Positions 1-64,000 of a DNA stretch of 64,000 nucleotides are shown here, piece after piece. Both the position numbers and the translations under genes were made by a program. Origin of the DNA: Candidatus Latescibacterota bacterium. GTDB taxonomy: Bacteria > Latescibacterota > UBA2968 > UBA8231. The stretch spans positions 1 to 64,000 of the forward strand of contig CBDFJF010000001.1 of assembly GCA_965248265.1 (NCBI GenBank), given 5' to 3'. The first letter of the stretch is position 1. Every line of letters begins with the position of its first letter. The notes under the pieces were generated by a model that saw only the letters and a program-made list of their open reading frames with translations, ran no database searches and had not been told where the DNA came from.

Positions 1-1766
1 AACCCAGACTCGTCAAGTGCCTGCTGAAACTTTGGAATAATCTTTCCGCTCTGTGTTGCTGACCCCTCCGCAAGTCGAAGCATTTCGAAGAAGCTTAGAA
101 GAAACTCCGTGTGACTCTGCTCCTTGGAGCCCTCTTGGAGTAGTTCCATTGATCGTCGTAGCGGCTCGAACGTGTTTTCCTGAAGAGCCTTGATTTCCGC
201 TGAAGTGCCTGAGTACTCCTCCAACAAGCCGTGGACTGAGCGGTTGGTTTCGCGTGCTGCTTCAGCGACACTGCGAATTTGATCCGCAAAGCGATCGATG
301 GGATCACGAGCCACACCAAAGACATCGAGAACACCGTGCACAGCGCTCACACCTGCTCCAATCATGTCCCCACGGGCCAGGTTGGAGGCGGCCGAGAAGA
401 ACCCCTGCAGCTGCGGCTGCAATCGCGACATCACCCCGACCAGCCCATCAACGACCTGAAGCTCTTGCTGACGTCGTTTGTTCACCTCGGCCTGGGCAAT
501 GATGATCTCCTGCTCAGTAGTCAGTCGCTGTCTTTCTTGCAGATGGAGTTTGCCCAGCGCCTTGAGCTGCAAATCGTTCGCGCCGTCCATCAGCAGCTGA
601 GCGGACTCGGCTGCCTGTGCTCGCCGCAGCTCAGCTTGAGCACGAGCGTCCAGATCTTGGATCGCCTGGAGTTCCAACTCCCGCTTCTTGCGCCCGATCG
701 TCACCTCGACATCAAGGTTGCGACTGGGCATTCCGCCGCCCAGAGGAGTTCGCTCCTCCTCTTCGCGCCCAGGGTGAACCGTTATGCCTGGCAACATGCC
801 AGTGCGGTAGCGTCGCTGCGTCTCATAGCGCCGAGGTCGCTCGGGGGTCAACCCCATCGGCTCGCTCATCTGAGGTGAGTGCTGCTCTTCGATGCGCCGC
901 TGGCGCTCGTTCAGCTCGATGCCCAGGAAGTTTTTGGCGCTGATGTCCATCAGGTTCATCTGCCGGTTCAGTTCCCAGAACGCACGCACGTTGCCTTCGG
1001 CTGCGCTAAGAAGATCCGTCACCAGTCGGAGTCCACCCGCCGCACTGTCCTGATCACCCAGGGCGATCTTCAAATTCGTCCAGGCCACAGCGACGCGGTC
1101 GATTTCAAGACTGGCACTGTTGGCGGGAACCTCCAGGTTCTTCAGCTTCTCGCCCATCAACCGAACGGCTTCATTCACCAGCGCCGTTTTCTTCTCCAGG
1201 TCACCCAGCCCAGCGAACATCTTGTCCGTCGCAGAAAGGATGATGCCGGCGTCGTCCAAAAACAGCACCGAGCCGCGCTGCAGTCCGGTGAAGATCGTCT
1301 GCACGAGTTGGTTGAAATCCTTGCCAAAAGCCAACGAGTAGGCGCGCAGAAACTGCATGGCAGTACGGGCCTGCTCGAAGGTGAGACCCGCATCGACCGC
1401 CGCGCCCACGCGCTGCATCAACTCCAGATCCGAGATCGTGCCTTGCGTCGCTTTGCTCAGCTTGGCCAGCTCAGTCGTCGCGTCGGTACCCGCTTTGCGA
1501 GCCAGGCGCTCGAACGAGGACGAGGCGATGTTGACCTGATCGTTGAGCTTGACGATGTCCAACTCGAAGGCAGCCAGACGACGTGCGACTTCGATTGAGA
1601 ACGCACCGATGACGACCCGCTTGAGGGAGACGAACGACTTCTCCATGCGAGCAACCGTCTTTTCCGTCGAAGAGATGTCACCACGCATACCACGGAAACT
1701 GCGCTCGAAGTTGTCCGACGCATTGTCCTCGTATTCGGCCTCTAAGACGACTTTACTCGTCCTCAT
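1..1766 (-). CDS. Tape measure protein (5' part; runs off window start)
   Basis: Not in ORF track because open-ended. Manual translation from ATG 1766 (MRTSKVVLEAEYEDNASDNF...SFERLARKAG...LSKATQGTISDLELMQ...) is helical and Ala/Leu-rich; directly follows tail chaperones. Confidence 0.85.
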   Translation of the reverse strand, partial: MRTSKVVLEAEYEDNASDNFERSFRGMRGDISSTEKTVARMEKSFVSLKRVVIGAFSIEVARRLAAFELDIVKLNDQVNIASSSFERLARKAGTDATTELAKLSKATQGTISDLELMQRVGAAVDAGLTFEQARTAMQFLRAYSLAFGKDFNQLVQTIFTGLQRGSVLFLDDAGIILSATDKMFAGLGDLEKKTALVNEAVRLMGEKLKNLEVPANSASLEIDRVAVAWTNLKIALGDQDSAAGGLRLVTDLLSAAEGNVRAFWELNRQMNLMDISAKNFLGIELNERQRRIEEQHSPQMSEPMGLTPERPRRYETQRRYRTGMLPGITVHPGREEEERTPLGGGMPSRNLDVEVTIGRKKRELELQAIQDLDARAQAELRRAQAAESAQLLMDGANDLQLKALGKLHLQERQRLTTEQEIIIAQAEVNKRRQQELQVVDGLVGVMSRLQPQLQGFFSAASNLARGDMIGAGVSAVHGVLDVFGVARDPIDRFADQIRSVAEAARETNRSVHGLLEEYSGTSAEIKALQENTFEPLRRSMELLQEGSKEQSHTEFLLSFFEMLRLAEGSATQSGKIIPKFQQALDESG

Positions 1767-2115
1767 ACTCTCCACCATCGTCGTGGTCGTTGCGCGCCTG
1801 GGCTTCGGCCTGATCTTGGGCTATGCGCTTCATCTCGGATTCCACTGTGTGAATGGCCAACACATCGTCCAGGGTCGTTGCCAGGTCCATCACCGGCACG
1901 CCTGCCACCTTGAGATGGGCCGCTTTCCAGATGCGCCGGAAGTACGGGTCCTGAAAGGCGACGTCCTTGTTTTGGTCGCTGGCGCGGCAATCTCTACAGG
2001 TCTGTTCAATGGCTGCATGCTCTACTTGCTCGATCATGGGACAACTCGAGCACCATAAGGTGTCTTCATCCATCACCAGATGGACGCAGTCCCTCAGGTG
2101 CTCGATCAGTTTCCC
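1753..2115 (-). CDS. Tail assembly chaperone C-terminal (gpT-like) frame, reached by -1 frameshift
   Basis: Open in the -1 frame from the GGGAAAC heptamer (2115-2109) into ORF 1753..2076; lies between chaperone and tape measure. Confidence 0.75.
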   Translation of the reverse strand, partial: GKLIEHLRDCVHLVMDEDTLWCSSCPMIEQVEHAAIEQTCRDCRASDQNKDVAFQDPYFRRIWKAAHLKVAGVPVMDLATTLDDVLAIHTVESEMKRIAQDQAEAQARNDHDDGGEYEDE

Positions 2116-2606
2116 TCAGTCGCTCCCTTGCGTTGTGGCTGCCGGTACCGGGCCGCCCCTTCGAAGATGACATCGGCCATGCGATCGATGTGGCTGGGTG
2201 CTTTGGCCAACAGGAACAGCTTCCATAGTGGTAGCTTACCGATCCACTCACACCACGCTTGGCCGTACAGTTCCGTGTATTCCTTCACCACGTCCTTATG
2301 CCTGACCGGAATCTTCTCCACCTCACTCGTGAGCGGCACCCACTCGCCCTTCTCGTTGAAGAATCCGTATCCACTGTCTTCAGGCTTGGCCGCCGCTTGA
2401 GCCTCTTCCAGCACCGAGCACCCGAACTTGAGCCGGGTCTGGGCCACCTTGTTTACGACTACGCCGCCATCCTGAAACACACTCTCGTTCATGTAGCCAA
2501 TCCGTTCCTGCGGCGTGGGATCGCGCGCGAACAGGCTCTGCGTGGTGCCACTGCGCTCCTCGTAGATGCACACTTCGGTACGTGTTTCCGATAGATCGAA
2601 AGCCAT
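2106..2606 (-). CDS. Tail assembly chaperone (gpG-like)
   Basis: MAFDLSETRTE... with GGGGAG RBS; position after tail tube; ends G GGA AAC TGA. Confidence 0.75.
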   Translation of the reverse strand: MAFDLSETRTEVCIYEERSGTTQSLFARDPTPQERIGYMNESVFQDGGVVVNKVAQTRLKFGCSVLEEAQAAAKPEDSGYGFFNEKGEWVPLTSEVEKIPVRHKDVVKEYTELYGQAWCEWIGKLPLWKLFLLAKAPSHIDRMADVIFEGAARYRQPQRKGATEGN

Positions 2607-2709
2607 CAGTCCATCTCCCCCGTAAAGAGGTGGAGGTCCGCAGGCACGGGGGTTACTGCGGTAAAGGCCAGGGCCACCCTCCAACTCAACATCAATCTCC
2701 CCCGTTTCA

Positions 2710-3942
2710 TTACGCGTGCAGGTAATCGACCTGCTGGTTGGCGACCTGAATCATGATTGGACCGTAGGTCGCATGCTGCTGGACGGCCGCCTCCTGGCTC
2801 AACGTCATCACCCCCACACCGCCACTTTGCGGAAACCCGTTGAAGCGGAACTGCGGGAGGATGAGCTTGACATCATAGGAGCCCGAGGCGCCCACCATCT
2901 GAATCAGCAAGTTGAGGTTGGTCTGATTGAGCACGTAATCGCGCTCGGTGGCATCGTCGAACTCCACATCCAGACTCAAGCTCTCTCGGCGCCGGCCACG
3001 CTCAGCACGTTTTGGTTTGTCGACGCCCGAAGGCTCGTAGACCAACTCGTCCGGGATGTCGAACTCGGACGCGTAGGTGAAGGAACGCACCTTGGCGTTG
3101 ATGTTGGTGCCGCCCGAAAAGGTGCGGCCGTCGAAGGTGCCGGCGATCGTGAAGGCGCAATCACCCATCTTCAGATAGGTCTCCGAGATCTCGGCCGGAC
3201 GCGCCGTGCCTGGCGTGGTGTTGCTACCCGAGGCGAAGATGCGTCCACCTAAGCGCACGAAGCCCTTGCGCTCAGCCGACAGCTCGAACCGAGACAGCAT
3301 GCATCCCGTCCACTGCTTTTTGAGCGCTGCGCCGATGTGATCGAGGACCGTGAAGGACGGAACCAGATAGTCGTTGTCCGGCTGCTCGAGATGCAGACCC
3401 TGGTTGTCGGCCCAGTTGTCGTTGGTAGCCGTACCCGTAAAACCCGTGAAGGACGTTGCCGTCTTGCCGGTATAGGCACCGGCGTTACCAGAAGCCTCGT
3501 TGACGATCGTACCCGCCGATGGGAAGGACGAAGTGTCTTCGACGGTAAGGCTCGTCAGCGGCACGCTGGTGCCGTCCTGGGCGCCGTTGGTGAACGACTT
3601 CGGGTACGGCGTGATCGTGTGCGTCCGGTACCCTGCTGCAGGCTCATTGGCCGGAGACTGATTCAGGTTGCCGAAGTGGTAAGCGGCGTACAGCGCCACT
3701 TCGTGCGGCCGCACCCTGGGGATGTCTTCATCGCCTTCGGCATGCCGCGCCAGAATATCTTGCTCGTCGGCTTCCTCCGCCTCGGTGCCGATCAGCTCCG
3801 TGCCATCGGCCAGCTCCACCATCTCCGTGATCGGATCGGCCGCGTTGCGGAAGGTCGCCGCGATCGTGGCCGCCGAGTCGTAGCTGGATTCCTCCACCTT
3901 CGAGATCGAACGCCAACCTGAGAATCCACGCTTGGTCGCCAT
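2710..3942 (-). CDS. Tail tube-like protein, copy 2 (with inserted domain)
   Basis: Collinear motifs shared with 4173..5240 (MATxRGF, HxITPY, ELSxxRKG, LKxGD, AKxRSF, RAERxRR, VEFxDAT). Confidence 0.7.
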   Translation of the reverse strand: MATKRGFSGWRSISKVEESSYDSAATIAATFRNAADPITEMVELADGTELIGTEAEEADEQDILARHAEGDEDIPRVRPHEVALYAAYHFGNLNQSPANEPAAGYRTHTITPYPKSFTNGAQDGTSVPLTSLTVEDTSSFPSAGTIVNEASGNAGAYTGKTATSFTGFTGTATNDNWADNQGLHLEQPDNDYLVPSFTVLDHIGAALKKQWTGCMLSRFELSAERKGFVRLGGRIFASGSNTTPGTARPAEISETYLKMGDCAFTIAGTFDGRTFSGGTNINAKVRSFTYASEFDIPDELVYEPSGVDKPKRAERGRRRESLSLDVEFDDATERDYVLNQTNLNLLIQMVGASGSYDVKLILPQFRFNGFPQSGGVGVMTLSQEAAVQQHATYGPIMIQVANQQVDYLHA

Positions 3943-3945
3943 GCG

Positions 3946-4176
3946 CTATCCCTTCGCTTTCTTGCTGCGCGTACGCTTCGCCTTCGGCATCGTTAGACGA
4001 TCCCACTCGGTCTGCCACTGATCGGCCGAGTCCTGGGTGTCCGGGCCTTCCCACTCGGTCTCGTCATTGATGCTGATGCGCAGGGTGGCGCTGATGGTGC
4101 GGCCGCGCGCGTTGCGCTCCTCCTCGCGCTCCAGGCGAATGGTGCTATCGCCGTTAACGACTTCCCGCAGAATCAT
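3946..4176 (-). CDS. Small hypothetical phage protein
   Basis: ATGA overlap with upstream stop at 4173-4176; basic C-terminus. Confidence 0.6.
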   Translation of the reverse strand: MILREVVNGDSTIRLEREEERNARGRTISATLRISINDETEWEGPDTQDSADQWQTEWDRLTMPKAKRTRSKKAKG

Positions 4177-5240
4177 TGCAGATAACCCGTCTGGTTCGTA
4201 TCGAATACCGTCCACTCCACCGTGGGATTGGTGCCGTCGTCCATGACCAAGCCCTCACAGGAGACGATCTGCGTACCCAACCCACCCTGCACCCGCGCCT
4301 GCGTCAGCTTCACCATCGGGAACAGCCCCTGGGCACCGTAGTAGACGGTAGCGGCACCGGCCAACGTGGCCGAGACGAAGTCGAACTCCAACCCCAGCAC
4401 GTTCTGGGCGGTGAGATAATCCAGGTAGGTGGCGTCCTCGAACTCGACCTCGAAGCTCAGCGTCTGCCCACGGCGATCGCGCTCGGCCCTGGCTCGGTTG
4501 ACGCCGCTGCCCGGCTCATAGGCATCGTCGCTGATCAGATTATTGTTGTAGCGGTAGTTGAAGCTGCGAATCTTCGCCGAAATTTCGGTCGCCGGGCCTG
4601 GCAGATCTTCGGCGCCCTGGTTGTAGCTGGCCGGCAGCGTGACTCCTCCATCCACCCGGATGAACACCTTCATGTCACCGCACTTGAGCGCGGGACCATA
4701 GGTGGGCGCGGCGCCCAGGCTGCCAACGGTGACGCCCGTGGTCGCCGACTTGCCCGAGCCTACCACCTGCGCATTGGTCGTGAGCCAGCCCTTGCGCTGG
4801 GTCGACAACTCAAGGCTATCGACGGCCAGGTTGTGGTAGAGCTGGTAGAAGGTGGAGGTATGAAGGTCGAGGCCGGTAAAGGTGTTCTGGGAATAGTCGG
4901 TCGTGTAGGGCGTGATGATGTGGCGACCGGCTGACGTATCCTGAGACGAGGTGGTGACCGAGCCCAGGGTGTATGCCAGCATCGAGGCCAGAAACGGCGC
5001 GCGCGTCTTGTTCTGCCCCAGCTGCCCGGACACATCCCGCGACAACTCTTCCTGCGCCTGGGCTTCTTCGGCGCCGCCTACCTCGTCCGTGTCGTCAGTG
5101 AACTCAGGCGTGACCGTCAAGGGATCGGAGTTAACCCGGAACGGAAACAGATCGGCGTCGGCTTCGGCCGTGCCCCAGGTGTCCTGCGACTTGATGTAGC
5201 TGAAGTAAAACTTGCGGTCGAAGCCGCGTAGGGTAGCCAT
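4173..5240 (-). CDS. Major tail tube-like protein, copy 1
   Basis: Beta-rich Thr/Gly-rich protein after tail completion gene; GGAG RBS. Confidence 0.75.
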   Translation of the reverse strand: MATLRGFDRKFYFSYIKSQDTWGTAEADADLFPFRVNSDPLTVTPEFTDDTDEVGGAEEAQAQEELSRDVSGQLGQNKTRAPFLASMLAYTLGSVTTSSQDTSAGRHIITPYTTDYSQNTFTGLDLHTSTFYQLYHNLAVDSLELSTQRKGWLTTNAQVVGSGKSATTGVTVGSLGAAPTYGPALKCGDMKVFIRVDGGVTLPASYNQGAEDLPGPATEISAKIRSFNYRYNNNLISDDAYEPGSGVNRARAERDRRGQTLSFEVEFEDATYLDYLTAQNVLGLEFDFVSATLAGAATVYYGAQGLFPMVKLTQARVQGGLGTQIVSCEGLVMDDGTNPTVEWTVFDTNQTGYLQ

Positions 5241-5251
5241 GTGTTATCTCC

Positions 5252-5773
5252 TCAGTCCGCGCTGATCAGTGTGACCTGCGCCAGGACGATCCCGTGAATA
5301 AGCCAACCCCCGTTTTCCTGTGGCCCGAAATAGTCGAAGTCCGGTGTGTCAAGGACGAACACGTCGCCATCCTCGGCGATGCCGTCGAGCTGGTCCGATT
5401 CGGCGTGCGTCGTGGTGGCGAACGTCTGCAGCCGCAAACGGCGGCGCAGGTAGGCCATGATCTTCTTGAACTCCTGGTCGACGGTGTCGAAGTCGGCCCC
5501 CGCGTGCCACACGTCGAACAGCAGTCGATAGCCGTGCTCCCACTCCTGCATGGCCGAGCGATCATCTTCGCCAGCGCCGATGCAGAGCACCCCGATGGCC
5601 GGTAACTCGTGATCGTAGTACAGGTCAAAAGGGTCCTCTTCGTGCCGGCGAATCTTCTCATGCACGGTGGTCACGTTGGCCGTATCCCCGAGCCAGGCGT
5701 CCGCCTGGACGCAGTTCTTCCCGGCCGTCTCCAGCAGGTTGAACGCGTTCTTGCTGTCGAAGGCTGTGGCCAT
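5252..5773 (-). CDS. Putative tail terminator/completion protein
   Basis: Size and position between morphogenesis gene and tail tube; ELPAIGV motif. Confidence 0.55.
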   Translation of the reverse strand: MATAFDSKNAFNLLETAGKNCVQADAWLGDTANVTTVHEKIRRHEEDPFDLYYDHELPAIGVLCIGAGEDDRSAMQEWEHGYRLLFDVWHAGADFDTVDQEFKKIMAYLRRRLRLQTFATTTHAESDQLDGIAEDGDVFVLDTPDFDYFGPQENGGWLIHGIVLAQVTLISAD

Positions 5774-6288
5774 CAGCTCTCCATGTGCTCCACAGCCATC
5801 TCCTCAAACACCCGCGTGTCGCGCGGCACCTCGAAAAACAGGAACGGGCGACTCTTGGCCTGATAAGCCGCGTAGGCCACGTTGCCCGTGACCATCTCCA
5901 GACTCATGCCGCCGCGTCGGTACCTCGCTGAGGCGCCCGCAGCAGCAGCCAGACGGCCCGTGTCGCGCAACAGGTTGGAAGCTGGTGTGATTCGACGTCC
6001 TGAGGGTCGGCGTCGCCCACGCACGGTCCCTGAGCCTCGTAGCTTGCCCACGCCCCCCCAAGCCGGCACCTCGACCCCGTCGCTGCGTCGATACTGAGGC
6101 TTGTAGAAGTCCCAGGTCACACCACGGAAGGTGCCCCCGTGCGCCAAGCGCCTGAACATCATCGCCGTGCGCCCGATCATGTAGGTGTGGATGCGCCGCA
6201 ACAGGGCGCGCGGCTGTCGTAGCCGTTGCTTGAGCCGCACCTCTTGCTGGTCCATCTGGGTGTGCGTGATCTTGATTTTTAGGGGCAT
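5773..6288 (-). CDS. Virion morphogenesis protein (Mu gpG-like)
   Basis: LLRDTGRL...GNVAYAAYQ...RPFL motif. Confidence 0.75.
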   Translation of the reverse strand: MPLKIKITHTQMDQQEVRLKQRLRQPRALLRRIHTYMIGRTAMMFRRLAHGGTFRGVTWDFYKPQYRRSDGVEVPAWGGVGKLRGSGTVRGRRRPSGRRITPASNLLRDTGRLAAAAGASARYRRGGMSLEMVTGNVAYAAYQAKSRPFLFFEVPRDTRVFEEMAVEHMES

Positions 6289-6779
6289 CAGTTCAATCCG
6301 AAATCGTCTAGCGTGCCAGCGTCCCCCTGCAGCACATTGTCCTTGTAAGCCCCGCGTGAGAACACGGCGTCATAGCCGTCCGTGCTGGACCACGCCACCG
6401 AGGAAGAGGCCAGATCCGCGCCCGCACTGTCGTAGATGTCGATCTTGCCATCGCGGATCGACTCCAAGGCATCATGAGCCATCTTCCAGTAGGTGGCCCC
6501 CTGCCCCGGATTCTTGGCCGACTTGTTGATCTCGCGCAGCTTGAGGAATCCGAAGTAGGCACCCAGCCACCGCGCACACAGCTCAATCCAAGCGGGCGTA
6601 TCCGTGACATCAGCGAACTTCTGATTCGTCGACAGCATCGGGAACCGCGTGCCGACCATGCCATCCACCATCTTCGAGGCGTCCGTCACCCACTTGGTCT
6701 TGTCGGCCGCAGTGATCGAGGTCGGCAAGGTGTCGGGAAGCAGGGCTTCCACGTCAGTGGTGGTGGTGTAGCTAGGCAT
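6288..6779 (-). CDS. Head-tail connector (Mu gp36/DUF1320-like)
   Basis: MPSYTT..DV, ASKMVDGMVG.RF, A...LESIRDGKI pattern; position. Confidence 0.65.
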   Translation of the reverse strand: MPSYTTTTDVEALLPDTLPTSITAADKTKWVTDASKMVDGMVGTRFPMLSTNQKFADVTDTPAWIELCARWLGAYFGFLKLREINKSAKNPGQGATYWKMAHDALESIRDGKIDIYDSAGADLASSSVAWSSTDGYDAVFSRGAYKDNVLQGDAGTLDDFGLN

Positions 6780-6782
6780 GGG

Positions 6783-7067
6783 CTATCGCTTGAGGATTTC
6801 TGGGATGAAGCGCGCCGGGACGATGCTGCTCTTCTTCTTGGGCTGAGGCTGCTTCATCATGTCAGTGATGTAGGTCTTGCCCAGCTCAGCAAATCCCAAC
6901 GCGCGCACCATGTCCGCCTGCAGTCCTTCCGTCAACTGCACGATGATCCCCTGCGACCCATCCGGGTTTACGACCGTGGCGATGACCAGCTGATCGACGA
7001 CGGCTTGTTCGCCGCCGCCATCAGATTGCCCCCGTGCGGGGCGCGCGGCCCCGTTATTCTTCGCCAT
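6783..7067 (-). CDS. Hypothetical phage protein
   Basis: MAKNNG... with GGAT/GGCG upstream; tightly packed in late operon. Confidence 0.5.
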   Translation of the reverse strand: MAKNNGAARPARGQSDGGGEQAVVDQLVIATVVNPDGSQGIIVQLTEGLQADMVRALGFAELGKTYITDMMKQPQPKKKSSIVPARFIPEILKR

Positions 7068-7539
7068 CCGTCGCCTGTGCGATGTTCTCGACCAACTGCT
7101 CTTTGGTGACGCCGAATGGCGCCTCGACACCGACCTGCGCAGCGATCTCACGCAGATCGTTCATGGGCTTGTCCTGCCAGCCCTCCTCGAGCACGATCGC
7201 GTCGCCTATGGAGTCATCACGACCGGCTTCGTCTGCATTGGCGTCGTCTTCTTCATCTTCCTCTTCTTCGACGAACGGAGCCACCCAGGGCACCCACTCA
7301 CCCCGGACGCCACTCTTGTCGTCCGCGTCCGGCTCCCACTGCAGGATCGTGGCGTCTCCGGGTACTTCCTCCAGCTCAACTTCCGTGCAACCCAGTCCGG
7401 TGCCTGGGTTTTTCAGCTCTTCCTCCAGGCGCACATTGAGCCCTTCGACGAACACGGGTTGGCCGGTCGCAAACTCCAACCCCCCCCTGCGGAAGCGGCC
7501 GTCCGGCCACTGTGCCAGTGTCAGTCTGTGTATGACCAT
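7054..7539 (-). CDS. Mu gp35-like protein with C-terminal Rho-N/HeH-like motif
   Basis: GRFRRGG N-terminus; LREIAAQVGV..TKEQLV C-terminus; follows capsid gene. Confidence 0.55.
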   Translation of the reverse strand: MVIHRLTLAQWPDGRFRRGGLEFATGQPVFVEGLNVRLEEELKNPGTGLGCTEVELEEVPGDATILQWEPDADDKSGVRGEWVPWVAPFVEEEEDEEDDANADEAGRDDSIGDAIVLEEGWQDKPMNDLREIAAQVGVEAPFGVTKEQLVENIAQATDGEE

Positions 7540-7566
7540 TCCAAACCTCTTCGTTGATATGGGTGA

Positions 7567-7600
7567 AGGGATGCGACCCCATCACAGGGATCGCATCCCT
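7567..7600 (-). terminator. Stem-loop downstream of capsid gene (terminator or mRNA stabiliser)
   Basis: AGGGATGCGA (7567-76) / TCGCATCCCT (7591-7600) inverted repeat; no clear U-tract. Confidence 0.4.
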
Positions 7601-7636
7601 CATGAACTTTCGAATCCGCTACTGCGCCGTCCTGGT

Positions 7637-8572
7637 TTAGGTCAGCGTCGTCAGCACCGCGAACTGCCACAGGCCGTAGCCGACGTTGTAGCGGCTATCA
7701 ACCCCGAAGACCCACTCGCGACGCATGAAACCCGTCTCCGTGTTGTCGCCCAGCATCCCCGTGTGCATCGGCGACCCGTCATTGAACGCGCGCTGCTGGA
7801 AGATGAACGGCTTGATCGGTGCACCGACGTAGAACAGGTAGAAGCGATCGTTGTTCGTCAGGCGCGGATTCACGACCACACGGGCGACATTCTTGAGGAT
7901 GTTGTCCGTGTTGCTGATCGTGCTCGTCTCCGTCGTTTGCAGTGCCGCCTTGCGATGTTCCTTGGGCACCATGCAGATGAGGTTGGAGCTGTTCAACTGC
8001 CATTCCTCCAGGAACGGCTCGTTGCGATCGTCCTTGAAGCCGATCAGGGCCTCGATGGCCTGGTGCAACGCCGCCTCAAACTCGGCCTGTGTCGGTGCCG
8101 AGGGCGTGGCCACGTTGTAGGTCAGGTCGTTGTCCTGCGTCCCTGAGCTACCCTCGGAGTGGTCGGTGTCGAAGAAGAACTGCGAGTCGTAACAGGTCGT
8201 GGACTCGCCGTCGATGATCAACGTCGACAGCAGCGAGTCGACATGGCGCCGGGTGCGCTGGGCCATGTCGGTGACGCGCAGTCTGACCTGTCCGGTCTGG
8301 TCGTCCTCCAAATCGTCCTTGTCGACGCTGATGGAGGCTTCGTAGTGCTTGTTGACGATGGTGTAGGAATGATCGAGCAGTCCCTTGGGAACCCGCTCAT
8401 CGACCCACTCCCGCATCGTCGGGGCCGTACCGAGCCACGCGTACTTCTCCTGATCCGCCGAGGACGGAACCTCAGTGGAGATGTCAGGATAGATGGGGGT
8501 GGCTGCCTCGTAGGCCCGATAGAAGGTCGCCTTCAGACCTTTTTCGAGGACTACAGGATCAACAACTGCCAT
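7637..8572 (-). CDS. Major capsid protein (Mu gpT-like)
   Basis: EKYAWLG.P.MREW, YTIVNKHYE, FFDTDH, KPFIFQ.R, FGVDSRYNVGYGLWQFA motifs. Confidence 0.92.
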   Translation of the reverse strand: MAVVDPVVLEKGLKATFYRAYEAATPIYPDISTEVPSSADQEKYAWLGTAPTMREWVDERVPKGLLDHSYTIVNKHYEASISVDKDDLEDDQTGQVRLRVTDMAQRTRRHVDSLLSTLIIDGESTTCYDSQFFFDTDHSEGSSGTQDNDLTYNVATPSAPTQAEFEAALHQAIEALIGFKDDRNEPFLEEWQLNSSNLICMVPKEHRKAALQTTETSTISNTDNILKNVARVVVNPRLTNNDRFYLFYVGAPIKPFIFQQRAFNDGSPMHTGMLGDNTETGFMRREWVFGVDSRYNVGYGLWQFAVLTTLT

Positions 8573-8644
8573 GTTTCATCTCCTTGCTAAAGCCGTCCCC
8601 CGTGGCGGCTGCGATTGAAAAACTCTCTTCTACGGATGGCCCCT

Positions 8645-9439
8645 TTAGTTCAGGGCGATCTCGAGCGTGACTCCGATGTCACCGGCCGTGGTCTCAGCCC
8701 CGGTGCAGTTGACGGCGAAGTACCATGCGTCGCCCGGATCACCGTCCAGATCAGCCGCCGTGGCCGTCAGTGTCAGATCGGCCGCCTGCTTGGCCGTGAG
8801 CCCGTCTACATCGTAGTCGGCGGCGGACAGCTGCTGCTTCTCGGCGGTCCCTGACAGGTCGTACTTGTATACGTTCAGCAGCTCGTCGGTGGCGTAATTC
8901 GGCTTCACCATCGCCAAGACTTTGCCTGCCAGCAGTGTTGCTTTTCGGCCGGCCGGAACGGTGAAAATGTGCCCGAATCTCTCGCCGACGAACGTGCTCA
9001 AGCTCCCCGAAGCGATGATCTTGTCGCCCAATGCCGCCTGCACGGCCGGCCCGATGTCGACGAGGACCTCGGTGGACGACACGAACTGGGCGATGATGCC
9101 ACAGTAAACGTTGCCGGGTGTGAGCGTGACGGTTTGGTCATCGCTGACGTACACCCGCTTGCCGATGTCCGTGATCGCCATGCCGGTGCAGGCAAACGAG
9201 AACAGGCCGCTGCGCTGCACGCGTACCTCTTTGTCGCCGTTCGAGCCGCCCGAGTTGTCCATCTTCTCCCAGGCAACTCCCGAGAAGATGAAGGACGCGG
9301 TGTCCTGGGCGGCGACGGCGTACCCTGCCGTGTCGAGGGCGACCATACCGCCGCGGTAGACGATGTCGATACCGCCTTCCAGCTGGAGGATGTCGCCGTC
9401 GCGGCGTTCGGTCTGCCGATTGTCCGTAAGTGCTGCCAT
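8645..9439 (-). CDS. Capsid decoration/cement-like protein with C-terminal extension
   Basis: MAALT.NR.T, IVY.GGMV, GVA.E..DN..G..G, DIG..VY.SDDQTV motif typical of gene preceding Mu-like capsids. Confidence 0.65.
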   Translation of the reverse strand: MAALTDNRQTERRDGDILQLEGGIDIVYRGGMVALDTAGYAVAAQDTASFIFSGVAWEKMDNSGGSNGDKEVRVQRSGLFSFACTGMAITDIGKRVYVSDDQTVTLTPGNVYCGIIAQFVSSTEVLVDIGPAVQAALGDKIIASGSLSTFVGERFGHIFTVPAGRKATLLAGKVLAMVKPNYATDELLNVYKYDLSGTAEKQQLSAADYDVDGLTAKQAADLTLTATAADLDGDPGDAWYFAVNCTGAETTAGDIGVTLEIALN

Positions 9440-9507
9440 TTATCCTTGCCTCTTCAAAGCGTGAGCCCCGTGCCCGCGTTTATCGTTTTAGTGCGCACCG
9501 CTTACTA

Positions 9508-10782
9508 TCAGCGGTCGATGCTGTTGGCCAAATCTTCCTCACTGACTTCCATCAGCTCGTAGAACTCGCGATTCTCGGCGAATTCGACTGCCGCCCTGGC
9601 TTGGGCATCGGACTGCGTGTCATCGGAGGGCCTCTTGTCGGCTCCGCCCACCTCCTTGAACTCCACCACCAGCTTGTTGCCCTTGGCCGCGTCGAGGAGA
9701 TTGCCCAACAGCTCCTGGAAGAATTCCAGGGCCGTCTGCTCTTTGCCCTCGGCAAAGGTGATGGCCTCCCGGTAGTCCAACCGCTCCATGAACACCGCCA
9801 GGCCGGTGCTCTCATCGAGCAGCGCCGGAGCCATACCACGCTCCTTGAGGCGATCGCAGTAGATGCCGATGGCGTTGCGCTTCGTCTTATATGTGATGTC
9901 TGCCAACCCCTCCGAGACTTTCTCGTCGATCGTCGCGGCCGTTTTCTCCTCATATTGCTCAACGGCACTGGTGGCTGCGTCGTTGACGATCTCAGCCAAC
10001 TCAGCCTTAGTCAGGGTGACAGTGCCGTCTCCGGCATCTGCATTCGGTTTGCTCATTGACTCGCTCCTTTCAGCGAAGGAATTGACTATCGTTTCCCCGT
10101 TTTCTTCGAGGAGCGAACTCAGCTCTTCGAACAGGGCGGAGACCTGACTCCGCTTGTCCTCAGCCGCCAACTCCTCATCGTAGATGATGCGCCACAGCTC
10201 GTCGGAGGCGATCCAGCGGATGCGCTCCAGCTGCTGCATGGCGTCTTCGCGCAGCATGGTCTTTTCGATCAAGCCCTCGTCCTGGAACAGATCGCGCAGA
10301 TGTTGATACAGGCGTTTGAGCACATTGTTGGTGGCGCTTTCGTAGGTGACGACCTCTCCCGCATCCTCCGCCCACGCCACGTCCGGCAACCCTTTGACCT
10401 CGGGCGCGTCCGCACCTAGCCAGGCGATCGCCGCCAGATACTTTCTGCCCGTGTTGCGGAAGTCCGACCACATCTCGATGCTGCGTTTCTTCCACAGCCC
10501 CTCCTGCACCCATTCGACGAACTCATCAGGGACTTGCTTGAGTCGCGCCCACAACATGCCGTCCCGCTTGAACAGCTCATCCACCCAGCCGTAAGCCTGA
10601 TCTCCAGGCTGGCGATCATCGCGGTGGCCCAACACGCAGGGCGCCTCGTGCACGGAGGCATCATACGTGGCGATCAATTCATCGATGTCCGCGTCCGTTA
10701 TCACGCTGGTACCGCCGTGGTATACTCCGGGTTTGAAGATGGCCACCTCCAACCCGTCTGCGCTGAAGCGAATGTCTTTCAT
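9508..10782 (-). CDS. Head maturation protease/scaffold (Mu gpI-like)
   Basis: IFKPG, AP.VLGH, AYGWV, KKRSIE, WLGA..P.VKGL; acidic helical C-terminus. Confidence 0.8.
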   Translation of the reverse strand: MKDIRFSADGLEVAIFKPGVYHGGTSVITDADIDELIATYDASVHEAPCVLGHRDDRQPGDQAYGWVDELFKRDGMLWARLKQVPDEFVEWVQEGLWKKRSIEMWSDFRNTGRKYLAAIAWLGADAPEVKGLPDVAWAEDAGEVVTYESATNNVLKRLYQHLRDLFQDEGLIEKTMLREDAMQQLERIRWIASDELWRIIYDEELAAEDKRSQVSALFEELSSLLEENGETIVNSFAERSESMSKPNADAGDGTVTLTKAELAEIVNDAATSAVEQYEEKTAATIDEKVSEGLADITYKTKRNAIGIYCDRLKERGMAPALLDESTGLAVFMERLDYREAITFAEGKEQTALEFFQELLGNLLDAAKGNKLVVEFKEVGGADKRPSDDTQSDAQARAAVEFAENREFYELMEVSEEDLANSIDR

Positions 10783-10795
10783 CCCAAAACTCTCC

Positions 10796-13120
10796 TCAGG
10801 CTGCGACGGCGCCGCCGAAGCCGTCGTCAGGGGTGGCGATCTTGCTGCCGATTAAGGCAGGTCCCGATACGACCTCCTCGGGGGGCAGCCTGCGCGCCTC
10901 GATTTGCGTTACCGGGATCACCTCGCAGCGGCAGTTGAAGCCGTTGGGCGGATACCAGCTCGACCAGATGGCATCGTCCTTGCGATAGATGCGCCCGTCC
11001 ATTGCCGCGTGGGACGGCCGGGCATGGCCGTCCAGGATGGCCGAATACATCAGGTAGGGCACGAAGTCCTCGACGTCCGGATCGTCGAAGATGGCCCGGC
11101 GTCCCTCGTTGTAGGCCGAGAGCACGTTGGTGCGAAACAGCGTGCGGATGTGCTCCTCTTTGAGCTTCTCGCCGGCCAGATCCTGACCCGTCTCCTGGCC
11201 GATGTATTTAGCGCCGCGTTCGCGCACGGCGGTGGCGAACGTCTTCATGGTGCCGCCGTTTTCGATGGCGTCGATCAGCGCCTCCTGCACCAGCTTGATG
11301 ATGCTGGCCTCTTCGATGCCGGCGACGGTGAAGTACTTGCGCCGTAAGGCTGCCACGGCGCGCGAGAATTCGGAGGGGCGAATGGGGATCTTGCCGCGAA
11401 ACAGATCGATCGCCTCGGCCGGACCGACGATGTGGATTTCCGCAAACGACTCGAAACGCTTGTCGGGGAAGGTCACGCCCTTGTCGGCCAACTCGTCTGT
11501 GGCAAACTGCCGCCCGTTGAGATTGGCCATCACCGCCGTGTGCACGAGCGCATCGCGCAACCCGCGCACGTTCACGGACAGCTCGCCGTCGTAGCGCTTG
11601 TCCTCGATGTAATTCCCTCGACGGACCTGGTCGATCAGGCTGAAGAGGATCGTCTCAGATGCACGTCGTCCTTCGGCCGCGCTCGCCTCGATCAGATCGT
11701 CGAGTGCCTCACGCTTGAGACGCGACAATGCTGGGGGCTCGATCTGGTTGCGCGTGAGCGCACGCTCGGAAAACTCCTCACCCACTTCGTCGGGAAGCTT
11801 CTCGGGCAGTTGGAAAGGGCTGGGTGTCTTCTGCGCCGTGAGCACGGGCTCGTCATCCTCCGGCTTGGGATACCCCAAATCGTCGTGCACGTAGCGCTCC
11901 GGGATCTGCGCTCCCATCTTGACGAGCCTTTCGAGCGACGTCGTCTCAGCGTTGAGATCCTTGCGCGGTTTCAGCGGCAGCTTGAAGGCGGGATAGCCCT
12001 CGACGACAAAGTTGAAGTCGACGAGGCGGCGGATGAGTTGTTCGTTGAGAGTGGCCTCGAGCGAGTCCGCATCGTAGCGCATGATGTCGAAGCGCACTTC
12101 CTGATGCACCTCGCCCAGACTGCGTGCGCCCCGATCGCCCTGCTCCGTCGTTAGGGTTTGCCCCAACACCGCCTTCGAGATCTCCGCATTGCACACGGCG
12201 ATCAGGTGCTGATAGCCGCCCTCGCCGCCACGCTGAGTCGCCTCCAGCAGATCGAGCTCGAAGCCGGGCGGCACGATCACGCCCGTCTCCTGCTGCAGCG
12301 ACTTGAGGATATCCTTGACCTTCTTCTTGTCCTCGGGGGCGGCGTCTTCCGTGACCGTGACCTTGACGGTGGGCGAGCCGTAGCGCTCCAGGAACATGAG
12401 CCAAAACTTCAGGCCGCCTTCATTCTTGAACCATGAAAACCAGTAGCACAGACCACCAAGACCGCGACCGTATGGATTCTCTGCACGGCCATTGAACACG
12501 TAGTGGATGAACTTTCGGTGCGGCAGGCGACGTGAATTTCCGTCGCCGCCCCGTGCCTGCAGGTTATTGATAACGCGCTCGGATACCGCGTTGTTGAGGC
12601 GCAGCCCGTGCGAAACAACCGGGTTTTGCACCACCCCGTCATCGAGGACGTTATCGAAGTCGTCCAACAGGAAGCCGAAGTCCTCTTGCTCCTTGGCTTT
12701 GAGCGCGACTAGGATCGCCTTGCCTGCGTAGGGACCATCCTCGGCCAGGTCGTAGACGATCTCCGTTAGCGAAAACCCCTTGCCGAAGGCGTCGAGGATC
12801 TCATACAGATCTTGCGAGAGCGAGCCGCGCATGTGCTCCAGGTTCCAGCGCACGAATTCGGCCGCCTCGACGTCGACAGCATCGTCCGAGAACGGCTGGA
12901 TCTCATACCCCTTGCCCAACAGCGCAAGCTTGCGCGTGGCCAGCACGGCCGCGTAGTGGCCGTCCTTGCGCTCCATCTCCTCGAACACCTTCAGGCCCTT
13001 TTTCCGGACCACCTTGTCGGGGTTTTCGAAGGTGACGCCGTACTTCACGTACAAGCTGTCGCCCGAGCCGGTGGCCAGCTCTTCGCCTGGCTTCCAGGGT
13101 ATGACGGAAGTCTGGGTCAT
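10796..13120 (-). CDS. Portal (DUF935/Mu gp29-like) fused to head morphogenesis domain (Mu gpF/SPP1 gp7-like)
   Basis: N-part W..FLERYGSP, EISKAVLGQTLT; C-part RTN..SAYN.GR, RPSHAAMDG, PPNGFNCRC. Confidence 0.88.
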   Translation of the reverse strand: MTQTSVIPWKPGEELATGSGDSLYVKYGVTFENPDKVVRKKGLKVFEEMERKDGHYAAVLATRKLALLGKGYEIQPFSDDAVDVEAAEFVRWNLEHMRGSLSQDLYEILDAFGKGFSLTEIVYDLAEDGPYAGKAILVALKAKEQEDFGFLLDDFDNVLDDGVVQNPVVSHGLRLNNAVSERVINNLQARGGDGNSRRLPHRKFIHYVFNGRAENPYGRGLGGLCYWFSWFKNEGGLKFWLMFLERYGSPTVKVTVTEDAAPEDKKKVKDILKSLQQETGVIVPPGFELDLLEATQRGGEGGYQHLIAVCNAEISKAVLGQTLTTEQGDRGARSLGEVHQEVRFDIMRYDADSLEATLNEQLIRRLVDFNFVVEGYPAFKLPLKPRKDLNAETTSLERLVKMGAQIPERYVHDDLGYPKPEDDEPVLTAQKTPSPFQLPEKLPDEVGEEFSERALTRNQIEPPALSRLKREALDDLIEASAAEGRRASETILFSLIDQVRRGNYIEDKRYDGELSVNVRGLRDALVHTAVMANLNGRQFATDELADKGVTFPDKRFESFAEIHIVGPAEAIDLFRGKIPIRPSEFSRAVAALRRKYFTVAGIEEASIIKLVQEALIDAIENGGTMKTFATAVRERGAKYIGQETGQDLAGEKLKEEHIRTLFRTNVLSAYNEGRRAIFDDPDVEDFVPYLMYSAILDGHARPSHAAMDGRIYRKDDAIWSSWYPPNGFNCRCEVIPVTQIEARRLPPEEVVSGPALIGSKIATPDDGFGGAVAA

Positions 13121-13497
13121 TTCTCCTGCGCTGCCTCCAGGGCTTCACGCACCTGCCCCAACAGATTGCCGTAGTGGAACTCGTCCAGCTTCTGCGTGCC
13201 CTTGGTGAGGATGTGCACCAGCTCCTTCTTCATGGGCTCGAACCGCTCATCATCCAGCATCCCCGTGTTGAGGATGTCGCAGACGATCTCGAACACCCGC
13301 AGCGAGCCCGAGTCCAGCACTGCGCCGCAAGCGTCCAGCAGCAATGGCGCGGCCATGATCGCCATCAGATCGCCCCGGTTGTTGTTCCTCAAATTCAGAT
13401 CGCCGATCGTGTGCAGCCTGTCCTGACCTGGGGCGTAGAGGCGGTACTGCCCCTCCCCCATGCGCTTGGACTGCCAAGGGCCGGATGAGTGCGCCAT
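13117..13497 (-). CDS. Hypothetical phage protein
   Basis: HS.GPW...IMAAPLLL..C motif common in small phage ORFs; coupled to portal. Confidence 0.6.
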   Translation of the reverse strand: MAHSSGPWQSKRMGEGQYRLYAPGQDRLHTIGDLNLRNNNRGDLMAIMAAPLLLDACGAVLDSGSLRVFEIVCDILNTGMLDDERFEPMKKELVHILTKGTQKLDEFHYGNLLGQVREALEAAQEK

Positions 13498-13499
13498 CG

Positions 13500-13979
13500 C
13501 TATTGGCCTCCTTCCAACGCCGACTCCAACTGGGCAAGGCTCATGCGCTCGTAGATGCGCCGGCCGAGGATCATGTAGCCATCGAAGACGACGATGGGGA
13601 TGTCCTCCACTCCCGACTGCCCCAACTCAATCCTCTCGCCACTGGCTCGCACGCTTTGCCCGCCTAGGCGCAGCCAGTCAAACCGGTTGCCCTCATACTC
13701 GAATTGCCCATGCGAGGTCCACAGGGTTGCACCCGGCTGGCGCCAGCTGGGCGCGTTCGCCTCAGCGCCGGTGACGCGGGCATTGTTGACCCCCGTACCA
13801 TCCTGTTTGAAATGCCACCACTCGACGAACTCGAAATTGGCTTGCTCGCCTTCCGTGCCCTCGATCACATCCGTGACGCTCCTCACGTAATAGCCATCGA
13901 GCGATGGGGCATCAGAGCCGACGAGCGTCTCGTTGGCACATCCCAGAAACAGCAGCGTGAGCAAGAGCATGTGTTTCAT
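13500..13979 (-). CDS. Putative lipoprotein
   Basis: MKHMLLLTLLFLG-C lipobox; beta-rich mature part. Confidence 0.65.
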   Translation of the reverse strand: MKHMLLLTLLFLGCANETLVGSDAPSLDGYYVRSVTDVIEGTEGEQANFEFVEWWHFKQDGTGVNNARVTGAEANAPSWRQPGATLWTSHGQFEYEGNRFDWLRLGGQSVRASGERIELGQSGVEDIPIVVFDGYMILGRRIYERMSLAQLESALEGGQ

Positions 13980-13992
13980 GACATTCCCCGTG

Positions 13993-15801
13993 TCAGTATG
14001 CGAACTCGTTGAGAATCCCAGCCGTGGCGCGCGTGAGTTCGCTGCTGGGCGCCCGCCACGAATTCGGATCGTCTGTGACCTCGTCCACTGTCGCCGCACT
14101 CCGCTTCACGCCAGAGGTATCCAGCTGGCCGTAGTCGACGCGCACACCGCGACGGATGTCCGAGGCGATGCGCATGCTGTTGAGCGCCATGCCGAAGTGA
14201 TTGGGAACGCGTTTCTTGTACTCCCAGCGCATCACGCCCTTGGCGTCTTCGACCAAATCCTTCACCAGCGTCTTGCACTGGGCGCGAAACAGTTCATACA
14301 CGCGCAGGCTATCACCGGTCAGTCGTTGCATCTTGGGTAGGATGATGTCGCAGCTCTTGAGGGCATCCGTAGTCTCATCGAGGCTCTCTGTGCGATCGAC
14401 GGTCACCTTGCGCACCGTACGCGCGCCCTCACCCTCTTCCCCCTCCTGTAGCGTCGCACCGGCGAAGTACTGGATGTAAAACGGAATCGATGTGGACCAG
14501 GCAATTCCCTTCATCGACTGCTTGTTCGGCATCGCATCACCCACACCACAGCGCACATTGAACAGCCGAATCAGATAGGGTATCCGGCGCCACTCGTTGG
14601 TGTGTTCCACGTGCACGACTTGCACCCGATCCTCACCCACGGGGCGGCCGATGACGATATGCAACTCATCGCCCTGGTCGATCCCCATGATGCAACCGTG
14701 CCCCTTCTCGTGGAACCCATCCTCGCCCTCGCAGTTGTCTAGGACCGCATCCGTGATCGGAGCCCGGTCCCCCGCGTAGGGAACGCCGATGATGGAGATG
14801 ACGGCGCGGGCCTTGTCCATCGTCTTACGGGCACTCGTCAACTGCTCCATGATCCAGTCGGCCGGATCCGCGTAACCGACCATCGGCAACTGACGATACA
14901 GCTGCGAGACCTGGTACCCGCGCCGCTGAGTGACTTGCGGGCACAGCGCCACCCACTCGCCCTTGGACACATCCAACGGCTTCTCGCAGTGCAGACACGC
15001 CCGATAGAACTTCTGACCCGCAGCGGCCCACGACGCGCGCTCGGGCACCGGCAGGAAGTGGCGCGGAATCATCTGACCGTCGCGCTCATCCAGGTTGAGT
15101 TCGAAGCAAGCCCACTCGCCGCAGCTCGCGCACTGCATGTGCCAGTAGCGCTGGTCCGTGAGGCCGAAAGATTCGCTGATGCCGTAGTCGGGGATCGAGG
15201 GCTGCGATAGCTCCCTAACAAACTGGAGATCCGAGTGTAGGATGCGATCCATCGCGAAGCGCTTGTTGGCCTGATCCGCTTCGTCCAATTCATCCATGAC
15301 CAACATGTCGCCATCAACGGCTTTCACTTTGCGACGGGTGAACATGCCGCGACAGAAGATGCTGCCGCGACCGATGTGGCGAAGGCCAACGTTGTCCCGT
15401 CCGCGCTCGCGCACATCCACCTGCTCCTGCAAATAGGGCGAGTCGTCGATGGCGATGTTGATGCGGTCGTTCGAAAAATCGTAGGAGTCGTTGTCCGTTG
15501 ACAGGTAGTAGAGCACCTTGGAGCCGCGCTGGTCGGCCAGGTAGAAGCTCTCGTTGAGACAGCGCGTGCTGATGCAGACCTGGGCCGCTTTCTGGAACAC
15601 GATGTAGGGATGCACGACTCGGTACAGCTCTTCGAGATAGGCGTGACCTTCCAGCGAGAACGGCTTCGAGCGGATCTGCGTGTACTCCTGCGTCCATTCC
15701 AGAAACGGCAGATCCGCGCGACGAGACTCCTGTCTCTTGGCCTGGGCGCCCTTGCGCAAATCGCGGTCCAGCTCGGACTCAAGCTGTCGTGGATTGAGCA
15801 T
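13993..15801 (-). CDS. Terminase large subunit (GpA-like ATPase plus nuclease)
   Basis: FQKAAQVCIS (Walker A-like), LVMDELDE (Walker B), CxxC...CxxC, MGIDQG nuclease motif. Confidence 0.88.
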   Translation of the reverse strand: MLNPRQLESELDRDLRKGAQAKRQESRRADLPFLEWTQEYTQIRSKPFSLEGHAYLEELYRVVHPYIVFQKAAQVCISTRCLNESFYLADQRGSKVLYYLSTDNDSYDFSNDRINIAIDDSPYLQEQVDVRERGRDNVGLRHIGRGSIFCRGMFTRRKVKAVDGDMLVMDELDEADQANKRFAMDRILHSDLQFVRELSQPSIPDYGISESFGLTDQRYWHMQCASCGEWACFELNLDERDGQMIPRHFLPVPERASWAAAGQKFYRACLHCEKPLDVSKGEWVALCPQVTQRRGYQVSQLYRQLPMVGYADPADWIMEQLTSARKTMDKARAVISIIGVPYAGDRAPITDAVLDNCEGEDGFHEKGHGCIMGIDQGDELHIVIGRPVGEDRVQVVHVEHTNEWRRIPYLIRLFNVRCGVGDAMPNKQSMKGIAWSTSIPFYIQYFAGATLQEGEEGEGARTVRKVTVDRTESLDETTDALKSCDIILPKMQRLTGDSLRVYELFRAQCKTLVKDLVEDAKGVMRWEYKKRVPNHFGMALNSMRIASDIRRGVRVDYGQLDTSGVKRSAATVDEVTDDPNSWRAPSSELTRATAGILNEFAY

Positions 15802-16354
15802 CGATCACTTTCAGTGGCACTGCCTGACGCAGCATCGCGAACTTGTCCTTGAGGAACTGCTTGGCGCGCTCTTCCTTGAACCGGCCCCCGGCCGCGTAGA
15901 CGCCCGCCTGCACGAGCAACTCGATCAGCATCGTCGGCGTCAGCGGCAGCGCCCGGCGCACACCAACGTGGTTGCGGATCTGCGCCTGCAGGTCGACGAA
16001 TCGTTTCACGTTTTGCGAAAAATCCCCCGCCTCGCCGAGGATACGGGCCATCAGGATGTCGAACACCTGCAGGTTGCGGCGCATGACCAAATCATCGACC
16101 TCGTCGTCCGATGGCAGCGGCTGCGAGTCGTCGACGACGAGCTGGGCAAGGCGCTCGACCTCATCGCGCCAGCCGTGTTTGGTGATCCACTGCGAGACCG
16201 TTTGTCCCGAAAGGTCCTCCCACTTGGCCGGCAGCGCCCCGGAGCCTGCCATGCAGCGCATCATCCCCGCCAAGTGGCTGACGGGGATCCACGCGAACTG
16301 CAGGTAGACCTGCTTGAAGACCTCGCGATCGTCTGTGGAGTACTTGCGCGACAT
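15779..16354 (-). CDS. Putative terminase small subunit
   Basis: N-terminal HTH-like segment (TVSQWI.K.GW); directly upstream of and overlapping TerL. Confidence 0.55.
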   Translation of the reverse strand: MSRKYSTDDREVFKQVYLQFAWIPVSHLAGMMRCMAGSGALPAKWEDLSGQTVSQWITKHGWRDEVERLAQLVVDDSQPLPSDDEVDDLVMRRNLQVFDILMARILGEAGDFSQNVKRFVDLQAQIRNHVGVRRALPLTPTMLIELLVQAGVYAAGGRFKEERAKQFLKDKFAMLRQAVPLKVIDAQSTTA

Positions 16355-16356
16355 GG

Positions 16357-16710
16357 CTAAGCGACCTTCTTGATACGCTCCCAGTGCAGGATCTTTTCCA
16401 GCTTAGCCCGGACGATGTCCTCACCGACGTCGATACTGGCCTCCGTAGCCCGTCGCATGATGTCCTGCATTGCCGTTTCCCGCTTGGCCTTCCCAGCTTG
16501 CTCGCCTATGAGCGTCGCCTCTGTGTAGTGCACGGCGTCGGCGATGATGCGTTCCAGCTTGGCCTCTTCGCTTTTGTCGATCTCAAGTTTGAATCGACGG
16601 TTGAGATAGCCGATGCCCTTGGCGCTGGCCACGGGCAACACGACGGCGGTGACGATACCCACGATGGCCTTGACGGCCGGGATGAGAATGCTGTCGATGA
16701 ACAGTTCCAT
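16357..16710 (-). CDS. Putative holin (LL-H-like)
   Basis: N-terminal TM helix, AV...E...G..K...A pattern; in lysis cassette. Confidence 0.6.
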   Translation of the reverse strand: MELFIDSILIPAVKAIVGIVTAVVLPVASAKGIGYLNRRFKLEIDKSEEAKLERIIADAVHYTEATLIGEQAGKAKRETAMQDIMRRATEASIDVGEDIVRAKLEKILHWERIKKVA

Positions 16711-16718
16711 GCTTCCCC

Positions 16719-16970
16719 CTATGTGCGATCGCTCAGCATGCGATCATGGCGATCGAGCTGCCGCTTCATGTCGTCCAACTCACGAGCATTGGCGCGCATC
16801 GCCGTGTCGAACACGCTCTCGTAGACGACGCTTTCCTTCAGGTTCTTGTGGCTCTCTTTGAGGTCAGTCACTTCCTGCTTGAGCTGGACTATGCTGCGAT
16901 GAATCCACAGAATACCGGCGATGAACAGACCGGTGTTGGCGAGCATTGCCGCTCCCAGATCGATGTTCAT
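16719..16970 (-). CDS. Small membrane protein of lysis cassette
   Basis: One TM helix plus coiled coil; coupled to endolysin. Confidence 0.55.
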   Translation of the reverse strand: MNIDLGAAMLANTGLFIAGILWIHRSIVQLKQEVTDLKESHKNLKESVVYESVFDTAMRANARELDDMKRQLDRHDRMLSDRT

Positions 16971-17404
16971 GCAGCCTCCCGGTAGTCCCATTCATAGGGC
17001 TTGTCGCGCATGTCCAGATGCAAACCCCAGTCGTACTTCCCGATCCCCGTGAACCCCAACTCCTTCGCCTTTGCTGCGAATTGGTCGATGGCCTCCGAGA
17101 TCGATGTCGCGTCGTGGGTCCCGAAGCCAGTGAGGTGGATGTCCGTAGCGAAACGGTCGTCTTCGTCGGGCGTGGTCTCAAAAAACAGCAGGTGCTGAGA
17201 GTCGCCCGCTCCGCCTTCGTTGGCATTGTGGAAGGGCGTGCGGTAACCCCAGCAGTCCAGGGCTTCGCCCCACCACTCGCGCAACTCCTGCAGGGTCACC
17301 ATGTGCCGCCAGAACCGGTCCGTGATGCGAACCAGCCCCGTGCGACGGCACGCGGCCTCTGCCCAGGTGAAGTTCTTGGTGATGTATTTGAGCGGGTTGG
17401 ACAT
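16967..17404 (-). CDS. Endolysin, peptidase M15 family
   Basis: NFT..E..C, GYRT..HN...GG...SQH, ATDI, GIG.Y...LHLD.R Zn-peptidase motifs. Confidence 0.85.
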   Translation of the reverse strand: MSNPLKYITKNFTWAEAACRRTGLVRITDRFWRHMVTLQELREWWGEALDCWGYRTPFHNANEGGAGDSQHLLFFETTPDEDDRFATDIHLTGFGTHDATSISEAIDQFAAKAKELGFTGIGKYDWGLHLDMRDKPYEWDYREAA

Positions 17405-17425
17405 GTGATCCTTTGCCCAGAACAC

Positions 17426-17461
17426 AAAACGCCACCCACCCCGTACGGAGGGTGAGTGACG
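17426..17461 (-). terminator. Rho-independent terminator-like hairpin upstream of late operon
   Basis: Minus strand CGTCACTCACCC-loop-GGGTGGGTGGCG followed by TTTTGTGTT. Confidence 0.55.
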
Positions 17462-17555
17462 CTTTCGACAGGTGCAATGCCTTCAGAGCGCGGCCAAACG
17501 CCCTGGTTCAAGGATCACATGGTATTAGTGGATTGGCAACAGTTTGCGAAGAAAG

Positions 17556-17588
17556 AGTGTGACAAAACCCCAGAAAGTGTGACAAAAC
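17556..17588. promoter_or_regulatory. 13-bp direct repeat AGTGTGACAAAAC x2 (20-bp period)
   Basis: Copies at 17556-17568 and 17576-17588 in intergenic DNA upstream of late genes. Confidence 0.6.
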
Positions 17589-17637
17589 TCTCTGCGGACA
17601 CCTAATCGGCGCACGAGCGCCAGTCTTCTGCCGATAA

Positions 17638-18066
17638 TCAGAACAGGACTCGGTTCCCATCAGGATCGGGGCAATCCCCGGCAGCGTACATCGCCTGATA
17701 ATCCGACATGAACACCTCGAAGCTATCGACAGCCGTGGGCTGCACGGGGGACCCGTTGGCATCCGTCAAGTCGTCCCAGCCTGCCACGAACTGAGGAAGT
17801 GCGATCACGTCCCAGAACTCTTCAAGCTCAGCAGCGTCACAGTCAACAAGCCCGTTGATGCCGGGGATAGCGACCTCTGTGCTGCACGGGAGAGCAGTCA
17901 CAACCCCAATTGCACGGTCGCCAATCGACCAGGATATATAGCTCGTTAGGTCGAAATTCTGGAAGGCCAATTCCTTGCAGTGTGTCGACACGCCCTTCTC
18001 GTCATCTCCACCACAACCGATCAATGGAGCGGTGACTATCGCGAGGAACAGCCCGAGTGTTTTCAT
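17638..18066 (-). CDS. Putative lipoprotein downstream of repressor
   Basis: MKTLGLFLAIVTAPLIG-C lipobox; GGAGG RBS. Confidence 0.65.
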   Translation of the reverse strand: MKTLGLFLAIVTAPLIGCGGDDEKGVSTHCKELAFQNFDLTSYISWSIGDRAIGVVTALPCSTEVAIPGINGLVDCDAAELEEFWDVIALPQFVAGWDDLTDANGSPVQPTAVDSFEVFMSDYQAMYAAGDCPDPDGNRVLF

Positions 18067-18167
18067 GCAAAAACCTCCAAGAAAAGCCATCTCGGTTCGA
18101 GAATTCGCATCAATAGGAACCGGATGTGACTCGCGTCACTCTCACCGTTAACACGCCAACCGTACTT

Positions 18168-18653
18168 CTAGGAAGACCTCTCCCCCTTGGCGCGCTTGGT
18201 TCTTTCTTGAGTGCGAGGATCAGACAACAATGCCAACAATGCCCGCCTCTGCATTGGTGAAAGCTGGTACACAAACCCCCACAACTCGAAGGCTTCGCTG
18301 TCGCGTTTGATGAATAGGTCCTCAAGCGATTCGGCCAGAGGTGGGTACTTCTTTGAGAACTGAGCAAACAACGCCCGCGCTAGGTTCTCATACTCAGTCG
18401 CGCCATCGTCGTCCAGTAAAAACTTCGGACCCTTTCCTGTTACCAACCAATGGATATTGATCCCAGCACCATCCGACACCGAAACCAGATAACTAAGCGA
18501 CGGCTTCACTGTCCCTTGTTCGGTTTGAGAAACATAGCTGGCGGTGATCTTGTTTAGCTTTGCCCACTCTCGCTGGATCGTCCCACCTCTGAGCTGTCGA
18601 AGCCGGTCACCGATCTCTTCAATATCTGGTTTACTGTTTTTTTTCTTTGACAT
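18168..18653 (-). CDS. XRE-family prophage repressor (cI-like)
   Basis: IGDRLRQLR..TIQ.EWA....SYVSQ.E.G..KPS...INIHWLVTGKG. Confidence 0.85.
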   Translation of the reverse strand: MSKKKNSKPDIEEIGDRLRQLRGGTIQREWAKLNKITASYVSQTEQGTVKPSLSYLVSVSDGAGINIHWLVTGKGPKFLLDDDGATEYENLARALFAQFSKKYPPLAESLEDLFIKRDSEAFELWGFVYQLSPMQRRALLALLSDPRTQERTKRAKGERSS

Positions 18654-18688
18654 GACAACAGTAATCGTTATCTTTCCCGTTAATTAAC
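18647..18688 (+). promoter_or_regulatory. Candidate early promoter with adjacent palindrome
   Basis: TTGACA (18647-52), 16 bp, TATCTT (18669-74); palindrome GTTAATTAAC at 18679-88; overlaps repressor start codon. Confidence 0.5.
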
Positions 18689-18721
18689 CAATGTGCCACC
18701 CTACAACGCGAGAAGGGTTCG

Positions 18722-18916
18722 ATGTCCCCGATTGATATAAAAATCCTGCTCCTTCGTGCGGAGATCAGGCAGGCCGACATTGCCCGCGAGTACGGGTGCT
18801 CGTGCGCGGCTGTCAATCACGTGGTGGCGGGCAGGGAGACATCCAGGCCGATCCAAAGGCTGATTGCGAGGAAGTTAGGCATCCCGGTCAATAGGATGTT
18901 CCCTAGAGCGGCGTAA
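18722..18916 (+). CDS. Ner/Cro-like HTH regulator
   Basis: 64 aa HTH (IRQADIAREYG.S..AV..VV.G...S..I...IA..LG), divergent from repressor. Confidence 0.8.
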   Translation: MSPIDIKILLLRAEIRQADIAREYGCSCAAVNHVVAGRETSRPIQRLIARKLGIPVNRMFPRAA

Positions 18917-19160
18917 GTAGGGCAGAAATTGACTCAGGTGCTTTCCTCTCGCACTTGACGTCAGGGACCGAAGGGGCGGTTTGGGATTTGGCCGTCACGC
19001 ACCGCCCCTTCGGAAGTAACTACACAGAACGGCATCTGTATTTGTACGGATCACCGAGCCGTTCTGCGTTTGAAAGGTAAGTCCGTGTTTTCAATGAGAC
19101 AAGCGCGAAGGTAACGGCAAAACCCATCAGCTTCAGGCCCACACGACAGGAGGCCGCTCA

Positions 19161-19643
19161 ATGCCCTGGCAGAACACCTCGCCCGATGTTTACCAAGCTC
19201 TCCTCGAGCAGAAATCCATCCTCGCACGCCACACTCAGAACAAGTCTGCGACGGCCGAGATCATCGGCGTCAGGCCCTCTGCCGTGGATGGTTGGTGTGA
19301 CGTCGGCAAGATGAATCCCAACATGCCCCTAGGGCTGGTCTCCCGGCACCCCGCCGCTCGAGAACTGTTGGAATACCACGCCGCCCAGATTGGCTACACC
19401 CTCATCCCCGCCCAGGAGCAGGAGTGCAATGGGCAGGTTGATGATGAGCTGATGTCCTCCATGAAAGAGCTAGGGCAGGTCGCTGAGAGCATCCAGGCCG
19501 CCCTGAATGATCATGAATCACCGGGTCGGGTGGATGGGCGCGAAGCGAGCATCATCACCGCCCATGCTCGGCGCCTGCAGCAGACGGTGTCCAAGCTTCT
19601 CACTGAACTGGACAAGATCATCGCCCCTGACGCGAGTGTTTGA
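19161..19643 (+). CDS. Phage regulatory protein (CII-like)
   Basis: N-terminal HTH; KELGQV...AL.D...GRVD..E pattern. Confidence 0.55.
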   Translation: MPWQNTSPDVYQALLEQKSILARHTQNKSATAEIIGVRPSAVDGWCDVGKMNPNMPLGLVSRHPAARELLEYHAAQIGYTLIPAQEQECNGQVDDELMSSMKELGQVAESIQAALNDHESPGRVDGREASIITAHARRLQQTVSKLLTELDKIIAPDASV

Positions 19644-19658
19644 AATGGAGACTAACTG

Positions 19659-19940
19659 ATGGCCAAACCAATCAAATCCCTCAACAGGGGCCTTGAAGTC
19701 CTGGACGCGCTGCTGTCAGGACCGATGACGACGACCCTCGATCGTCTACATCGAGCAACTCAGATCCCGAAGTCCAGCCTTGCCTCGCTGCTTGAGAGCA
19801 TGCGACAGTGCGATGTGGTCGAAAAACGGGGGGAGGCATGGTTCCTGACAGCAGAGTGGCTTTTGAAGGCCCAGGCACACACCATCCAACGACTGCTCGA
19901 GCTAGACAGCATTAGGAGGCGCAATGGGACGACGAAATAA
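19659..19940 (+). CDS. IclR-type HTH protein
   Basis: SLNRGLEVL..L...IPKSSL..LL.S winged-helix pattern. Confidence 0.65.
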   Translation: MAKPIKSLNRGLEVLDALLSGPMTTTLDRLHRATQIPKSSLASLLESMRQCDVVEKRGEAWFLTAEWLLKAQAHTIQRLLELDSIRRRNGTTK

Positions 19941-20799
19941 CAGCCTGGAATCGGTAGCCAGCGATAGCCCTGAAATGTTTGGAGAGGGCGTACCGGTCGA
20001 GCAGGCCGAAACGATGAGCGTGCCAACTTCAGAGGTCCAGGTGTCGTCAGAAAAGACAGGGTTCCTATTGGCGTGTGGAGACGGGCTGGAACTCTCAACG
20101 GAGAGATGCGAGATCGATGTCCAAGAATCTGCCTGTCGGATGCTGGAGGATGTAGTTCGTATCGGGAAACGCCTGCACATCCTGAAAGCCAAGCTCGATC
20201 CGGGGGGCTTTACCACATATATGGACGAGCGATTCCCCCTGTCCTATCGGACTGGACGGGAGGCCATGCTGATAGCACGCCGCGTCCTGGGTTCAAAGCT
20301 GGCGAACGTTCGCCAGTTCCTCACCGCCACAGCAGGGCAGTCCAAAACGAAGGCTGCGCTGATCATGGGCATCTCCGACGATGAACTCCAAACCGCTGAG
20401 GAGTCTGGCGAACTGTTGGGCCGCTCGCTGGAAGAGGTCGGCGAGCTGTCCTACCGCCAGCTCAAGGAGGAGATCCGCAAACTCAACCGTGACCTGGAGC
20501 GCACGAGGCGCCACCGGGACACCGCTGAGACGAAGAACGAAGACTTAAAGGAGGAGGTATCAATGCTACGCAGTGGGGAAGGCCAGGAAGACAACGTGGA
20601 GATCACGCCACTACAGAAGGAGTGCACGCAGCTGAGCCTGCTGATAGGCAAGATGATCATAGCGGCCGAAGAGGCACCTGACGAGGAAATCACCCGCGAC
20701 GGTCCCGCCTTGCTCGCCCTTATCATGCAGGAGGTCACGGTGCTAGGGAAAGTCTTGCAGCCGTGGGTCCACCCCGAATCGCCACACGATGAAGAGTAG
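19924..20799 (+). CDS. DUF3102-like phage protein
   Basis: IGKRL..LK.....GGF..Y.....LSYRT...M pattern, typical upstream of Mu-like transposases. Confidence 0.6.
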   Translation: MGRRNNSLESVASDSPEMFGEGVPVEQAETMSVPTSEVQVSSEKTGFLLACGDGLELSTERCEIDVQESACRMLEDVVRIGKRLHILKAKLDPGGFTTYMDERFPLSYRTGREAMLIARRVLGSKLANVRQFLTATAGQSKTKAALIMGISDDELQTAEESGELLGRSLEEVGELSYRQLKEEIRKLNRDLERTRRHRDTAETKNEDLKEEVSMLRSGEGQEDNVEITPLQKECTQLSLLIGKMIIAAEEAPDEEITRDGPALLALIMQEVTVLGKVLQPWVHPESPHDEE

Positions 20800-20829
20800 C
20801 GTCACCCTTCGCCTCTATAGGAGATCGTT

Positions 20830-22440
20830 GTGCCCCATCTCTCACCCGATCAGAAAGATCACATCGTCCGTGAGTGCGGGGGTCTCACGGGCCGCGAGCG
20901 AACGCGCATGGTTCGCGAGCTGTCCGTCAAGTACAACTGTCATACATCGACCATCTACCGAGCCCTACCCAGAGCCAGTGGACCTCGGCGCGCAGATCAC
21001 GGCACAGAGCGATGTGACGTCTCGGAGGAGGCGTACATGAAGATGCTTGCTCTATCCACCACGAGAGATCTCTCGGGGGATGAGGTGATCGAACTGGCCG
21101 AGAACAGCGGCTGGATCAAGCGCGGCTCGGTATCGGTTCCTACGTGGAACCGATGGCTCAAGCGTCGCCAGCTTTCGAAGCGGCAGCGCGAACGGTTCAT
21201 CAAGCCATATGTGCGCTTCGAAGAATCCTTCTCGAACGAGCGACACTACATCGACATCACTGGCTTCCCAGACTACTTCGTCGAGCCTGATGGCTCCATC
21301 GGATTTGAGTCGACGTTGAGTGTTTCGAAGAATCGCGCGGGCAATCGCAAACCGCGACTCCAGTTGTTTTGGTTGACGGACGGACACAGCCGCACCCAGT
21401 TCGCCCGTTTCTTTCAAGGCAAAAATACATTGAACTGGGTTGAATTTCTCGTAGAGGCGTGGGGTGTGAAAGAGGACCCCTACACCTTCCCATTCCAGGG
21501 CCGGCCCCGGCAGTTGTACTCTGATATGGAGAGCATCTTTTTTACGCCGCTGATGAAGCGGTTCCTCAGCGCGATGGACGTTCGATATCAACACCACGTC
21601 CCCGGCAACTCTCGCGCCAAGGGAAAGGTCGAGCGCCCCATCGGCGTGGCACAGAACTGGCTACGTCATTCCTTCGGGCTCATCAAGAAGCCGACACTAA
21701 CCCAGGCCAACGCTCACCTGCAGGACTTGCTCTACAAGATTAACGGGCGAGTGCACCGAACGACTCACCAGCGACCGCTTGAGCGATGGCAAGGTGGCTT
21801 CCCATCAGACCATGCGATTCGACTCATGCCGGATGAGCGGGTGAGCGCGCGCTTCTTTTACACAAGTGTGAACAGAGTGATACAGGGCGACCTCACCGTT
21901 CAGCTGTCCGGGTTGAAGTGGCAGCTCCCGCGCAAGGCTCCGTTTACCAATTGGAGTGGGCAATCCGTGCCCGTCTTCTATCACCCAGGCGAGGGGCTCC
22001 GATCAATCTTCGTCGTACTAGACGAAGTGGAGTACGAGGTCGAGCACTCCACACCGGTGCCTGAAGTCGCTGGCACATTCCGCAAGATTCCTGCGACGGA
22101 TCAAGAGAAGCTGCTTGAGGAGTTAGAGGAGGTCGATCTGTCAGACGCCCAAGTAGGCGGCCACAAAGAGCGCTATGCACGAAGGACCTTCCTTCCCGCG
22201 CCCGGAGAAGAGCTGGACGTTGAGTCTCTTCAGCTGCCACGCCGTGCGTTACCTCGCATCCAACTGATCCAGCGGCTTCAGGCGCTGGGGTTGGTATGCG
22301 TGCCTCCTTCGCCCTCAGAAAAGGAGTGCCTCGACGCACTCTATGCCGAAGACGCGCAGGTCTTCGAGGAAGACCTTGACCGAATCATTGAAGAGCTATC
22401 CGGCGGTTCGTCACAGTTCCGGGTACAAGCCGCTTCGTAA
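20830..22440 (+). CDS. Mu-like DDE transposase (A)
   Basis: N-terminal HTH; YIDIT, LYSDME, KGKVERP catalytic triad; N.RVH.T....P..RW. Confidence 0.9.
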   Translation: MPHLSPDQKDHIVRECGGLTGRERTRMVRELSVKYNCHTSTIYRALPRASGPRRADHGTERCDVSEEAYMKMLALSTTRDLSGDEVIELAENSGWIKRGSVSVPTWNRWLKRRQLSKRQRERFIKPYVRFEESFSNERHYIDITGFPDYFVEPDGSIGFESTLSVSKNRAGNRKPRLQLFWLTDGHSRTQFARFFQGKNTLNWVEFLVEAWGVKEDPYTFPFQGRPRQLYSDMESIFFTPLMKRFLSAMDVRYQHHVPGNSRAKGKVERPIGVAQNWLRHSFGLIKKPTLTQANAHLQDLLYKINGRVHRTTHQRPLERWQGGFPSDHAIRLMPDERVSARFFYTSVNRVIQGDLTVQLSGLKWQLPRKAPFTNWSGQSVPVFYHPGEGLRSIFVVLDEVEYEVEHSTPVPEVAGTFRKIPATDQEKLLEELEEVDLSDAQVGGHKERYARRTFLPAPGEELDVESLQLPRRALPRIQLIQRLQALGLVCVPPSPSEKECLDALYAEDAQVFEEDLDRIIEELSGGSSQFRVQAAS

Positions 22441-22454
22441 TAGGAGGGATCTGA

Positions 22455-23375
22455 ATGCGCAACATCCATCACATAGATATACCGGCCGACGAACTAGACA
22501 AGCTCGGATTGAAACGGGACCCATTCGCGTGGTTGCCCGAGCAGGCGTCCGATTACTTCTACGGCACGGACATGGGCCTGGTTGAGCTGGCGCTGCACCA
22601 GACCATACACCGCCCCGGCATCGCTGCTGTAACCGGCGAGGTGGGCTCAGGCAAATCCTCCACCGTCAGGCGTTTCGTAGAGGTCAACCTGCTGCCCAAT
22701 AAGGAGTATGTGGTGAGCTGGGTGGATGCGCCCCAAATGAGGCGCGTCGATATGCGTCACGTGTGCCAAAAACTGCTTCACGATTTTCAGGGAGACCTCA
22801 ACACCGGCCGCGCGATCATGAAAGTTGCCGAGAATGTTCGCGACACCGTGGAGGGATTGGCCGACGAGGGTATCCGTCCTGTCCTCATCATTGAGGACGC
22901 ACAGCTGCTGGGCCTGCAGCCGCTGCGCGAACTGAAGTTGCTATACGAATTGCGCAGGCGGATCAAACACATCCTCGCCATCATCCTGATTGGTCAGCCG
23001 GAGCTGTTTGCGACTCTTCAGCGCCAAGACATGCGCCAGCTAGCACAGCGCTGCCGCATGCACCGCGTGCACGGACTCAAGCGAGACCTCCCTCAATATG
23101 TAAAGCACCGCTTTAAGAAGGCACACGCGAGTGCGGAGGATTACTTCCACCCGGAGGCGCTGAAGGAGTTGATCGCACACCCTGCGATCTCCACGCCTAT
23201 GGAGGTGAACGTGCTGTGTGCGAAGGCACTCCGGTTTGCCTTCAAGCAGGGCGAGCAGAGGGTGAGTCGAGAGATGATGGTAACTGTGTTGAGTGCGCAT
23301 GGCGGGGATGAGGGAGGGACACCAATCGAAGTCGAGATCCCTGCATCACCCACAAAGGCAAGGAGGGTGGCATGA
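22455..23375 (+). CDS. Transposition AAA+ ATPase (MuB/ExeA-like)
   Basis: GEVGSGKS Walker A, LIIEDAQ Walker B, LIGQPEL. Confidence 0.88.
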   Translation: MRNIHHIDIPADELDKLGLKRDPFAWLPEQASDYFYGTDMGLVELALHQTIHRPGIAAVTGEVGSGKSSTVRRFVEVNLLPNKEYVVSWVDAPQMRRVDMRHVCQKLLHDFQGDLNTGRAIMKVAENVRDTVEGLADEGIRPVLIIEDAQLLGLQPLRELKLLYELRRRIKHILAIILIGQPELFATLQRQDMRQLAQRCRMHRVHGLKRDLPQYVKHRFKKAHASAEDYFHPEALKELIAHPAISTPMEVNVLCAKALRFAFKQGEQRVSREMMVTVLSAHGGDEGGTPIEVEIPASPTKARRVA

Positions 23376-23809
23376 GCCATCGATGCCAACTGTGTAGCTC
23401 CATCATGACACCGACTACAACGAGGCACGAGTGCTCAAACCATCGTTGTCGCACAACGCTTGAGGTCCCGCTATTAGCTGATTCTGTCCCACGCATCAAC
23501 GGGGTTCTGGAGATCTCACGGGAAGACATCAAGCACACTCTACTGTGTTTGCAGAACGTCGATCGCAAGTCGTCAGCGCTGCAGAGTGGAGTATCTCACC
23601 GGGCTCATGCGCGCGCCCTTGTCTCTATGGCTCGCAAGCTGTTGTGCTATCAACAATTCCTCACAGGGCAATCGAATAACGAGGATCTGAGCGAGGGAGA
23701 GCGCAAGCGCCTCGAAATCACCCAGCGCTTTCAAGATGGAGAGATCAACGAGGCCAAGGCGGCCGTGCTGTTAACCGAGTTATCAGAGCAAGAAGCCCAG
23801 GAGGAATAG
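23372..23809 (+). CDS. Hypothetical protein with N-terminal Zn ribbon
   Basis: CxxC...CxxxxC; ATGA coupling. Confidence 0.6.
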   Translation: MSHRCQLCSSIMTPTTTRHECSNHRCRTTLEVPLLADSVPRINGVLEISREDIKHTLLCLQNVDRKSSALQSGVSHRAHARALVSMARKLLCYQQFLTGQSNNEDLSEGERKRLEITQRFQDGEINEAKAAVLLTELSEQEAQEE

Positions 23810-23813
23810 GCCC

Positions 23814-24275
23814 ATGCTTCACATCCTACTTGTTGAAGACGAACCCGGCATGCGCTCCCTCATGGTAGAGCTGCTTCGTCGGCGCTACCCCGAAGCCGAG
23901 ATCAACGTGTGCAACCGCGTCACCTCGGCCTGGAACGAGCTAAGTAGTCCCGTCCGCTACGACCTCGTCATCATGGACGGCAACCTCCTGGACGGCAAGG
24001 GAGCCCCGTTGGTGACTGCATGGTTTGGAAAGGAGCGCCCGCATCGGTTGGTCTTTCTCGGTGTCTCTGCGTCCCCTGAAGATCTCCAAACGCTTCAACG
24101 CGCGGGTTGCGAGGCAGTGTTACTGAAGCCCTTCGGAATCGATTCGTTCATCGACGTTGTGCACGAGCTACTGTTTCCCAAGGAGAATGATGATGAAAGC
24201 ACTATCCCCACTGGCGATAGGCTGCCTATTCGCGGCGATGGGAATCGGGAGCTACCTGCTGCTGCGGCTGGTTGA
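23814..24275 (+). CDS. Stand-alone receiver (CheY-like) protein
   Basis: ILLVEDE, DLVIMD, VSA, LLKPF motifs. Confidence 0.85.
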   Translation: MLHILLVEDEPGMRSLMVELLRRRYPEAEINVCNRVTSAWNELSSPVRYDLVIMDGNLLDGKGAPLVTAWFGKERPHRLVFLGVSASPEDLQTLQRAGCEAVLLKPFGIDSFIDVVHELLFPKENDDESTIPTGDRLPIRGDGNRELPAAAAG

Positions 24276-24354
24276 GGTATTGGCCCGGCGATACCGCGCA
24301 TCAAATCGGACACGGAGAAGCCGCGTCCGGTCGTTCCTCAAACAGATTGGTTAG
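24187..24354 (+). CDS. Small membrane protein
   Basis: AGGAG RBS, one TM helix, basic tail. Confidence 0.45.
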   Translation: MMMKALSPLAIGCLFAAMGIGSYLLLRLVEVLARRYRASNRTRRSRVRSFLKQIG

Positions 24355-24424
24355 CAGGCTACGCCTGCATTGGCACGGGGGTGCTGATCGGTTTGATCTA
24401 CCAACACTGTAGGAGGCACACGGT

Positions 24425-24850
24425 ATGTCAGAGTTGTCCCCCCACGAGAAGGCTAAACGCACGAAGCTGATCAACGAGGGTTGCGAAGTGCGTCAGATCA
24501 AGAAGGAAGCAGAGGCCCGGTTGAAAGAGATTGAGGAAGAGCTGTGGCCATTTGCTGAGACGGAGATTGGCGATGGCAAGAGCTGCACATTCACAACGGG
24601 CAAAGGCTCGTGCGAGGTGCAGCGCGCCGTCACCATCACCATTCCGGAGGAATCACTGGGCAACCTGCGTGCTGCCCTTGGCGAGCGCTTCGACGAGATG
24701 GTTAAGGTGGAAGAGAAGCAGAGCGTCACCAGCTCGCTCAAACGTGTGTTGTCGGAGCCGCAACCCAACGAGAGGACGTTGGCAGATCAAGTGCGCACCA
24801 TGCTGCGCTTCCGCGAACTGCATCGCTTCTCATTCAAGTTGGCTGCTTGA
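24425..24850 (+). CDS. Hypothetical early protein (Gam-like position)
   Basis: AGGAGG RBS; coiled coil followed by beta segment. Confidence 0.6.
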   Translation: MSELSPHEKAKRTKLINEGCEVRQIKKEAEARLKEIEEELWPFAETEIGDGKSCTFTTGKGSCEVQRAVTITIPEESLGNLRAALGERFDEMVKVEEKQSVTSSLKRVLSEPQPNERTLADQVRTMLRFRELHRFSFKLAA

Positions 24851-25260
24851 GCCAACTCACTCTCACAACCCAGCTCCTGGAGCGTCTCTCGCCCGATGAA
24901 GCTCGGGTGTGGGACGTGCTCCAGGAGTATCGCGGTAAGGCTTCGGCGATCACGAACCGTCAGATCGCAAAGGAAGCCCAACTGCCCGTGCGCGAGGTGA
25001 GATGGTGCATCAAGACTCTTACCGAGGACCACCACAAGTCCATCGGCTCGCTACCCGGCCTGGGCGTGTTCCTCATCACCAGCATCGAGGAGCGTCAGGA
25101 AGTCCTTGACTTTTACAGGCACCATGCATTGTCGCTGCTGCGGCGCATGTGCCAGTTGTCTCTCTACGGCACGGCGGATCTGATGGGGCAGGTTCGCATG
25201 GAACTCTCGCAGATCGAGAAGGAGTTGTCTGGTGAAAAAGACAGCCAAGCAGAACCGTAA
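24847..25260 (+). CDS. Winged-HTH protein
   Basis: GKASAIT..QIA......R.VR..I..L.....IGS...G.F. Confidence 0.65.
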   Translation: MSQLTLTTQLLERLSPDEARVWDVLQEYRGKASAITNRQIAKEAQLPVREVRWCIKTLTEDHHKSIGSLPGLGVFLITSIEERQEVLDFYRHHALSLLRRMCQLSLYGTADLMGQVRMELSQIEKELSGEKDSQAEP

Positions 25261-25639
25261 GATCTGGGCTATGCGTGGCGAACTCGGACTGGAGGAGGAG
25301 TCTCTGCGCGATATCGTCGAAGGCATCACCGCACAACGCCGCATTTCGGCGCTGAGCTTCGACGAGGCCCAGCAGGTGATTGAATCCCTTGAAGGACTGA
25401 TCGCCGAACGAAGGCGCCAACATCGCCGCGTAGGGCCACCCTCGTACCTGGCAAGCAAGAGACAGCTGCGATTGATCAGGGATCTTAGCGCGCAGCTTGG
25501 GTGGGGCGAGTGGGGACTGCGGCGCTGGTTGAAGGCGCACTTCAGGATCGACCATGAAATATGGCTCACCCCCAAACGAGCTAGCGACGCCATCACCGCA
25601 CTGAAGATCATCAAAGCCCGAGAGAAGGCGTGCGCCTGA
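25232..25639 (+). CDS. gemA: GemA/DUF1018-like protein (Mu gp16)
   Basis: KIWAM..ELGL.EE..R......T...IS.L...EA..VI..L; WLT...AS..I.ALK. Confidence 0.75.
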   Translation: MKKTAKQNRKIWAMRGELGLEEESLRDIVEGITAQRRISALSFDEAQQVIESLEGLIAERRRQHRRVGPPSYLASKRQLRLIRDLSAQLGWGEWGLRRWLKAHFRIDHEIWLTPKRASDAITALKIIKAREKACA

Positions 25640-25851
25640 TGGGGCGACCCTCCGTGTTGCAGCGTGCAACTCCAATGACACAGAGACAAGTGCGGGCGCG
25701 ATGCAAGTGGCCCAGGGCGCTACTGGCCAGAGTTCTTGGATGCTCGCGGCGAACGATATATCGCCTGTTCCCCGGCATTGGCCTCGTGGACTCCCACGAT
25801 GTCCTGGTGGCGATCGAACGAGCCCAAACCTTCAACGAAAAGGGTACCTGA
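25630..25851 (+). CDS. Small HTH protein
   Basis: LARVLGCSRRTIYR. Confidence 0.5.
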   Translation: MRLMGRPSVLQRATPMTQRQVRARCKWPRALLARVLGCSRRTIYRLFPGIGLVDSHDVLVAIERAQTFNEKGT

Positions 25852-25970
25852 TGAATCTGATCCTCGGAATTGCTTTGTGTGCGCTCTACGGCTTGCTGGC
25901 ATGGATGTTCGTGTGGGCGAACAACAACCGCCCCGATTGTGAGTGCGATGAGGAGCAACTCGGGACATGA
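25851..25970 (+). CDS. Small membrane protein
   Basis: MNLILGIALCALYGLLAWMFVW; coupled start/stop. Confidence 0.45.
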   Translation: MNLILGIALCALYGLLAWMFVWANNNRPDCECDEEQLGT

Positions 25971-26269
25971 GTGCCAAGAAGAAACGCGCCTACTTGCTGG
26001 AGACGCGCTGGGCGAGTGGGTTCATCGTGTACCAGCGACTGAGGATTCATCGCTTCAAGGAGACGGGGTTGGAAGTCGAAGACCTGGCCCTGGTCGACTA
26101 CGCGAGCGAGTGGGACAAGATCGATCGCCATATATACGACAGCATTCCTGCGTTGATGCGAGGTCTTAGTGGCGATAGACGCCGCTCCAATGGGACCGCG
26201 ATGCCGATAAGACTGCACCCTCACTTCGAGTTGCAGATCCGCAAACGCCTACTGAAGGAGGCAGCGTAA
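25967..26269 (+). CDS. Hypothetical phage protein
   Basis: Coupled ORF ending EAA. Confidence 0.55.
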   Translation: MSAKKKRAYLLETRWASGFIVYQRLRIHRFKETGLEVEDLALVDYASEWDKIDRHIYDSIPALMRGLSGDRRRSNGTAMPIRLHPHFELQIRKRLLKEAA

Positions 26270-26712
26270 TGGCCGAACGCACGTGTCTTCCCATCTACCA
26301 AGAGGCGCGAGAAAAACATGCCGGCACCGACCCGGAGAAGCAGCGTGCCTTCGCGGCCGGGTTCCTACATGGACAGGCCGAGAAGGTCTACCTGGGTGCG
26401 TGCTACGCGGCCATGTTTCGACCGTCATCACAGGGCGCCGCATCGTTGCTCGAGCTGGCCGGAGAAGCGGCAACACTCTATGGGTTGGAGGTTGTGCATC
26501 TCAAGAACGGTGAGATCTGGATCACGACTGAGGGTGACGTCCATCAGGTTTGGCACATCGAGGATCTCGTGAAGGACTCTCCACAGTACCACCATCATCG
26601 AGGGTGGCTGTGTGGAGTTCCCCACCACGCGATTGATCCACTCTTCCATGAGCGCGACGGATACGACGGACGAGATGAGGCGTGCGCGGTTGCAAAGGCA
26701 AACGACCAATGA
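26269..26712 (+). CDS. Hypothetical phage protein, paralog of 28880..29347
   Basis: Shared RAFA.GF..G.AEKVYLGAC.AAMFRP.S and HH.RG.L.GV....ID..FHER. Confidence 0.75.
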   Translation: MAERTCLPIYQEAREKHAGTDPEKQRAFAAGFLHGQAEKVYLGACYAAMFRPSSQGAASLLELAGEAATLYGLEVVHLKNGEIWITTEGDVHQVWHIEDLVKDSPQYHHHRGWLCGVPHHAIDPLFHERDGYDGRDEACAVAKANDQ

Positions 26713-27026
26713 GCGGTTGCGCCACACCCGGCTGCAAGGGGTTCGGGGGCAAGCGCCCGTACTGCACTCACTGCGGCCCGACAGAGGCGATGGAGCGCCT
26801 GTTGAGAGCGATCGCGGACGGAGCTGTGTTGAGGGGTCGTCGGCGCGGGCTCTTCTCCTACGCCTGGCTGGAGCTGCCTGACGGGGTTCGCAAGGTCGTG
26901 AAGCTCAATACAGTAGTGGCCGCGCTGAAGCGTCAACTGTTGATCGCCCTGCCACCGTCCCCTAGTGATTGGAGGTTCAGGTTGTCGGCGAAGTCGGAGG
27001 AGATCCTGAGCCTGGACCGAGAGTAG
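26709..27026 (+). CDS. Hypothetical protein with Cys cluster
   Basis: ATGA coupling; CxxxxC...CxxC. Confidence 0.5.
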   Translation: MSGCATPGCKGFGGKRPYCTHCGPTEAMERLLRAIADGAVLRGRRRGLFSYAWLELPDGVRKVVKLNTVVAALKRQLLIALPPSPSDWRFRLSAKSEEILSLDRE

Positions 27027-27360
27027 TCTGGCGCACGAATCCCACGAGGTCCTTTTGCGCCTGGATGACGCCGGCAATGTTCAGTGTGTGAATCTGGAAA
27101 AAGATACCCGACGTCGCCGCTGCAATTGTAAGAGCCGATGACCGGTCCAGCGGAGCAGAGGGATCGGCAAACTGTCGCCATAGCAACCAGAGGCAGGAAA
27201 CTATGCTCAACACGATTACGCATTTCGCTACCGTCGCAGCTTCCATTTTCCTAGGCGTTTGGTTGGAGCGGTCGAATACCCTGTGGATCAACTTGTTGAA
27301 CGACTTCTGGGTCAGGATGGCAATTATAGTAGCGATGGCTATCCAATTCTCCGTGGTCAT
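26977..27360 (-). CDS. Antisense membrane protein (moron)
   Basis: AGGAG RBS; 2-3 hydrophobic helices. Confidence 0.6.
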   Translation of the reverse strand: MTTENWIAIATIIAILTQKSFNKLIHRVFDRSNQTPRKMEAATVAKCVIVLSIVSCLWLLWRQFADPSAPLDRSSALTIAAATSGIFFQIHTLNIAGVIQAQKDLVGFVRQTTLGPGSGSPPTSPTT

Positions 27361-27437
27361 CTGGAAAGGGCTCCTCGTTAGGCGTACGCGGGGCAGTGCC
27401 GACGAAAAAGGAGAAAGCGAATCAGGCGCGCAAGCGG

Positions 27438-27465
27438 AGTCCCGATAAGGCCAATTATGGAGAGC
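27438..27465 (+). repeat. dif-like junction site A: AGTCCCGATAA GGCCAA TTATGGAGAGC
   Basis: 11-6-11 layout, shared with sites B-E. Confidence 0.7.
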
Positions 27466-27606
27466 CTGATGAACTCACATTCTGATCGGCACGATTCACA
27501 GGATTCAAAGGGGCACCTGGGTAACAGGCACGGTGCCCTCGTGTTCGTGGAGTTTTTCGCGTGGATCGCGGGATTCGTCTGGATCATTTGGTCGGCATGC
27601 AACTAG
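27457..27606 (+). CDS. Small membrane peptide (below ORF-track cutoff)
   Basis: MESLMNSHS...ALVFVEFFAWIAGFVWIIWSACN; start at 27457 or 27469, right after site A. Confidence 0.4.
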   Translation: MESLMNSHSDRHDSQDSKGHLGNRHGALVFVEFFAWIAGFVWIIWSACN

Positions 27607-28186
27607 GGGCTTCCCACAGAGCCCCTTGCAGTATGCCAGCCACGCCCAACAGCACGGGGAAAATGAAGTCGTTCATGTGTTGGATTGCTGCTGCCGCGAT
27701 GCTGACAAGTGGGAGTGAAGCTTCGCGCAATGCAGCATGCTCCGTCGGATCGTACTTGAGTTTTCGTTGAATTCTATAGCCAAGACGCCAACCTCGGTGG
27801 GTAGACATATGGAGCGCAAGGGCAAGGTTTCCCAGCTGCACGCGGTATGTCTTGAAAGTGATAAAAACGCTACTCCGCCACTCCCTATCGACGTCGTAGG
27901 CGAGCGTCACAAAAGAGAGAAGGAAGTAGCCGATGGCGACGGCAAGGCCGCGCATGATGACAGCCTGCTCACCAGGACTACTGATCTCGATCCCCAACTG
28001 GCTGACCTTCGTTGGGACCAAGCCAGACATCGCCATTGCGATGCACAGCGCTGACAACAGAATCAGCACTCGGCGTGTGCGCCGTGCGCGCTCTTCGAGT
28101 CCTTGGGCTTTGAGTTCGTGGAGAAATTTGCTCCGTGCCGCTCTGAGTTCATGCAGGCACTGGTTGACAGTCTTATCAGAATCCAT
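27584..28186 (-). CDS. Antisense multi-TM membrane protein (moron)
   Basis: 200 aa ORF with ~3 TM segments. Confidence 0.65.
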   Translation of the reverse strand: MDSDKTVNQCLHELRAARSKFLHELKAQGLEERARRTRRVLILLSALCIAMAMSGLVPTKVSQLGIEISSPGEQAVIMRGLAVAIGYFLLSFVTLAYDVDREWRSSVFITFKTYRVQLGNLALALHMSTHRGWRLGYRIQRKLKYDPTEHAALREASLPLVSIAAAAIQHMNDFIFPVLLGVAGILQGALWEAPSCMPTK

Positions 28187-28224
28187 GCGCAGGAATGTAA
28201 GGACCGTGAGGCCAGTCGATCCAG

Positions 28225-28252
28225 ATTCCCGATAACGCCGGTTAAAATGAAT
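28225..28252 (+). repeat. dif-like junction site B: ATTCCCGATAA CGCCGG TTAAAATGAAT
   Basis: Same layout; stop codon of 28252..28542 abuts right arm. Confidence 0.7.
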
Positions 28253-28542
28253 CAGCCGTGTGTTCCGCCAAGAAGCCCGTACAACCAGACTAAGACTCCT
28301 AATGCGAGCATGGCTGCCGGCCAGAGCAGGTTCGATCTCTCGCTTGCGAGCTCTCGGAATGTGGCATTCGTAAAGAAGAGGAAGCCGCTTATCGCGATCA
28401 CAAATCCAGGGATGACGAAAAGAGACATGGCCCAGATGCTAAGGAGCAGCTCTCCAATCCCAACTGGCTCGTATCTCAAGAAATGACCTACACCGAGTAC
28501 GAGAAGGACCGAGGCGATGCATGCAATCGCTGCAAGTTTCAT
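28252..28542 (-). CDS. Antisense small 3-TM protein (moron)
   Basis: Highly hydrophobic 96 aa ORF between sites B and C. Confidence 0.6.
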   Translation of the reverse strand: MKLAAIACIASVLLVLGVGHFLRYEPVGIGELLLSIWAMSLFVIPGFVIAISGFLFFTNATFRELASERSNLLWPAAMLALGVLVWLYGLLGGTHG

Positions 28543-28591
28543 GGATTACCTTAGCGCAGAGCTTAGATCGATTGTGGATTGGACACCATAG

Positions 28592-28619
28592 ACCAACGAT
28601 AATGCCATTTAAAGGGAGT
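28592..28619 (+). repeat. dif-like junction site C: ACCAACGATAA TGCCAT TTAAAGGGAGT
   Basis: Followed by CAACGG-ATG (28626). Confidence 0.72.
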
Positions 28620-28625
28620 CAACGG

Positions 28626-28883
28626 ATGTACCTCGAAAGCACGGAAATCAGCGGAGAATTGTCGGTTGAGGAGTACCGCAACCAGATGGTGACAGCGCTT
28701 GAGCGTGATGTGCGGAGCATTGCCTACGCCATCACGGAAATACGCGACCTGTTCAAGTGCCCCGAATGCGACGGCGCCGGAGGAGCGCGTATCACAGAAG
28801 AGCCGTCTGAGGACAACGACTTCGAGGGCTGGAGGTTCAAGGGTTGCGCCCGCTGTGACCGCAAGGGGATTGTCCGCCCATGA
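28626..28883 (+). CDS. Small protein with DnaJ-like CxxCxGxG Zn finger
   Basis: CPECDGAG...CARCDRKG; GGAG RBS inside site C. Confidence 0.6.
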   Translation: MYLESTEISGELSVEEYRNQMVTALERDVRSIAYAITEIRDLFKCPECDGAGGARITEEPSEDNDFEGWRFKGCARCDRKGIVRP

Positions 28884-29347
28884 ACCGACAGAATGTGACC
28901 TGTGGCCCGCTTTACCGGCGTGTCCGCGAACTCTTCACCGGTGACGCCCCCGAACTCAATCGCGCCTTCGCGCAGGGATTCACGGCCGGCGAGGCTGAGA
29001 AAGTCTATCTCGGCGCCTGCAAGGCTGCCATGTTCCGCCCGACATCGTCGATTGGCCGCGAGCTGCTACGCTCCTGGGTATCAGACATTTGCGGCGTGTA
29101 CGGGCTTTGCTGGACCACACTGGAGTATGTGGACCCGAGTCGTGATGGCGAGGCGGTATACGAGTTGTGGATCTGTCGGGACAACGATGCCGTCGATGCC
29201 GTCGAGTCAACAACCGCCATCGAAGTCAACAGTCTCTCCTGGCATCACTGGCGGGGGCTGCTGACAGGTGTGGCTGATGGCGAAATCGACCTCCACTTCC
29301 ACGAGCGCCAGAGCGCTGGAGACATCGACGGAACATTGGCGGACTAA
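28880..29347 (+). CDS. Hypothetical phage protein, paralog of 26269..26712
   Basis: Shared motifs; stop codon lies in site D left arm. Confidence 0.75.
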   Translation: MNRQNVTCGPLYRRVRELFTGDAPELNRAFAQGFTAGEAEKVYLGACKAAMFRPTSSIGRELLRSWVSDICGVYGLCWTTLEYVDPSRDGEAVYELWICRDNDAVDAVESTTAIEVNSLSWHHWRGLLTGVADGEIDLHFHERQSAGDIDGTLAD

Positions 29348-29370
29348 CGATAAGAAACCTACTGAGGAGT
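29343..29370 (+). repeat. dif-like junction site D: ACTAACGATAA GAAACC TACTGAGGAGT
   Basis: Followed by CAACGG-ATG (29377), same spacing as site C. Confidence 0.7.
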
Positions 29371-29376
29371 CAACGG

Positions 29377-29763
29377 ATGGGCGACGAATGGGAGAGAGCG
29401 AAGCCAACCGGGTGCCCTTTTCTGCGGTATCTCGACGCATACCCGATAGGCAACTGGGTTTCAAGGGGTGAGCCTCCATGCAGACAGAAGATTTGCGGGA
29501 AGGATAGTTGCTACCAGTACGGGCGCTCCTACAGAGACCGAGAGCGACTTCTGGTTCTCCCAGTTGGGACGCTGATGTTCAAGCTCTCTCCAGAGCTGGG
29601 TGACGGACAAAGCAGCTCGATTGTGAAGAACATCGATCACGCCATCGAGGCGGTACGTGCGTGGATGGAGGACAGGAAGCACGGCGATGACATCGGCGAA
29701 GAATGCCAAATCGAGTGCGTGGAGATGACGGAAGCCGAGATTGCGGCTCTGCCTGAGCTATGA
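29377..29763 (+). CDS. Hypothetical phage protein
   Basis: C-terminal EMT.AEI.ALPE motif; RBS from site D. Confidence 0.55.
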
Positions 29764-30041
29764 GAATCCGCCCGCTCTTTGCCTGGTACGACATCTGGAT
29801 CGGAGCGTTCTGGGACAGGTCCAACCAGCGGCTCTACCTGTTCCCGTTGCCCATGATTGGGCTGAGGATTGATTTCAGAGGGGAGTCAACGATCATGGAG
29901 GACAACTGGGAAACGACGTGCCCAAACCGCGATGACGGTCAGCACTGCAACTGCTGGTATGATGGCGAGCCGTGCTGTGCCTGTGGCGATGACTGCGAAG
30001 AAGACAGGCAAGACGAAAATTGCTTTGCGGACGCACGATAA
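29760..30041 (+). CDS. Hypothetical protein (apparent fusion of two mini-ORFs)
   Basis: [17 protein letters not shown] part, then internal GGAG-ATG (29895) Cys-rich part; stop is TAA of site E. Confidence 0.55.
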
Positions 30042-30058
30042 TTCCGATTACTGGGAGT
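30031..30058 (+). repeat. dif-like junction site E: ACGCACGATAA TTCCGA TTACTGGGAGT
   Basis: Same layout, followed by CAA. Confidence 0.72.
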
Positions 30059-30075
30059 CAATCGAACGAGAGGAC

Positions 30076-30282
30076 ATGAAATCTTGCTACCTCCATTTCA
30101 GGGGGACGGCACAGCCCCCACTTGAGATCAGCGCGACGGACGCTGCCACGATCATCAGATGCAACTATGCCTCGGTGGAAGCCGTTGAGCTGATGGAGGA
30201 GCGGCTTCGCGAAGGCAAGCGAGTGTATGTCGAGAGCGGGCACATCCGCCTGCATAGCTTCACACTCATTCACAGCAATTGA
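30076..30282 (+). CDS. Hypothetical phage protein
   Basis: GAGGA RBS, MKSCYLHF... Confidence 0.5.
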   Translation: MKSCYLHFRGTAQPPLEISATDAATIIRCNYASVEAVELMEERLREGKRVYVESGHIRLHSFTLIHSN

Positions 30283-30291
30283 GGAGATCCT

Positions 30292-30489
30292 ATGAGCGGG
30301 AATAGCAAGGAGCGGCGCAGGCTCAATCGCCTGACGAACGGGCTTCTTCCGAGACTCAATGAGTTGGAGGAGGAGGTGGAGTATCTACGGGAGGACACAG
30401 CGTATCTCGAAAGGGGTATTCACCAGTTCTCAGCTGGGGGTTGGTCTGTATTTTGGCGATGGCTCTGGAGTGGCTTCTCCTGGAAGTGA
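30292..30489 (+). CDS. Small coiled-coil protein
   Basis: GAGGAG RBS; coupled to next gene. Confidence 0.55.
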   Translation: MSGNSKERRRLNRLTNGLLPRLNELEEEVEYLREDTAYLERGIHQFSAGGWSVFWRWLWSGFSWK

Positions 30490-31271
30490 GCTGCGCGAGT
30501 TGTGGCGATCGAGGTTTCGTGTATGTCCAGGCTGATGAGCGAGTGGGACAAGGCCACGGCCAATTGGAGATCTGCCGGTGTGTTCGTCCTTTGTGCCGTT
30601 GCGGAGACCAGTCTCCCTACCTCTACTGGGATGAGGAGTCCGTGCGCCGCGACTGCCCCTGTAGAGCGCCTCGGCACCGGATACAGGTAGTGAACCACCT
30701 GGTCAAGATCTCGGGAGTGCCCGACCGCTATCGCTGGAAGTTCCGCACGGACTTCCTCGACGCCGAGCAGCCAGGACTGGCCGGCAAGATCCGGGCCTCG
30801 ATCGCGAAGCTTGTGGACTCCCAGGAGCCGCCGAAGCAGGGCCTGTTCCTGCATGGCACACCAGGCACCGGCAAGACGCTGTTGGCCAGCATCGTGCTCA
30901 ATGAGCTGATGTACTGGAGGATGAAGCGGGGTCGGTTCGTGAACCTGGCTCGATCGCTGTTTCCTCGACTTCGGCAGACAATGTCAGAGGGGTCTCAGGA
31001 GAGCGGGAAGCTCTTCCAGATCCAGGAGCGGTTGGCCACAGTCCCCTACCTGGTGATCGACGATCTGGGGGTGCAGCGCGGGACCGAGTGGGAGGAGGAG
31101 ATCCTGTACGACCTGGTCGATGCGCGGTATGCGGAGCAGCAATTCACGGTAGTTACGACGAACACGCCTCTCGATGAGATCGAAGGGATCTCGCGAGGGC
31201 GGATCTACTCACGGCTCAAGGAGATGTGCCGATGGTTGAAATTGGAAGGGACGGACTGGAGATGCGAATAG
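30486..31271 (+). CDS. DnaC/IstB-like AAA ATPase (helicase loader-like)
   Basis: Cys-rich N-terminus, GTPGTGKT, LVIDDLG, VTTN, RIYSRL.EM. Confidence 0.85.
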   Translation: MSCASCGDRGFVYVQADERVGQGHGQLEICRCVRPLCRCGDQSPYLYWDEESVRRDCPCRAPRHRIQVVNHLVKISGVPDRYRWKFRTDFLDAEQPGLAGKIRASIAKLVDSQEPPKQGLFLHGTPGTGKTLLASIVLNELMYWRMKRGRFVNLARSLFPRLRQTMSEGSQESGKLFQIQERLATVPYLVIDDLGVQRGTEWEEEILYDLVDARYAEQQFTVVTTNTPLDEIEGISRGRIYSRLKEMCRWLKLEGTDWRCE

Positions 31272-31504
31272 CAGAACCGTCCGATCGGGGCCGTGTGGTA
31301 GCGGTCGTAATCCCCCGCTACCTCGAAGCATGGGCACTTTTGAATCCGTTGTCGAGCATGAAGACATGGACGATAACATGCGGTAGGTGTTCCCACTCTT
31401 GGCGAGAAAAAGTCCCGCTTGTCAGGGTCTGTTCGGCTGTGTGCCCGTGCTGCAGGACGCAGAACCGATGGGAACTTATCCTTGAGGAAGACTCGGAGGC
31501 TTGA
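31262..31504 (+). CDS. Small Zn-ribbon protein
   Basis: CGRC...CPCC. Confidence 0.5.
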   Translation: MRIAEPSDRGRVVAVVIPRYLEAWALLNPLSSMKTWTITCGRCSHSWREKVPLVRVCSAVCPCCRTQNRWELILEEDSEA

Positions 31505-33158
31505 TCTCTTGCTGAGTGAGTCCTTCGAAGTACTCTGCACTGTTATCAGACTCGTCTACTATCATCACGTTCACCTCGGCCCTATCTGGCGAGACGATCA
31601 GGTAAGCCTGTCCGTGAGTTACTGGATCTGCCGCCCCGGTCTGTTTGGTACAGACACACTCCTGAGCGCGCCTCTTATTGCTGAGTGGGGCCAGGATGCG
31701 GTAGCAAACTGCTGGCGTCGGCCATGTGGGGAAAAGATTCCAAGCTGCAAATTCATCCGCGTGCAGATTCGCAGACAGACTCGCCCAAGTCCCAAAAGGT
31801 TCGGGGTGATTAGTGTCGCTGTCCAAGAAACCATCCACATATTTCATGAAAAAACGGTGTCTGCGCGCGGCTTCAGCATCAACTTTCTCGCTAAGCTCCT
31901 TCTGGGATCTCCGCTTTGCGCGAAGGTCTACCATCGTTCCCGCGACATTTTCATGGACGTCTTCTGCGCGCCTGGCTTTGTCCAACCACCCCTGTGCTTG
32001 GTCAAGAAGATCTGCACTGATGAGTGTCTTCGCCAGGTTAGACATTGCCAGCGTATTTCCAGCGTTGGCCGCCTTTTCGTAGTGCCCTATGGCGAGAGAT
32101 TCCAGTCCGATCTTGTCGCAGCAGACACCCAAATTATTGATCGCCAGGTCGTAGTCGGGCCGAAAACTCAAACATTTCGTGTAGTGAAGCCGGCTGACCT
32201 CCGATTGGCCCGCGCGATAATAGGCAAAGGCTGAGGCAAAGCGAATGTCTACATCGTTCGGTGTAATCTCTAGGATCTTCTCAAGAATAAGCGCCTGCGC
32301 TAGATACTCATTCCTCTTGCCATGCAGATCGGCTACTCCTTTGTAGGTGTCGACCCTCGCAGCTGAATCGGTGAACGTCCCTATGGCGTTAGTCAAGTCC
32401 TCTATTGCCTTTTCCTTTTGATCTATCTCCCATTTACTCTTCGCTGCGGCAACGAGAGCTTTTGCGGTTGATTTCTCAGTATCTGCATCGAGTGCAGCTT
32501 GATCAAAAGCACGGACAGCAGCCTCATGATTGCCGGCTTCTCGGTAGCAGGCACCGACCAGAAATTGAGCATTGTGAGGAGGATTCTCACTGGCGGCCAG
32601 CTCCATCAGCCTGTCAAGTGCTGATTTGTCGTCTGCGAAGCGGAACCGGAGGGAGAGATACAGTGCTTCATTTCGGGCTTTTTCTCCAGTATTGGCCTCG
32701 GCGTCTTGTGCCTTGCGATAAGCCTCCTCCCCACTTTCTATGTTCCGCGTGTAAAAGTCCATTTGCATTTCGAGTATCCAGTGATCCGCGCTCTGTGGCC
32801 CCTGGCGCTGCTCCCCTTTGTCCTCCCCCCCCTCCTCTGGATGAGGGGCTTTGGCCAACCCTTCACTTGAATCTTGTACTTCAGTTTCCAGTGCCGCCGA
32901 AGTATCGACGAGATCAGCGGGTGGTGTGGTTCTCGCCTCAATTTCAGTGTCCTTGCGCTTCCACCGCAGCCGAAGATTCGGAAGAGCCTGTTTCACTTCC
33001 TCGCGAAACACGTACAATATGAGGACCACCGCAGGAATCCCGAGTAGGATGAGCAAGGCTGGCGCCGCATCCTTCAGCATTACCCCAATTGCCTCTACCA
33101 TCTCCTTATCCATCAGTCGGTTCTCCCTGGATTTGGCCCCAAAGCATTGCCTTTCCAC
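31476..33158 (-). CDS. Membrane-anchored TPR-repeat protein (moron)
   Basis: N-terminal TM helix; TPR-like repeats (AINNLG, AMSNLA); antisense at prophage end. Confidence 0.75.
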   Translation of the reverse strand: MERQCFGAKSRENRLMDKEMVEAIGVMLKDAAPALLILLGIPAVVLILYVFREEVKQALPNLRLRWKRKDTEIEARTTPPADLVDTSAALETEVQDSSEGLAKAPHPEEGGEDKGEQRQGPQSADHWILEMQMDFYTRNIESGEEAYRKAQDAEANTGEKARNEALYLSLRFRFADDKSALDRLMELAASENPPHNAQFLVGACYREAGNHEAAVRAFDQAALDADTEKSTAKALVAAAKSKWEIDQKEKAIEDLTNAIGTFTDSAARVDTYKGVADLHGKRNEYLAQALILEKILEITPNDVDIRFASAFAYYRAGQSEVSRLHYTKCLSFRPDYDLAINNLGVCCDKIGLESLAIGHYEKAANAGNTLAMSNLAKTLISADLLDQAQGWLDKARRAEDVHENVAGTMVDLRAKRRSQKELSEKVDAEAARRHRFFMKYVDGFLDSDTNHPEPFGTWASLSANLHADEFAAWNLFPTWPTPAVCYRILAPLSNKRRAQECVCTKQTGAADPVTHGQAYLIVSPDRAEVNVMIVDESDNSAEYFEGLTQQEIKPPSLPQG

Positions 33159-33279
33159 ATCGCAGGGTCAAGCCCAGGATCTTCACGAAGGCGCTGCAAA
33201 ATCTGCACCCATCTAATCAGATCCACCCGAATAGCATTCGGCACAGCCGAATGTAAACCCCCGAAATCGGTGTTTTAGA

Positions 33280-33336
33280 AATCGCCGAAAACCCCATTAT
33301 CGCGATTTGCGTCTGAAATTATCGTGAGTAACAACA
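33280..33336 (-). repeat. Candidate prophage right end with repeated binding sites
   Basis: Reads TGTTGTTACTCACGATAAT...AATCGCGATAAT inward; ATTATCGYGA at 33296 and 33318 (22-bp period). Confidence 0.6.
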
Positions 33337-33441
33337 CACGTAGGCCCTCAACGCCACATTTGTAGTTGACGAGTGGGCCTGTTTCAAGCATATTACCAAA
33401 AGTCCAAAAAACTCCAAAAAAACCAACTCTCTCAGGCTGGC

Positions 33442-34050
33442 ATGGATCCCAAACCGGTACTGACCACCGGAGACGTCGCCTCCCACTGCCACGTTTCGCA
33501 GGAGACTGTCGCGAACTGGATCAACAGTGGCCAGCTCAAGGCCTACAAGACCCCTGGGCGTCATCGACGCATCCGGCTTGGCGATTTCGAGGAGTTTCTG
33601 GTCGAACACGGCATGCCCCCCCTGGGCACGTCGCCGAACGCTCCCAACCAGCGGCGGGTCCTCGTCGTCGATGACGACCCCGCTGTGGTCAAGTTGATCG
33701 TGCGCCTTCTGGAAAGAGATGAGCGTTACCAGACGGCAACGGCGGCGGACGGCTTCGAAGCGGGGATCCAGATTGCCAGGTTCAAGCCAGACCTGGTGAT
33801 TCTCGATCTGATGATGCCGCACCTGGATGGCTTCAAGGTCTGTTCCAGTATCAGGTCGGCACCCGAAACCAGCGATCTGGCGGTACTGGTCGTTACCGGA
33901 TACGACGACGACGAAAATTTACAGCGGGCACGTGAGGCGGGTGCCGATTACTGCATGACGAAACCGCTGTCTATGGAAGCCTTATCCAAGAAAGTCGATG
34001 AACTCCTGGAGTCGCGGGTACAAACGACGGTTACATCGACACCGTCATGA
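33442..34050 (+). CDS. Excisionase-type HTH plus receiver response regulator
   Basis: LTTGDVA..C.VS..TV.NWI..G.L...KTPG.HRRI; VLVVDDD, DLVILD, KP. Confidence 0.88.
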   Translation: MDPKPVLTTGDVASHCHVSQETVANWINSGQLKAYKTPGRHRRIRLGDFEEFLVEHGMPPLGTSPNAPNQRRVLVVDDDPAVVKLIVRLLERDERYQTATAADGFEAGIQIARFKPDLVILDLMMPHLDGFKVCSSIRSAPETSDLAVLVVTGYDDDENLQRAREAGADYCMTKPLSMEALSKKVDELLESRVQTTVTSTPS

Positions 34051-34085
34051 CCGCGCACTCGAACCTGGTAGCGGATTGAGAAACC

Positions 34086-34424
34086 ATGGCCCTGGGACTG
34101 CTTTATACCTGCAAGTGCGGACGGCGATACAAGGCCTACGTACCCAAACAGAAGCTCTTCCGTGGACTCACCGGTAAGCATGTCGACTGGAATGTCGTTG
34201 ACGCCACTGACGAAGCGTGTGGCGACATCGATGAGGTGATGACGATGGCCGCAGTCACGGGTGCCGTGTTCGTCGATCTCCGCCACAACGGTGGCAAGGT
34301 GACCTGTGATGTGTGTCAATCAGAAGTGGATCTACTGGCGCACTTCACCGCCGTTCTGACACACCCTCGTGATCTAACGACCTCCTCCACCGCGGCGTTC
34401 AAAGATAGACGACTGCGCGCGTGA
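34086..34424 (+). CDS. Hypothetical Zn-binding protein
   Basis: CKCG...CDVC. Confidence 0.6.
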   Translation: MALGLLYTCKCGRRYKAYVPKQKLFRGLTGKHVDWNVVDATDEACGDIDEVMTMAAVTGAVFVDLRHNGGKVTCDVCQSEVDLLAHFTAVLTHPRDLTTSSTAAFKDRRLRA

Positions 34425-34810
34425 ATCTTATGCGGGAAGCGGCGAAGAAGATTCTAGTAGTAGATGACGATGCCTATGTCCGGGCGCTGGTGATCAAGCT
34501 GCTGCAGAGGAAGGGGTTCGCGGCGCTGCCCGCGGCCGACGCATGGCAGGCTATGGATCTGCTGCAGCAACAGGATGTCGACCTGATCATTCTGGATCTG
34601 CGCATGCCGGGACCCGTCGATGGCGAGCAACTGCTGTTCGCGCTGCGAGACCAGGGCAACGACATTGCCGTCGTCGTGCTCTCTGGATGGGTGGACGATG
34701 AGATCAGCGACAACCCACCCGACTGCGTGCACGCCGTGCTCAAGAAACCGATCGACATTGATACCTTCACCAACACCGTCGAGCAGGTTCTGTCTGAAAC
34801 TAGCGTGTGA
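34421..34810 (+). CDS. Single-domain response regulator
   Basis: ILVVDDD, DLIILD..MP, KKP. Confidence 0.88.
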   Translation: MNLMREAAKKILVVDDDAYVRALVIKLLQRKGFAALPAADAWQAMDLLQQQDVDLIILDLRMPGPVDGEQLLFALRDQGNDIAVVVLSGWVDDEISDNPPDCVHAVLKKPIDIDTFTNTVEQVLSETSV

Positions 34811-34863
34811 ACGAGATCCGCGGTTTCACCTGCATCCCTACGTCCCACGACCTGCCGATTCCC

Positions 34864-36543
34864 TCACAGCCCACGCCGGATGGTGATGAAGCGGTTGACG
34901 GTGACAGCAGTAACCGCCTGTTTCGTCCCATCCAACCACTCCACCTCAACTCTATCGACACGCTGAGCGTCGCCGAGGCCGAAATGGGCCCGCACGTCGC
35001 TGTGTGACAGGTAGCTGCCGGCTCCCTCGATGGTCCGGAACTGAGTGCGGCCACCTGCGACTACGCGCAGCCGTGTACCGAGACCCTCGGCGTTCACCTC
35101 TCCAGCGTCGCCGCCATCCAATTCCACGACGAGCCAGTTATTGCCGCCGCCCATATTGTTGCACAGCAGAGAGGGCGTGTCGTTCAAGTTAACGACGAAG
35201 ACATCGACGTCCCCGTCGTCGTCGTAATCGGCGAAGGCAGCTCCCCGACTCACCTTCTCTATGGCCATGCCCGGTCCGGCCGCCTCGGAAATGTCGATGA
35301 ACGCGGCCGAGCCATCTGTGAGGTCGTTGCGAAACAACTGATTGCGTTGGCGATAGCTGGTTCCGGTCGCAGCGTCATCGACTTGCGGAAACACATGACC
35401 GTTGGCGACGAACAGATCGAGATCGCCATCGTTGTCGAAATCGGCGAAGCGGGTTCCCCAACCCAACCGGTTCATGGTCACGGCTTCAATGCCCGCCTCA
35501 ACGGTAAAATCGGCGAAGCGTCCTCCCCCGTTGCGGTACAGCGTATTGCTCTCACGAAAGAAATTGGTGACGTAGAGATCGTCGTCGCCGTCGTTGTCAA
35601 AATCACCGAAATCGACACCCATGCCGGCTTCCTCATCGCCGTCACTGCTGTAGGCGACGCCGGAAACGAGAGCAACATCGTCGAAAGTGCTGTCGCCCTT
35701 GTTCTGAAACAACACGTTGGGGGTCTGATCGTTGGCAACGTAGAGGTCGAGGTCGCCATCACCGTCGTAGTCGGAAGGCATCACGCCAAGTCCGTAGTAG
35801 CTGTTCGCCTGTGCGACACCGGAGGTGACGGTCACGTCGGTGAATCGATTACCTCCCTCGTTGCGATACAGCACATCCGCTCCTCCCACCATGCCCAGTG
35901 GACCACAATAGGTCTTGATCCCACCCAAGTAGTCGCAGTCAGTTCGGGGATTGTCCTGTAGGTCGAAGACGACGTAGCTGGCAGAGTACAAGTCGAGGTC
36001 GCCGTCGTTGTCGTAGTCGAAGAAGGCCGCCGCGGAACTGTAGGCTTCTCCGCCCACACCTGCCGCTGCGGTGATATCGGTGAAATGGCCGTCGCCACGG
36101 TTGTGGTAGAGAACGTTGGCGCGGTAGTTGGTGACGTAGAGATCACGGAAGCCGTCATTGTCAATGTCACCTACCGCGCACGCCGCGCCCCAGCCGGCGT
36201 CGCCGACGCCGGCCTCTTCGGTGACGTCGGTAAAGGTGCTCTCACCCCGGTTGAGGTAGAGGGAATTTCCAGGACCCGAACGACTCTGATAGTGCTCGAA
36301 GTCCGAACCGTTGACGACGTACAGATCCTGATCGCCGTCGTTGTCGTAGTCGAAGAAGGCAGCACCGCTGCCGTGTGCTTCGAGGATGTACTGTTTGTCC
36401 TGTGGGGAACCGGAGATGTTAATCGTCCGGAGTCCGGCGGTGGCACTCTGTTCAGTGAAATGCGGCTGCGCCATCGAGGGAGCCAGGGCGATGACCGTCG
36501 ACAGCATCTGTCCGGCTGTGCGCAACGCGAGCGAGGATCTCAA
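34864..36543 (-). CDS. CRTAC1/ASPIC-UnbV family FG-GAP repeat protein
   Basis: Repeated DYDNDGD.DL motifs; C-terminal HFGLG...VEW.DG. Confidence 0.9.
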   Translation of the reverse strand: MRSSLALRTAGQMLSTVIALAPSMAQPHFTEQSATAGLRTINISGSPQDKQYILEAHGSGAAFFDYDNDGDQDLYVVNGSDFEHYQSRSGPGNSLYLNRGESTFTDVTEEAGVGDAGWGAACAVGDIDNDGFRDLYVTNYRANVLYHNRGDGHFTDITAAAGVGGEAYSSAAAFFDYDNDGDLDLYSASYVVFDLQDNPRTDCDYLGGIKTYCGPLGMVGGADVLYRNEGGNRFTDVTVTSGVAQANSYYGLGVMPSDYDGDGDLDLYVANDQTPNVLFQNKGDSTFDDVALVSGVAYSSDGDEEAGMGVDFGDFDNDGDDDLYVTNFFRESNTLYRNGGGRFADFTVEAGIEAVTMNRLGWGTRFADFDNDGDLDLFVANGHVFPQVDDAATGTSYRQRNQLFRNDLTDGSAAFIDISEAAGPGMAIEKVSRGAAFADYDDDGDVDVFVVNLNDTPSLLCNNMGGGNNWLVVELDGGDAGEVNAEGLGTRLRVVAGGRTQFRTIEGAGSYLSHSDVRAHFGLGDAQRVDRVEVEWLDGTKQAVTAVTVNRFITIRRGL

Positions 36544-37607
36544 CGATCGAGCAGTCCTTCTATCCCCAGATGCTGGTGTTGGACGAACAAAGCCGGAACA
36601 CCGCCGGTATGCAGGAAGGCGATGTTGCCCTCAGGCGCAATCTTGCCCATGCGAACATGCTCAACCAGGGCGGCCATGGCCTTGCTGGAGTAACTCGGAT
36701 CGAGCAGGATCCCCTCTGTGCGCCCGAGCAGTTTGATCGCCTCCCGGCCGGCTTCGGAAGGCACGGAGTACCCGGGCCCCACGTACTCGGTGGTACAGTC
36801 GACATCCTCGAGGCCGACCTCGACATCGAGCCCCAGGATATCGGCACACTGGTTGGCTGTATCGCTTATCAGTTGCGGGAACGAGGACCCAGTTACGGGC
36901 TCCCCGATCGCCGACACCCCTCTCAGGCCAATCGATGAGCGCGTGAACTTCGCCCCTACCAGCAGGCCCGCGAGGGTGGTATCCGAAGAGCACACCCACA
37001 GCTCATCCAGCTTGAGATTCAGGGCTTCCGCTTGCTCCGTCAATTCGATGAATCCGTTTGCGTACCCCGTTGACCATACACCCAGCCTGGACTCATCCCC
37101 TACCCGGGCTACATAGACCCTACGACCTTCTGCTTCGAGTGCACGTGCCCTTTTGCGAATCAACTCCCCCTGCGTCGCCCAGTCATTGACGCGTACGATC
37201 TCCACCTGGGCTCCGACGATCAGATCGAGTAGAAGATTTCCCTGTATCGAATCAAAAGGATCACTCTCCAATTGTCGCAGGATCAGGTGGCACTGTAGAC
37301 CAAGCTTCGCGCACGCCGCCGCCAACTGGCGGCAGTTGTTCGATTGGATCGCCGCCCCGGCAATGACGGTGTCTGCCCCCCGTTCAATCGCTTCGCCGAG
37401 AACGAATTCGAACATACGCGTCTTGTTTCCACCTGTGGCCAGACCGGTCAAATCGTCCCGCTTGATCCAGATCTGGGGGCCACCGAGTTCGTCCGATAGA
37501 CGGCCACAACGCTCCAGTGGCGTCGGCAAATGGGCGAGCGTTACTCGCGGCCGTCGATCTATGGCTGCTTTCAGCTCCTGGATCTTCTGGGCATCGGCGT
37601 TGATCAT
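36540..37607 (-). CDS. D-cysteine desulfhydrase/ACC deaminase family PLP enzyme
   Basis: PTPL, KRDDLTG...GGNKTR, QSN, LDP.YS.KA, HTGG. Confidence 0.88.
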   Translation of the reverse strand: MINADAQKIQELKAAIDRRPRVTLAHLPTPLERCGRLSDELGGPQIWIKRDDLTGLATGGNKTRMFEFVLGEAIERGADTVIAGAAIQSNNCRQLAAACAKLGLQCHLILRQLESDPFDSIQGNLLLDLIVGAQVEIVRVNDWATQGELIRKRARALEAEGRRVYVARVGDESRLGVWSTGYANGFIELTEQAEALNLKLDELWVCSSDTTLAGLLVGAKFTRSSIGLRGVSAIGEPVTGSSFPQLISDTANQCADILGLDVEVGLEDVDCTTEYVGPGYSVPSEAGREAIKLLGRTEGILLDPSYSSKAMAALVEHVRMGKIAPEGNIAFLHTGGVPALFVQHQHLGIEGLLDR

Positions 37608-37857
37608 TTAGCTAATGTGGACCCTGACCCTGTGGCTGTCCACGCAGTGGCCGATTACGCCTCTCCCCGTCGACACCTCAACGATCGGCAAACCTTGCCA
37701 GCGGTGTCAGGGCGATAGCACTAAACGAAGAAAAATCAGCCACTAACAGTACCCTGGAGATATATTATGTGGGCTGTGGGGTCAGTCGTTGATCCGCCGA
37801 GACGAATTCGCTTCTCCATAGGGCCCCTTGGAAACCCTTAGTGAGGAAGTACGTGTG

Positions 37858-40185
37858 ATGAATGGACTCGGGAAACCTCTTGGGCGTGGGGCACGAGGAC
37901 TCAGAAGCCAGCGCCGATCCATTGCCGCTGTCCGCCTCATTCTGGCCTCCGTTGTCATCGCCTGCTCGGCGTCAGCCCAGGAGTTGGATGACCTCCTCGA
38001 GATCTCGCTGTCTGATCTGGTCGAAATGGATGTGTCCGTGGCGTCCGGAATACCAGAAAGCATTCTCGACGCGCCCGCGGCCATCGTCGTTATATCGGAT
38101 GAGGAAATCCAACAGCGTGGGTACACCAACCTGGCCGAGATCGTCGAGGACCTTCCCGGCTTTGACACCGTGCATGCCAACGGAATCCCCTATCTGTATG
38201 CCTATCAGCGGGGGTATCGCCAACCCTCGACGCAGCGCACCCTGCTGATGATCGATGGTCAGGTCGATAACCGCCTGTGGACCCATCAGGCAGTTTTCAC
38301 TCGACGCTTTCCCGTTTCCAGTATCAAGAGAATGGAGGTCCTCTACGGACCGGCCTCTGCCGTACACGGCGCCAACGCCTTCCTCGGTGTCATCAATATC
38401 ATCACCCATGACGGCCAGCAGGTAGAAGACGGTGAGTACGTCAGCAGCGTAAACTTCCAGACCGGAAGCTACGATTCCAAGGGCGTCGATGCTTCGGTAC
38501 GGGGCAAAATATCGGAGGTCTCCTACAGCCTGTCTGGGCGCATGTTCAAGAGCGACGAGCCCGATCTTTCCGGCAAATTCGGTTTCCTCGACCCAGGGCA
38601 ATACAGTGACCGGGCGGTGTGGGGACCGTTGCTGGACCTGCAGAACAACGGTCGCAACTTCGGCACCTACTACGATCCCACCGACGACAGCGGTGTTCTC
38701 GGCAGCCTGAGTTATCGCGGCGCCAAGGTCGGCTTCGTGCGATGGATTCGCAAGGAGGGCTACGGCGCTCAGTACACGGCCGACCACGTGCAGAACAATT
38801 CCCTGTGGAACACATCGGGAACTCTCATCTACACCGAAGCAGACCGCCGTCTCAACGACAGGGTGCGCAGCAGCTCTCTGTTGTCGTTTCGCAAGAACCG
38901 GGCCTGGGGAAGTTGGCCGGAGGCATTGCCGGACGGCCCGGCGGCGGACTCCTCCTACGTCAGCTTCACGCAGTGGAACTCGGTCAGCAACAGCTGGCTA
39001 TTCAAGCAACAACTGGAGGTGGCGGCCGATGACCTGATCCAGGGTTTCGCGGTCAACGGTGGTTTCAAGTTCGAACGCAAGGAACTCACCCAGAACTATG
39101 ACATCCCCGGATACTGGGGAGCCTTCAGCTCTACGGTGCCCGCAAACGAACCCGGTCCGTATGGTTTTGGTGTCGGCATCGGGCACAGCCGCGATGCCAC
39201 CTATACCCCGCCCCCACTCCCCAACCCTGAGATGCCGCCGATCAACCTACTGTACACCGAAGATATCGGCGGATTCGTTCAGGGCATCTGGAACCGCTCG
39301 CCCTTGCGCTTCAACGCCGGGGTCCGGTTCGACCACAATTCCGTGTACGGAAGTTCGGTGAATCCGCGCCTGTCCCTGGTCTACAAACTCTCACAACGCG
39401 GCGCCCTCAAGCTCGTTTATGGAGAAGCCTTCAAGGAGCCGGCCCCCATACAGCTGTGGGGCGGATTCAGCGGGCGCAGGGCCAACCCGGATCTCAAACC
39501 AGAGAAAGCCCGCAACACCGAACTCATCGCCATGTACCAGACCGGCCACATCTTCCACGACGCCTCCCTGTTCTACTCACATTATGAAGATGTGATCAAC
39601 CCGTCGAGCCCTCGTCGCACAGAAGCCCACAATGCCGGGACCAGGGACATCTGGGGGGTGGAATACCGCGGGCGATTCGCCGCGCCTAACCTGCTGACAT
39701 CGGGTCCCCAGATCACCGGTTTCTTCTATTACACCTTCACTGATGTGACCAGTAGTACGCGTTATAACCATGGTAACGACGAGGACGACAGCGTCATCGG
39801 TTGGGAAGACGGCGACACCGAGTTGGGCGACATCGCTCCTCACAAGATCAACACCGGCGTCAACTTGCCTCTCGACCGGCGGTGGAACTTGAACCTGCGA
39901 TCCAATTTCGTCGGCAGACGCAAGCTGTATTCTCAGAACCCGCTGCGAGCGCAGGGTGAGACCATCGATCCCTATATCGTCTTCAATGGGGTATTGAGCT
40001 ATTCGTTTCATCCGTTCCGGGTGACGGCGAAGGTGTTGAATATGCTCGACGCAGACTTTTTCCATCCCGGCGTGGAACAGGCCGACAGCGGCAATACCTT
40101 TGACGAGCGAAGCCTGGGATTTCGCAATTCCCTCATCCCGCAGCCGGGGCGGTCGTACGTTCTCGCCTTCAGTATCGACTATTGA
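37858..40185 (+). CDS. TonB-dependent receptor
   Basis: Plug motifs (APAAI.VI...EI, EVLYGPASA.HGANA..GVINIIT); beta-barrel; C-terminal PGRSY...Y; start approximate. Confidence 0.9.
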   Translation: MNGLGKPLGRGARGLRSQRRSIAAVRLILASVVIACSASAQELDDLLEISLSDLVEMDVSVASGIPESILDAPAAIVVISDEEIQQRGYTNLAEIVEDLPGFDTVHANGIPYLYAYQRGYRQPSTQRTLLMIDGQVDNRLWTHQAVFTRRFPVSSIKRMEVLYGPASAVHGANAFLGVINIITHDGQQVEDGEYVSSVNFQTGSYDSKGVDASVRGKISEVSYSLSGRMFKSDEPDLSGKFGFLDPGQYSDRAVWGPLLDLQNNGRNFGTYYDPTDDSGVLGSLSYRGAKVGFVRWIRKEGYGAQYTADHVQNNSLWNTSGTLIYTEADRRLNDRVRSSSLLSFRKNRAWGSWPEALPDGPAADSSYVSFTQWNSVSNSWLFKQQLEVAADDLIQGFAVNGGFKFERKELTQNYDIPGYWGAFSSTVPANEPGPYGFGVGIGHSRDATYTPPPLPNPEMPPINLLYTEDIGGFVQGIWNRSPLRFNAGVRFDHNSVYGSSVNPRLSLVYKLSQRGALKLVYGEAFKEPAPIQLWGGFSGRRANPDLKPEKARNTELIAMYQTGHIFHDASLFYSHYEDVINPSSPRRTEAHNAGTRDIWGVEYRGRFAAPNLLTSGPQITGFFYYTFTDVTSSTRYNHGNDEDDSVIGWEDGDTELGDIAPHKINTGVNLPLDRRWNLNLRSNFVGRRKLYSQNPLRAQGETIDPYIVFNGVLSYSFHPFRVTAKVLNMLDADFFHPGVEQADSGNTFDERSLGFRNSLIPQPGRSYVLAFSIDY

Positions 40186-40208
40186 ACGCTCACGAGACGG
40201 CCGACGCC

Positions 40209-42266
40209 ATGAAGATTGGACCGGCACACCCCAACCATACCCTGCGGTACGCGTTGTCAGGCGCCCTCTTTGGTTGTTGTTTTCCGATCGGGGCCATGCT
40301 GTTCGATTCACTCGTCATCCGCGGCATGGAATTGAGTTGGGCCGCCGTGTTGTCCGTGCAGTCAGGGCAGCCCTTGCACTGGATAATTGATACTGCTCCA
40401 GTATTCCTGGGCCTGTTCGCCTCACTCGCGGGCCGCCGTCAGGATCGCATCACGCGGATCAATGCTGAGCTCGAGGAGCAGCGCAACCGGGCGCGACTGC
40501 TGGCAAAGTTTCCCGAAGAAAACCCCAATCCCGTGCTCCGCGTCGCGCAGGACTACCGGGTTCTGTATGCCAACCGGCCGGGTACAGACCTGGTCGAGGC
40601 GCTGCAGCCTGAGGGCGAACTGCCGGCAGAGTGGCACTCCGTGGTCACGGAGGCGCTCGCCAGCCAGCAGAACCAGGAGATCGAGTCGGGCAGCGGCGAT
40701 CGAGTCTTCTCCCTTGTGTTTGCCCCCATGCGAGAGTTGGGATACGTCAACGTCTACGGCCTCGACATCAGCGAGCGCAAACGGGCGCAGGTGGAACTCG
40801 AGCATGCCAAAGAGGCGGCGGAGAGTGCCTCGTATGCCAAGAGCCAGTTCCTCGCCCATATGAGTCACGAGTTGCGGACGCCGATGAACGCGATTCTCGG
40901 GTACACGCAGCTGCTTCAAGCCGTCTCTGACCTGGCGCCCAAGCACCTGACAACCGTGCGAACCATCGCTGATAGCGGTGAACACCTGCTCTCGCTTATC
41001 AACGAAATCCTGGACATATCCAAGATTGAGTCCGGAAGGGAGGAACTGAACGCGGCAGCCTTCCGGCTGCACGAGCTACTGCAAGTGGTCGAAGCCCTGT
41101 TCGACGTGCGTTGTCGCGAGCGCGAGATAACCTGGAAGATGAAGGCATCCGGGACGACGAAGAGCGTCTTCGGCGATGCCAAAAAACTGCGGCAAATTCT
41201 GATCAACCTGTTGGGCAATGCGGTGAAATTCACCGATCGTGGTACGGTTTCATTGACGGTGGAAGCACTCGACAACGACCGTTACCACTTCGAAATCACC
41301 GATACCGGTGTCGGGATTCCCGACGATATTCGCAGTGAAGTCTTCCAGCCGTTCCGGCAGGGCGAGGAAGGGGTCAACAAGGGAGGAAGCGGTCTCGGCC
41401 TGGCCATTGCGCGCCGGCATGTGGAAATGATGGGTGGTGATCTCGCCATGTCATCGGAACCTGGCGTTGGAACCCGTTTCTTCTTTTCTCTCCACCTGCC
41501 ACCCGGAGATCTCCAACAGCAGAATCGCCTTCCGGTGTCGTCCGCTACGCCTGACTGGAAGCGGGTGATCGGCATCCGGCAACCAGCATCGGTCCGGACT
41601 CTCGTCGTCGACGATGTGGACACCAACCGCGACGTGCTGGTACGGGTGCTGGAGAGAGTGGGCGTTACCACCGAGGCGGCTGACAGCGGCTCCCAGGCAC
41701 TCGCCATGGCGCATGCCCGTCCTCCGGACATCGTCTTCATGGATATCCGCATGCCGGAGATGGACGGTGTTGAGGCGGCCCGACGCCTCACGTCAGAGCA
41801 TGGCGAAGCGCTGAAGATCGTGGCCGTAACGGCTTCCGTACTCGAACAGGACCGCCGGAACTACCCGAGCGTCGGATTCGTCGGCTTGATCGACAAACCG
41901 CTTCGAGTTGAGCAGGTGTACCAAGTTCTGATCGAACACCTTGGAGTGCAATTCGATTTCGCCGTCGAGGATGACGGCATGCAATTGCCTGTCAGCGACT
42001 GGCGTGACATCGACCTTCCGGAAGAATTTTACGCGAAACTGCTGGTGGCGGTCGAGTCACACAGTGTTAGCGACCTGAGCCGCTTGGTCGATGAACTGGA
42101 GAACATGGGCAGCGAACCCGGTGGTGATGCCCTGGTCAGCCATCTACGAAAGTTCACCGATCGTTACGATATGGCCGGAGTGCGCGAAGCCTTGCTGGAG
42201 ATCGCGCCCGGACGCCAACTCGACCAGGATCGGACCAACCAAAGACGGGCGTCATCACAACCATGA
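40209..42266 (+). CDS. Membrane hybrid histidine kinase (TM-PAS-HisKA-HATPase-REC)
   Basis: ENPNPV PAS, MSHELRTP, NAVKFT, GSGLGL, DIVFMD; start approximate. Confidence 0.9.
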   Translation: MKIGPAHPNHTLRYALSGALFGCCFPIGAMLFDSLVIRGMELSWAAVLSVQSGQPLHWIIDTAPVFLGLFASLAGRRQDRITRINAELEEQRNRARLLAKFPEENPNPVLRVAQDYRVLYANRPGTDLVEALQPEGELPAEWHSVVTEALASQQNQEIESGSGDRVFSLVFAPMRELGYVNVYGLDISERKRAQVELEHAKEAAESASYAKSQFLAHMSHELRTPMNAILGYTQLLQAVSDLAPKHLTTVRTIADSGEHLLSLINEILDISKIESGREELNAAAFRLHELLQVVEALFDVRCREREITWKMKASGTTKSVFGDAKKLRQILINLLGNAVKFTDRGTVSLTVEALDNDRYHFEITDTGVGIPDDIRSEVFQPFRQGEEGVNKGGSGLGLAIARRHVEMMGGDLAMSSEPGVGTRFFFSLHLPPGDLQQQNRLPVSSATPDWKRVIGIRQPASVRTLVVDDVDTNRDVLVRVLERVGVTTEAADSGSQALAMAHARPPDIVFMDIRMPEMDGVEAARRLTSEHGEALKIVAVTASVLEQDRRNYPSVGFVGLIDKPLRVEQVYQVLIEHLGVQFDFAVEDDGMQLPVSDWRDIDLPEEFYAKLLVAVESHSVSDLSRLVDELENMGSEPGGDALVSHLRKFTDRYDMAGVREALLEIAPGRQLDQDRTNQRRASSQP

Positions 42267-42838
42267 GTAAGTCAACGCTCAATCGAGCGGCGTGTGCGCT
42301 CACCCTTTGCGGATGCCTGTTTGCCTTCCATCCAGCGCAAGGGCTTGAGTCCGATGATCGCTTGAACCGGTTCAAGGCCGTGTTCCTCTACAACTTTATC
42401 GACTACGTGCACTGGCCCCCCGAACGCACCAAGGGTGCGTTCAAGCTTGGAATCCTTGGCACCAGCCCGGTCGAATTTTCCCTGCGCGAGATCTCACAGA
42501 AGAAAAGCGCCCGGGGAAGACCCCTTCAGATTGAAGTGTTCTCCTCGGTCAAGGAAGTGCGCCCCTGCCACCTGCTTTTCGTGACTCCCGAGTTCTCATC
42601 ACAGGTAAGAAACCTGGGGCAGCATCTTGGCAAACAGGGCATACTGGTGGTTACGGACGCTCCGGGGATGGCGGCTCAGGGTGCCTGCATCAATTTCGTG
42701 CTCAAGAAGGGGAAGTTGAAATTCGAGGTCAATCGGGAGAGTCTTGAATGGGCCGGCCTCAAGGCCAGCGCCCAGCTGCTCAAGCTAGCCATTCTGGTGC
42801 CCTCGACGACGGCCGGCGACGCCAGTGGAATCCATTGA
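42263..42838 (+). CDS. yfiR: YfiR-like (DUF4154) periplasmic protein
   Basis: Signal peptide; KA.FLYNF..YV.WP, CHLLFV, INF......FEVN.......L..S..LL.LA. Confidence 0.85.
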   Translation: MSKSTLNRAACALTLCGCLFAFHPAQGLESDDRLNRFKAVFLYNFIDYVHWPPERTKGAFKLGILGTSPVEFSLREISQKKSARGRPLQIEVFSSVKEVRPCHLLFVTPEFSSQVRNLGQHLGKQGILVVTDAPGMAAQGACINFVLKKGKLKFEVNRESLEWAGLKASAQLLKLAILVPSTTAGDASGIH

Positions 42839-42840
42839 CG

Positions 42841-45081
42841 ATGACGATTCGAAACAAACTCGTCCTCATCCAGCTGATCACCGCCTTTACGGTTCTGGTG
42901 TCGGCCAGCGGCATTCTCTTCATCAACAGGTTGAGTCAGTTCCGGACGGACCTCGTCAACAGCTTGTCGTCAACGGCTATGCTCATCGGCGGCAACAGCG
43001 TCTCCACACTCGTATTCCTGGACGACCTTGCTGCGCAGCGAGTCCTCACTTCGCTGCAAGTCAAACCGGAAATCGTCAATGCTGGAATTTACGACGACAC
43101 GGGCGCCCTGTTTGCGACCTACAGTCGAGAGGGTACGGCAACATTCACCTTCCCCGCGGCCTCCGACTCGCTACAATCGCACGCATTCGTCGATAACCAC
43201 CTCCTGCTCTTCCAGCCAGTGACCAGGAATGGCGAAAACATCGGCCTCGTATTTCTACGCGCGGATCTGAGTCAACTGGATGACCTGATCGACCACTACG
43301 TCACCAGTGCGATCGAATCGGTCATCCTCGGCATGGTGTTGTCCGCCTTGCTGGCCCTCCTGCTTCAACGAACGATTTCACAGCCGATCCTGGATCTTGT
43401 TGCCACCACCCGGGATGTCTCCAAGACCGGTGACTACAGCCGCCGGGCGGCCGCGGTCGCCGATGACGAACTCGGCACCCTCTCCGCCACCTTCAACGAG
43501 ATGCTGGAACAGATTGAGGGACGCGACGCCTCTCTCAAGGAGGCTCGCGACACCTTGGAGCTTCGCGTCACGGAGCGGACGGGAGAACTATTGCAGGCCA
43601 AGGAGCAACTCGAACAGGCGCTGCAATCCGAGCACAACGCACGGGAGGCTGCAGAGGAAGCGCGCACTTCAGCGGAAGCGGCCAACCGGACGAAATCGAT
43701 TTTCCTGGCCAACATGAGCCACGAGATCCGCACACCGATGAACGCCATTCTCGGTTACACGCAGATTCTCCAGGGAAGCACGGACCTAACCGCTGAGCAC
43801 CGGCGGGCGATCGATTCAATCGCTGACGGGGGCGAGCACCTGCGGCGATTGATCAACGACGTCCTCGACATTTCCAAGATCGAAGCCGGAAGAGAAGAGT
43901 TTCGCCCCAGCGAATTCGACTTGCGCCGCATGATGGAGAGCCTGTCCGCGATGTTCGAATCTCATTGTGGCGAAAAGGGCCTGGCGTGGAAATTGGAACA
44001 TGGCATCCGGGTCGACCGCGTATACGGCGATGAGAGCAAGCTCCGCCAGGTTCTGATCAACCTACTGGGCAATGCAGTAAAATTCACCGACCATGGGGAA
44101 GTAACCTTGACGGTGGTCACGGAGGACGATAGCCATTACCGTTTCTGCGTCGCTGACACGGGCCCGGGAATTCCCCGAGAGCGCTGGACCGAAATCTTTG
44201 AGCCATTCCAGCAGGATGAAGAAGGCCTGCGCCACGGCGGCACCGGCCTGGGTCTGGCCATCGCGCGACGCCAGGTAGAAATAATGGGAGGCCAGCTGCT
44301 ACTGGAGGACTCCAGTTCAGCAGGCACTCGCTTTTCGTTCACTGCAACCCTGACAGGGATTGGCCAGCTGTCCGCAGATGAACCCTCTACCACCCCCCTT
44401 GCAGCCGACGACGAACCTCTCTGGGGGCAAGTGCGCGGGCTGGAAGACGGAATCGAGGTGCACGCACTCATCGTCGACGACGTACCCACCAATCGGGACA
44501 TCCTGCAGCAGATGCTGACCCGAATCGGAGTAGAGGCCGAAGCCGTTGAAAGCGGCGAGCAGGCCCTCGAATCGGTGCGGATTCGAATGCCGGACATCGT
44601 CTTCATGGATATCCGCATGCCGGGCGGAATGACCGGTGTGGAGGCCATGCAGCAGTTGGTCGCGGAGCACGGGACCCATGCCATGAAAATCGTTGCCGTG
44701 ACCGCCTCGGTTTTCGAACATCAGCGTCAGAGCTTCATGGAGGCCGGCTTCGACGATTTTATCGACAAGCCATTGCGTGTCGAGCAGCTCCATGCTTGTC
44801 TCTCCGCGCAACTGGGTGTGACGTATCGCTTCACGCAGCCAACCTCGGAGGAGACGCTCGAGCACTCCGATTGGCGCGGTTTCCGACTGCCCCCATCACT
44901 TCACGCGGGATTGAGCAAGGCAGCCGACGCCCATAGCATTACCGACCTCAACCGAGAGTTGGACACGCTGGAGCAAACGGGCGATGAGGGCACCCAGTTG
45001 GCTGCTCATTTGCGCGACCGCTGCCGGCTGTTCGACATCGCATCCGTGCAACTCATTCTGCGGGAGATTGAGGTCGAATGA
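42841..45081 (+). CDS. Hybrid histidine kinase with CHASE8-like periplasmic domain and HAMP
   Basis: TM, L.F.D...A...L, TM, HAMP (DELG.L...FN.ML), [11 protein letters not shown]. Confidence 0.9.
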
Positions 45082-46922
45082 GCGCGAACCAGAGTGATGC
45101 CACAGTGCGAGTTCTCCTCGTTGATGATCAGGCGATGATCGGGGAAGTCGTGCGACGCATGCTGGGGGTAGAAAGCGATGTGGCCTACCTGTTCTGCGAT
45201 GACTCCAAGGCCGCCCTGGAAGCTGCCCGGAAGATCTCCCCTACCGTGATCCTGCAGGATCTGCAAATGCCGGATATCGATGGCTTCGACTTGCTCGAGA
45301 TGTACGGTAAGGATGACGTCACCCGTGATGTGCCCGTCATCATGCTGACGGGAAAGGAGGACCCCGCGAGCAAAGCGAAGGCCTTCTCGCTCGGGGCCAG
45401 CGACTACCTGGTAAAGGTTCCGGACCGAATCGAACTCATCGCTCGTATCCGTCGCCACTCCGACGGGTACGTCAACCTCCAAGCTCGGCGGCGTACGGAA
45501 GAAGCCCTTCGAAAGGCCGAGGTCGCAGCTCGCGCGGCTGCGGCGGAGGCCGACAACGCCAACCGCGCCAAGAGCACCTTTCTGGCCAACCTGAGTCACG
45601 AGATCCGTACACCGATGAACGCGATTCTGGGATATGCTCAGATCCTTTCAGCCGGCGCCGACCTGACGCAGGACCAATATGACGGTCTTCAGACTATTCA
45701 GCACTCTGGTGACCATCTGCTAGAGCTCATCAACGACGTGTTGGATATTTCCAAGATCGAGGCGGGGCGCACCGAGCTCTCTGCCGTCGACTTCAATCTC
45801 ATCGGCCTGGTGCGCAGCCTCGGAGCCATGTTCCAGCAACGCTGTCATGCCAAGGACCTGCACTGGCGGCTCGAGGAGGACCTGCCGCGCGCGCACGTGC
45901 ACGGAGACGAAAACAAACTGCGTCAGGTGTTGATCAACCTGCTCGGCAACGCTGTAAAGTTTGCCACCCGAGGTGAGGTCTCCCTGCGGGTTGGAAAACC
46001 CGCGGAGAACGACTACCTCTTCGAGGTATGTGATACTGGACCCGGCATTCCTGAGGAGCACCAAACAGCCGTGTTCGAACCCTTTCACCAGGGAGACGCC
46101 GGACATCAGCACGGCGGCACAGGGTTAGGCCTGGCGATCGCCCGCAGTCACGTCGCGTTGATGGGCGGCAAGCTGCAACTCGAGTCGGTTCTCGGAAAGG
46201 GTACCACTTTTTCGTTCACCCTTTCACTGGCAAGCGTCGAAGCGAATGATGCCGGCGCAGACGATCGCTGGGACCGGGTACAGCGCCTTGCGGCGGGTCA
46301 TTCGGTGCGCGCGCTCGTCGTAGACGATTCGGTTGGTGGCGAAATCTGCCGACGTTTTCTGACACGGGTCGGAGTCGAAGTCGATCTGGTGACCAGCGGT
46401 AGCGACGCAATCGCTCATGCACGAGAACGCCATCCAGACATCGTGTTGATGGACCACAAGTTGCCGGATCTCAGTGGGGCGCAGGTCAGACACAGGCTGA
46501 TCCAGGATACCGGTGAAGGCGAGTTTCCCATCGTCTGCGCGACGACGGCCGTACTCGCTCATGAGAGGCGAATGCTTCAGGAGGACGGGTTCGAGCACTT
46601 CCTCGACAAACCACTTCGTGCGGAGCAGCTGTACGGTTGCTTGAGTTCTCTGCTGAGCGTGCAGTACGAGTACGAGGAGTCGACGGACGTGACCCAGGAC
46701 CATTCCGCATGGAACAGGGTTTCAGTGACCGCCGAGTTGGCAGCGCAGCTTTCAGGAGCGGCGGAAAGACAGAGTCTCAGCGAGCTCAGACAACACATCG
46801 CCACCCTGGCCTCGCTGGGCACCTCCGAGGCCGGCCTGGCCTCGCACCTGGACAAACTGAGCCGGCGCTTCGACATGGAGGCCGTCAAGGACGTCGTGCA
46901 GAGTCTGCGATCGACCCCTTAA
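45078..46922 (+). CDS. Cytoplasmic REC-HisKA-HATPase-REC hybrid kinase
   Basis: N-terminal receiver (LVDDQ, ILQD..MP), LSHEIRTP, C-terminal receiver. Confidence 0.9.
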   Translation: MSANQSDATVRVLLVDDQAMIGEVVRRMLGVESDVAYLFCDDSKAALEAARKISPTVILQDLQMPDIDGFDLLEMYGKDDVTRDVPVIMLTGKEDPASKAKAFSLGASDYLVKVPDRIELIARIRRHSDGYVNLQARRRTEEALRKAEVAARAAAAEADNANRAKSTFLANLSHEIRTPMNAILGYAQILSAGADLTQDQYDGLQTIQHSGDHLLELINDVLDISKIEAGRTELSAVDFNLIGLVRSLGAMFQQRCHAKDLHWRLEEDLPRAHVHGDENKLRQVLINLLGNAVKFATRGEVSLRVGKPAENDYLFEVCDTGPGIPEEHQTAVFEPFHQGDAGHQHGGTGLGLAIARSHVALMGGKLQLESVLGKGTTFSFTLSLASVEANDAGADDRWDRVQRLAAGHSVRALVVDDSVGGEICRRFLTRVGVEVDLVTSGSDAIAHARERHPDIVLMDHKLPDLSGAQVRHRLIQDTGEGEFPIVCATTAVLAHERRMLQEDGFEHFLDKPLRAEQLYGCLSSLLSVQYEYEESTDVTQDHSAWNRVSVTAELAAQLSGAAERQSLSELRQHIATLASLGTSEAGLASHLDKLSRRFDMEAVKDVVQSLRSTP

Positions 46923-49421
46923 CCAGCCGCCGTCGAGGATTCTGTCCCCTGCATGACGATCTTGTCCTCCAGGTGCGCGAACACGACCCCGTCCATCGAG
47001 TTCGTCAGGGTGATACTGGCGTCACCGATGCGAACCTCGACATCCGAGTCTACACGCCCTGTTATGTGAATCTGTGTTCTGTCGTAGATCGCTGATTGCA
47101 GTTTTCTCAACTCTTGTTTGCGTCGCAAGCTTTGGGTTCGCGTCTCCACCAGACTTTTGAGTCGACTTAAACAGCATCATCATCGGCTTGCGTTTCTCCG
47201 GCGGACTGCGCTCGATCAATTCCTTGAAATGGGTGGCATCGACTTCCTGAACCCCGAGGGTTCGGAAGACTCTCATCATGTTGGACCGGCACAGCTGAAG
47301 CCCTTCGTCAACCTTCCTCATACGCGCGGCGATCTCCGGATCAGGACCGATCATCAACCTCGTCGACGCTGGACCCCGGCTGATCTGGCGCGCTTCGATT
47401 CGGCTACCGGAGACCAGCTCTCCACCAACGGCGCTGCCTCCACGGGCCCCTTCATTCCCCGTGATCGTCAATTGCCTTCCCGCGCGCAACCGGCCATTCA
47501 TCGAGTGCCCCACCACAACCACGTCGCCGGCAGCTGAGACCGTGGCGTTTTGCACCATCGGACACAACACGTTGCCGCGCGCGTTCACGATGGTCTCTTT
47601 GCCGACGATACCCTTGGCAACGACGACATCCTCACCGACGCTGATCCTGGCTCCCCCTTCAACTACACCGTCGACGACCACGCATCCCTCCGCCGTTACC
47701 GCTCCACCACCGCGCACCGATCCGCGCACATGCAGGTCCTCTCCCGGACCACTGTTGACGGGTGTGTGCACATTTTGATCGATGTGGGTCACCCGGTGCA
47801 CGCGCAACACTCCCTTGAACACGCGGACGCGACCGTCGATCTCTGCATGGAAATACTGGCGTGCACCTCGTTCCTCCATCCTCACATTCACCCCGGCCGT
47901 CACCGCATCCGCCACTGGTAAGGCCGGCATGGCGTCACCCAACTCACCGCCACACACGTCCCTTCCCGGCTGCGGCTCCCGTGATGGAGTTACCTCGGCA
48001 ACCAGGTCACCATTTTTCACGATAGTGGCTTCGATCTCGGCGGGGATGTCCGCGTCGTGCCGTGCTCCCGCGACTCCACTGCGAGCTCTCTGGAAGGGAA
48101 AGTAAGCGCTGCCTTCCTCCCCAGGCGTAGACGCTGAAGCCTTGGCGATCATGATCGAACGAGCCTTTTCCGAGGGAGCTGACTCCTGCAGCACCTGCTG
48201 CACCCCCCCCTCTGATACACCGTGGGTAACGCCAACCGCCTCCACAGCCTGCAGTATCCAATCTTCCGTCAGCATCACGTCCGGACCCGACTGCGGATAA
48301 CGGATGAAGTGTACCGACATTCGATCGGATGAGACCCACACAGGCGGAATGACCGAAATCTCGCTTTCATCGAGACAGACATAGCCCAGCATGCCTGAGA
48401 CGAAATGGTTCTCGATCAGCTGTACGTTCGACCCCGCCTGCAGTAGGCTCTCTGGGACGGAAGTCACACCTTCGGGTGGCAGGAACACGGCTAGCTCTTC
48501 ACCAGGCATCACCATGCGTGCGGCGTTTGGGCCAGCCGTTGCCGCCTCCAGAGTCTCAGCATTGATGGCTGCTCGCAGCTCATCGAACGCCAGCGTGGTC
48601 ACACCCCCGGGCACATCCTCGAAGCAGGTGTACGTCACGCTGCCGGTAGTTGCTGGGTCCGGTTCCATCCCGGAGGCGATCGGAAAGTGGCCTCGAATCA
48701 CCCGACTCGGAGAAGCGGCTGCCTGCTTGGCCAATCGAGCCACCATCTCGGCGTCGATGCCGCTGTTGATATGGTACTGGTCTTGCAGAGCCTCCATCAC
48801 ATCTGTTTCACCGAGCGTGCCATCACCGCCAAAACTGATCACCTGCAGCACAGCCGTGCCCTGCGCCGGGAGCACTTTGACTTTCATCCATCCTGTGTTC
48901 TTCGGACCGAAATTGCGCCGCCTGTCCGTGGAACCGACATCCACACTCCGGACGGGGGCCTGAGGATGCGGCCGTGTAGGTTCACCACCGGGGGTGCCTG
49001 GTTCGTCCTCCACCGCCTCGAGACTCTCGGGTGTCAGCTCATCATATTCTGCCTCGGCATCGTCGACTCCAGGCCCGCCAACCGTCGTCGATACGCTACT
49101 CGCCCCGCGGCTCCGCTCATCGCGTAGCTCCGCGACGTCGGGGACAACCTCGCTCCTGTCGGTGTCGATGGTGACTTCGGAGATACCTATATCCTTCAGC
49201 GCTGTAAGTTGCTTTTCGGAGCGCAGCAGCATGCCCCCCATGCCCGAGACCTCGTCTACTTTCCGTCTCTTGATGCGCAGCCGCTTGCTGCTGATCTCTT
49301 CGAGAGCGGCATCGGAGAGTTCGAGAAAGTGGCGAATTTCGTTGCCAACCATCACGCTGAGAACATTCGCCTCGACGAACATCCCAACGCTAAGCGTATC
49401 TATGGGAATTCGGAGTCTCAT
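46919..49421 (-). CDS. FapA/DUF342-like protein, apparently frameshifted near 47170
   Basis: Beta-helix repeats (V.G.V..G..V.A.G.V.V); natural C-terminus continues in frame of 46919..47149. Confidence 0.7.
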
Positions 49422-49440
49422 CCTCCCTTACTCGCGTGGG

Positions 49441-50457
49441 CTAGCGATCACCGGCATCGCGCTCGGCATCGGATATTTCCTGCTCGATCTCAAGGACCTC
49501 GTCCAGCTGATCCTCCCACTCAGCCGGGTCCTGACGGACCTTCGAATCCTGAACAGCCACGGCGGCCTGTAGCCCGAAACTGCCAAGGGTGCCCAGATCC
49601 CCCTCCCCGATCTCGCGCCCACTTCGTGGGTTCTCGACTTCGATGAGACCGAGGATTTCACCCTCACGCACGATGGGCACCAGAGCCGCCGGATGGGTGG
49701 CCGCCACGATCACCGGTTCCAGTTTCTCGGTAGCTGCCCGCAGCGCCTGTGCCGAGGGCGAGGACGCCTTGAAGCGGCTCGATTCACGGTCTCCCAGTTC
49801 CTCACCGACCAGTCCAATGGCCGCTGCCGGCCTGAACTCACCTTCGGCGGAGAGATAAACGACCGCCTGATCCAGTTCCAGGATGTTGATGGCGACTTCC
49901 AGCACAACGGCCAATGTCTCTTCCAGTGAATGGAAGGTCAGCAAGTGCTGGGCGATCCGGTCCTTGCCCTCCAGTTCACGGACCTTTTGTACCAGGTCAG
50001 CTGTGCGTTCCTTGACCTTCAGCTCCAGCTCCTCGTTGATCGACGCCAGTCGACGGGCTAGAATGGCTCTCTCCAGATGCGTCTGAATGCGGACGAGGAC
50101 CTCTTCCTTTTTGAAGGGTTTCGTGATGTAATCGACGCCGCCGGACTCAAAGCCCTCGACGATGCCTTCCAGATCATCGCGCGCGGTGAGGAAGACCACG
50201 GGGATGCCGCTGATGGAGGGCTGCGCCTTCAGCTGACGGCATGTTTCGTACCCATCGATGCCCGGCATCATCACGTCGAGGAGGATCAGATCGGGTTGCG
50301 ATTGTTGCGCTACCTTGAGAGCCGTGGGACCGTCTGAGGCCACGTGCACGTTGTATCCCTCGGCATCGAGCGCCTGGAAAAGGACATCGAGATTGGCCGG
50401 AACGTCATCGGTGACCAGGATCTTGCAACCGGTCAGGTCGAGATCAACTTCGCTCAT
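49441..50457 (-). CDS. Response regulator with receiver and GAF domains
   Basis: DD.P.N, DLILLDVMMP, KPF; GAF-like LVPI...GEILG.I. Confidence 0.85.
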   Translation of the reverse strand: MSEVDLDLTGCKILVTDDVPANLDVLFQALDAEGYNVHVASDGPTALKVAQQSQPDLILLDVMMPGIDGYETCRQLKAQPSISGIPVVFLTARDDLEGIVEGFESGGVDYITKPFKKEEVLVRIQTHLERAILARRLASINEELELKVKERTADLVQKVRELEGKDRIAQHLLTFHSLEETLAVVLEVAINILELDQAVVYLSAEGEFRPAAAIGLVGEELGDRESSRFKASSPSAQALRAATEKLEPVIVAATHPAALVPIVREGEILGLIEVENPRSGREIGEGDLGTLGSFGLQAAVAVQDSKVRQDPAEWEDQLDEVLEIEQEISDAERDAGDR

Positions 50458-50530
50458 TGGACTCTTTCGGTTGTCATCACCATCGGCTGTCGAAACACCG
50501 ACGGTTTGGTGGGGTGTTCAGGTACACGCA

Positions 50531-51790
50531 TCAAGCACGGCGGTCCAGGACCCCCCGGATCTTCGACATCAGGGTGATCATGGAGACGGGTTTGTGGATC
50601 AGCTCGTCCGCACCTTCGAAGTCGTCCATGTCTCCACCGAGCCCGGTGAAAATGACGATCTTGGTTTGTGCATCTCTCTGCCTGAGCTGCTTGAGAACCT
50701 GGCGACCGGACTTGCCTGGAAGGGAGTGGTCTAGCAAAACCAGATCGATGTATTGCCGTTCTCGATCGAACAGCTCCAGTCCTTGGTCTCCGTCTACGGC
50801 CGTCAGTGTCGTATAGCCCTTGGCTTCGAGCATGTGTTGCGCGGTATAGCGAATCATCTCCTCATCCTCGATGATGAGGATGGTCTCCGTCCCGGTCGTC
50901 TCAGTTACCCGACTGACGGCGCGCCGCTCCTCCTGGGCAGGTGAAGCAGGCAGATAAACGCTGAACCTGGTCCCTATACCGGGCTCGCTGTCACAGTCGA
51001 TCCACCCGCCATGATCCCGCACGATGCCGAAAACGGTCGATAGTCCCAGACCGGTCCCACGGTCTATTTCCTTGGTCGTGAAGAACGGATCGAAAATCTT
51101 TGCCTTCATTTCTTGGTCTATTCCGGGACCGTTATCGGAAACGCTGAGACGCGCGAATAACCCACTCCTGGCATTCGCAGCCGCTGTCGGCCGATCGACC
51201 TTGAGCGTCTCCAAGCCGACGCGAATGGTCGGATCGTTGCGCTCGACCTCTTCCAGAGCGTCGCGGGCATTGATGCACAGGTTCAGAACCGCCTGCTCCA
51301 GCTGCATCGAATCCCCGATAGCGAATTGACCGGGTTTGATATCGATGATGATCTCGATTCGGCGATCGAACGTCTTCTTGCAGATCGACACGACGTCCTG
51401 TGCGACCTTGGCCAGGTCAATGGCACGTTGGGTTCGACGCGAATTGGGACGGGCAAAGATCATGAGCTGGGTAATCAGTTCCCCCGCTCGTCGAGTCGTA
51501 TCGAGTGCCTGGGTCACCGCATCATCAGCCACCGCGGGTATGCTCTGTGTTTGAGCTAGCTCGAGACTACCGACGATGGCCTGCAAGAGGTTATTAAAAT
51601 TATGTGCAATTCCGGCCGTGAGCTGACCCAGCGCCTCCATCTTGGCCGTCTGCTGTTGACGCTGCCCATCCTCGAATTGCTGCTCGAGTTCGAGGTGGGA
51701 TTCGTGCAGCCACTCCAGCCCTTCCAGGCGCTGGCGCAGTTCGCTGAGCTCGGAGAGGAGTTCAGTCTTTGGTCGTTGTTCATCAACCAT
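50531..51790 (-). CDS. Cytoplasmic hybrid histidine kinase
   Basis: [31 protein letters not shown]-terminal receiver. Confidence 0.9.
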
Positions 51791-51909
51791 GATATGGTGT
51801 TCACGGAGTGCGGGTGGTTGCGATCCTGGAAAGATAGGCCAACCACTGACAGAACACAGCCCTACGTCTCAATTGACCCTCTCATATTGATTTGATTTCC
51901 CGTTTTTTC

Positions 51910-51938
51910 TTGACATCGTTCAGGGTCCCTGGTAGCAT
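51910..51938 (+). promoter_or_regulatory. Sigma70-type promoter
   Basis: TTGACA, 17 bp, TAGCAT. Confidence 0.7.
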
Positions 51939-51944
51939 ATTTAC

Positions 51945-52086
51945 TGACTGGCCTGCGAAAAAAACAATAATGCCGCTTCGGTACCAACCGAGGCGGTCGT
52001 AGTCGTCGAAACCAGTCCTCGAAGACGCCTACTTAGCCCCCTTCCGCCGTCACGCGGAGAAAGGGGATAGGTGGGCGTTTTTTTTT
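51945..52086 (+). ncRNA. Candidate structured leader or sRNA ending in intrinsic terminator
   Basis: GACTGG/CCAGTC closing stem, internal GCCGCTTCGG/CCGAGGCGGT hairpin, long hairpin 52025-52078 plus 9 T. Confidence 0.5.
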
Positions 52087-52101
52087 GAGGGAGATGGATC
52101 T

Positions 52102-52290
52102 ATGCAGAAAACACCGATCGAGCAAGTGGAGCGGGTGGCCAGGCTTTACCGGACCAACAAGGAGGCCAGCTTGGCACTCGGCATCACGGTTCAAGCCTTC
52201 GGTCGGCTTTGCCGGCAACATCGCATCGAAACGCCCGGTGAGCGTCGCCTCAAGCGCCGGTTGACACAAGCTCGAGAATCAGCCCTTTAG
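52102..52290 (+). CDS. Small HTH-like protein
   Basis: GAGGGAG RBS; R.ARLY.TN.EA..ALGI....F.RLCR...IETP. Confidence 0.7.
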   Translation: MQKTPIEQVERVARLYRTNKEASLALGITVQAFGRLCRQHRIETPGERRLKRRLTQARESAL

Positions 52291-52308
52291 TGGGTGGGTG
52301 TGCGGCAG

Positions 52309-53364
52309 CTAAATCTCGACGCCGACGGATCGTGCGGCCTGGACGAACAGGTCCCACAGGTCCTCCGGGATCGGTATGCCGTCGCGCTCACAATTGGCGC
52401 GGGTCGTGGCTTCTTTCAGACCCGGGTACAACACTTCATCAAAACCCACAGCAGGACCACTGTCGGTGATTCGATTCAGTGTGTCGTCAACCCTGGAACG
52501 AAAATCGGTCATCGGACTCAGGACATCGGCCTGCATCACGATGAAACTGACTCCCTGGTGCCCCATCAGGTTAGCCCCCTCGCCCTCCACCGCGTGACCA
52601 TCAGCCCCGGTGAGCACGCGGCCGAGCAATTCCACCGCCAGCATGATACCGAAGCCCTTGTGACCGCCAAAGGAGCTCAGAGTGCCACCCCCCTCCATGA
52701 AATCGGCTGGATTCGTCGTTGGCTTGCCATTGCGGTCAGCGATAACGCCTAATGGCAGCTCCTCGCCACGGCGGTGAGCGTTCACGACCTTCACTGCGGA
52801 TCCGTGGGTGGTCGCAAAATCGAGGACGAAGGGTGGACGCTGCCCAGACGGCACGCCGATGCAAATCGGATTGGTATCGAGTACCCGGTCGCGTCCGCCA
52901 TAGGCGGCCGCCCGCGCCCCAGTCATGGCGTATCCACTGCCGAAAATCTGACTGACCATACCGGCAGCCGCGGCCATTTCAGCGTAATGCCCCAGACGGC
53001 CAATGTGGTTGCACCGGACCAGTCCGATCAGCGCAAGACCGTGTTGCCGAGCCCGGTCGATGGCGAGGCGGACGGCAAAATCAGCGCTGACCTGGCCGAA
53101 TCCCCAGTTTCCTCTCACCGTAACCCGGTTTCCATCGTCGGCGACGACCTCGGGGTCGCTCGTCGGTAACAACTTGCCGGAGGCGATTTCTCTCAGGTAG
53201 TTTGGCATCGTCAACAGGCCGTGAGTCTGCACCCCGCATTGATCTGCATCCGTCAGGTGGGCTGCCACGATTTGGGCCTGGTCTTGGGCAGCTCCAGCCG
53301 CCTGCAGAACGCCCGCGATCGTCTGCCTCAGTTCCTCAGGTCGTTTGGTTACGGTCCTTATCAC
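52309..53364 (-). CDS. Ldh_2 family (malate/L-lactate-type) oxidoreductase
   Basis: G..THG, NH.GRLG.Y, TNP, LDFAT, GGHKG.G. Confidence 0.9.
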   Translation of the reverse strand: MIRTVTKRPEELRQTIAGVLQAAGAAQDQAQIVAAHLTDADQCGVQTHGLLTMPNYLREIASGKLLPTSDPEVVADDGNRVTVRGNWGFGQVSADFAVRLAIDRARQHGLALIGLVRCNHIGRLGHYAEMAAAAGMVSQIFGSGYAMTGARAAAYGGRDRVLDTNPICIGVPSGQRPPFVLDFATTHGSAVKVVNAHRRGEELPLGVIADRNGKPTTNPADFMEGGGTLSSFGGHKGFGIMLAVELLGRVLTGADGHAVEGEGANLMGHQGVSFIVMQADVLSPMTDFRSRVDDTLNRITDSGPAVGFDEVLYPGLKEATTRANCERDGIPIPEDLWDLFVQAARSVGVEI

Positions 53365-53368
53365 TTAC

Positions 53369-54697
<1,329 letters not shown>

Positions 54698-54732
54698 GGT
54701 AGTAGTGGACTCCGTGTGTGGTATAGGTAGAG

Positions 54733-55509
54733 TCAGAGCGCGATGATCTGATTGTGCGAATCGAGCCTGACGCTCTTAGAATAGTGGTAGACGGAGATTT
54801 CATCCGTCAGGGGCGTTGGTACCCGGACGATGAACTCTGCCCATGAACTGGTGTTGAACGCCACGTAGGCAAGTTCCATTCCTTCCAGCAGATCCTCCGG
54901 CTCCCGCGACAGGTCTGGAAACAACACCGGGCCTGTATCGGGTTGGTAGATGGCATCGCGTTCATTGGCGTTTATCGTCTTCACCGGGTACTCGATGAGG
55001 GCACTGTAGCGCTCCGTTTCTATCGTCGTAGTTGCGTTCAGCAATCTGTTCGACAGGACTTGCTCAACGATGGCTGCCGGATCTTCGAAGAGCTCCCCAT
55101 CCATCTGTGGCACATCCAGACGAAGACTGTCGAAAGCGTCCTCTAAGGCACTCAGTTGGCGTGCGGACTGCTCACCCAATGACGGAGGATACAGAGGCAC
55201 ACTCATTCCCGCCCGTTCGTAGGTCTTCACCATCATGATATGCGTGGGACTGACGATGGGAATGAAATCAGCGTTCGGCTGCGTCCAAATATCTCGCTCC
55301 GTGCCGACGATCTCGGTCTTACAGCTCACCCCAAGAGCGAACTCCTGCGACTCGCCGCTTTTCTTGTCCGTGATCTCGCAACGGCAGTCGAGAGGGATGC
55401 GCGCGTTGTTGAGGGTATAGGGTGCCTTTCTGCTGCTGGTTATGGCCTGCCTCTTCGCCCGGTCTATCCGGAAGGTCAGCGATGAATGTTGAAAATCAGT
55501 CGTCTTCAT
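54733..55509 (-). CDS. Hypothetical protein
   Basis: 258 aa ORF in co-directional cluster. Confidence 0.7.
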
Positions 55510-55524
55510 AGTTCCCCGTCTGGG

Positions 55525-56685
55525 TCAGCCGACCTCCGAACCATCGAGGTACTCACGGACCGATTCGGCGATCAGATAGGCGGCAGACCGCGTTTTGTCG
55601 GCTTCCGATTTCATCCGGGACTTGGTCATTCCCAATGCCAGCTTACGGCTCGGATCGGCGAAGCCGATCGAGCCACCATGTCCGGGATGGCCGAAGGCGG
55701 CTTCCGACCTCCCCATTCGCACATCTCCACCAGTCTCCGGCGCACCGGCCAGCAGAAAACCCAGCCCCTTGCGAACCCGCACCCCCATTACCTCGTCTTC
55801 CGCGTCCGTCTGCAGCGAAGAGATCTCCAGAGCCCGCTCACCGGATAGCATCCGCACACCGTCGAGCTCACCCCCGTTCCCCAGCATGGCATAGAGCCGG
55901 GCGATGGCGCGAGCACTCATGATACCGCCGGCACCGGGGTACGAAGCTCGACGCACGTCCGGCCGATTCATGACCTCCGCTTTCATCAGGTGAGCCGGTG
56001 CCGCGCGCTCTCGCATTGTGGCTGGCGGCACGAATGTGCCATCGGGCACGGATGTGGCATCAGGCGTTCCGTCATCGTCACGCAGGGCTGCCACCCGTGG
56101 TTCGACCTCGTCGGGTATGCCTAGATAGAAATCATCTATCCCCAGCGGCGCACAGAGCTCCTCCTGCGCGAACTGGGCGATCGGGCGCCCATCAATTCGG
56201 CGAATCACCTCGCCGACGATCCAACCAAAAACGAGTGCATGGTAGGCCGTCCTCGATCCGGGCGGCCACAGCGGTTCGTGGGTGGCGATAGCCGTACACA
56301 TCGCCTCCCAATCAGTGATCATCTCAGGGGTGGCGCCAGCCGGCATCTGCGGAATGCCTGCCGCGTGCGTCAGCACGTGTCGAATGGTGATGCCCTCTTT
56401 GCCATGGCAGCCAAACTCAGGCCAGCACGAGGCTACAGGGGTTTCGTAGTCGAGGGCGCCGCCCTCGGCCAGCAGGTGGATGCAGGTCGCTGCGAAGCCC
56501 TTTGTCGTCGACCAGGAGGTAAAGAGCGTGCCTCCATCCACCTGCCCAGCTCCGGAAGCACCGGACCAAGTGTCGACGACTTGCTCGCCATCGAGGTACA
56601 CGGCTACCTGCAGCGCGTCCTCCGCGCCGATCTCGACGAGCTTGTCCAACAACCGTTGGACGAGTAGAGACAACCCGTTTGCCAC
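55525..56685 (-). CDS. Beta-lactamase-family serine hydrolase
   Basis: WSTTK (SxxK), LTH.AG, YH, FGH.G.GG; likely GTG start 56685. Confidence 0.88.
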   Translation of the reverse strand: MANGLSLLVQRLLDKLVEIGAEDALQVAVYLDGEQVVDTWSGASGAGQVDGGTLFTSWSTTKGFAATCIHLLAEGGALDYETPVASCWPEFGCHGKEGITIRHVLTHAAGIPQMPAGATPEMITDWEAMCTAIATHEPLWPPGSRTAYHALVFGWIVGEVIRRIDGRPIAQFAQEELCAPLGIDDFYLGIPDEVEPRVAALRDDDGTPDATSVPDGTFVPPATMRERAAPAHLMKAEVMNRPDVRRASYPGAGGIMSARAIARLYAMLGNGGELDGVRMLSGERALEISSLQTDAEDEVMGVRVRKGLGFLLAGAPETGGDVRMGRSEAAFGHPGHGGSIGFADPSRKLALGMTKSRMKSEADKTRSAAYLIAESVREYLDGSEVG

Positions 56686-56695
56686 GAGCTCGCGA

Positions 56696-57349
56696 CTATT
56701 CCCCCACCTCGGCCTCACTGACGAGCAGGTAGTGACCGGGAAGCAATCGCGCCTTGAGCGAGACCGGTTTGAAATGCGATTCCTTGCCGAGAAAGAAATC
56801 CTGTCCCCTGGCGAATTGGAGGTAATGGTAGATCCGCCCCTCTGAAGTCTCCAGGTGATGCAGGTGGCCGAGTTTGCAGGAATGTGGCAGGTCGCCCACC
56901 CCGAGACCACATTGGCATTTGTTGATGCCTTCGAGTGCAATTTCGCGCCCCTTGTCCGTGCGGTACTTAGCGAAGTCTATGAGCGGCACCTGCGTCTTGC
57001 TCTCCAGGGCGTCGACATGCAGCAACGCCCCTTCCCGCAGCAGTTTGCCCTTTACCTGCACGACACTTCCATTTCCGGTGTTTGCCAGCATTTTCTCGTT
57101 TTCCGGCGTCTCCAGAAAGCCGTAGACACCGTCCTCTGTCACCAGGGCCTTGCCGGCTACCGATTCGTTCACAACGGCAACCTCCGACGCCGATTGATCA
57201 ACGGCCGTAAAGAACGAGTGCACATCCACGATGACACCGCGCTCATCGAAAGCCACACTCGACTTGGCCGAATCTACACCGTGTACAGTCGAAGTGATCG
57301 TCATCAACAACAGATGGGCCAGGACAACCTGAAACGTGGAGGACTTCAT
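56696..57349 (-). CDS. Secreted hypothetical protein
   Basis: AAGGAGAG RBS, signal peptide, C.C...HSC..GHLHH motif. Confidence 0.65.
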   Translation of the reverse strand: MKSSTFQVVLAHLLLMTITSTVHGVDSAKSSVAFDERGVIVDVHSFFTAVDQSASEVAVVNESVAGKALVTEDGVYGFLETPENEKMLANTGNGSVVQVKGKLLREGALLHVDALESKTQVPLIDFAKYRTDKGREIALEGINKCQCGLGVGDLPHSCKLGHLHHLETSEGRIYHYLQFARGQDFFLGKESHFKPVSLKARLLPGHYLLVSEAEVGE

Positions 57350-57572
57350 TGGTGACTCTCCTTTTTTGGGCGGGGTGGTGCCACTACCCTGGGGGCCGGC
57401 CTGTTGAACCGCCCACCGTTCATGGGTTTCACCTAAGACTACTGTGATCGCCGGCGACCGCAAGTGGGCAAGTTTGATTGCTGCCCATACAAGGCTGTCC
57501 CTATGTTGTCGTCCAATCGTCTGAGTAGATGGTAGTCCACCCTGTTCCACTTCACCTACCGCGGGAGCCCCC

Positions 57573-58772
57573 ATGTACGCCGTCGGCGATGAAGAGATAG
57601 AAGCGATTGCGCGAGTGATCCGCAGCGGGGAGTTGTTCCGCTACCACGAGGGTGGCGAGTGCCAGCGTTTCGAGCAACGCTACGCAGAATTCCTCGGCGT
57701 CGACCATGTGACCCTGACCGCCAGCGGCACCAACGCCCTTACCGCCGCCGTCATCGCCCTTGGATTGGGCCCTGGGGATGAGGTCCTGGTACCGGCCCAT
57801 ACCTACATGGCCACGGCCCTTGCTGTACTGGCGTCCGGCGCCATACCCGTCATCGTCGATGTCGACGAAAGCATCACCATCGATCCTGCTGCCATCGACG
57901 CCGCCGTGGGGCCGCACACCCGGGCAGTCATCCCGGTCCACATGTGGGGGGCGGTCTGCGACATGAACTCGATCATGGAGGTCGCAGCCAAACGCAGTCT
58001 GCGGGTCATCGAGGATGGCTGCCAGGCCGTCGGCGGCAGCTACGAAGGCCGCAAGGTCGGGACCATCGGCGACATCGGTGCCTTCAGCTTCAACTACTTC
58101 AAGAACATGACAGCTGGTGAAGGAGGCGCGGTGGTCTCGGATGATGCTGAACTGATCCGCAGAGCCAAGTGCGTTATCGACCCCTGCCAGTTTTATTGGG
58201 CCGGCCGAGAAGAAGACTTCATGCCCTTTGCCTCCAACGGCACCCGTGCCAACGAGTTCCAGGGTGCACTCCTCAATATCCAACTGGACCGCATCGAGGG
58301 CATCATCGACGCACTGCGTGCTGAAAAGCGTCAGATCCTCCGCCGCATCAGCCACCTTCAGGAACCCGGACTGGAATTCACACCGCAACACAGCCCTGAG
58401 GACGAATGCGCCGCCAAGGTCATGCTGCTGCTGCCGACATCGACCGCCGCAGAACGCTTCGTCGAGGTGTTGCCTGCCGTCATCGCCGGCAAAACCGGTC
58501 GCCACAACTATGTCGAGTGGGATCAGATCCTGATGCAGCAAGGCGCCGCCCATCCCCTGATGAACCCCTATAACATGGAAGCCAACAGGGGATGCCGGCG
58601 GGACTACTCAAAGGACATGTGCGCGCGTTCGCTGGAGATACTCGATCGGACGGTGATGGTGGCCACTGATCCGAGCCACACTCAGGAGCAAGTTGATCAG
58701 ATCGTCAGCAACATCGAGGCAGCGACCATGGCGGCCCTGGGCAAGGAGGTCACAGACGCGACACCTGCTTAG
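57573..58772 (+). CDS. DegT/DnrJ/EryC1/StrS aminotransferase
   Basis: SGT.AL, PVHMWG, IED.CQ, FSFN..K...GEGG. Confidence 0.9.
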   Translation: MYAVGDEEIEAIARVIRSGELFRYHEGGECQRFEQRYAEFLGVDHVTLTASGTNALTAAVIALGLGPGDEVLVPAHTYMATALAVLASGAIPVIVDVDESITIDPAAIDAAVGPHTRAVIPVHMWGAVCDMNSIMEVAAKRSLRVIEDGCQAVGGSYEGRKVGTIGDIGAFSFNYFKNMTAGEGGAVVSDDAELIRRAKCVIDPCQFYWAGREEDFMPFASNGTRANEFQGALLNIQLDRIEGIIDALRAEKRQILRRISHLQEPGLEFTPQHSPEDECAAKVMLLLPTSTAAERFVEVLPAVIAGKTGRHNYVEWDQILMQQGAAHPLMNPYNMEANRGCRRDYSKDMCARSLEILDRTVMVATDPSHTQEQVDQIVSNIEAATMAALGKEVTDATPA

Positions 58773-59854
58773 CGTCCGAATCCATCGCTGTTGAAGACCG
58801 TCAGTATCCGGCCCTCTGTGTTGCCGTTGCCGATGATGGCAACCTCGAGGTCTTCCTCGCTCGCTTCCGGATTGGTGATTGGGCTGGTATAGGCCAGGTA
58901 GTAGATGCTGTTGGCGCCATCCGCGATCTCCTCCTGAATGCGCAGAAAAGTATCTGCCAGACCTCCCACCTCGTCCGCTTCAAAGAACCCATCCGTCGAC
59001 AAAGACAACTGCTGTAATGGTCCACGCTCGAGATCGGGGCTGTCCAGCGCGGCCACGAAAATCTTCTTGGGGTTCCCGCTCAAATTCTGCATGGCCGTCA
59101 GCGCGTCCTGGACATCCAGATTGGGGTCGGCATTGTGAAAGCCGTCGGTGAAGATCACCAGACTGCCATCGGTAACCTCATCCGTGCTGATGACGTCCTC
59201 CCACCGGTTGGACACATGGATGATGGCGCCGAACAGATTGGTCGAGTCGAACAGTTCCTCCTCCTTGATCGATTCGATGGCACTGACCAGGGTTTCGGTG
59301 TCGTCGGTAAAGTCCACCAGTAACGTCGGATCCTGATCGAATACGTAAATGGCGAATACCTGTCGCGGTTGCTTGTCGTTCACGAGAGCGATCGTCGCTT
59401 CCTTGATCTGGGCGACCAGGCCCTCCACACTTGAGCTGACGTCGAGGAGGAGCACGGTTGGCACCGTGAAATCCAGCGCGTCAGTATCCAGTTTGAGATC
59501 AGCTTCGACGCCGGTCTTGCGACCGTTCTCGGCGACGACGAAATCGGACGCCGCCAACCCGGCCACTCCGCGACCGTCCTCATCCCTGACCTGCAGCAGA
59601 ATCCGCACCGTCCGAGTATCCGGATCGACGTCGACACCGAACAACTGCATCGCGTAGCGCTTGTCACGATCATGGCGGCAGGTGCCGTTATCCTGCGTGG
59701 CACTGCGGTTGAAATTGGTGGCGGCGATGTCCGTACACCCCTGCACCTGTAGTTCATCTGGAAGACCAACAGGGTTGTCGTCGTTACCGCATGAGTACAA
59801 GAAGACGGCGACGATTCCTGCGACGGCGGTCGCAGTCCAGTTTCCTTTGACCAT
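58769..59854 (-). CDS. VWA-domain lipoprotein
   Basis: Lipobox LYSC, GCTD..A.NF repeat, LLLDVSSS MIDAS, FTDG. Confidence 0.8.
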   Translation of the reverse strand: MVKGNWTATAVAGIVAVFLYSCGNDDNPVGLPDELQVQGCTDIAATNFNRSATQDNGTCRHDRDKRYAMQLFGVDVDPDTRTVRILLQVRDEDGRGVAGLAASDFVVAENGRKTGVEADLKLDTDALDFTVPTVLLLDVSSSVEGLVAQIKEATIALVNDKQPRQVFAIYVFDQDPTLLVDFTDDTETLVSAIESIKEEELFDSTNLFGAIIHVSNRWEDVISTDEVTDGSLVIFTDGFHNADPNLDVQDALTAMQNLSGNPKKIFVAALDSPDLERGPLQQLSLSTDGFFEADEVGGLADTFLRIQEEIADGANSIYYLAYTSPITNPEASEEDLEVAIIGNGNTEGRILTVFNSDGFGR

Positions 59855-59999
59855 GTTATTTCCGTGTCACGGTGTGATGTTGGCGGGGAATCCAACAGAC
59901 TCCACCCGGGGGGAGCCGGGAGGGAGAGAGTGCCTCATACTCAATGGTAATATACAAGGATGGAAATGCGCGAGCCCAAATTGTGGACCCCCGCATCGA

Positions 60000-60977
60000 C
60001 TATCCGGGCCGGCGCGCCCGCATCAGGTCCTCTCCCAGGCGCTCGATATCAACGAAGCCGGCCTCCGACAGCCAGTGGCGGTACTCCATTTCGGTGTAGG
60101 CCTGACCGGCCTCATATATGTTGACGAATACCAGGTTGAAGGCCACGGTGTCAACCGGCGATTGCCTCGAGTTGTCGAGGATATGGCCGCTGATGTAGAT
60201 GACCGCCTCCGGCCGCAGACCGGTCCACACGCTGGCCAAAGCACGGACAATCTGATCCGGTGCCAAAACCTGAATGAAATTGCGCAGAATGGCCGCCCCG
60301 AAATCGCCCTGCAGCGAACCTTCAACGACGTCGGCGGCCACGACACTGATTCGCCCAGCCGCATCGGCCTGCTCTATGAAATACCTGGTGTGAGGGGTCA
60401 CCGCGGGAAGATCTACGACGGTGACTTCAAGCTGCGGCAGGGCCTCCGTCAAGCCGATAGCGAAGCCGCCGGAGCCGCCGGCTACATCGACGACAGGGCT
60501 ATCGGCGGCGTCAAACCACGAGGCAAACTCCCGCCCGTCTGCCATGGCGTTGGGATGCAGTCCGCTGAAAAAAGAGCGCGACTCCGAAGCCGGCATGCTC
60601 GCAAAGTCCTTGCGGGCATGCGGGCGTCCGTCGCGGATGGAATCCGCAGTGTGACCCAGCGCTTGCCACAGCTCCGACCACAGGTGATGGCGCTCCAGCA
60701 TGCTGCCTTCACGCCCGCGAACCAGATAATCTGCTGACTCCTCCGTGTTGGCAAAACACTCCCCTTCTACTGTGAGCAGACCGGCATTGACGAGAGCGTA
60801 CAGTAGTACCCGTAGCCTGGACGCGTCGGTATCGGTGACAGCGGCAAGCTGAATTGCGCTCAGCGGCCCGTCGGCCAGCGCCGTGAACAGGTCCAGCTGC
60901 ATGCCGGCCAGCAGTGCGAACGAAGGATACACGGCACTGCGCAAGGCCTCGATTCTCTGTGGCAGCCGATCGCTCAT
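60000..60977 (-). CDS. SAM-dependent O-methyltransferase (dimerisation plus Methyltransf_2)
   Basis: LDLF..L, VDVAGGSG, VVDLP. Confidence 0.85.
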   Translation of the reverse strand: MSDRLPQRIEALRSAVYPSFALLAGMQLDLFTALADGPLSAIQLAAVTDTDASRLRVLLYALVNAGLLTVEGECFANTEESADYLVRGREGSMLERHHLWSELWQALGHTADSIRDGRPHARKDFASMPASESRSFFSGLHPNAMADGREFASWFDAADSPVVDVAGGSGGFAIGLTEALPQLEVTVVDLPAVTPHTRYFIEQADAAGRISVVAADVVEGSLQGDFGAAILRNFIQVLAPDQIVRALASVWTGLRPEAVIYISGHILDNSRQSPVDTVAFNLVFVNIYEAGQAYTEMEYRHWLSEAGFVDIERLGEDLMRARRPG

Positions 60978-61690
60978 TCGATCATTGATCCAGCGACCGA
61001 GTGACGACGCGCGATTAGCAGACCCTCTTCACGAGATACCTGGATGGCGAAATCGAAGGTGTCGATCTGCAAGGCCATCTCGAGATCAGCTACCGGCTTG
61101 AAGGGCATCTCCGGCGACCCGAACCCATCAGCCTCGTGCCCGCAGCGCGCCAGGCTCATCACCGCCTCCGGTTCAGGGCGTCGGCCCTGAAGGCGGTTGC
61201 GCAGATAGAGGGCGCACAGCTCGTCTTCATCCCCGCGCACCACACCGCGACTGCCCATCGCCAGGATCGTCACCAGCTCCGGCGCAGCCTGCTGGATGGC
61301 CCGGCAAGTGGCTTCGGCAATGACGAAGGAAGCGGCGAACATGGGTCCACCAGCGGGCACGGCACAGGCTCCCACCGTGCCGGCTCGAGTCGACTGGATG
61401 ATGGTCTTGCCGCGCACATCCGCATCCGGTGCTTGCGACAGCTCATGAGGTGAGTTGCCGAAATCGAAACCCTCCGGCCTCTTGCCGCCGACCTCTCCCA
61501 TGCACAGCTCACCAACCCCGTCCTCGCGCAGCCTCAAAGCCTCTTCGGGTTCGGCCACCAGGACGATGCGCTCGGCCCCCTTGGAGAAGGCAACCGAAGC
61601 CGTGGTATAGGCCCGGAATACATCGATGACGACGACGGTACCGCGGGCACGGTGCGCCCCTTCGATGAGGCTCTCGATGCGTATGTCCAC
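60974..61690 (-). CDS. comB: 2-phosphosulfolactate phosphatase family
   Basis: VVIDVFRA.TT, GE..G....GFDFGNSP, T..GT, EDE.CA. Confidence 0.85.
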   Translation of the reverse strand: MDIRIESLIEGAHRARGTVVVIDVFRAYTTASVAFSKGAERIVLVAEPEEALRLREDGVGELCMGEVGGKRPEGFDFGNSPHELSQAPDADVRGKTIIQSTRAGTVGACAVPAGGPMFAASFVIAEATCRAIQQAAPELVTILAMGSRGVVRGDEDELCALYLRNRLQGRRPEPEAVMSLARCGHEADGFGSPEMPFKPVADLEMALQIDTFDFAIQVSREEGLLIARRHSVAGSMIE

Positions 61691-61697
61691 GGTGGGC

Positions 61698-63305
61698 TCA
61701 GCTGAGCTGCAGTGCGCTCGAAGGATGGAAGCTGGTCGAAGAAGCCTCGCTCAACGGCCGCTGCAGATGCTCAGGGGCCGAACCATTCAGAAGGCATCCC
61801 GTTTCCAGTACGGGGAAGATTTCATCCAACCGGGCGCTGTGTTCCATGTTGACACGCCGATAAATGAGCGTCCTGTTCAGTTCCACCAGGCTGTCGTAGC
61901 CGGCTGCGGCCATGAGTTCACGCACAGCCTTCACGGTCTCGCCGTGGAAAGCCTCTATGCGTCCGCGTTTGTCGGAGACCACGAGGCCAGCCGTCAACCC
62001 GGGTTGGTGGGTTGTAATACCCGTAGGGCAGCTGTTCTTGTTGCACTCCAATGCCTGGATGCAGCCCAGCGCCAGCATCATCCCGCGGGCGCTGTAGCTC
62101 ATGTCCGCACCCAGACACAAAGCCCGGACGATGTGAAACCCGGTGAAGACTTTCCCGCTGGCGGCAACACGGATGTCCTTTTTCAGATTGAACCCGACCA
62201 GGGCATCGATGACGAACGCAAGGCCATCCCGCAATGGGGTGCCGACGGAGTTGGAGTACTCCGGGGGCGCTGCACCTGTGCCGCCCTCGCCGCCGTCGAC
62301 GGTGATGAAGTCCGGACTTATGCCGGTCTCGACCATGGCCTTGCACACGGCCATGAACTCGCTGCGCCTGCCGACACACAACTTGAAGCCAATCGGCTTG
62401 CCGTGCGATAGCTCGCGCAAGTGCTGAACAAACTCCATCATCTCGATCGGCGTCGAAAAAGCCTTATGTGAGGCCGGGGAGATGACATCCGTCCCGGGTT
62501 CCACGTTGCGGATGGCGGCGATCTCAGGCGTATTCTTGGCAGCCGGCAGGATGCCTCCATGTCCTGGCTTGGCACCTTGGGACAACTTGATCTCAATCAT
62601 TTTCACGGCTGGCGTGGCCGCGTTCTTGCTGAACAAGTCGGGATCGAAGGCCCCCTCCTTGGTCCGGCAGCTGAAATAGCCAGTACCGATCTGCCAGATC
62701 AGATCGCCACCGGGCTCGAGGTGGTACGGACTGAGCCCACCCTCGCCGGTGTTGTGCGCGAAATTGCCGAGCTTGGCGCCACCATTGAGCGCCAGCACCG
62801 CGTTCTTGCTCAGGGCACCGTAGCTCATGGCCGAAATGTTCAGAATGCTGGCGCTGTAGGGTTGGTCGCAGGCAGGTCCCCCAACGTCGACCCGCAGGTC
62901 TTCGTCCATTTCCAGGGCGTTCTTCGCTGCCAGGGAGTGGTTCATCCATTCGTAGCCTGCCCGGTAGACGTCAAATTCAGTGCCAAAGGGAATGGTGTCG
63001 GACGCGCGCTTGGCCCGCTGATAGACGACCGAACGGTAGACCCGGTTGATCGGCGTGCCATCCACGTCCGACTCGATGAAGTACTGGTAGATCTTCGGGC
63101 GCAGCGACTCCATGATGTAACGACCACGGCCAAACACTGGAAAATTGCGGACGATGCTCTTGCTCCTCTGAAGCATGTCCCAAACCCCGAGCACGAACAC
63201 CGGTCCGACAACGACAAACAGCCATAGCATGGGCGTCCATACCACGGCGGCGCCTAAGATGGCGGCGATCAAGAGTAACGACACAACCAGAAACTGTGTT
63301 CGCAT
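61698..63305 (-). CDS. FMN-binding glutamate synthase family protein
   Basis: SAMSYGALS, NTGEGG, EIKLSQGAKPG, DGGEGGTGA, C..N.CP.GI. Confidence 0.92.
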   Translation of the reverse strand: MRTQFLVVSLLLIAAILGAAVVWTPMLWLFVVVGPVFVLGVWDMLQRSKSIVRNFPVFGRGRYIMESLRPKIYQYFIESDVDGTPINRVYRSVVYQRAKRASDTIPFGTEFDVYRAGYEWMNHSLAAKNALEMDEDLRVDVGGPACDQPYSASILNISAMSYGALSKNAVLALNGGAKLGNFAHNTGEGGLSPYHLEPGGDLIWQIGTGYFSCRTKEGAFDPDLFSKNAATPAVKMIEIKLSQGAKPGHGGILPAAKNTPEIAAIRNVEPGTDVISPASHKAFSTPIEMMEFVQHLRELSHGKPIGFKLCVGRRSEFMAVCKAMVETGISPDFITVDGGEGGTGAAPPEYSNSVGTPLRDGLAFVIDALVGFNLKKDIRVAASGKVFTGFHIVRALCLGADMSYSARGMMLALGCIQALECNKNSCPTGITTHQPGLTAGLVVSDKRGRIEAFHGETVKAVRELMAAAGYDSLVELNRTLIYRRVNMEHSARLDEIFPVLETGCLLNGSAPEHLQRPLSEASSTSFHPSSALQLS

Positions 63306-63362
63306 GCCAGGTAACCTTTCCTAATAATCCCGCTATCAGTTTCTACAGTTGATATGGTGAAC

Positions 63363-63435
63363 GATCGCGATACTACTGCGGATCGCGATACTACTGCGGA
63401 TCGCGATGCTACTGCGGATCACAAATACTACTGCG
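63363..63435. repeat. 18-bp tandem repeat, about 4 copies (GATCGCGATACTACTGCG)
   Basis: Copies start 63363, 63381, 63399, 63417; last overlaps SDR stop. Confidence 0.85.
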
Positions 63436-64000
63436 CCGTGTACCCCCCGTCGACGGACAGCACGGATCCCGTGACCATCGACGCTGCGTCTGACGCCAGA
63501 AAAAGCACGCTGCCGACTACCTCCTCCGGGTCGGCAATACGGCCGAGCGGCACCTTGTCGACGACACGCTGGCGAAACTCCGGTTCAGCTTCCATGGCTC
63601 CTCTCACCATCGGCGTGTCGAACGGTGAGGGCGCCACCGCGTTGACGCGAATTCCTAAGGGTGCCCATTCGACGCCGAGACTGCGTGTCAGCTGAATGAC
63701 GCCCCCCTTGCTGGCGCAGTAGGCGATGCTGTGCGGCAGCCCAACAAGCCCGCCGATGGATGAAAAGTTGATGATCGAACCCTTCCTCTGATCAAGCATG
63801 ACGCGACCGATACGCTGGCAACACAGGAACACACCCTTCAGATTCACGTCGATGACGTGGTCCCAATCCTGCTCCGTGAACTCGGCAGCCGGCATTCTCC
63901 GCGTGATGCCATGACTGTTGACGAGGATGTCAATACGGCCGAACTCGGCACACAATTGGTCGGTCAGTTCTTGAACGGAGTCTGACACCGTGACATCAAC
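63428..64000 (-). CDS. SDR family oxidoreductase (5' end outside window)
   Basis: DILVN, VNL.G, Y.ASK, VDGG. Confidence 0.88.
   Translation of the reverse strand, partial: VDVTVSDSVQELTDQLCAEFGRIDILVNSHGITRRMPAAEFTEQDWDHVIDVNLKGVFLCCQRIGRVMLDQRKGSIINFSSIGGLVGLPHSIAYCASKGGVIQLTRSLGVEWAPLGIRVNAVAPSPFDTPMVRGAMEAEPEFRQRVVDKVPLGRIADPEEVVGSVLFLASDAASMVTGSVLSVDGGYTAQ

Follow-up and report, generated by a model that had tools for sequence, protein, structure and literature searches.

Dif-like 28-bp sites at gene boundaries in a prophage early operon of a Latescibacterota bacterium as candidate junctions for cassette exchange

RESULTS AND DISCUSSION

Five 28-bp sites among small genes of a prophage

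The window analyzed here, a 64,000-nucleotide stretch of a Latescibacterota genome (contig C1, positions 1 to 64,000), contains a prophage whose early operon includes a DDE transposase-like gene (20830..22440) and an AAA ATPase gene (22455..23375), both on the forward strand. Downstream of these genes, five 28-bp sites (A to E) start at positions 27438, 28225, 28592, 29343, and 30031, all on the forward strand. Their sequences read exactly as quoted in a first-pass annotation of this DNA, and its description of five same-strand sites with an 11-6-11 layout at gene boundaries was borne out. The inner dyad of this layout, which is that of an Xer/dif-type site, is ATAA-N6-TTA in A, B, C, and E and ATAA-N6-TAC in D. 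As also claimed in the first-pass annotation, the 6-bp spacers all differ within the array.

Site A (27438..27465; spacer GGCCAA) holds in its left arm the TAA stop codon of gene 27203..27448 and in its right arm a GGAG located 6 nt ahead of the ATG at 27469. Site B (28225..28252; spacer CGCCGG) is flanked by two antisense genes, and the stop codon of one of them (28252..28542) abuts the site, as had been noted before; no forward-strand gene follows. In site C (28592..28619; spacer TGCCAT) the right arm reads GGGAGT, after which come CAACGG and the ATG at 28626. Site D (29343..29370; spacer GAAACC) likewise continues from GGAGT into CAACGG and the ATG at 29377, so that the continuation previously reported for both sites is present in the sequence. 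The left arms of D and E (30031..30058; spacer TTCCGA) contain the stop codons of genes 28880..29347 and 29760..30041, respectively; these two TAA stops had been recognized earlier, and that of site A is a third. The proposal that the right-arm GGAG acts as a ribosome-binding site (RBS) is plausible for A, C, and D, where GGAG(T) stands 6 to 8 nt before the start codon, as it does at several sites of other arrays. It does not hold for B, which lacks a downstream forward-strand gene, or for E, as the ATG at 30076 is 18 nt away from E and has its own GAGAGGA. Sites C and D continue past the 28 bp into GGAGTCAAC(G), an extension that also occurs at the internal start (29882), C1:676210, and C1:786805.

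The units between the sites are small and carry genes on either strand. Unit A-B (27466..28224) contains a short forward open reading frame (ORF; 27469..27606) and an antisense 200-amino-acid (aa) ORF (27584..28186), neither of which was assigned a family by Pfam or PHROG. Unit B-C (28253..28591) is occupied by an antisense gene for a predicted membrane protein of 96 aa (28252..28542). On the forward strand, unit C-D (28620..29342) comprises ORFs of 85 aa (28626..28883) and 155 aa (28880..29347), the latter encoding a paralogue of the product of 26269..26712 (about 43 to 45% identity), and unit D-E (29371..30030) comprises ORFs of 128 aa (29377..29763) and 93 aa (29760..30041), the last of which includes GGAGTCAACG..ATG internally and in frame (29882-29897). 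Overall, none of the small unit proteins was given a family in Pfam and PHROGs searches (0/10 and 0/5), and none of 75 family genomes contained the 155-aa protein. No sigma-70-like promoter (-35/-10 hexamers spaced 16 to 18 nt apart) was detected in 26500-31500, nor any known RNA family in 1-34000 of the window. A sigma-28 reading of CGATAA, considered against the sigma-28 consensus, was dropped, as A to E lack a TAAA-like element with appropriate spacing.

The clustering of these sites is well above expectation. The pattern CGATAA-N6-TWM, which was chosen post hoc, occurs five times in the window, each time at one of A to E, while shuffled sequences are expected to yield 0.51 matches. With a degenerate consensus of both arms, six places in the window scored at least 16 of 22; five of these were A to E, at 17 to 19 (e.g., 11+8 for A and 10+7 for B), and no other place in the window reached 17. 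A scan of the whole genome (7.32 Mb) returned 150 places scoring at least 17, against 92 in a reversed-sequence control. At the genome-wide rate 0.054 sites would be expected per 2,621 bp, and five were observed in 2.6 kb.

A candidate dif and its recombinase in the host

The candidate dif of the host, at C2:3484647, is a perfect 11-6-11 palindrome and the only one in the genome matching at 22/22 positions. The cumulative GC skew of contig C2 peaks 1.7 kb away, and the gene of a 345-aa Xer-like tyrosine recombinase (Phage_integrase and SAM_1 domains) lies 257 bp downstream; the pair is located at the replication terminus. Orthologues of this recombinase were present in 26 of 36 same-family genomes. 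Near its gene, a 28-mer matching at least 16 of 22 arm positions was found in 22 of the 26 relatives' loci, and the second-best 28-mer scored no more than 15 in all 27 loci. The GC skew flips from positive to negative at the recombinase/dif locus in all five relatives tested, as it does in this genome. The enzyme matches the XerC, XerD, XerA, and XerS models weakly (at most 119 bits; cutoffs, 220 to 335). XerD-like and XerC/IntI-like recombinases are present as well; the IntI-like one (C1:1754213-1755118) scores below its family cutoff and is far from any array. Consistent with the earlier remark that the visible prophage encodes no tyrosine recombinase, none of the 18 PF00589 matches fell within C1:1-64000. 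As a by-product, this locus provides a testable new dif/Xer pair for the whole bacterial family.

At the sequence level, A to E resemble the host's own candidate dif, the likeness that marks an Xer/dif-type site. The left arm of D is identical to that of dif (11/11), and those of A, C, and E match it at 8, 10, and 9 of 11 positions; these are mismatch counts, used in place of a profile score from relatives' dif half-sites. The analogy with dif drawn in the first-pass annotation, which had suggested a comparison with the host site, thus proved stronger than could have been known from the window. Its statement that the arms are conserved stands for the left arm only, as the right arms match that of dif at 5 to 7 of 11 positions. 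Both arms together give 8+7 (A) and 10+7 (C) of 22 matches. When the consensus admits the GGGAGT arm of the sister-genus palindromes, the right arms match at 7 to 9 of 11 positions. Because the right arms match dif poorly, binding of a second recombinase monomer at A to E is doubtful. Throughout the genome, 68 places agree with the arms of dif at no fewer than 16 of 22 positions, compared to 7 in the reversed-sequence control.

Paired sites were found in a sister genus. In 12 of its genomes, a palindromic site is accompanied by a second site, which overlaps the RBS of a conserved secreted-protein gene; about 240 to 310 bp separate the two, except in one genome (1.4 kb). The two sites keep reverse-complementary spacers that covary through four variants, as would be expected for paired recombination sites. 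No inversion between them was observed: all nine alignable genomes have the segment in one orientation, and the middle segment was unalignable in two more loci.

Arrays and related sequences elsewhere

Three further same-strand arrays were identified, at C1:675820-677959 (five sites, flanked by an ECF-sigma/TPR gene and a Kelch-like gene), C1:786782-787593 (three sites), and C2:3430611-3431515 (four sites). All three lie outside any prophage structural context, and the genes in their units occur on both strands; site C1:677339, like B, abuts the 3' end of an antisense gene and is followed by no sense gene. Spacers differ within an array and recur between arrays, in the same order. Spacer TTCCGA is found at four independent loci (E, C1:676792, C1:786782, and C2:3431488), the sole mutual similarity of which is the 28- to 37-nt site itself, and CCCTCG likewise occurs at four loci. 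One array-bearing element contains a Mu Gam-like gene.

IS91-family elements likewise carry the core of the sites (arm-N6-TTAT), as the subterminal palindrome of their transposase-distal end, and so do solo ends of about 215 bp; similarity there ceases a few nucleotides past the core. As the same core ends IS91-family elements genome-wide, it is not phage specific, and another class of enzyme could read it. The dif mimicry by IS91-family ends is an unexplained observation. The earlier view of the system as a property of the prophage did not survive these findings, given the nonphage chromosomal arrays and the IS91-family ends.

Searches beyond this genome were largely negative. The strict phage-type pattern has 15 matches in this genome and at most 4 in each of 75 family genomes, where most matches are the genomes' own palindromes. 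Two patterns had no match in genome_contigs or viral_contigs, and two single metagenome-contig matches (contigs with 33 to 39% G+C) were judged to be due to chance. In all, no related arrays or phages were found in the 75 family genomes, genome_contigs, viral_contigs, and metagenome contigs. Dif-like sites were absent from nine DnaC-linked loci of relatives (0/9), and viral_contigs yielded no relatives of the transposase-like protein. A distant DNA search of phage records with 26000-33000 returned one record, matching only 69 nt of a DnaC-like gene.

Identical blocks share borders with sites B and C

A block of 385 bp, reaching from the spacer of B to that of C, recurs at 100% identity in the nonphage chromosomal array at C1:675820-677959. 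The alignment of 28227-28628 with C1:675822-676223 is free of mismatches from position 3 of the B arm to 2 to 3 nt past the spacer of C; three mismatches follow, all in the right arm of C and the ribosome-binding stretch, and similarity is lost after the ATG. A larger block of 4,062 bp (28234..32295) is present at 100% identity in a second prophage-like element (C1:1594164-1598225). On the left it ends where the arm of B meets the spacer, and at C1:1594164 the spacer and right arm of B are joined to another left arm. Its right end (32295) falls inside a TPR gene (31476..33158), away from any site. Both ends show 4 to 6 nt of microhomology. Given this microhomology and the off-site right end, illegitimate recombination could have generated the 4,062-bp block.

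Site B is therefore the left border of both shared blocks and site C the right border of one, and unit B-C occurs in three genomic contexts at 100% identity, as Acinetobacter-type modules do. These contexts are real in the contigs of four runs from one sample: contig depths were 13, 28, and 43 for the one-, two-, and three-copy parts, and contigs branch at 28227 and 28234. The first-pass annotation had suggested testing whether breakpoints map to the spacers. Three of four mosaic borders fall on B and C, the informative ones being the edges of their central regions; the right end at 32295 does not. In the P3/P4 comparison, similarity begins at the outer left-arm edge instead of the spacer, and the P3/P4 and P3/P6 similarities are centered on whole sites and their flanks rather than ending at spacers. 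No recombinant joints or products were found in the contigs of the four runs (one sample, one study), which cannot reveal rare forms. The integron-style excision and capture of cassettes envisaged at first is not favored, as adjacent spacers differ and these contigs contain no such joints.

Proposed role and alternative explanations

Site-bounded identical blocks elsewhere in the genome point to recombinase-based swapping of small genes. We give about even odds (a probability of roughly 0.5) to the reading that A to E are Xer-type junction sites permitting cassette exchange, a variant of the dif modules of Acinetobacter. They would be dif-like sites of the xrs/pdif kind, with a strong recombinase-binding arm, a 6-bp center, and a degenerate second arm, placed where small accessory-gene units adjoin in the distal part of the early operon. 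They would belong to a genome-wide set whose prototype would be the chromosomal dif beside its dedicated Xer-like tyrosine recombinase. We infer that a host tyrosine recombinase binds the sites and would catalyze exchange; the Xer-like enzyme at the terminus is the prime candidate, with the XerD-like and XerC/IntI-like enzymes also available. Differing central regions of neighboring sites would spare the array from self-deletion, while equal central regions at different loci would make recombination possible. Paired events, or cointegration followed by resolution, might then carry a unit between arrays or prophages. With TAA at the end of the left arm and a right arm that can read GGAG, a unit inserted in sense orientation would be closed off and translated as part of the operon. 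Antisense units are present, too.

A wider version of this reading is rather less probable. In it, one Xer-like recombinase with dif as its home site would act on dozens of dif-like sites, with the 6-bp centers as heterospecific addresses. Arrays would be stable internally and trade units among prophages, chromosomal arrays, and possibly IS91-family ends, with the prophage sites doubling as stop/RBS adaptors through which captured genes would enter the early operon.

Cassette exchange has to be weighed against readings in which the sites are not recombined by an Xer-type enzyme. That A to E are regulatory or translational junction elements, bound by an unrelated dimeric regulator or by the Xer-like enzyme as a repressor, to control the gene downstream, or serving as a conserved stop-plus-RBS module, is fairly unlikely, although it would account for the GGAG(T) spacing at A, C, D, and several sites of other arrays, for the shared GGAGTCAAC(G) extension, and for the sister-genus second site, with its RBS overlap in 12 genomes and its uninverted segment. 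A translation signal needs no 11-nt arm identical to that of dif, however, and a regulator needs no matched, covarying spacers. Sites B and C1:677339 precede no sense gene, the GGAG of E is 18 nt from a start codon, block borders coincide with sites, and the region lacks a sigma-70-like promoter. Distinctly unlikely, in our estimate, is that the sites are passive boundaries, i.e., dif-like sequence duplicated along with the units and providing short homologies for general, phage homologous, or illegitimate recombination. The microhomology and off-site end of the 4,062-bp block agree with this, as do the P3/P4 and P3/P6 similarities across whole sites and flanks and the Mu Gam-like gene. Yet dif-arm positions are kept while the intervening DNA is unrelated, indicating selection on the arm. 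Furthermore, a homology of only 9 to 13 nt would be very short for exchange of the RecA type, the informative borders lie at both edges of the B and C central regions, and recurrence of spacers in the same order is not expected from random duplication.

The core shared with IS91-family ends and the 16 Y2_Tnp matches in the genome raise another reading, in which A to E serve a rolling-circle (HUH, Y2) IS91/ISCR transposase as origin-like hairpins and the units arrived by one-ended transposition. Subterminal palindromes are described for IS91 oriIS ends (PMC13181058), and a 232-bp oriIS region with variable DNA beyond it is described for ISCR1 (PMC6218425). This origin is nevertheless highly unlikely. 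No Y2 match lies in the window, and A to E have neither the upstream stretch of IS91 ends (A-tract, TTGAC) nor the terminal CACTA..GC motif; they thus differ from oriIS ends, which lie about 200 to 480 bp downstream of a Y2 gene or in a solo end and bear that motif. Unit B-C is bounded by sites at both ends, and, judging from element geometry, the DNA shared from B would lie opposite to the side mobilized by oriIS.

Comparison with known systems

A to E resemble several known systems in part. They share with IS91/ISCR oriIS ends the 28-bp core, a subterminal imperfect palindrome, outward promoter-like hexamers, and variable DNA beyond the end (PMC6218425, PMC13181058), but have no transposase, no conserved upstream part of 100 to 215 bp, and no terminal motif. 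Like integron cassettes, the array consists of one-strand sites parting small, mostly promoterless, ORFan-like units. Unlike in integrons, no integrase, attI, or Pc lies beside it, and the sites are 28 bp and dif-like, whereas attC sites are folded and 57 to 141 bp long. Phage genomes, too, are reported to carry integrons and attC sites (PMC9892861). As in integrative mobile elements exploiting Xer (IMEX), such as the CTX phage, a phage without its own tyrosine recombinase bears dif-like sequences that host Xer could use (PMC4246890). An IMEX has one attP and integrates as a whole at dif, whereas here five sites lie inside a prophage with a DDE transposase-like module, far from dif.

The position of the candidate dif beside a recombinase gene resembles the single-recombinase systems XerS/difSL and XerH/difH and that of the Legionellales, and here the site is at the GC-skew switch; unlike those systems, this genome also keeps XerD-like and XerC/IntI-like genes. 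Mosaic temperate phages carry short, conserved boundary sequences at gene boundaries where module junctions fall, and A to E are similar in this respect, but phage boundary sequences are not known to copy the host dif or to show an 11-6-11 dyad layout.

The closest match is to the dif modules of Acinetobacter, in which multiple 28-bp 11-6-11 Xer-type sites likewise punctuate accessory genes, neighboring sites differ in their central regions, one module occurs in different contexts, and extra chromosomal dif-like sites exist. Acinetobacter modules are borne on plasmids (Rep_3 and other), and pdif sites usually alternate in orientation, whereas the sites here lie in a prophage early operon and the chromosome and all point in one direction within an array. 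The second arm here is degenerate and can serve as an RBS, unlike in Acinetobacter modules, and the host, from an unrelated lineage, has a candidate dif that is perfectly palindromic and adjoins a divergent Xer-like gene. One account describes modules flanked on both sides by pdif sites, names dif modules a hallmark of Acinetobacter, and presents Xer-site modules as a peculiarity of its plasmids (PMC6449649). For A. baumannii plasmids, the account in PMC11705084 is of multiple Xer sites that form cointegrates, not of module excision, with compatibility set by the site sequence. If the exchange network proposed here is true, it would extend dif-module systems beyond Acinetobacter for the first time, place one in a phage operon for the first time, and provide a natural example of heterospecific central regions deciding which sites may recombine. 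Xer-based gene shuffling would then be a general route of accessory-gene flow, with phage mosaicism tied to a housekeeping enzyme of the host.

Sites A to E at gene junctions of the prophage

The five 28-bp sites, A to E, that the first-pass annotation had placed at 27438, 28225, 28592, 29343 and 30031 of the window were confirmed exactly, all on the + strand. The pattern CGATAA-N6-TWM, devised post hoc from A to E already in view, occurs five times in 64 kb versus 0.51 expected; each occurrence is one of these sites. A degenerate two-arm consensus scored at least 16/22 at six places in the window, five of which were A to E (scores, 17 to 19). Genome-wide, it scored at least 17 at 150 places in 7.32 Mb versus 92 in a reversed-sequence control, a density that predicts 0.054 such sites per 2.6 kb.

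The proposed placement at gene boundaries was borne out. The left arms of A, D and E contain the stop codons of genes 27203..27448, 28880..29347 and 29760..30041, respectively, CAACGG-ATG directly continues both C and D, and the stop codon of the antisense gene 28252..28542 adjoins B. The arms had been described as conserved, which held for the left arm, while the right arm is not well conserved; its GGAG could credibly serve in ribosome binding at A, C and D, but not at B and E. Within ORF 29760..30041, an internal in-frame GGGGAGTCAACGATC-ATG (29882-29897) is similar to the starts that follow C and D, though the left arm is absent. A Cys-rich peptide is encoded by the final 48 codons, and the ORF annotated as 93 aa may therefore consist of two parts.

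The window is the beginning of contig C1 in a two-contig genome (7.32 Mb, 59.5% G+C). Phage head, tail and packaging genes (portal, protease, major head, minor tail, terminase) occupy 1-16.3 kb on the - strand and are followed by a repressor-like and a CII-like gene. Downstream of these, the + strand early operon carries a DDE transposase-like gene, an AAA ATPase, many small ORFs and a DnaC-like loader, and host genes begin at about 33.3 kb. None of the small proteins encoded between A and E matched a Pfam or PHROG family. As previously noted, the visible prophage encodes no tyrosine recombinase (0/18 genome matches fall in the window). The early-operon ORFs 26269-26712 and 28880-29347 are paralogues (about 43 to 45% identity), and no homologue was found in 75 family genomes. 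Window positions 1-10396 (tail and head genes) are 100% identical, in inverted orientation, to C1:3161133-3171528, and 1-2432 additionally matches both ends of contig C2; such near-identical prophage segments at contig ends probably caused the assembly breaks.

A candidate chromosomal dif and its linked recombinase

The motif scan of the genome found occurrences beyond the prophage too. A perfect 11-6-11 palindrome is present at exactly one place, C2:3484647-3484674, and the maximum of the cumulative GC skew of C2 is 1.7 kb away. The palindrome separates mutL from a gene for a 345-aa protein (C2:3483353-3484390; Phage_integrase plus SAM_1), being 257 bp upstream of the latter; gene and palindrome together span C2:3483353-3484674. 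The encoded Xer-like recombinase is divergent and matched XerC, XerD, XerA and XerS models only weakly. Single orthologues (54 to 73% identity) were found in 26/36 genomes of the same family and in 0/24 genomes from three other families. Near the recombinase gene, a near-palindromic 28-mer with at least 16/22 arm matches was present in 22/26 relatives' loci, mostly 100 to 450 bp upstream (at least 19 matches in 17/26), and the next-best 28-mer reached at most 15 in all 27 recombinase loci. At this locus, positive GC skew (about +0.05 to +0.10) gives way to negative skew (about -0.04 to -0.11) in the source genome and in all five long-contig relatives. We interpret the palindrome as the chromosomal dif of this bacterial family, with a linked Xer-like enzyme. 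The genome also encodes an XerD-like recombinase (C2:769733-770650) and an XerC/IntI-like one (C1:1754213-1755118; 239.6 bits on the integron-integrase model, cut-off 265).

Three kinds of dif-like site

Dif likeness was scored by arm-match counts; on this measure, 68 places in the genome had at least 16/22 matches to the dif arms versus 7 in the control, so a family of about 60 dif-like sites is real. The dif/Xer architecture ascribed to A to E stood for the left arms, which match the candidate dif arm at 8/11 (A), 10/11 (C), 11/11 (D) and 9/11 (E) positions, and was less well matched by the right arms (5 to 7/11). By our own tally from the sequences, B has 8+6 matches, one short of the 15 at which that scan lists a place. 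Several right arms end in GGGAGT, an arm variant in its own right; a sister genus has palindromes of the form ACTCCCGATAA-N6-TTATCGGGAGT.

Beside the candidate dif and the array sites, the genome holds about 40 IS91-type sites with a common upstream A-tract plus TTGAC and a terminal TTAT..CACTA..GC. They close repeats of about 110 to 215 bp, and similarity breaks off sharply there. Each of the five inspected has the orientation of an IS91-family transposase gene (Y2_Tnp, alone or together with Zn_Tnp_IS91) and lies about 200 to 480 bp downstream of it; genome-wide, Y2_Tnp was matched 16 times. Their position and flanks fit an oriIS end: subterminal palindromes are described for IS91 oriIS (PMC13181058), and the account of ISCR1 gives its oriIS region as 232 bp with outward-facing promoters, followed by variable DNA (PMC6218425). 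IS91-family elements and solo end repeats with a dif-like 28-bp core terminus occur at C2:1134276-1156261 and about 40 other places (e.g., C2:570036, 1273577, 2705452 and 2800225), often immediately upstream of sulfatase or secreted-protein genes. Another genus of the family has comparable dispersed repeats in two genomes (loci L102-L105), each terminating in a dif-like core and then TTATTTATCCTATACTT; they cluster, and one genome has four within 10 kb. Multi-copy dif-like ends are thus family-wide.

Arrays and shared spacers

Array sites of the A-to-E type lie on the same strand at 0.2- to 0.8-kb spacing. Besides the window array and its partial copy at C1:1594-1599 kb, arrays were found at C1:675820-677959 (five sites, in a non-phage context, flanked by an ECF-sigma/TPR gene and a Kelch-like gene), C1:786782-787593 (three sites) and C2:3430611-3431515 (four sites, adjoining a Gam-like gene). 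The units between sites hold small ORFs, with both strands represented. The 6-bp spacers all differ inside each array yet are shared among arrays. CGCCGG followed by TGCCAT is common to the window array, the copy of it and C1:675820/676187; the spacer TTCCGA occurs at four independent loci (C1:30031, C1:676792, C1:786782 and C2:3431488) whose sole mutual similarity is the 28- to 37-nt site. CCCTCG, also at four loci, is the final site of three arrays, after TTCCGA. Such a pattern would be expected if central regions set compatibility.

An identical 25-nt stretch, possibly an array leader, lies about 20 to 65 nt upstream of the first site in two otherwise unrelated chromosomal arrays (C1:675731-675755 and C1:786738-786762). 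After the CCCTCG site, about 40 to 100 nt are conserved (86 to 89% identity) at C1:677932-678057, C1:787566-787697 and C1:366394-366458, with no nearby start codon. A second prophage-like element carries two directly oriented TGCCTC-spacer sites 275 bp apart (C1:1598265-1598748) and a gene for a 386-aa tyrosine recombinase (C1:1599536-1600696), about 0.8 kb upstream of which is a further strong site.

Mosaic borders and paired sites

Window 28227-28628 and C1:675822-676223 are 99.3% identical. No mismatch occurs between position 3 of the B left arm and 2 to 3 nt past the C spacer; all three mismatches are in the C right arm and pre-ATG stretch, and there is no relation after the ATG or upstream of B. 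Window 28234-32295 is 100% identical to C1:1594164-1598225, where the B spacer and right arm are preceded by a different left arm, so that identity begins at the arm/spacer border. In four runs from one sample, contigs branched at 28227, 28234 and about 28581-28610, and depths were 13, 28 and 43 for one-, two- and three-copy parts; the three contexts of the shared unit are therefore real. Recombination products were not seen in contigs from these runs, which cannot show rare forms. Overall, 3/4 mosaic borders coincide with sites, and the two that are informative lie at the outer edges of the B and C central regions.

In each of 12 genomes of a sister genus, a palindromic site has a partner site, about 240 to 310 bp away in 11 genomes and 1.4 kb away in one. 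The partner's weak arm and the ribosome-binding site of a secreted-protein gene overlap (298-aa signal-peptide protein; e.g., L070:1501-1792 among loci L060-L086). Paired spacers are always mutual reverse complements, co-varying through four variants. Such an arrangement is that of an invertible segment, which makes the pair a candidate invertible switch and an independent hint that dif-like sites recombine. No inversion was caught; the middle segment was co-oriented with its flanks in 9/9 alignable loci.

Interpretation and comparison with known systems

We favor, at a probability of roughly 0.5, the reading that A to E are Xer-type junction sites permitting the exchange of units among loci. 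The array, unit and phage evidence comes from one genome, and no relatives of arrays, units or phage were found among the genome, viral and metagenome collections searched. The sites might instead be regulatory or translational elements that do not recombine, which we consider unlikely. In favor of that rival, credible ribosome-binding sites coincide with A, C and D; against it, no sigma-70-like promoter was found in 26500-31500, and block borders coincide with sites. No Rfam family found in 1-34000 explains the sites either. Still less likely is that they are passive short homologies. In favor of this, the 4-kb block has 4- to 6-nt microhomology at both ends, and its right end lies within a TPR gene (truncated in the copy), away from any strong site; against it, the B and C borders fall at central regions. 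That they are IS91-type origin hairpins, which share the dif-like core, is improbable, the array sites having no IS91-type flanks.

Under the favored reading of exchange at Xer-type junctions, the stop codon and ribosome-binding property would be an adaptation or a by-product serving sense-oriented units. The system would then be a variant of the Acinetobacter dif modules. For A. baumannii plasmid sites, central regions are described as setting compatibility, and the sites as making cointegrates without excising modules (PMC11705084). The candidate dif and its Xer-like enzyme are linked, as is likewise described for XerS/difSL (PMC2731167).
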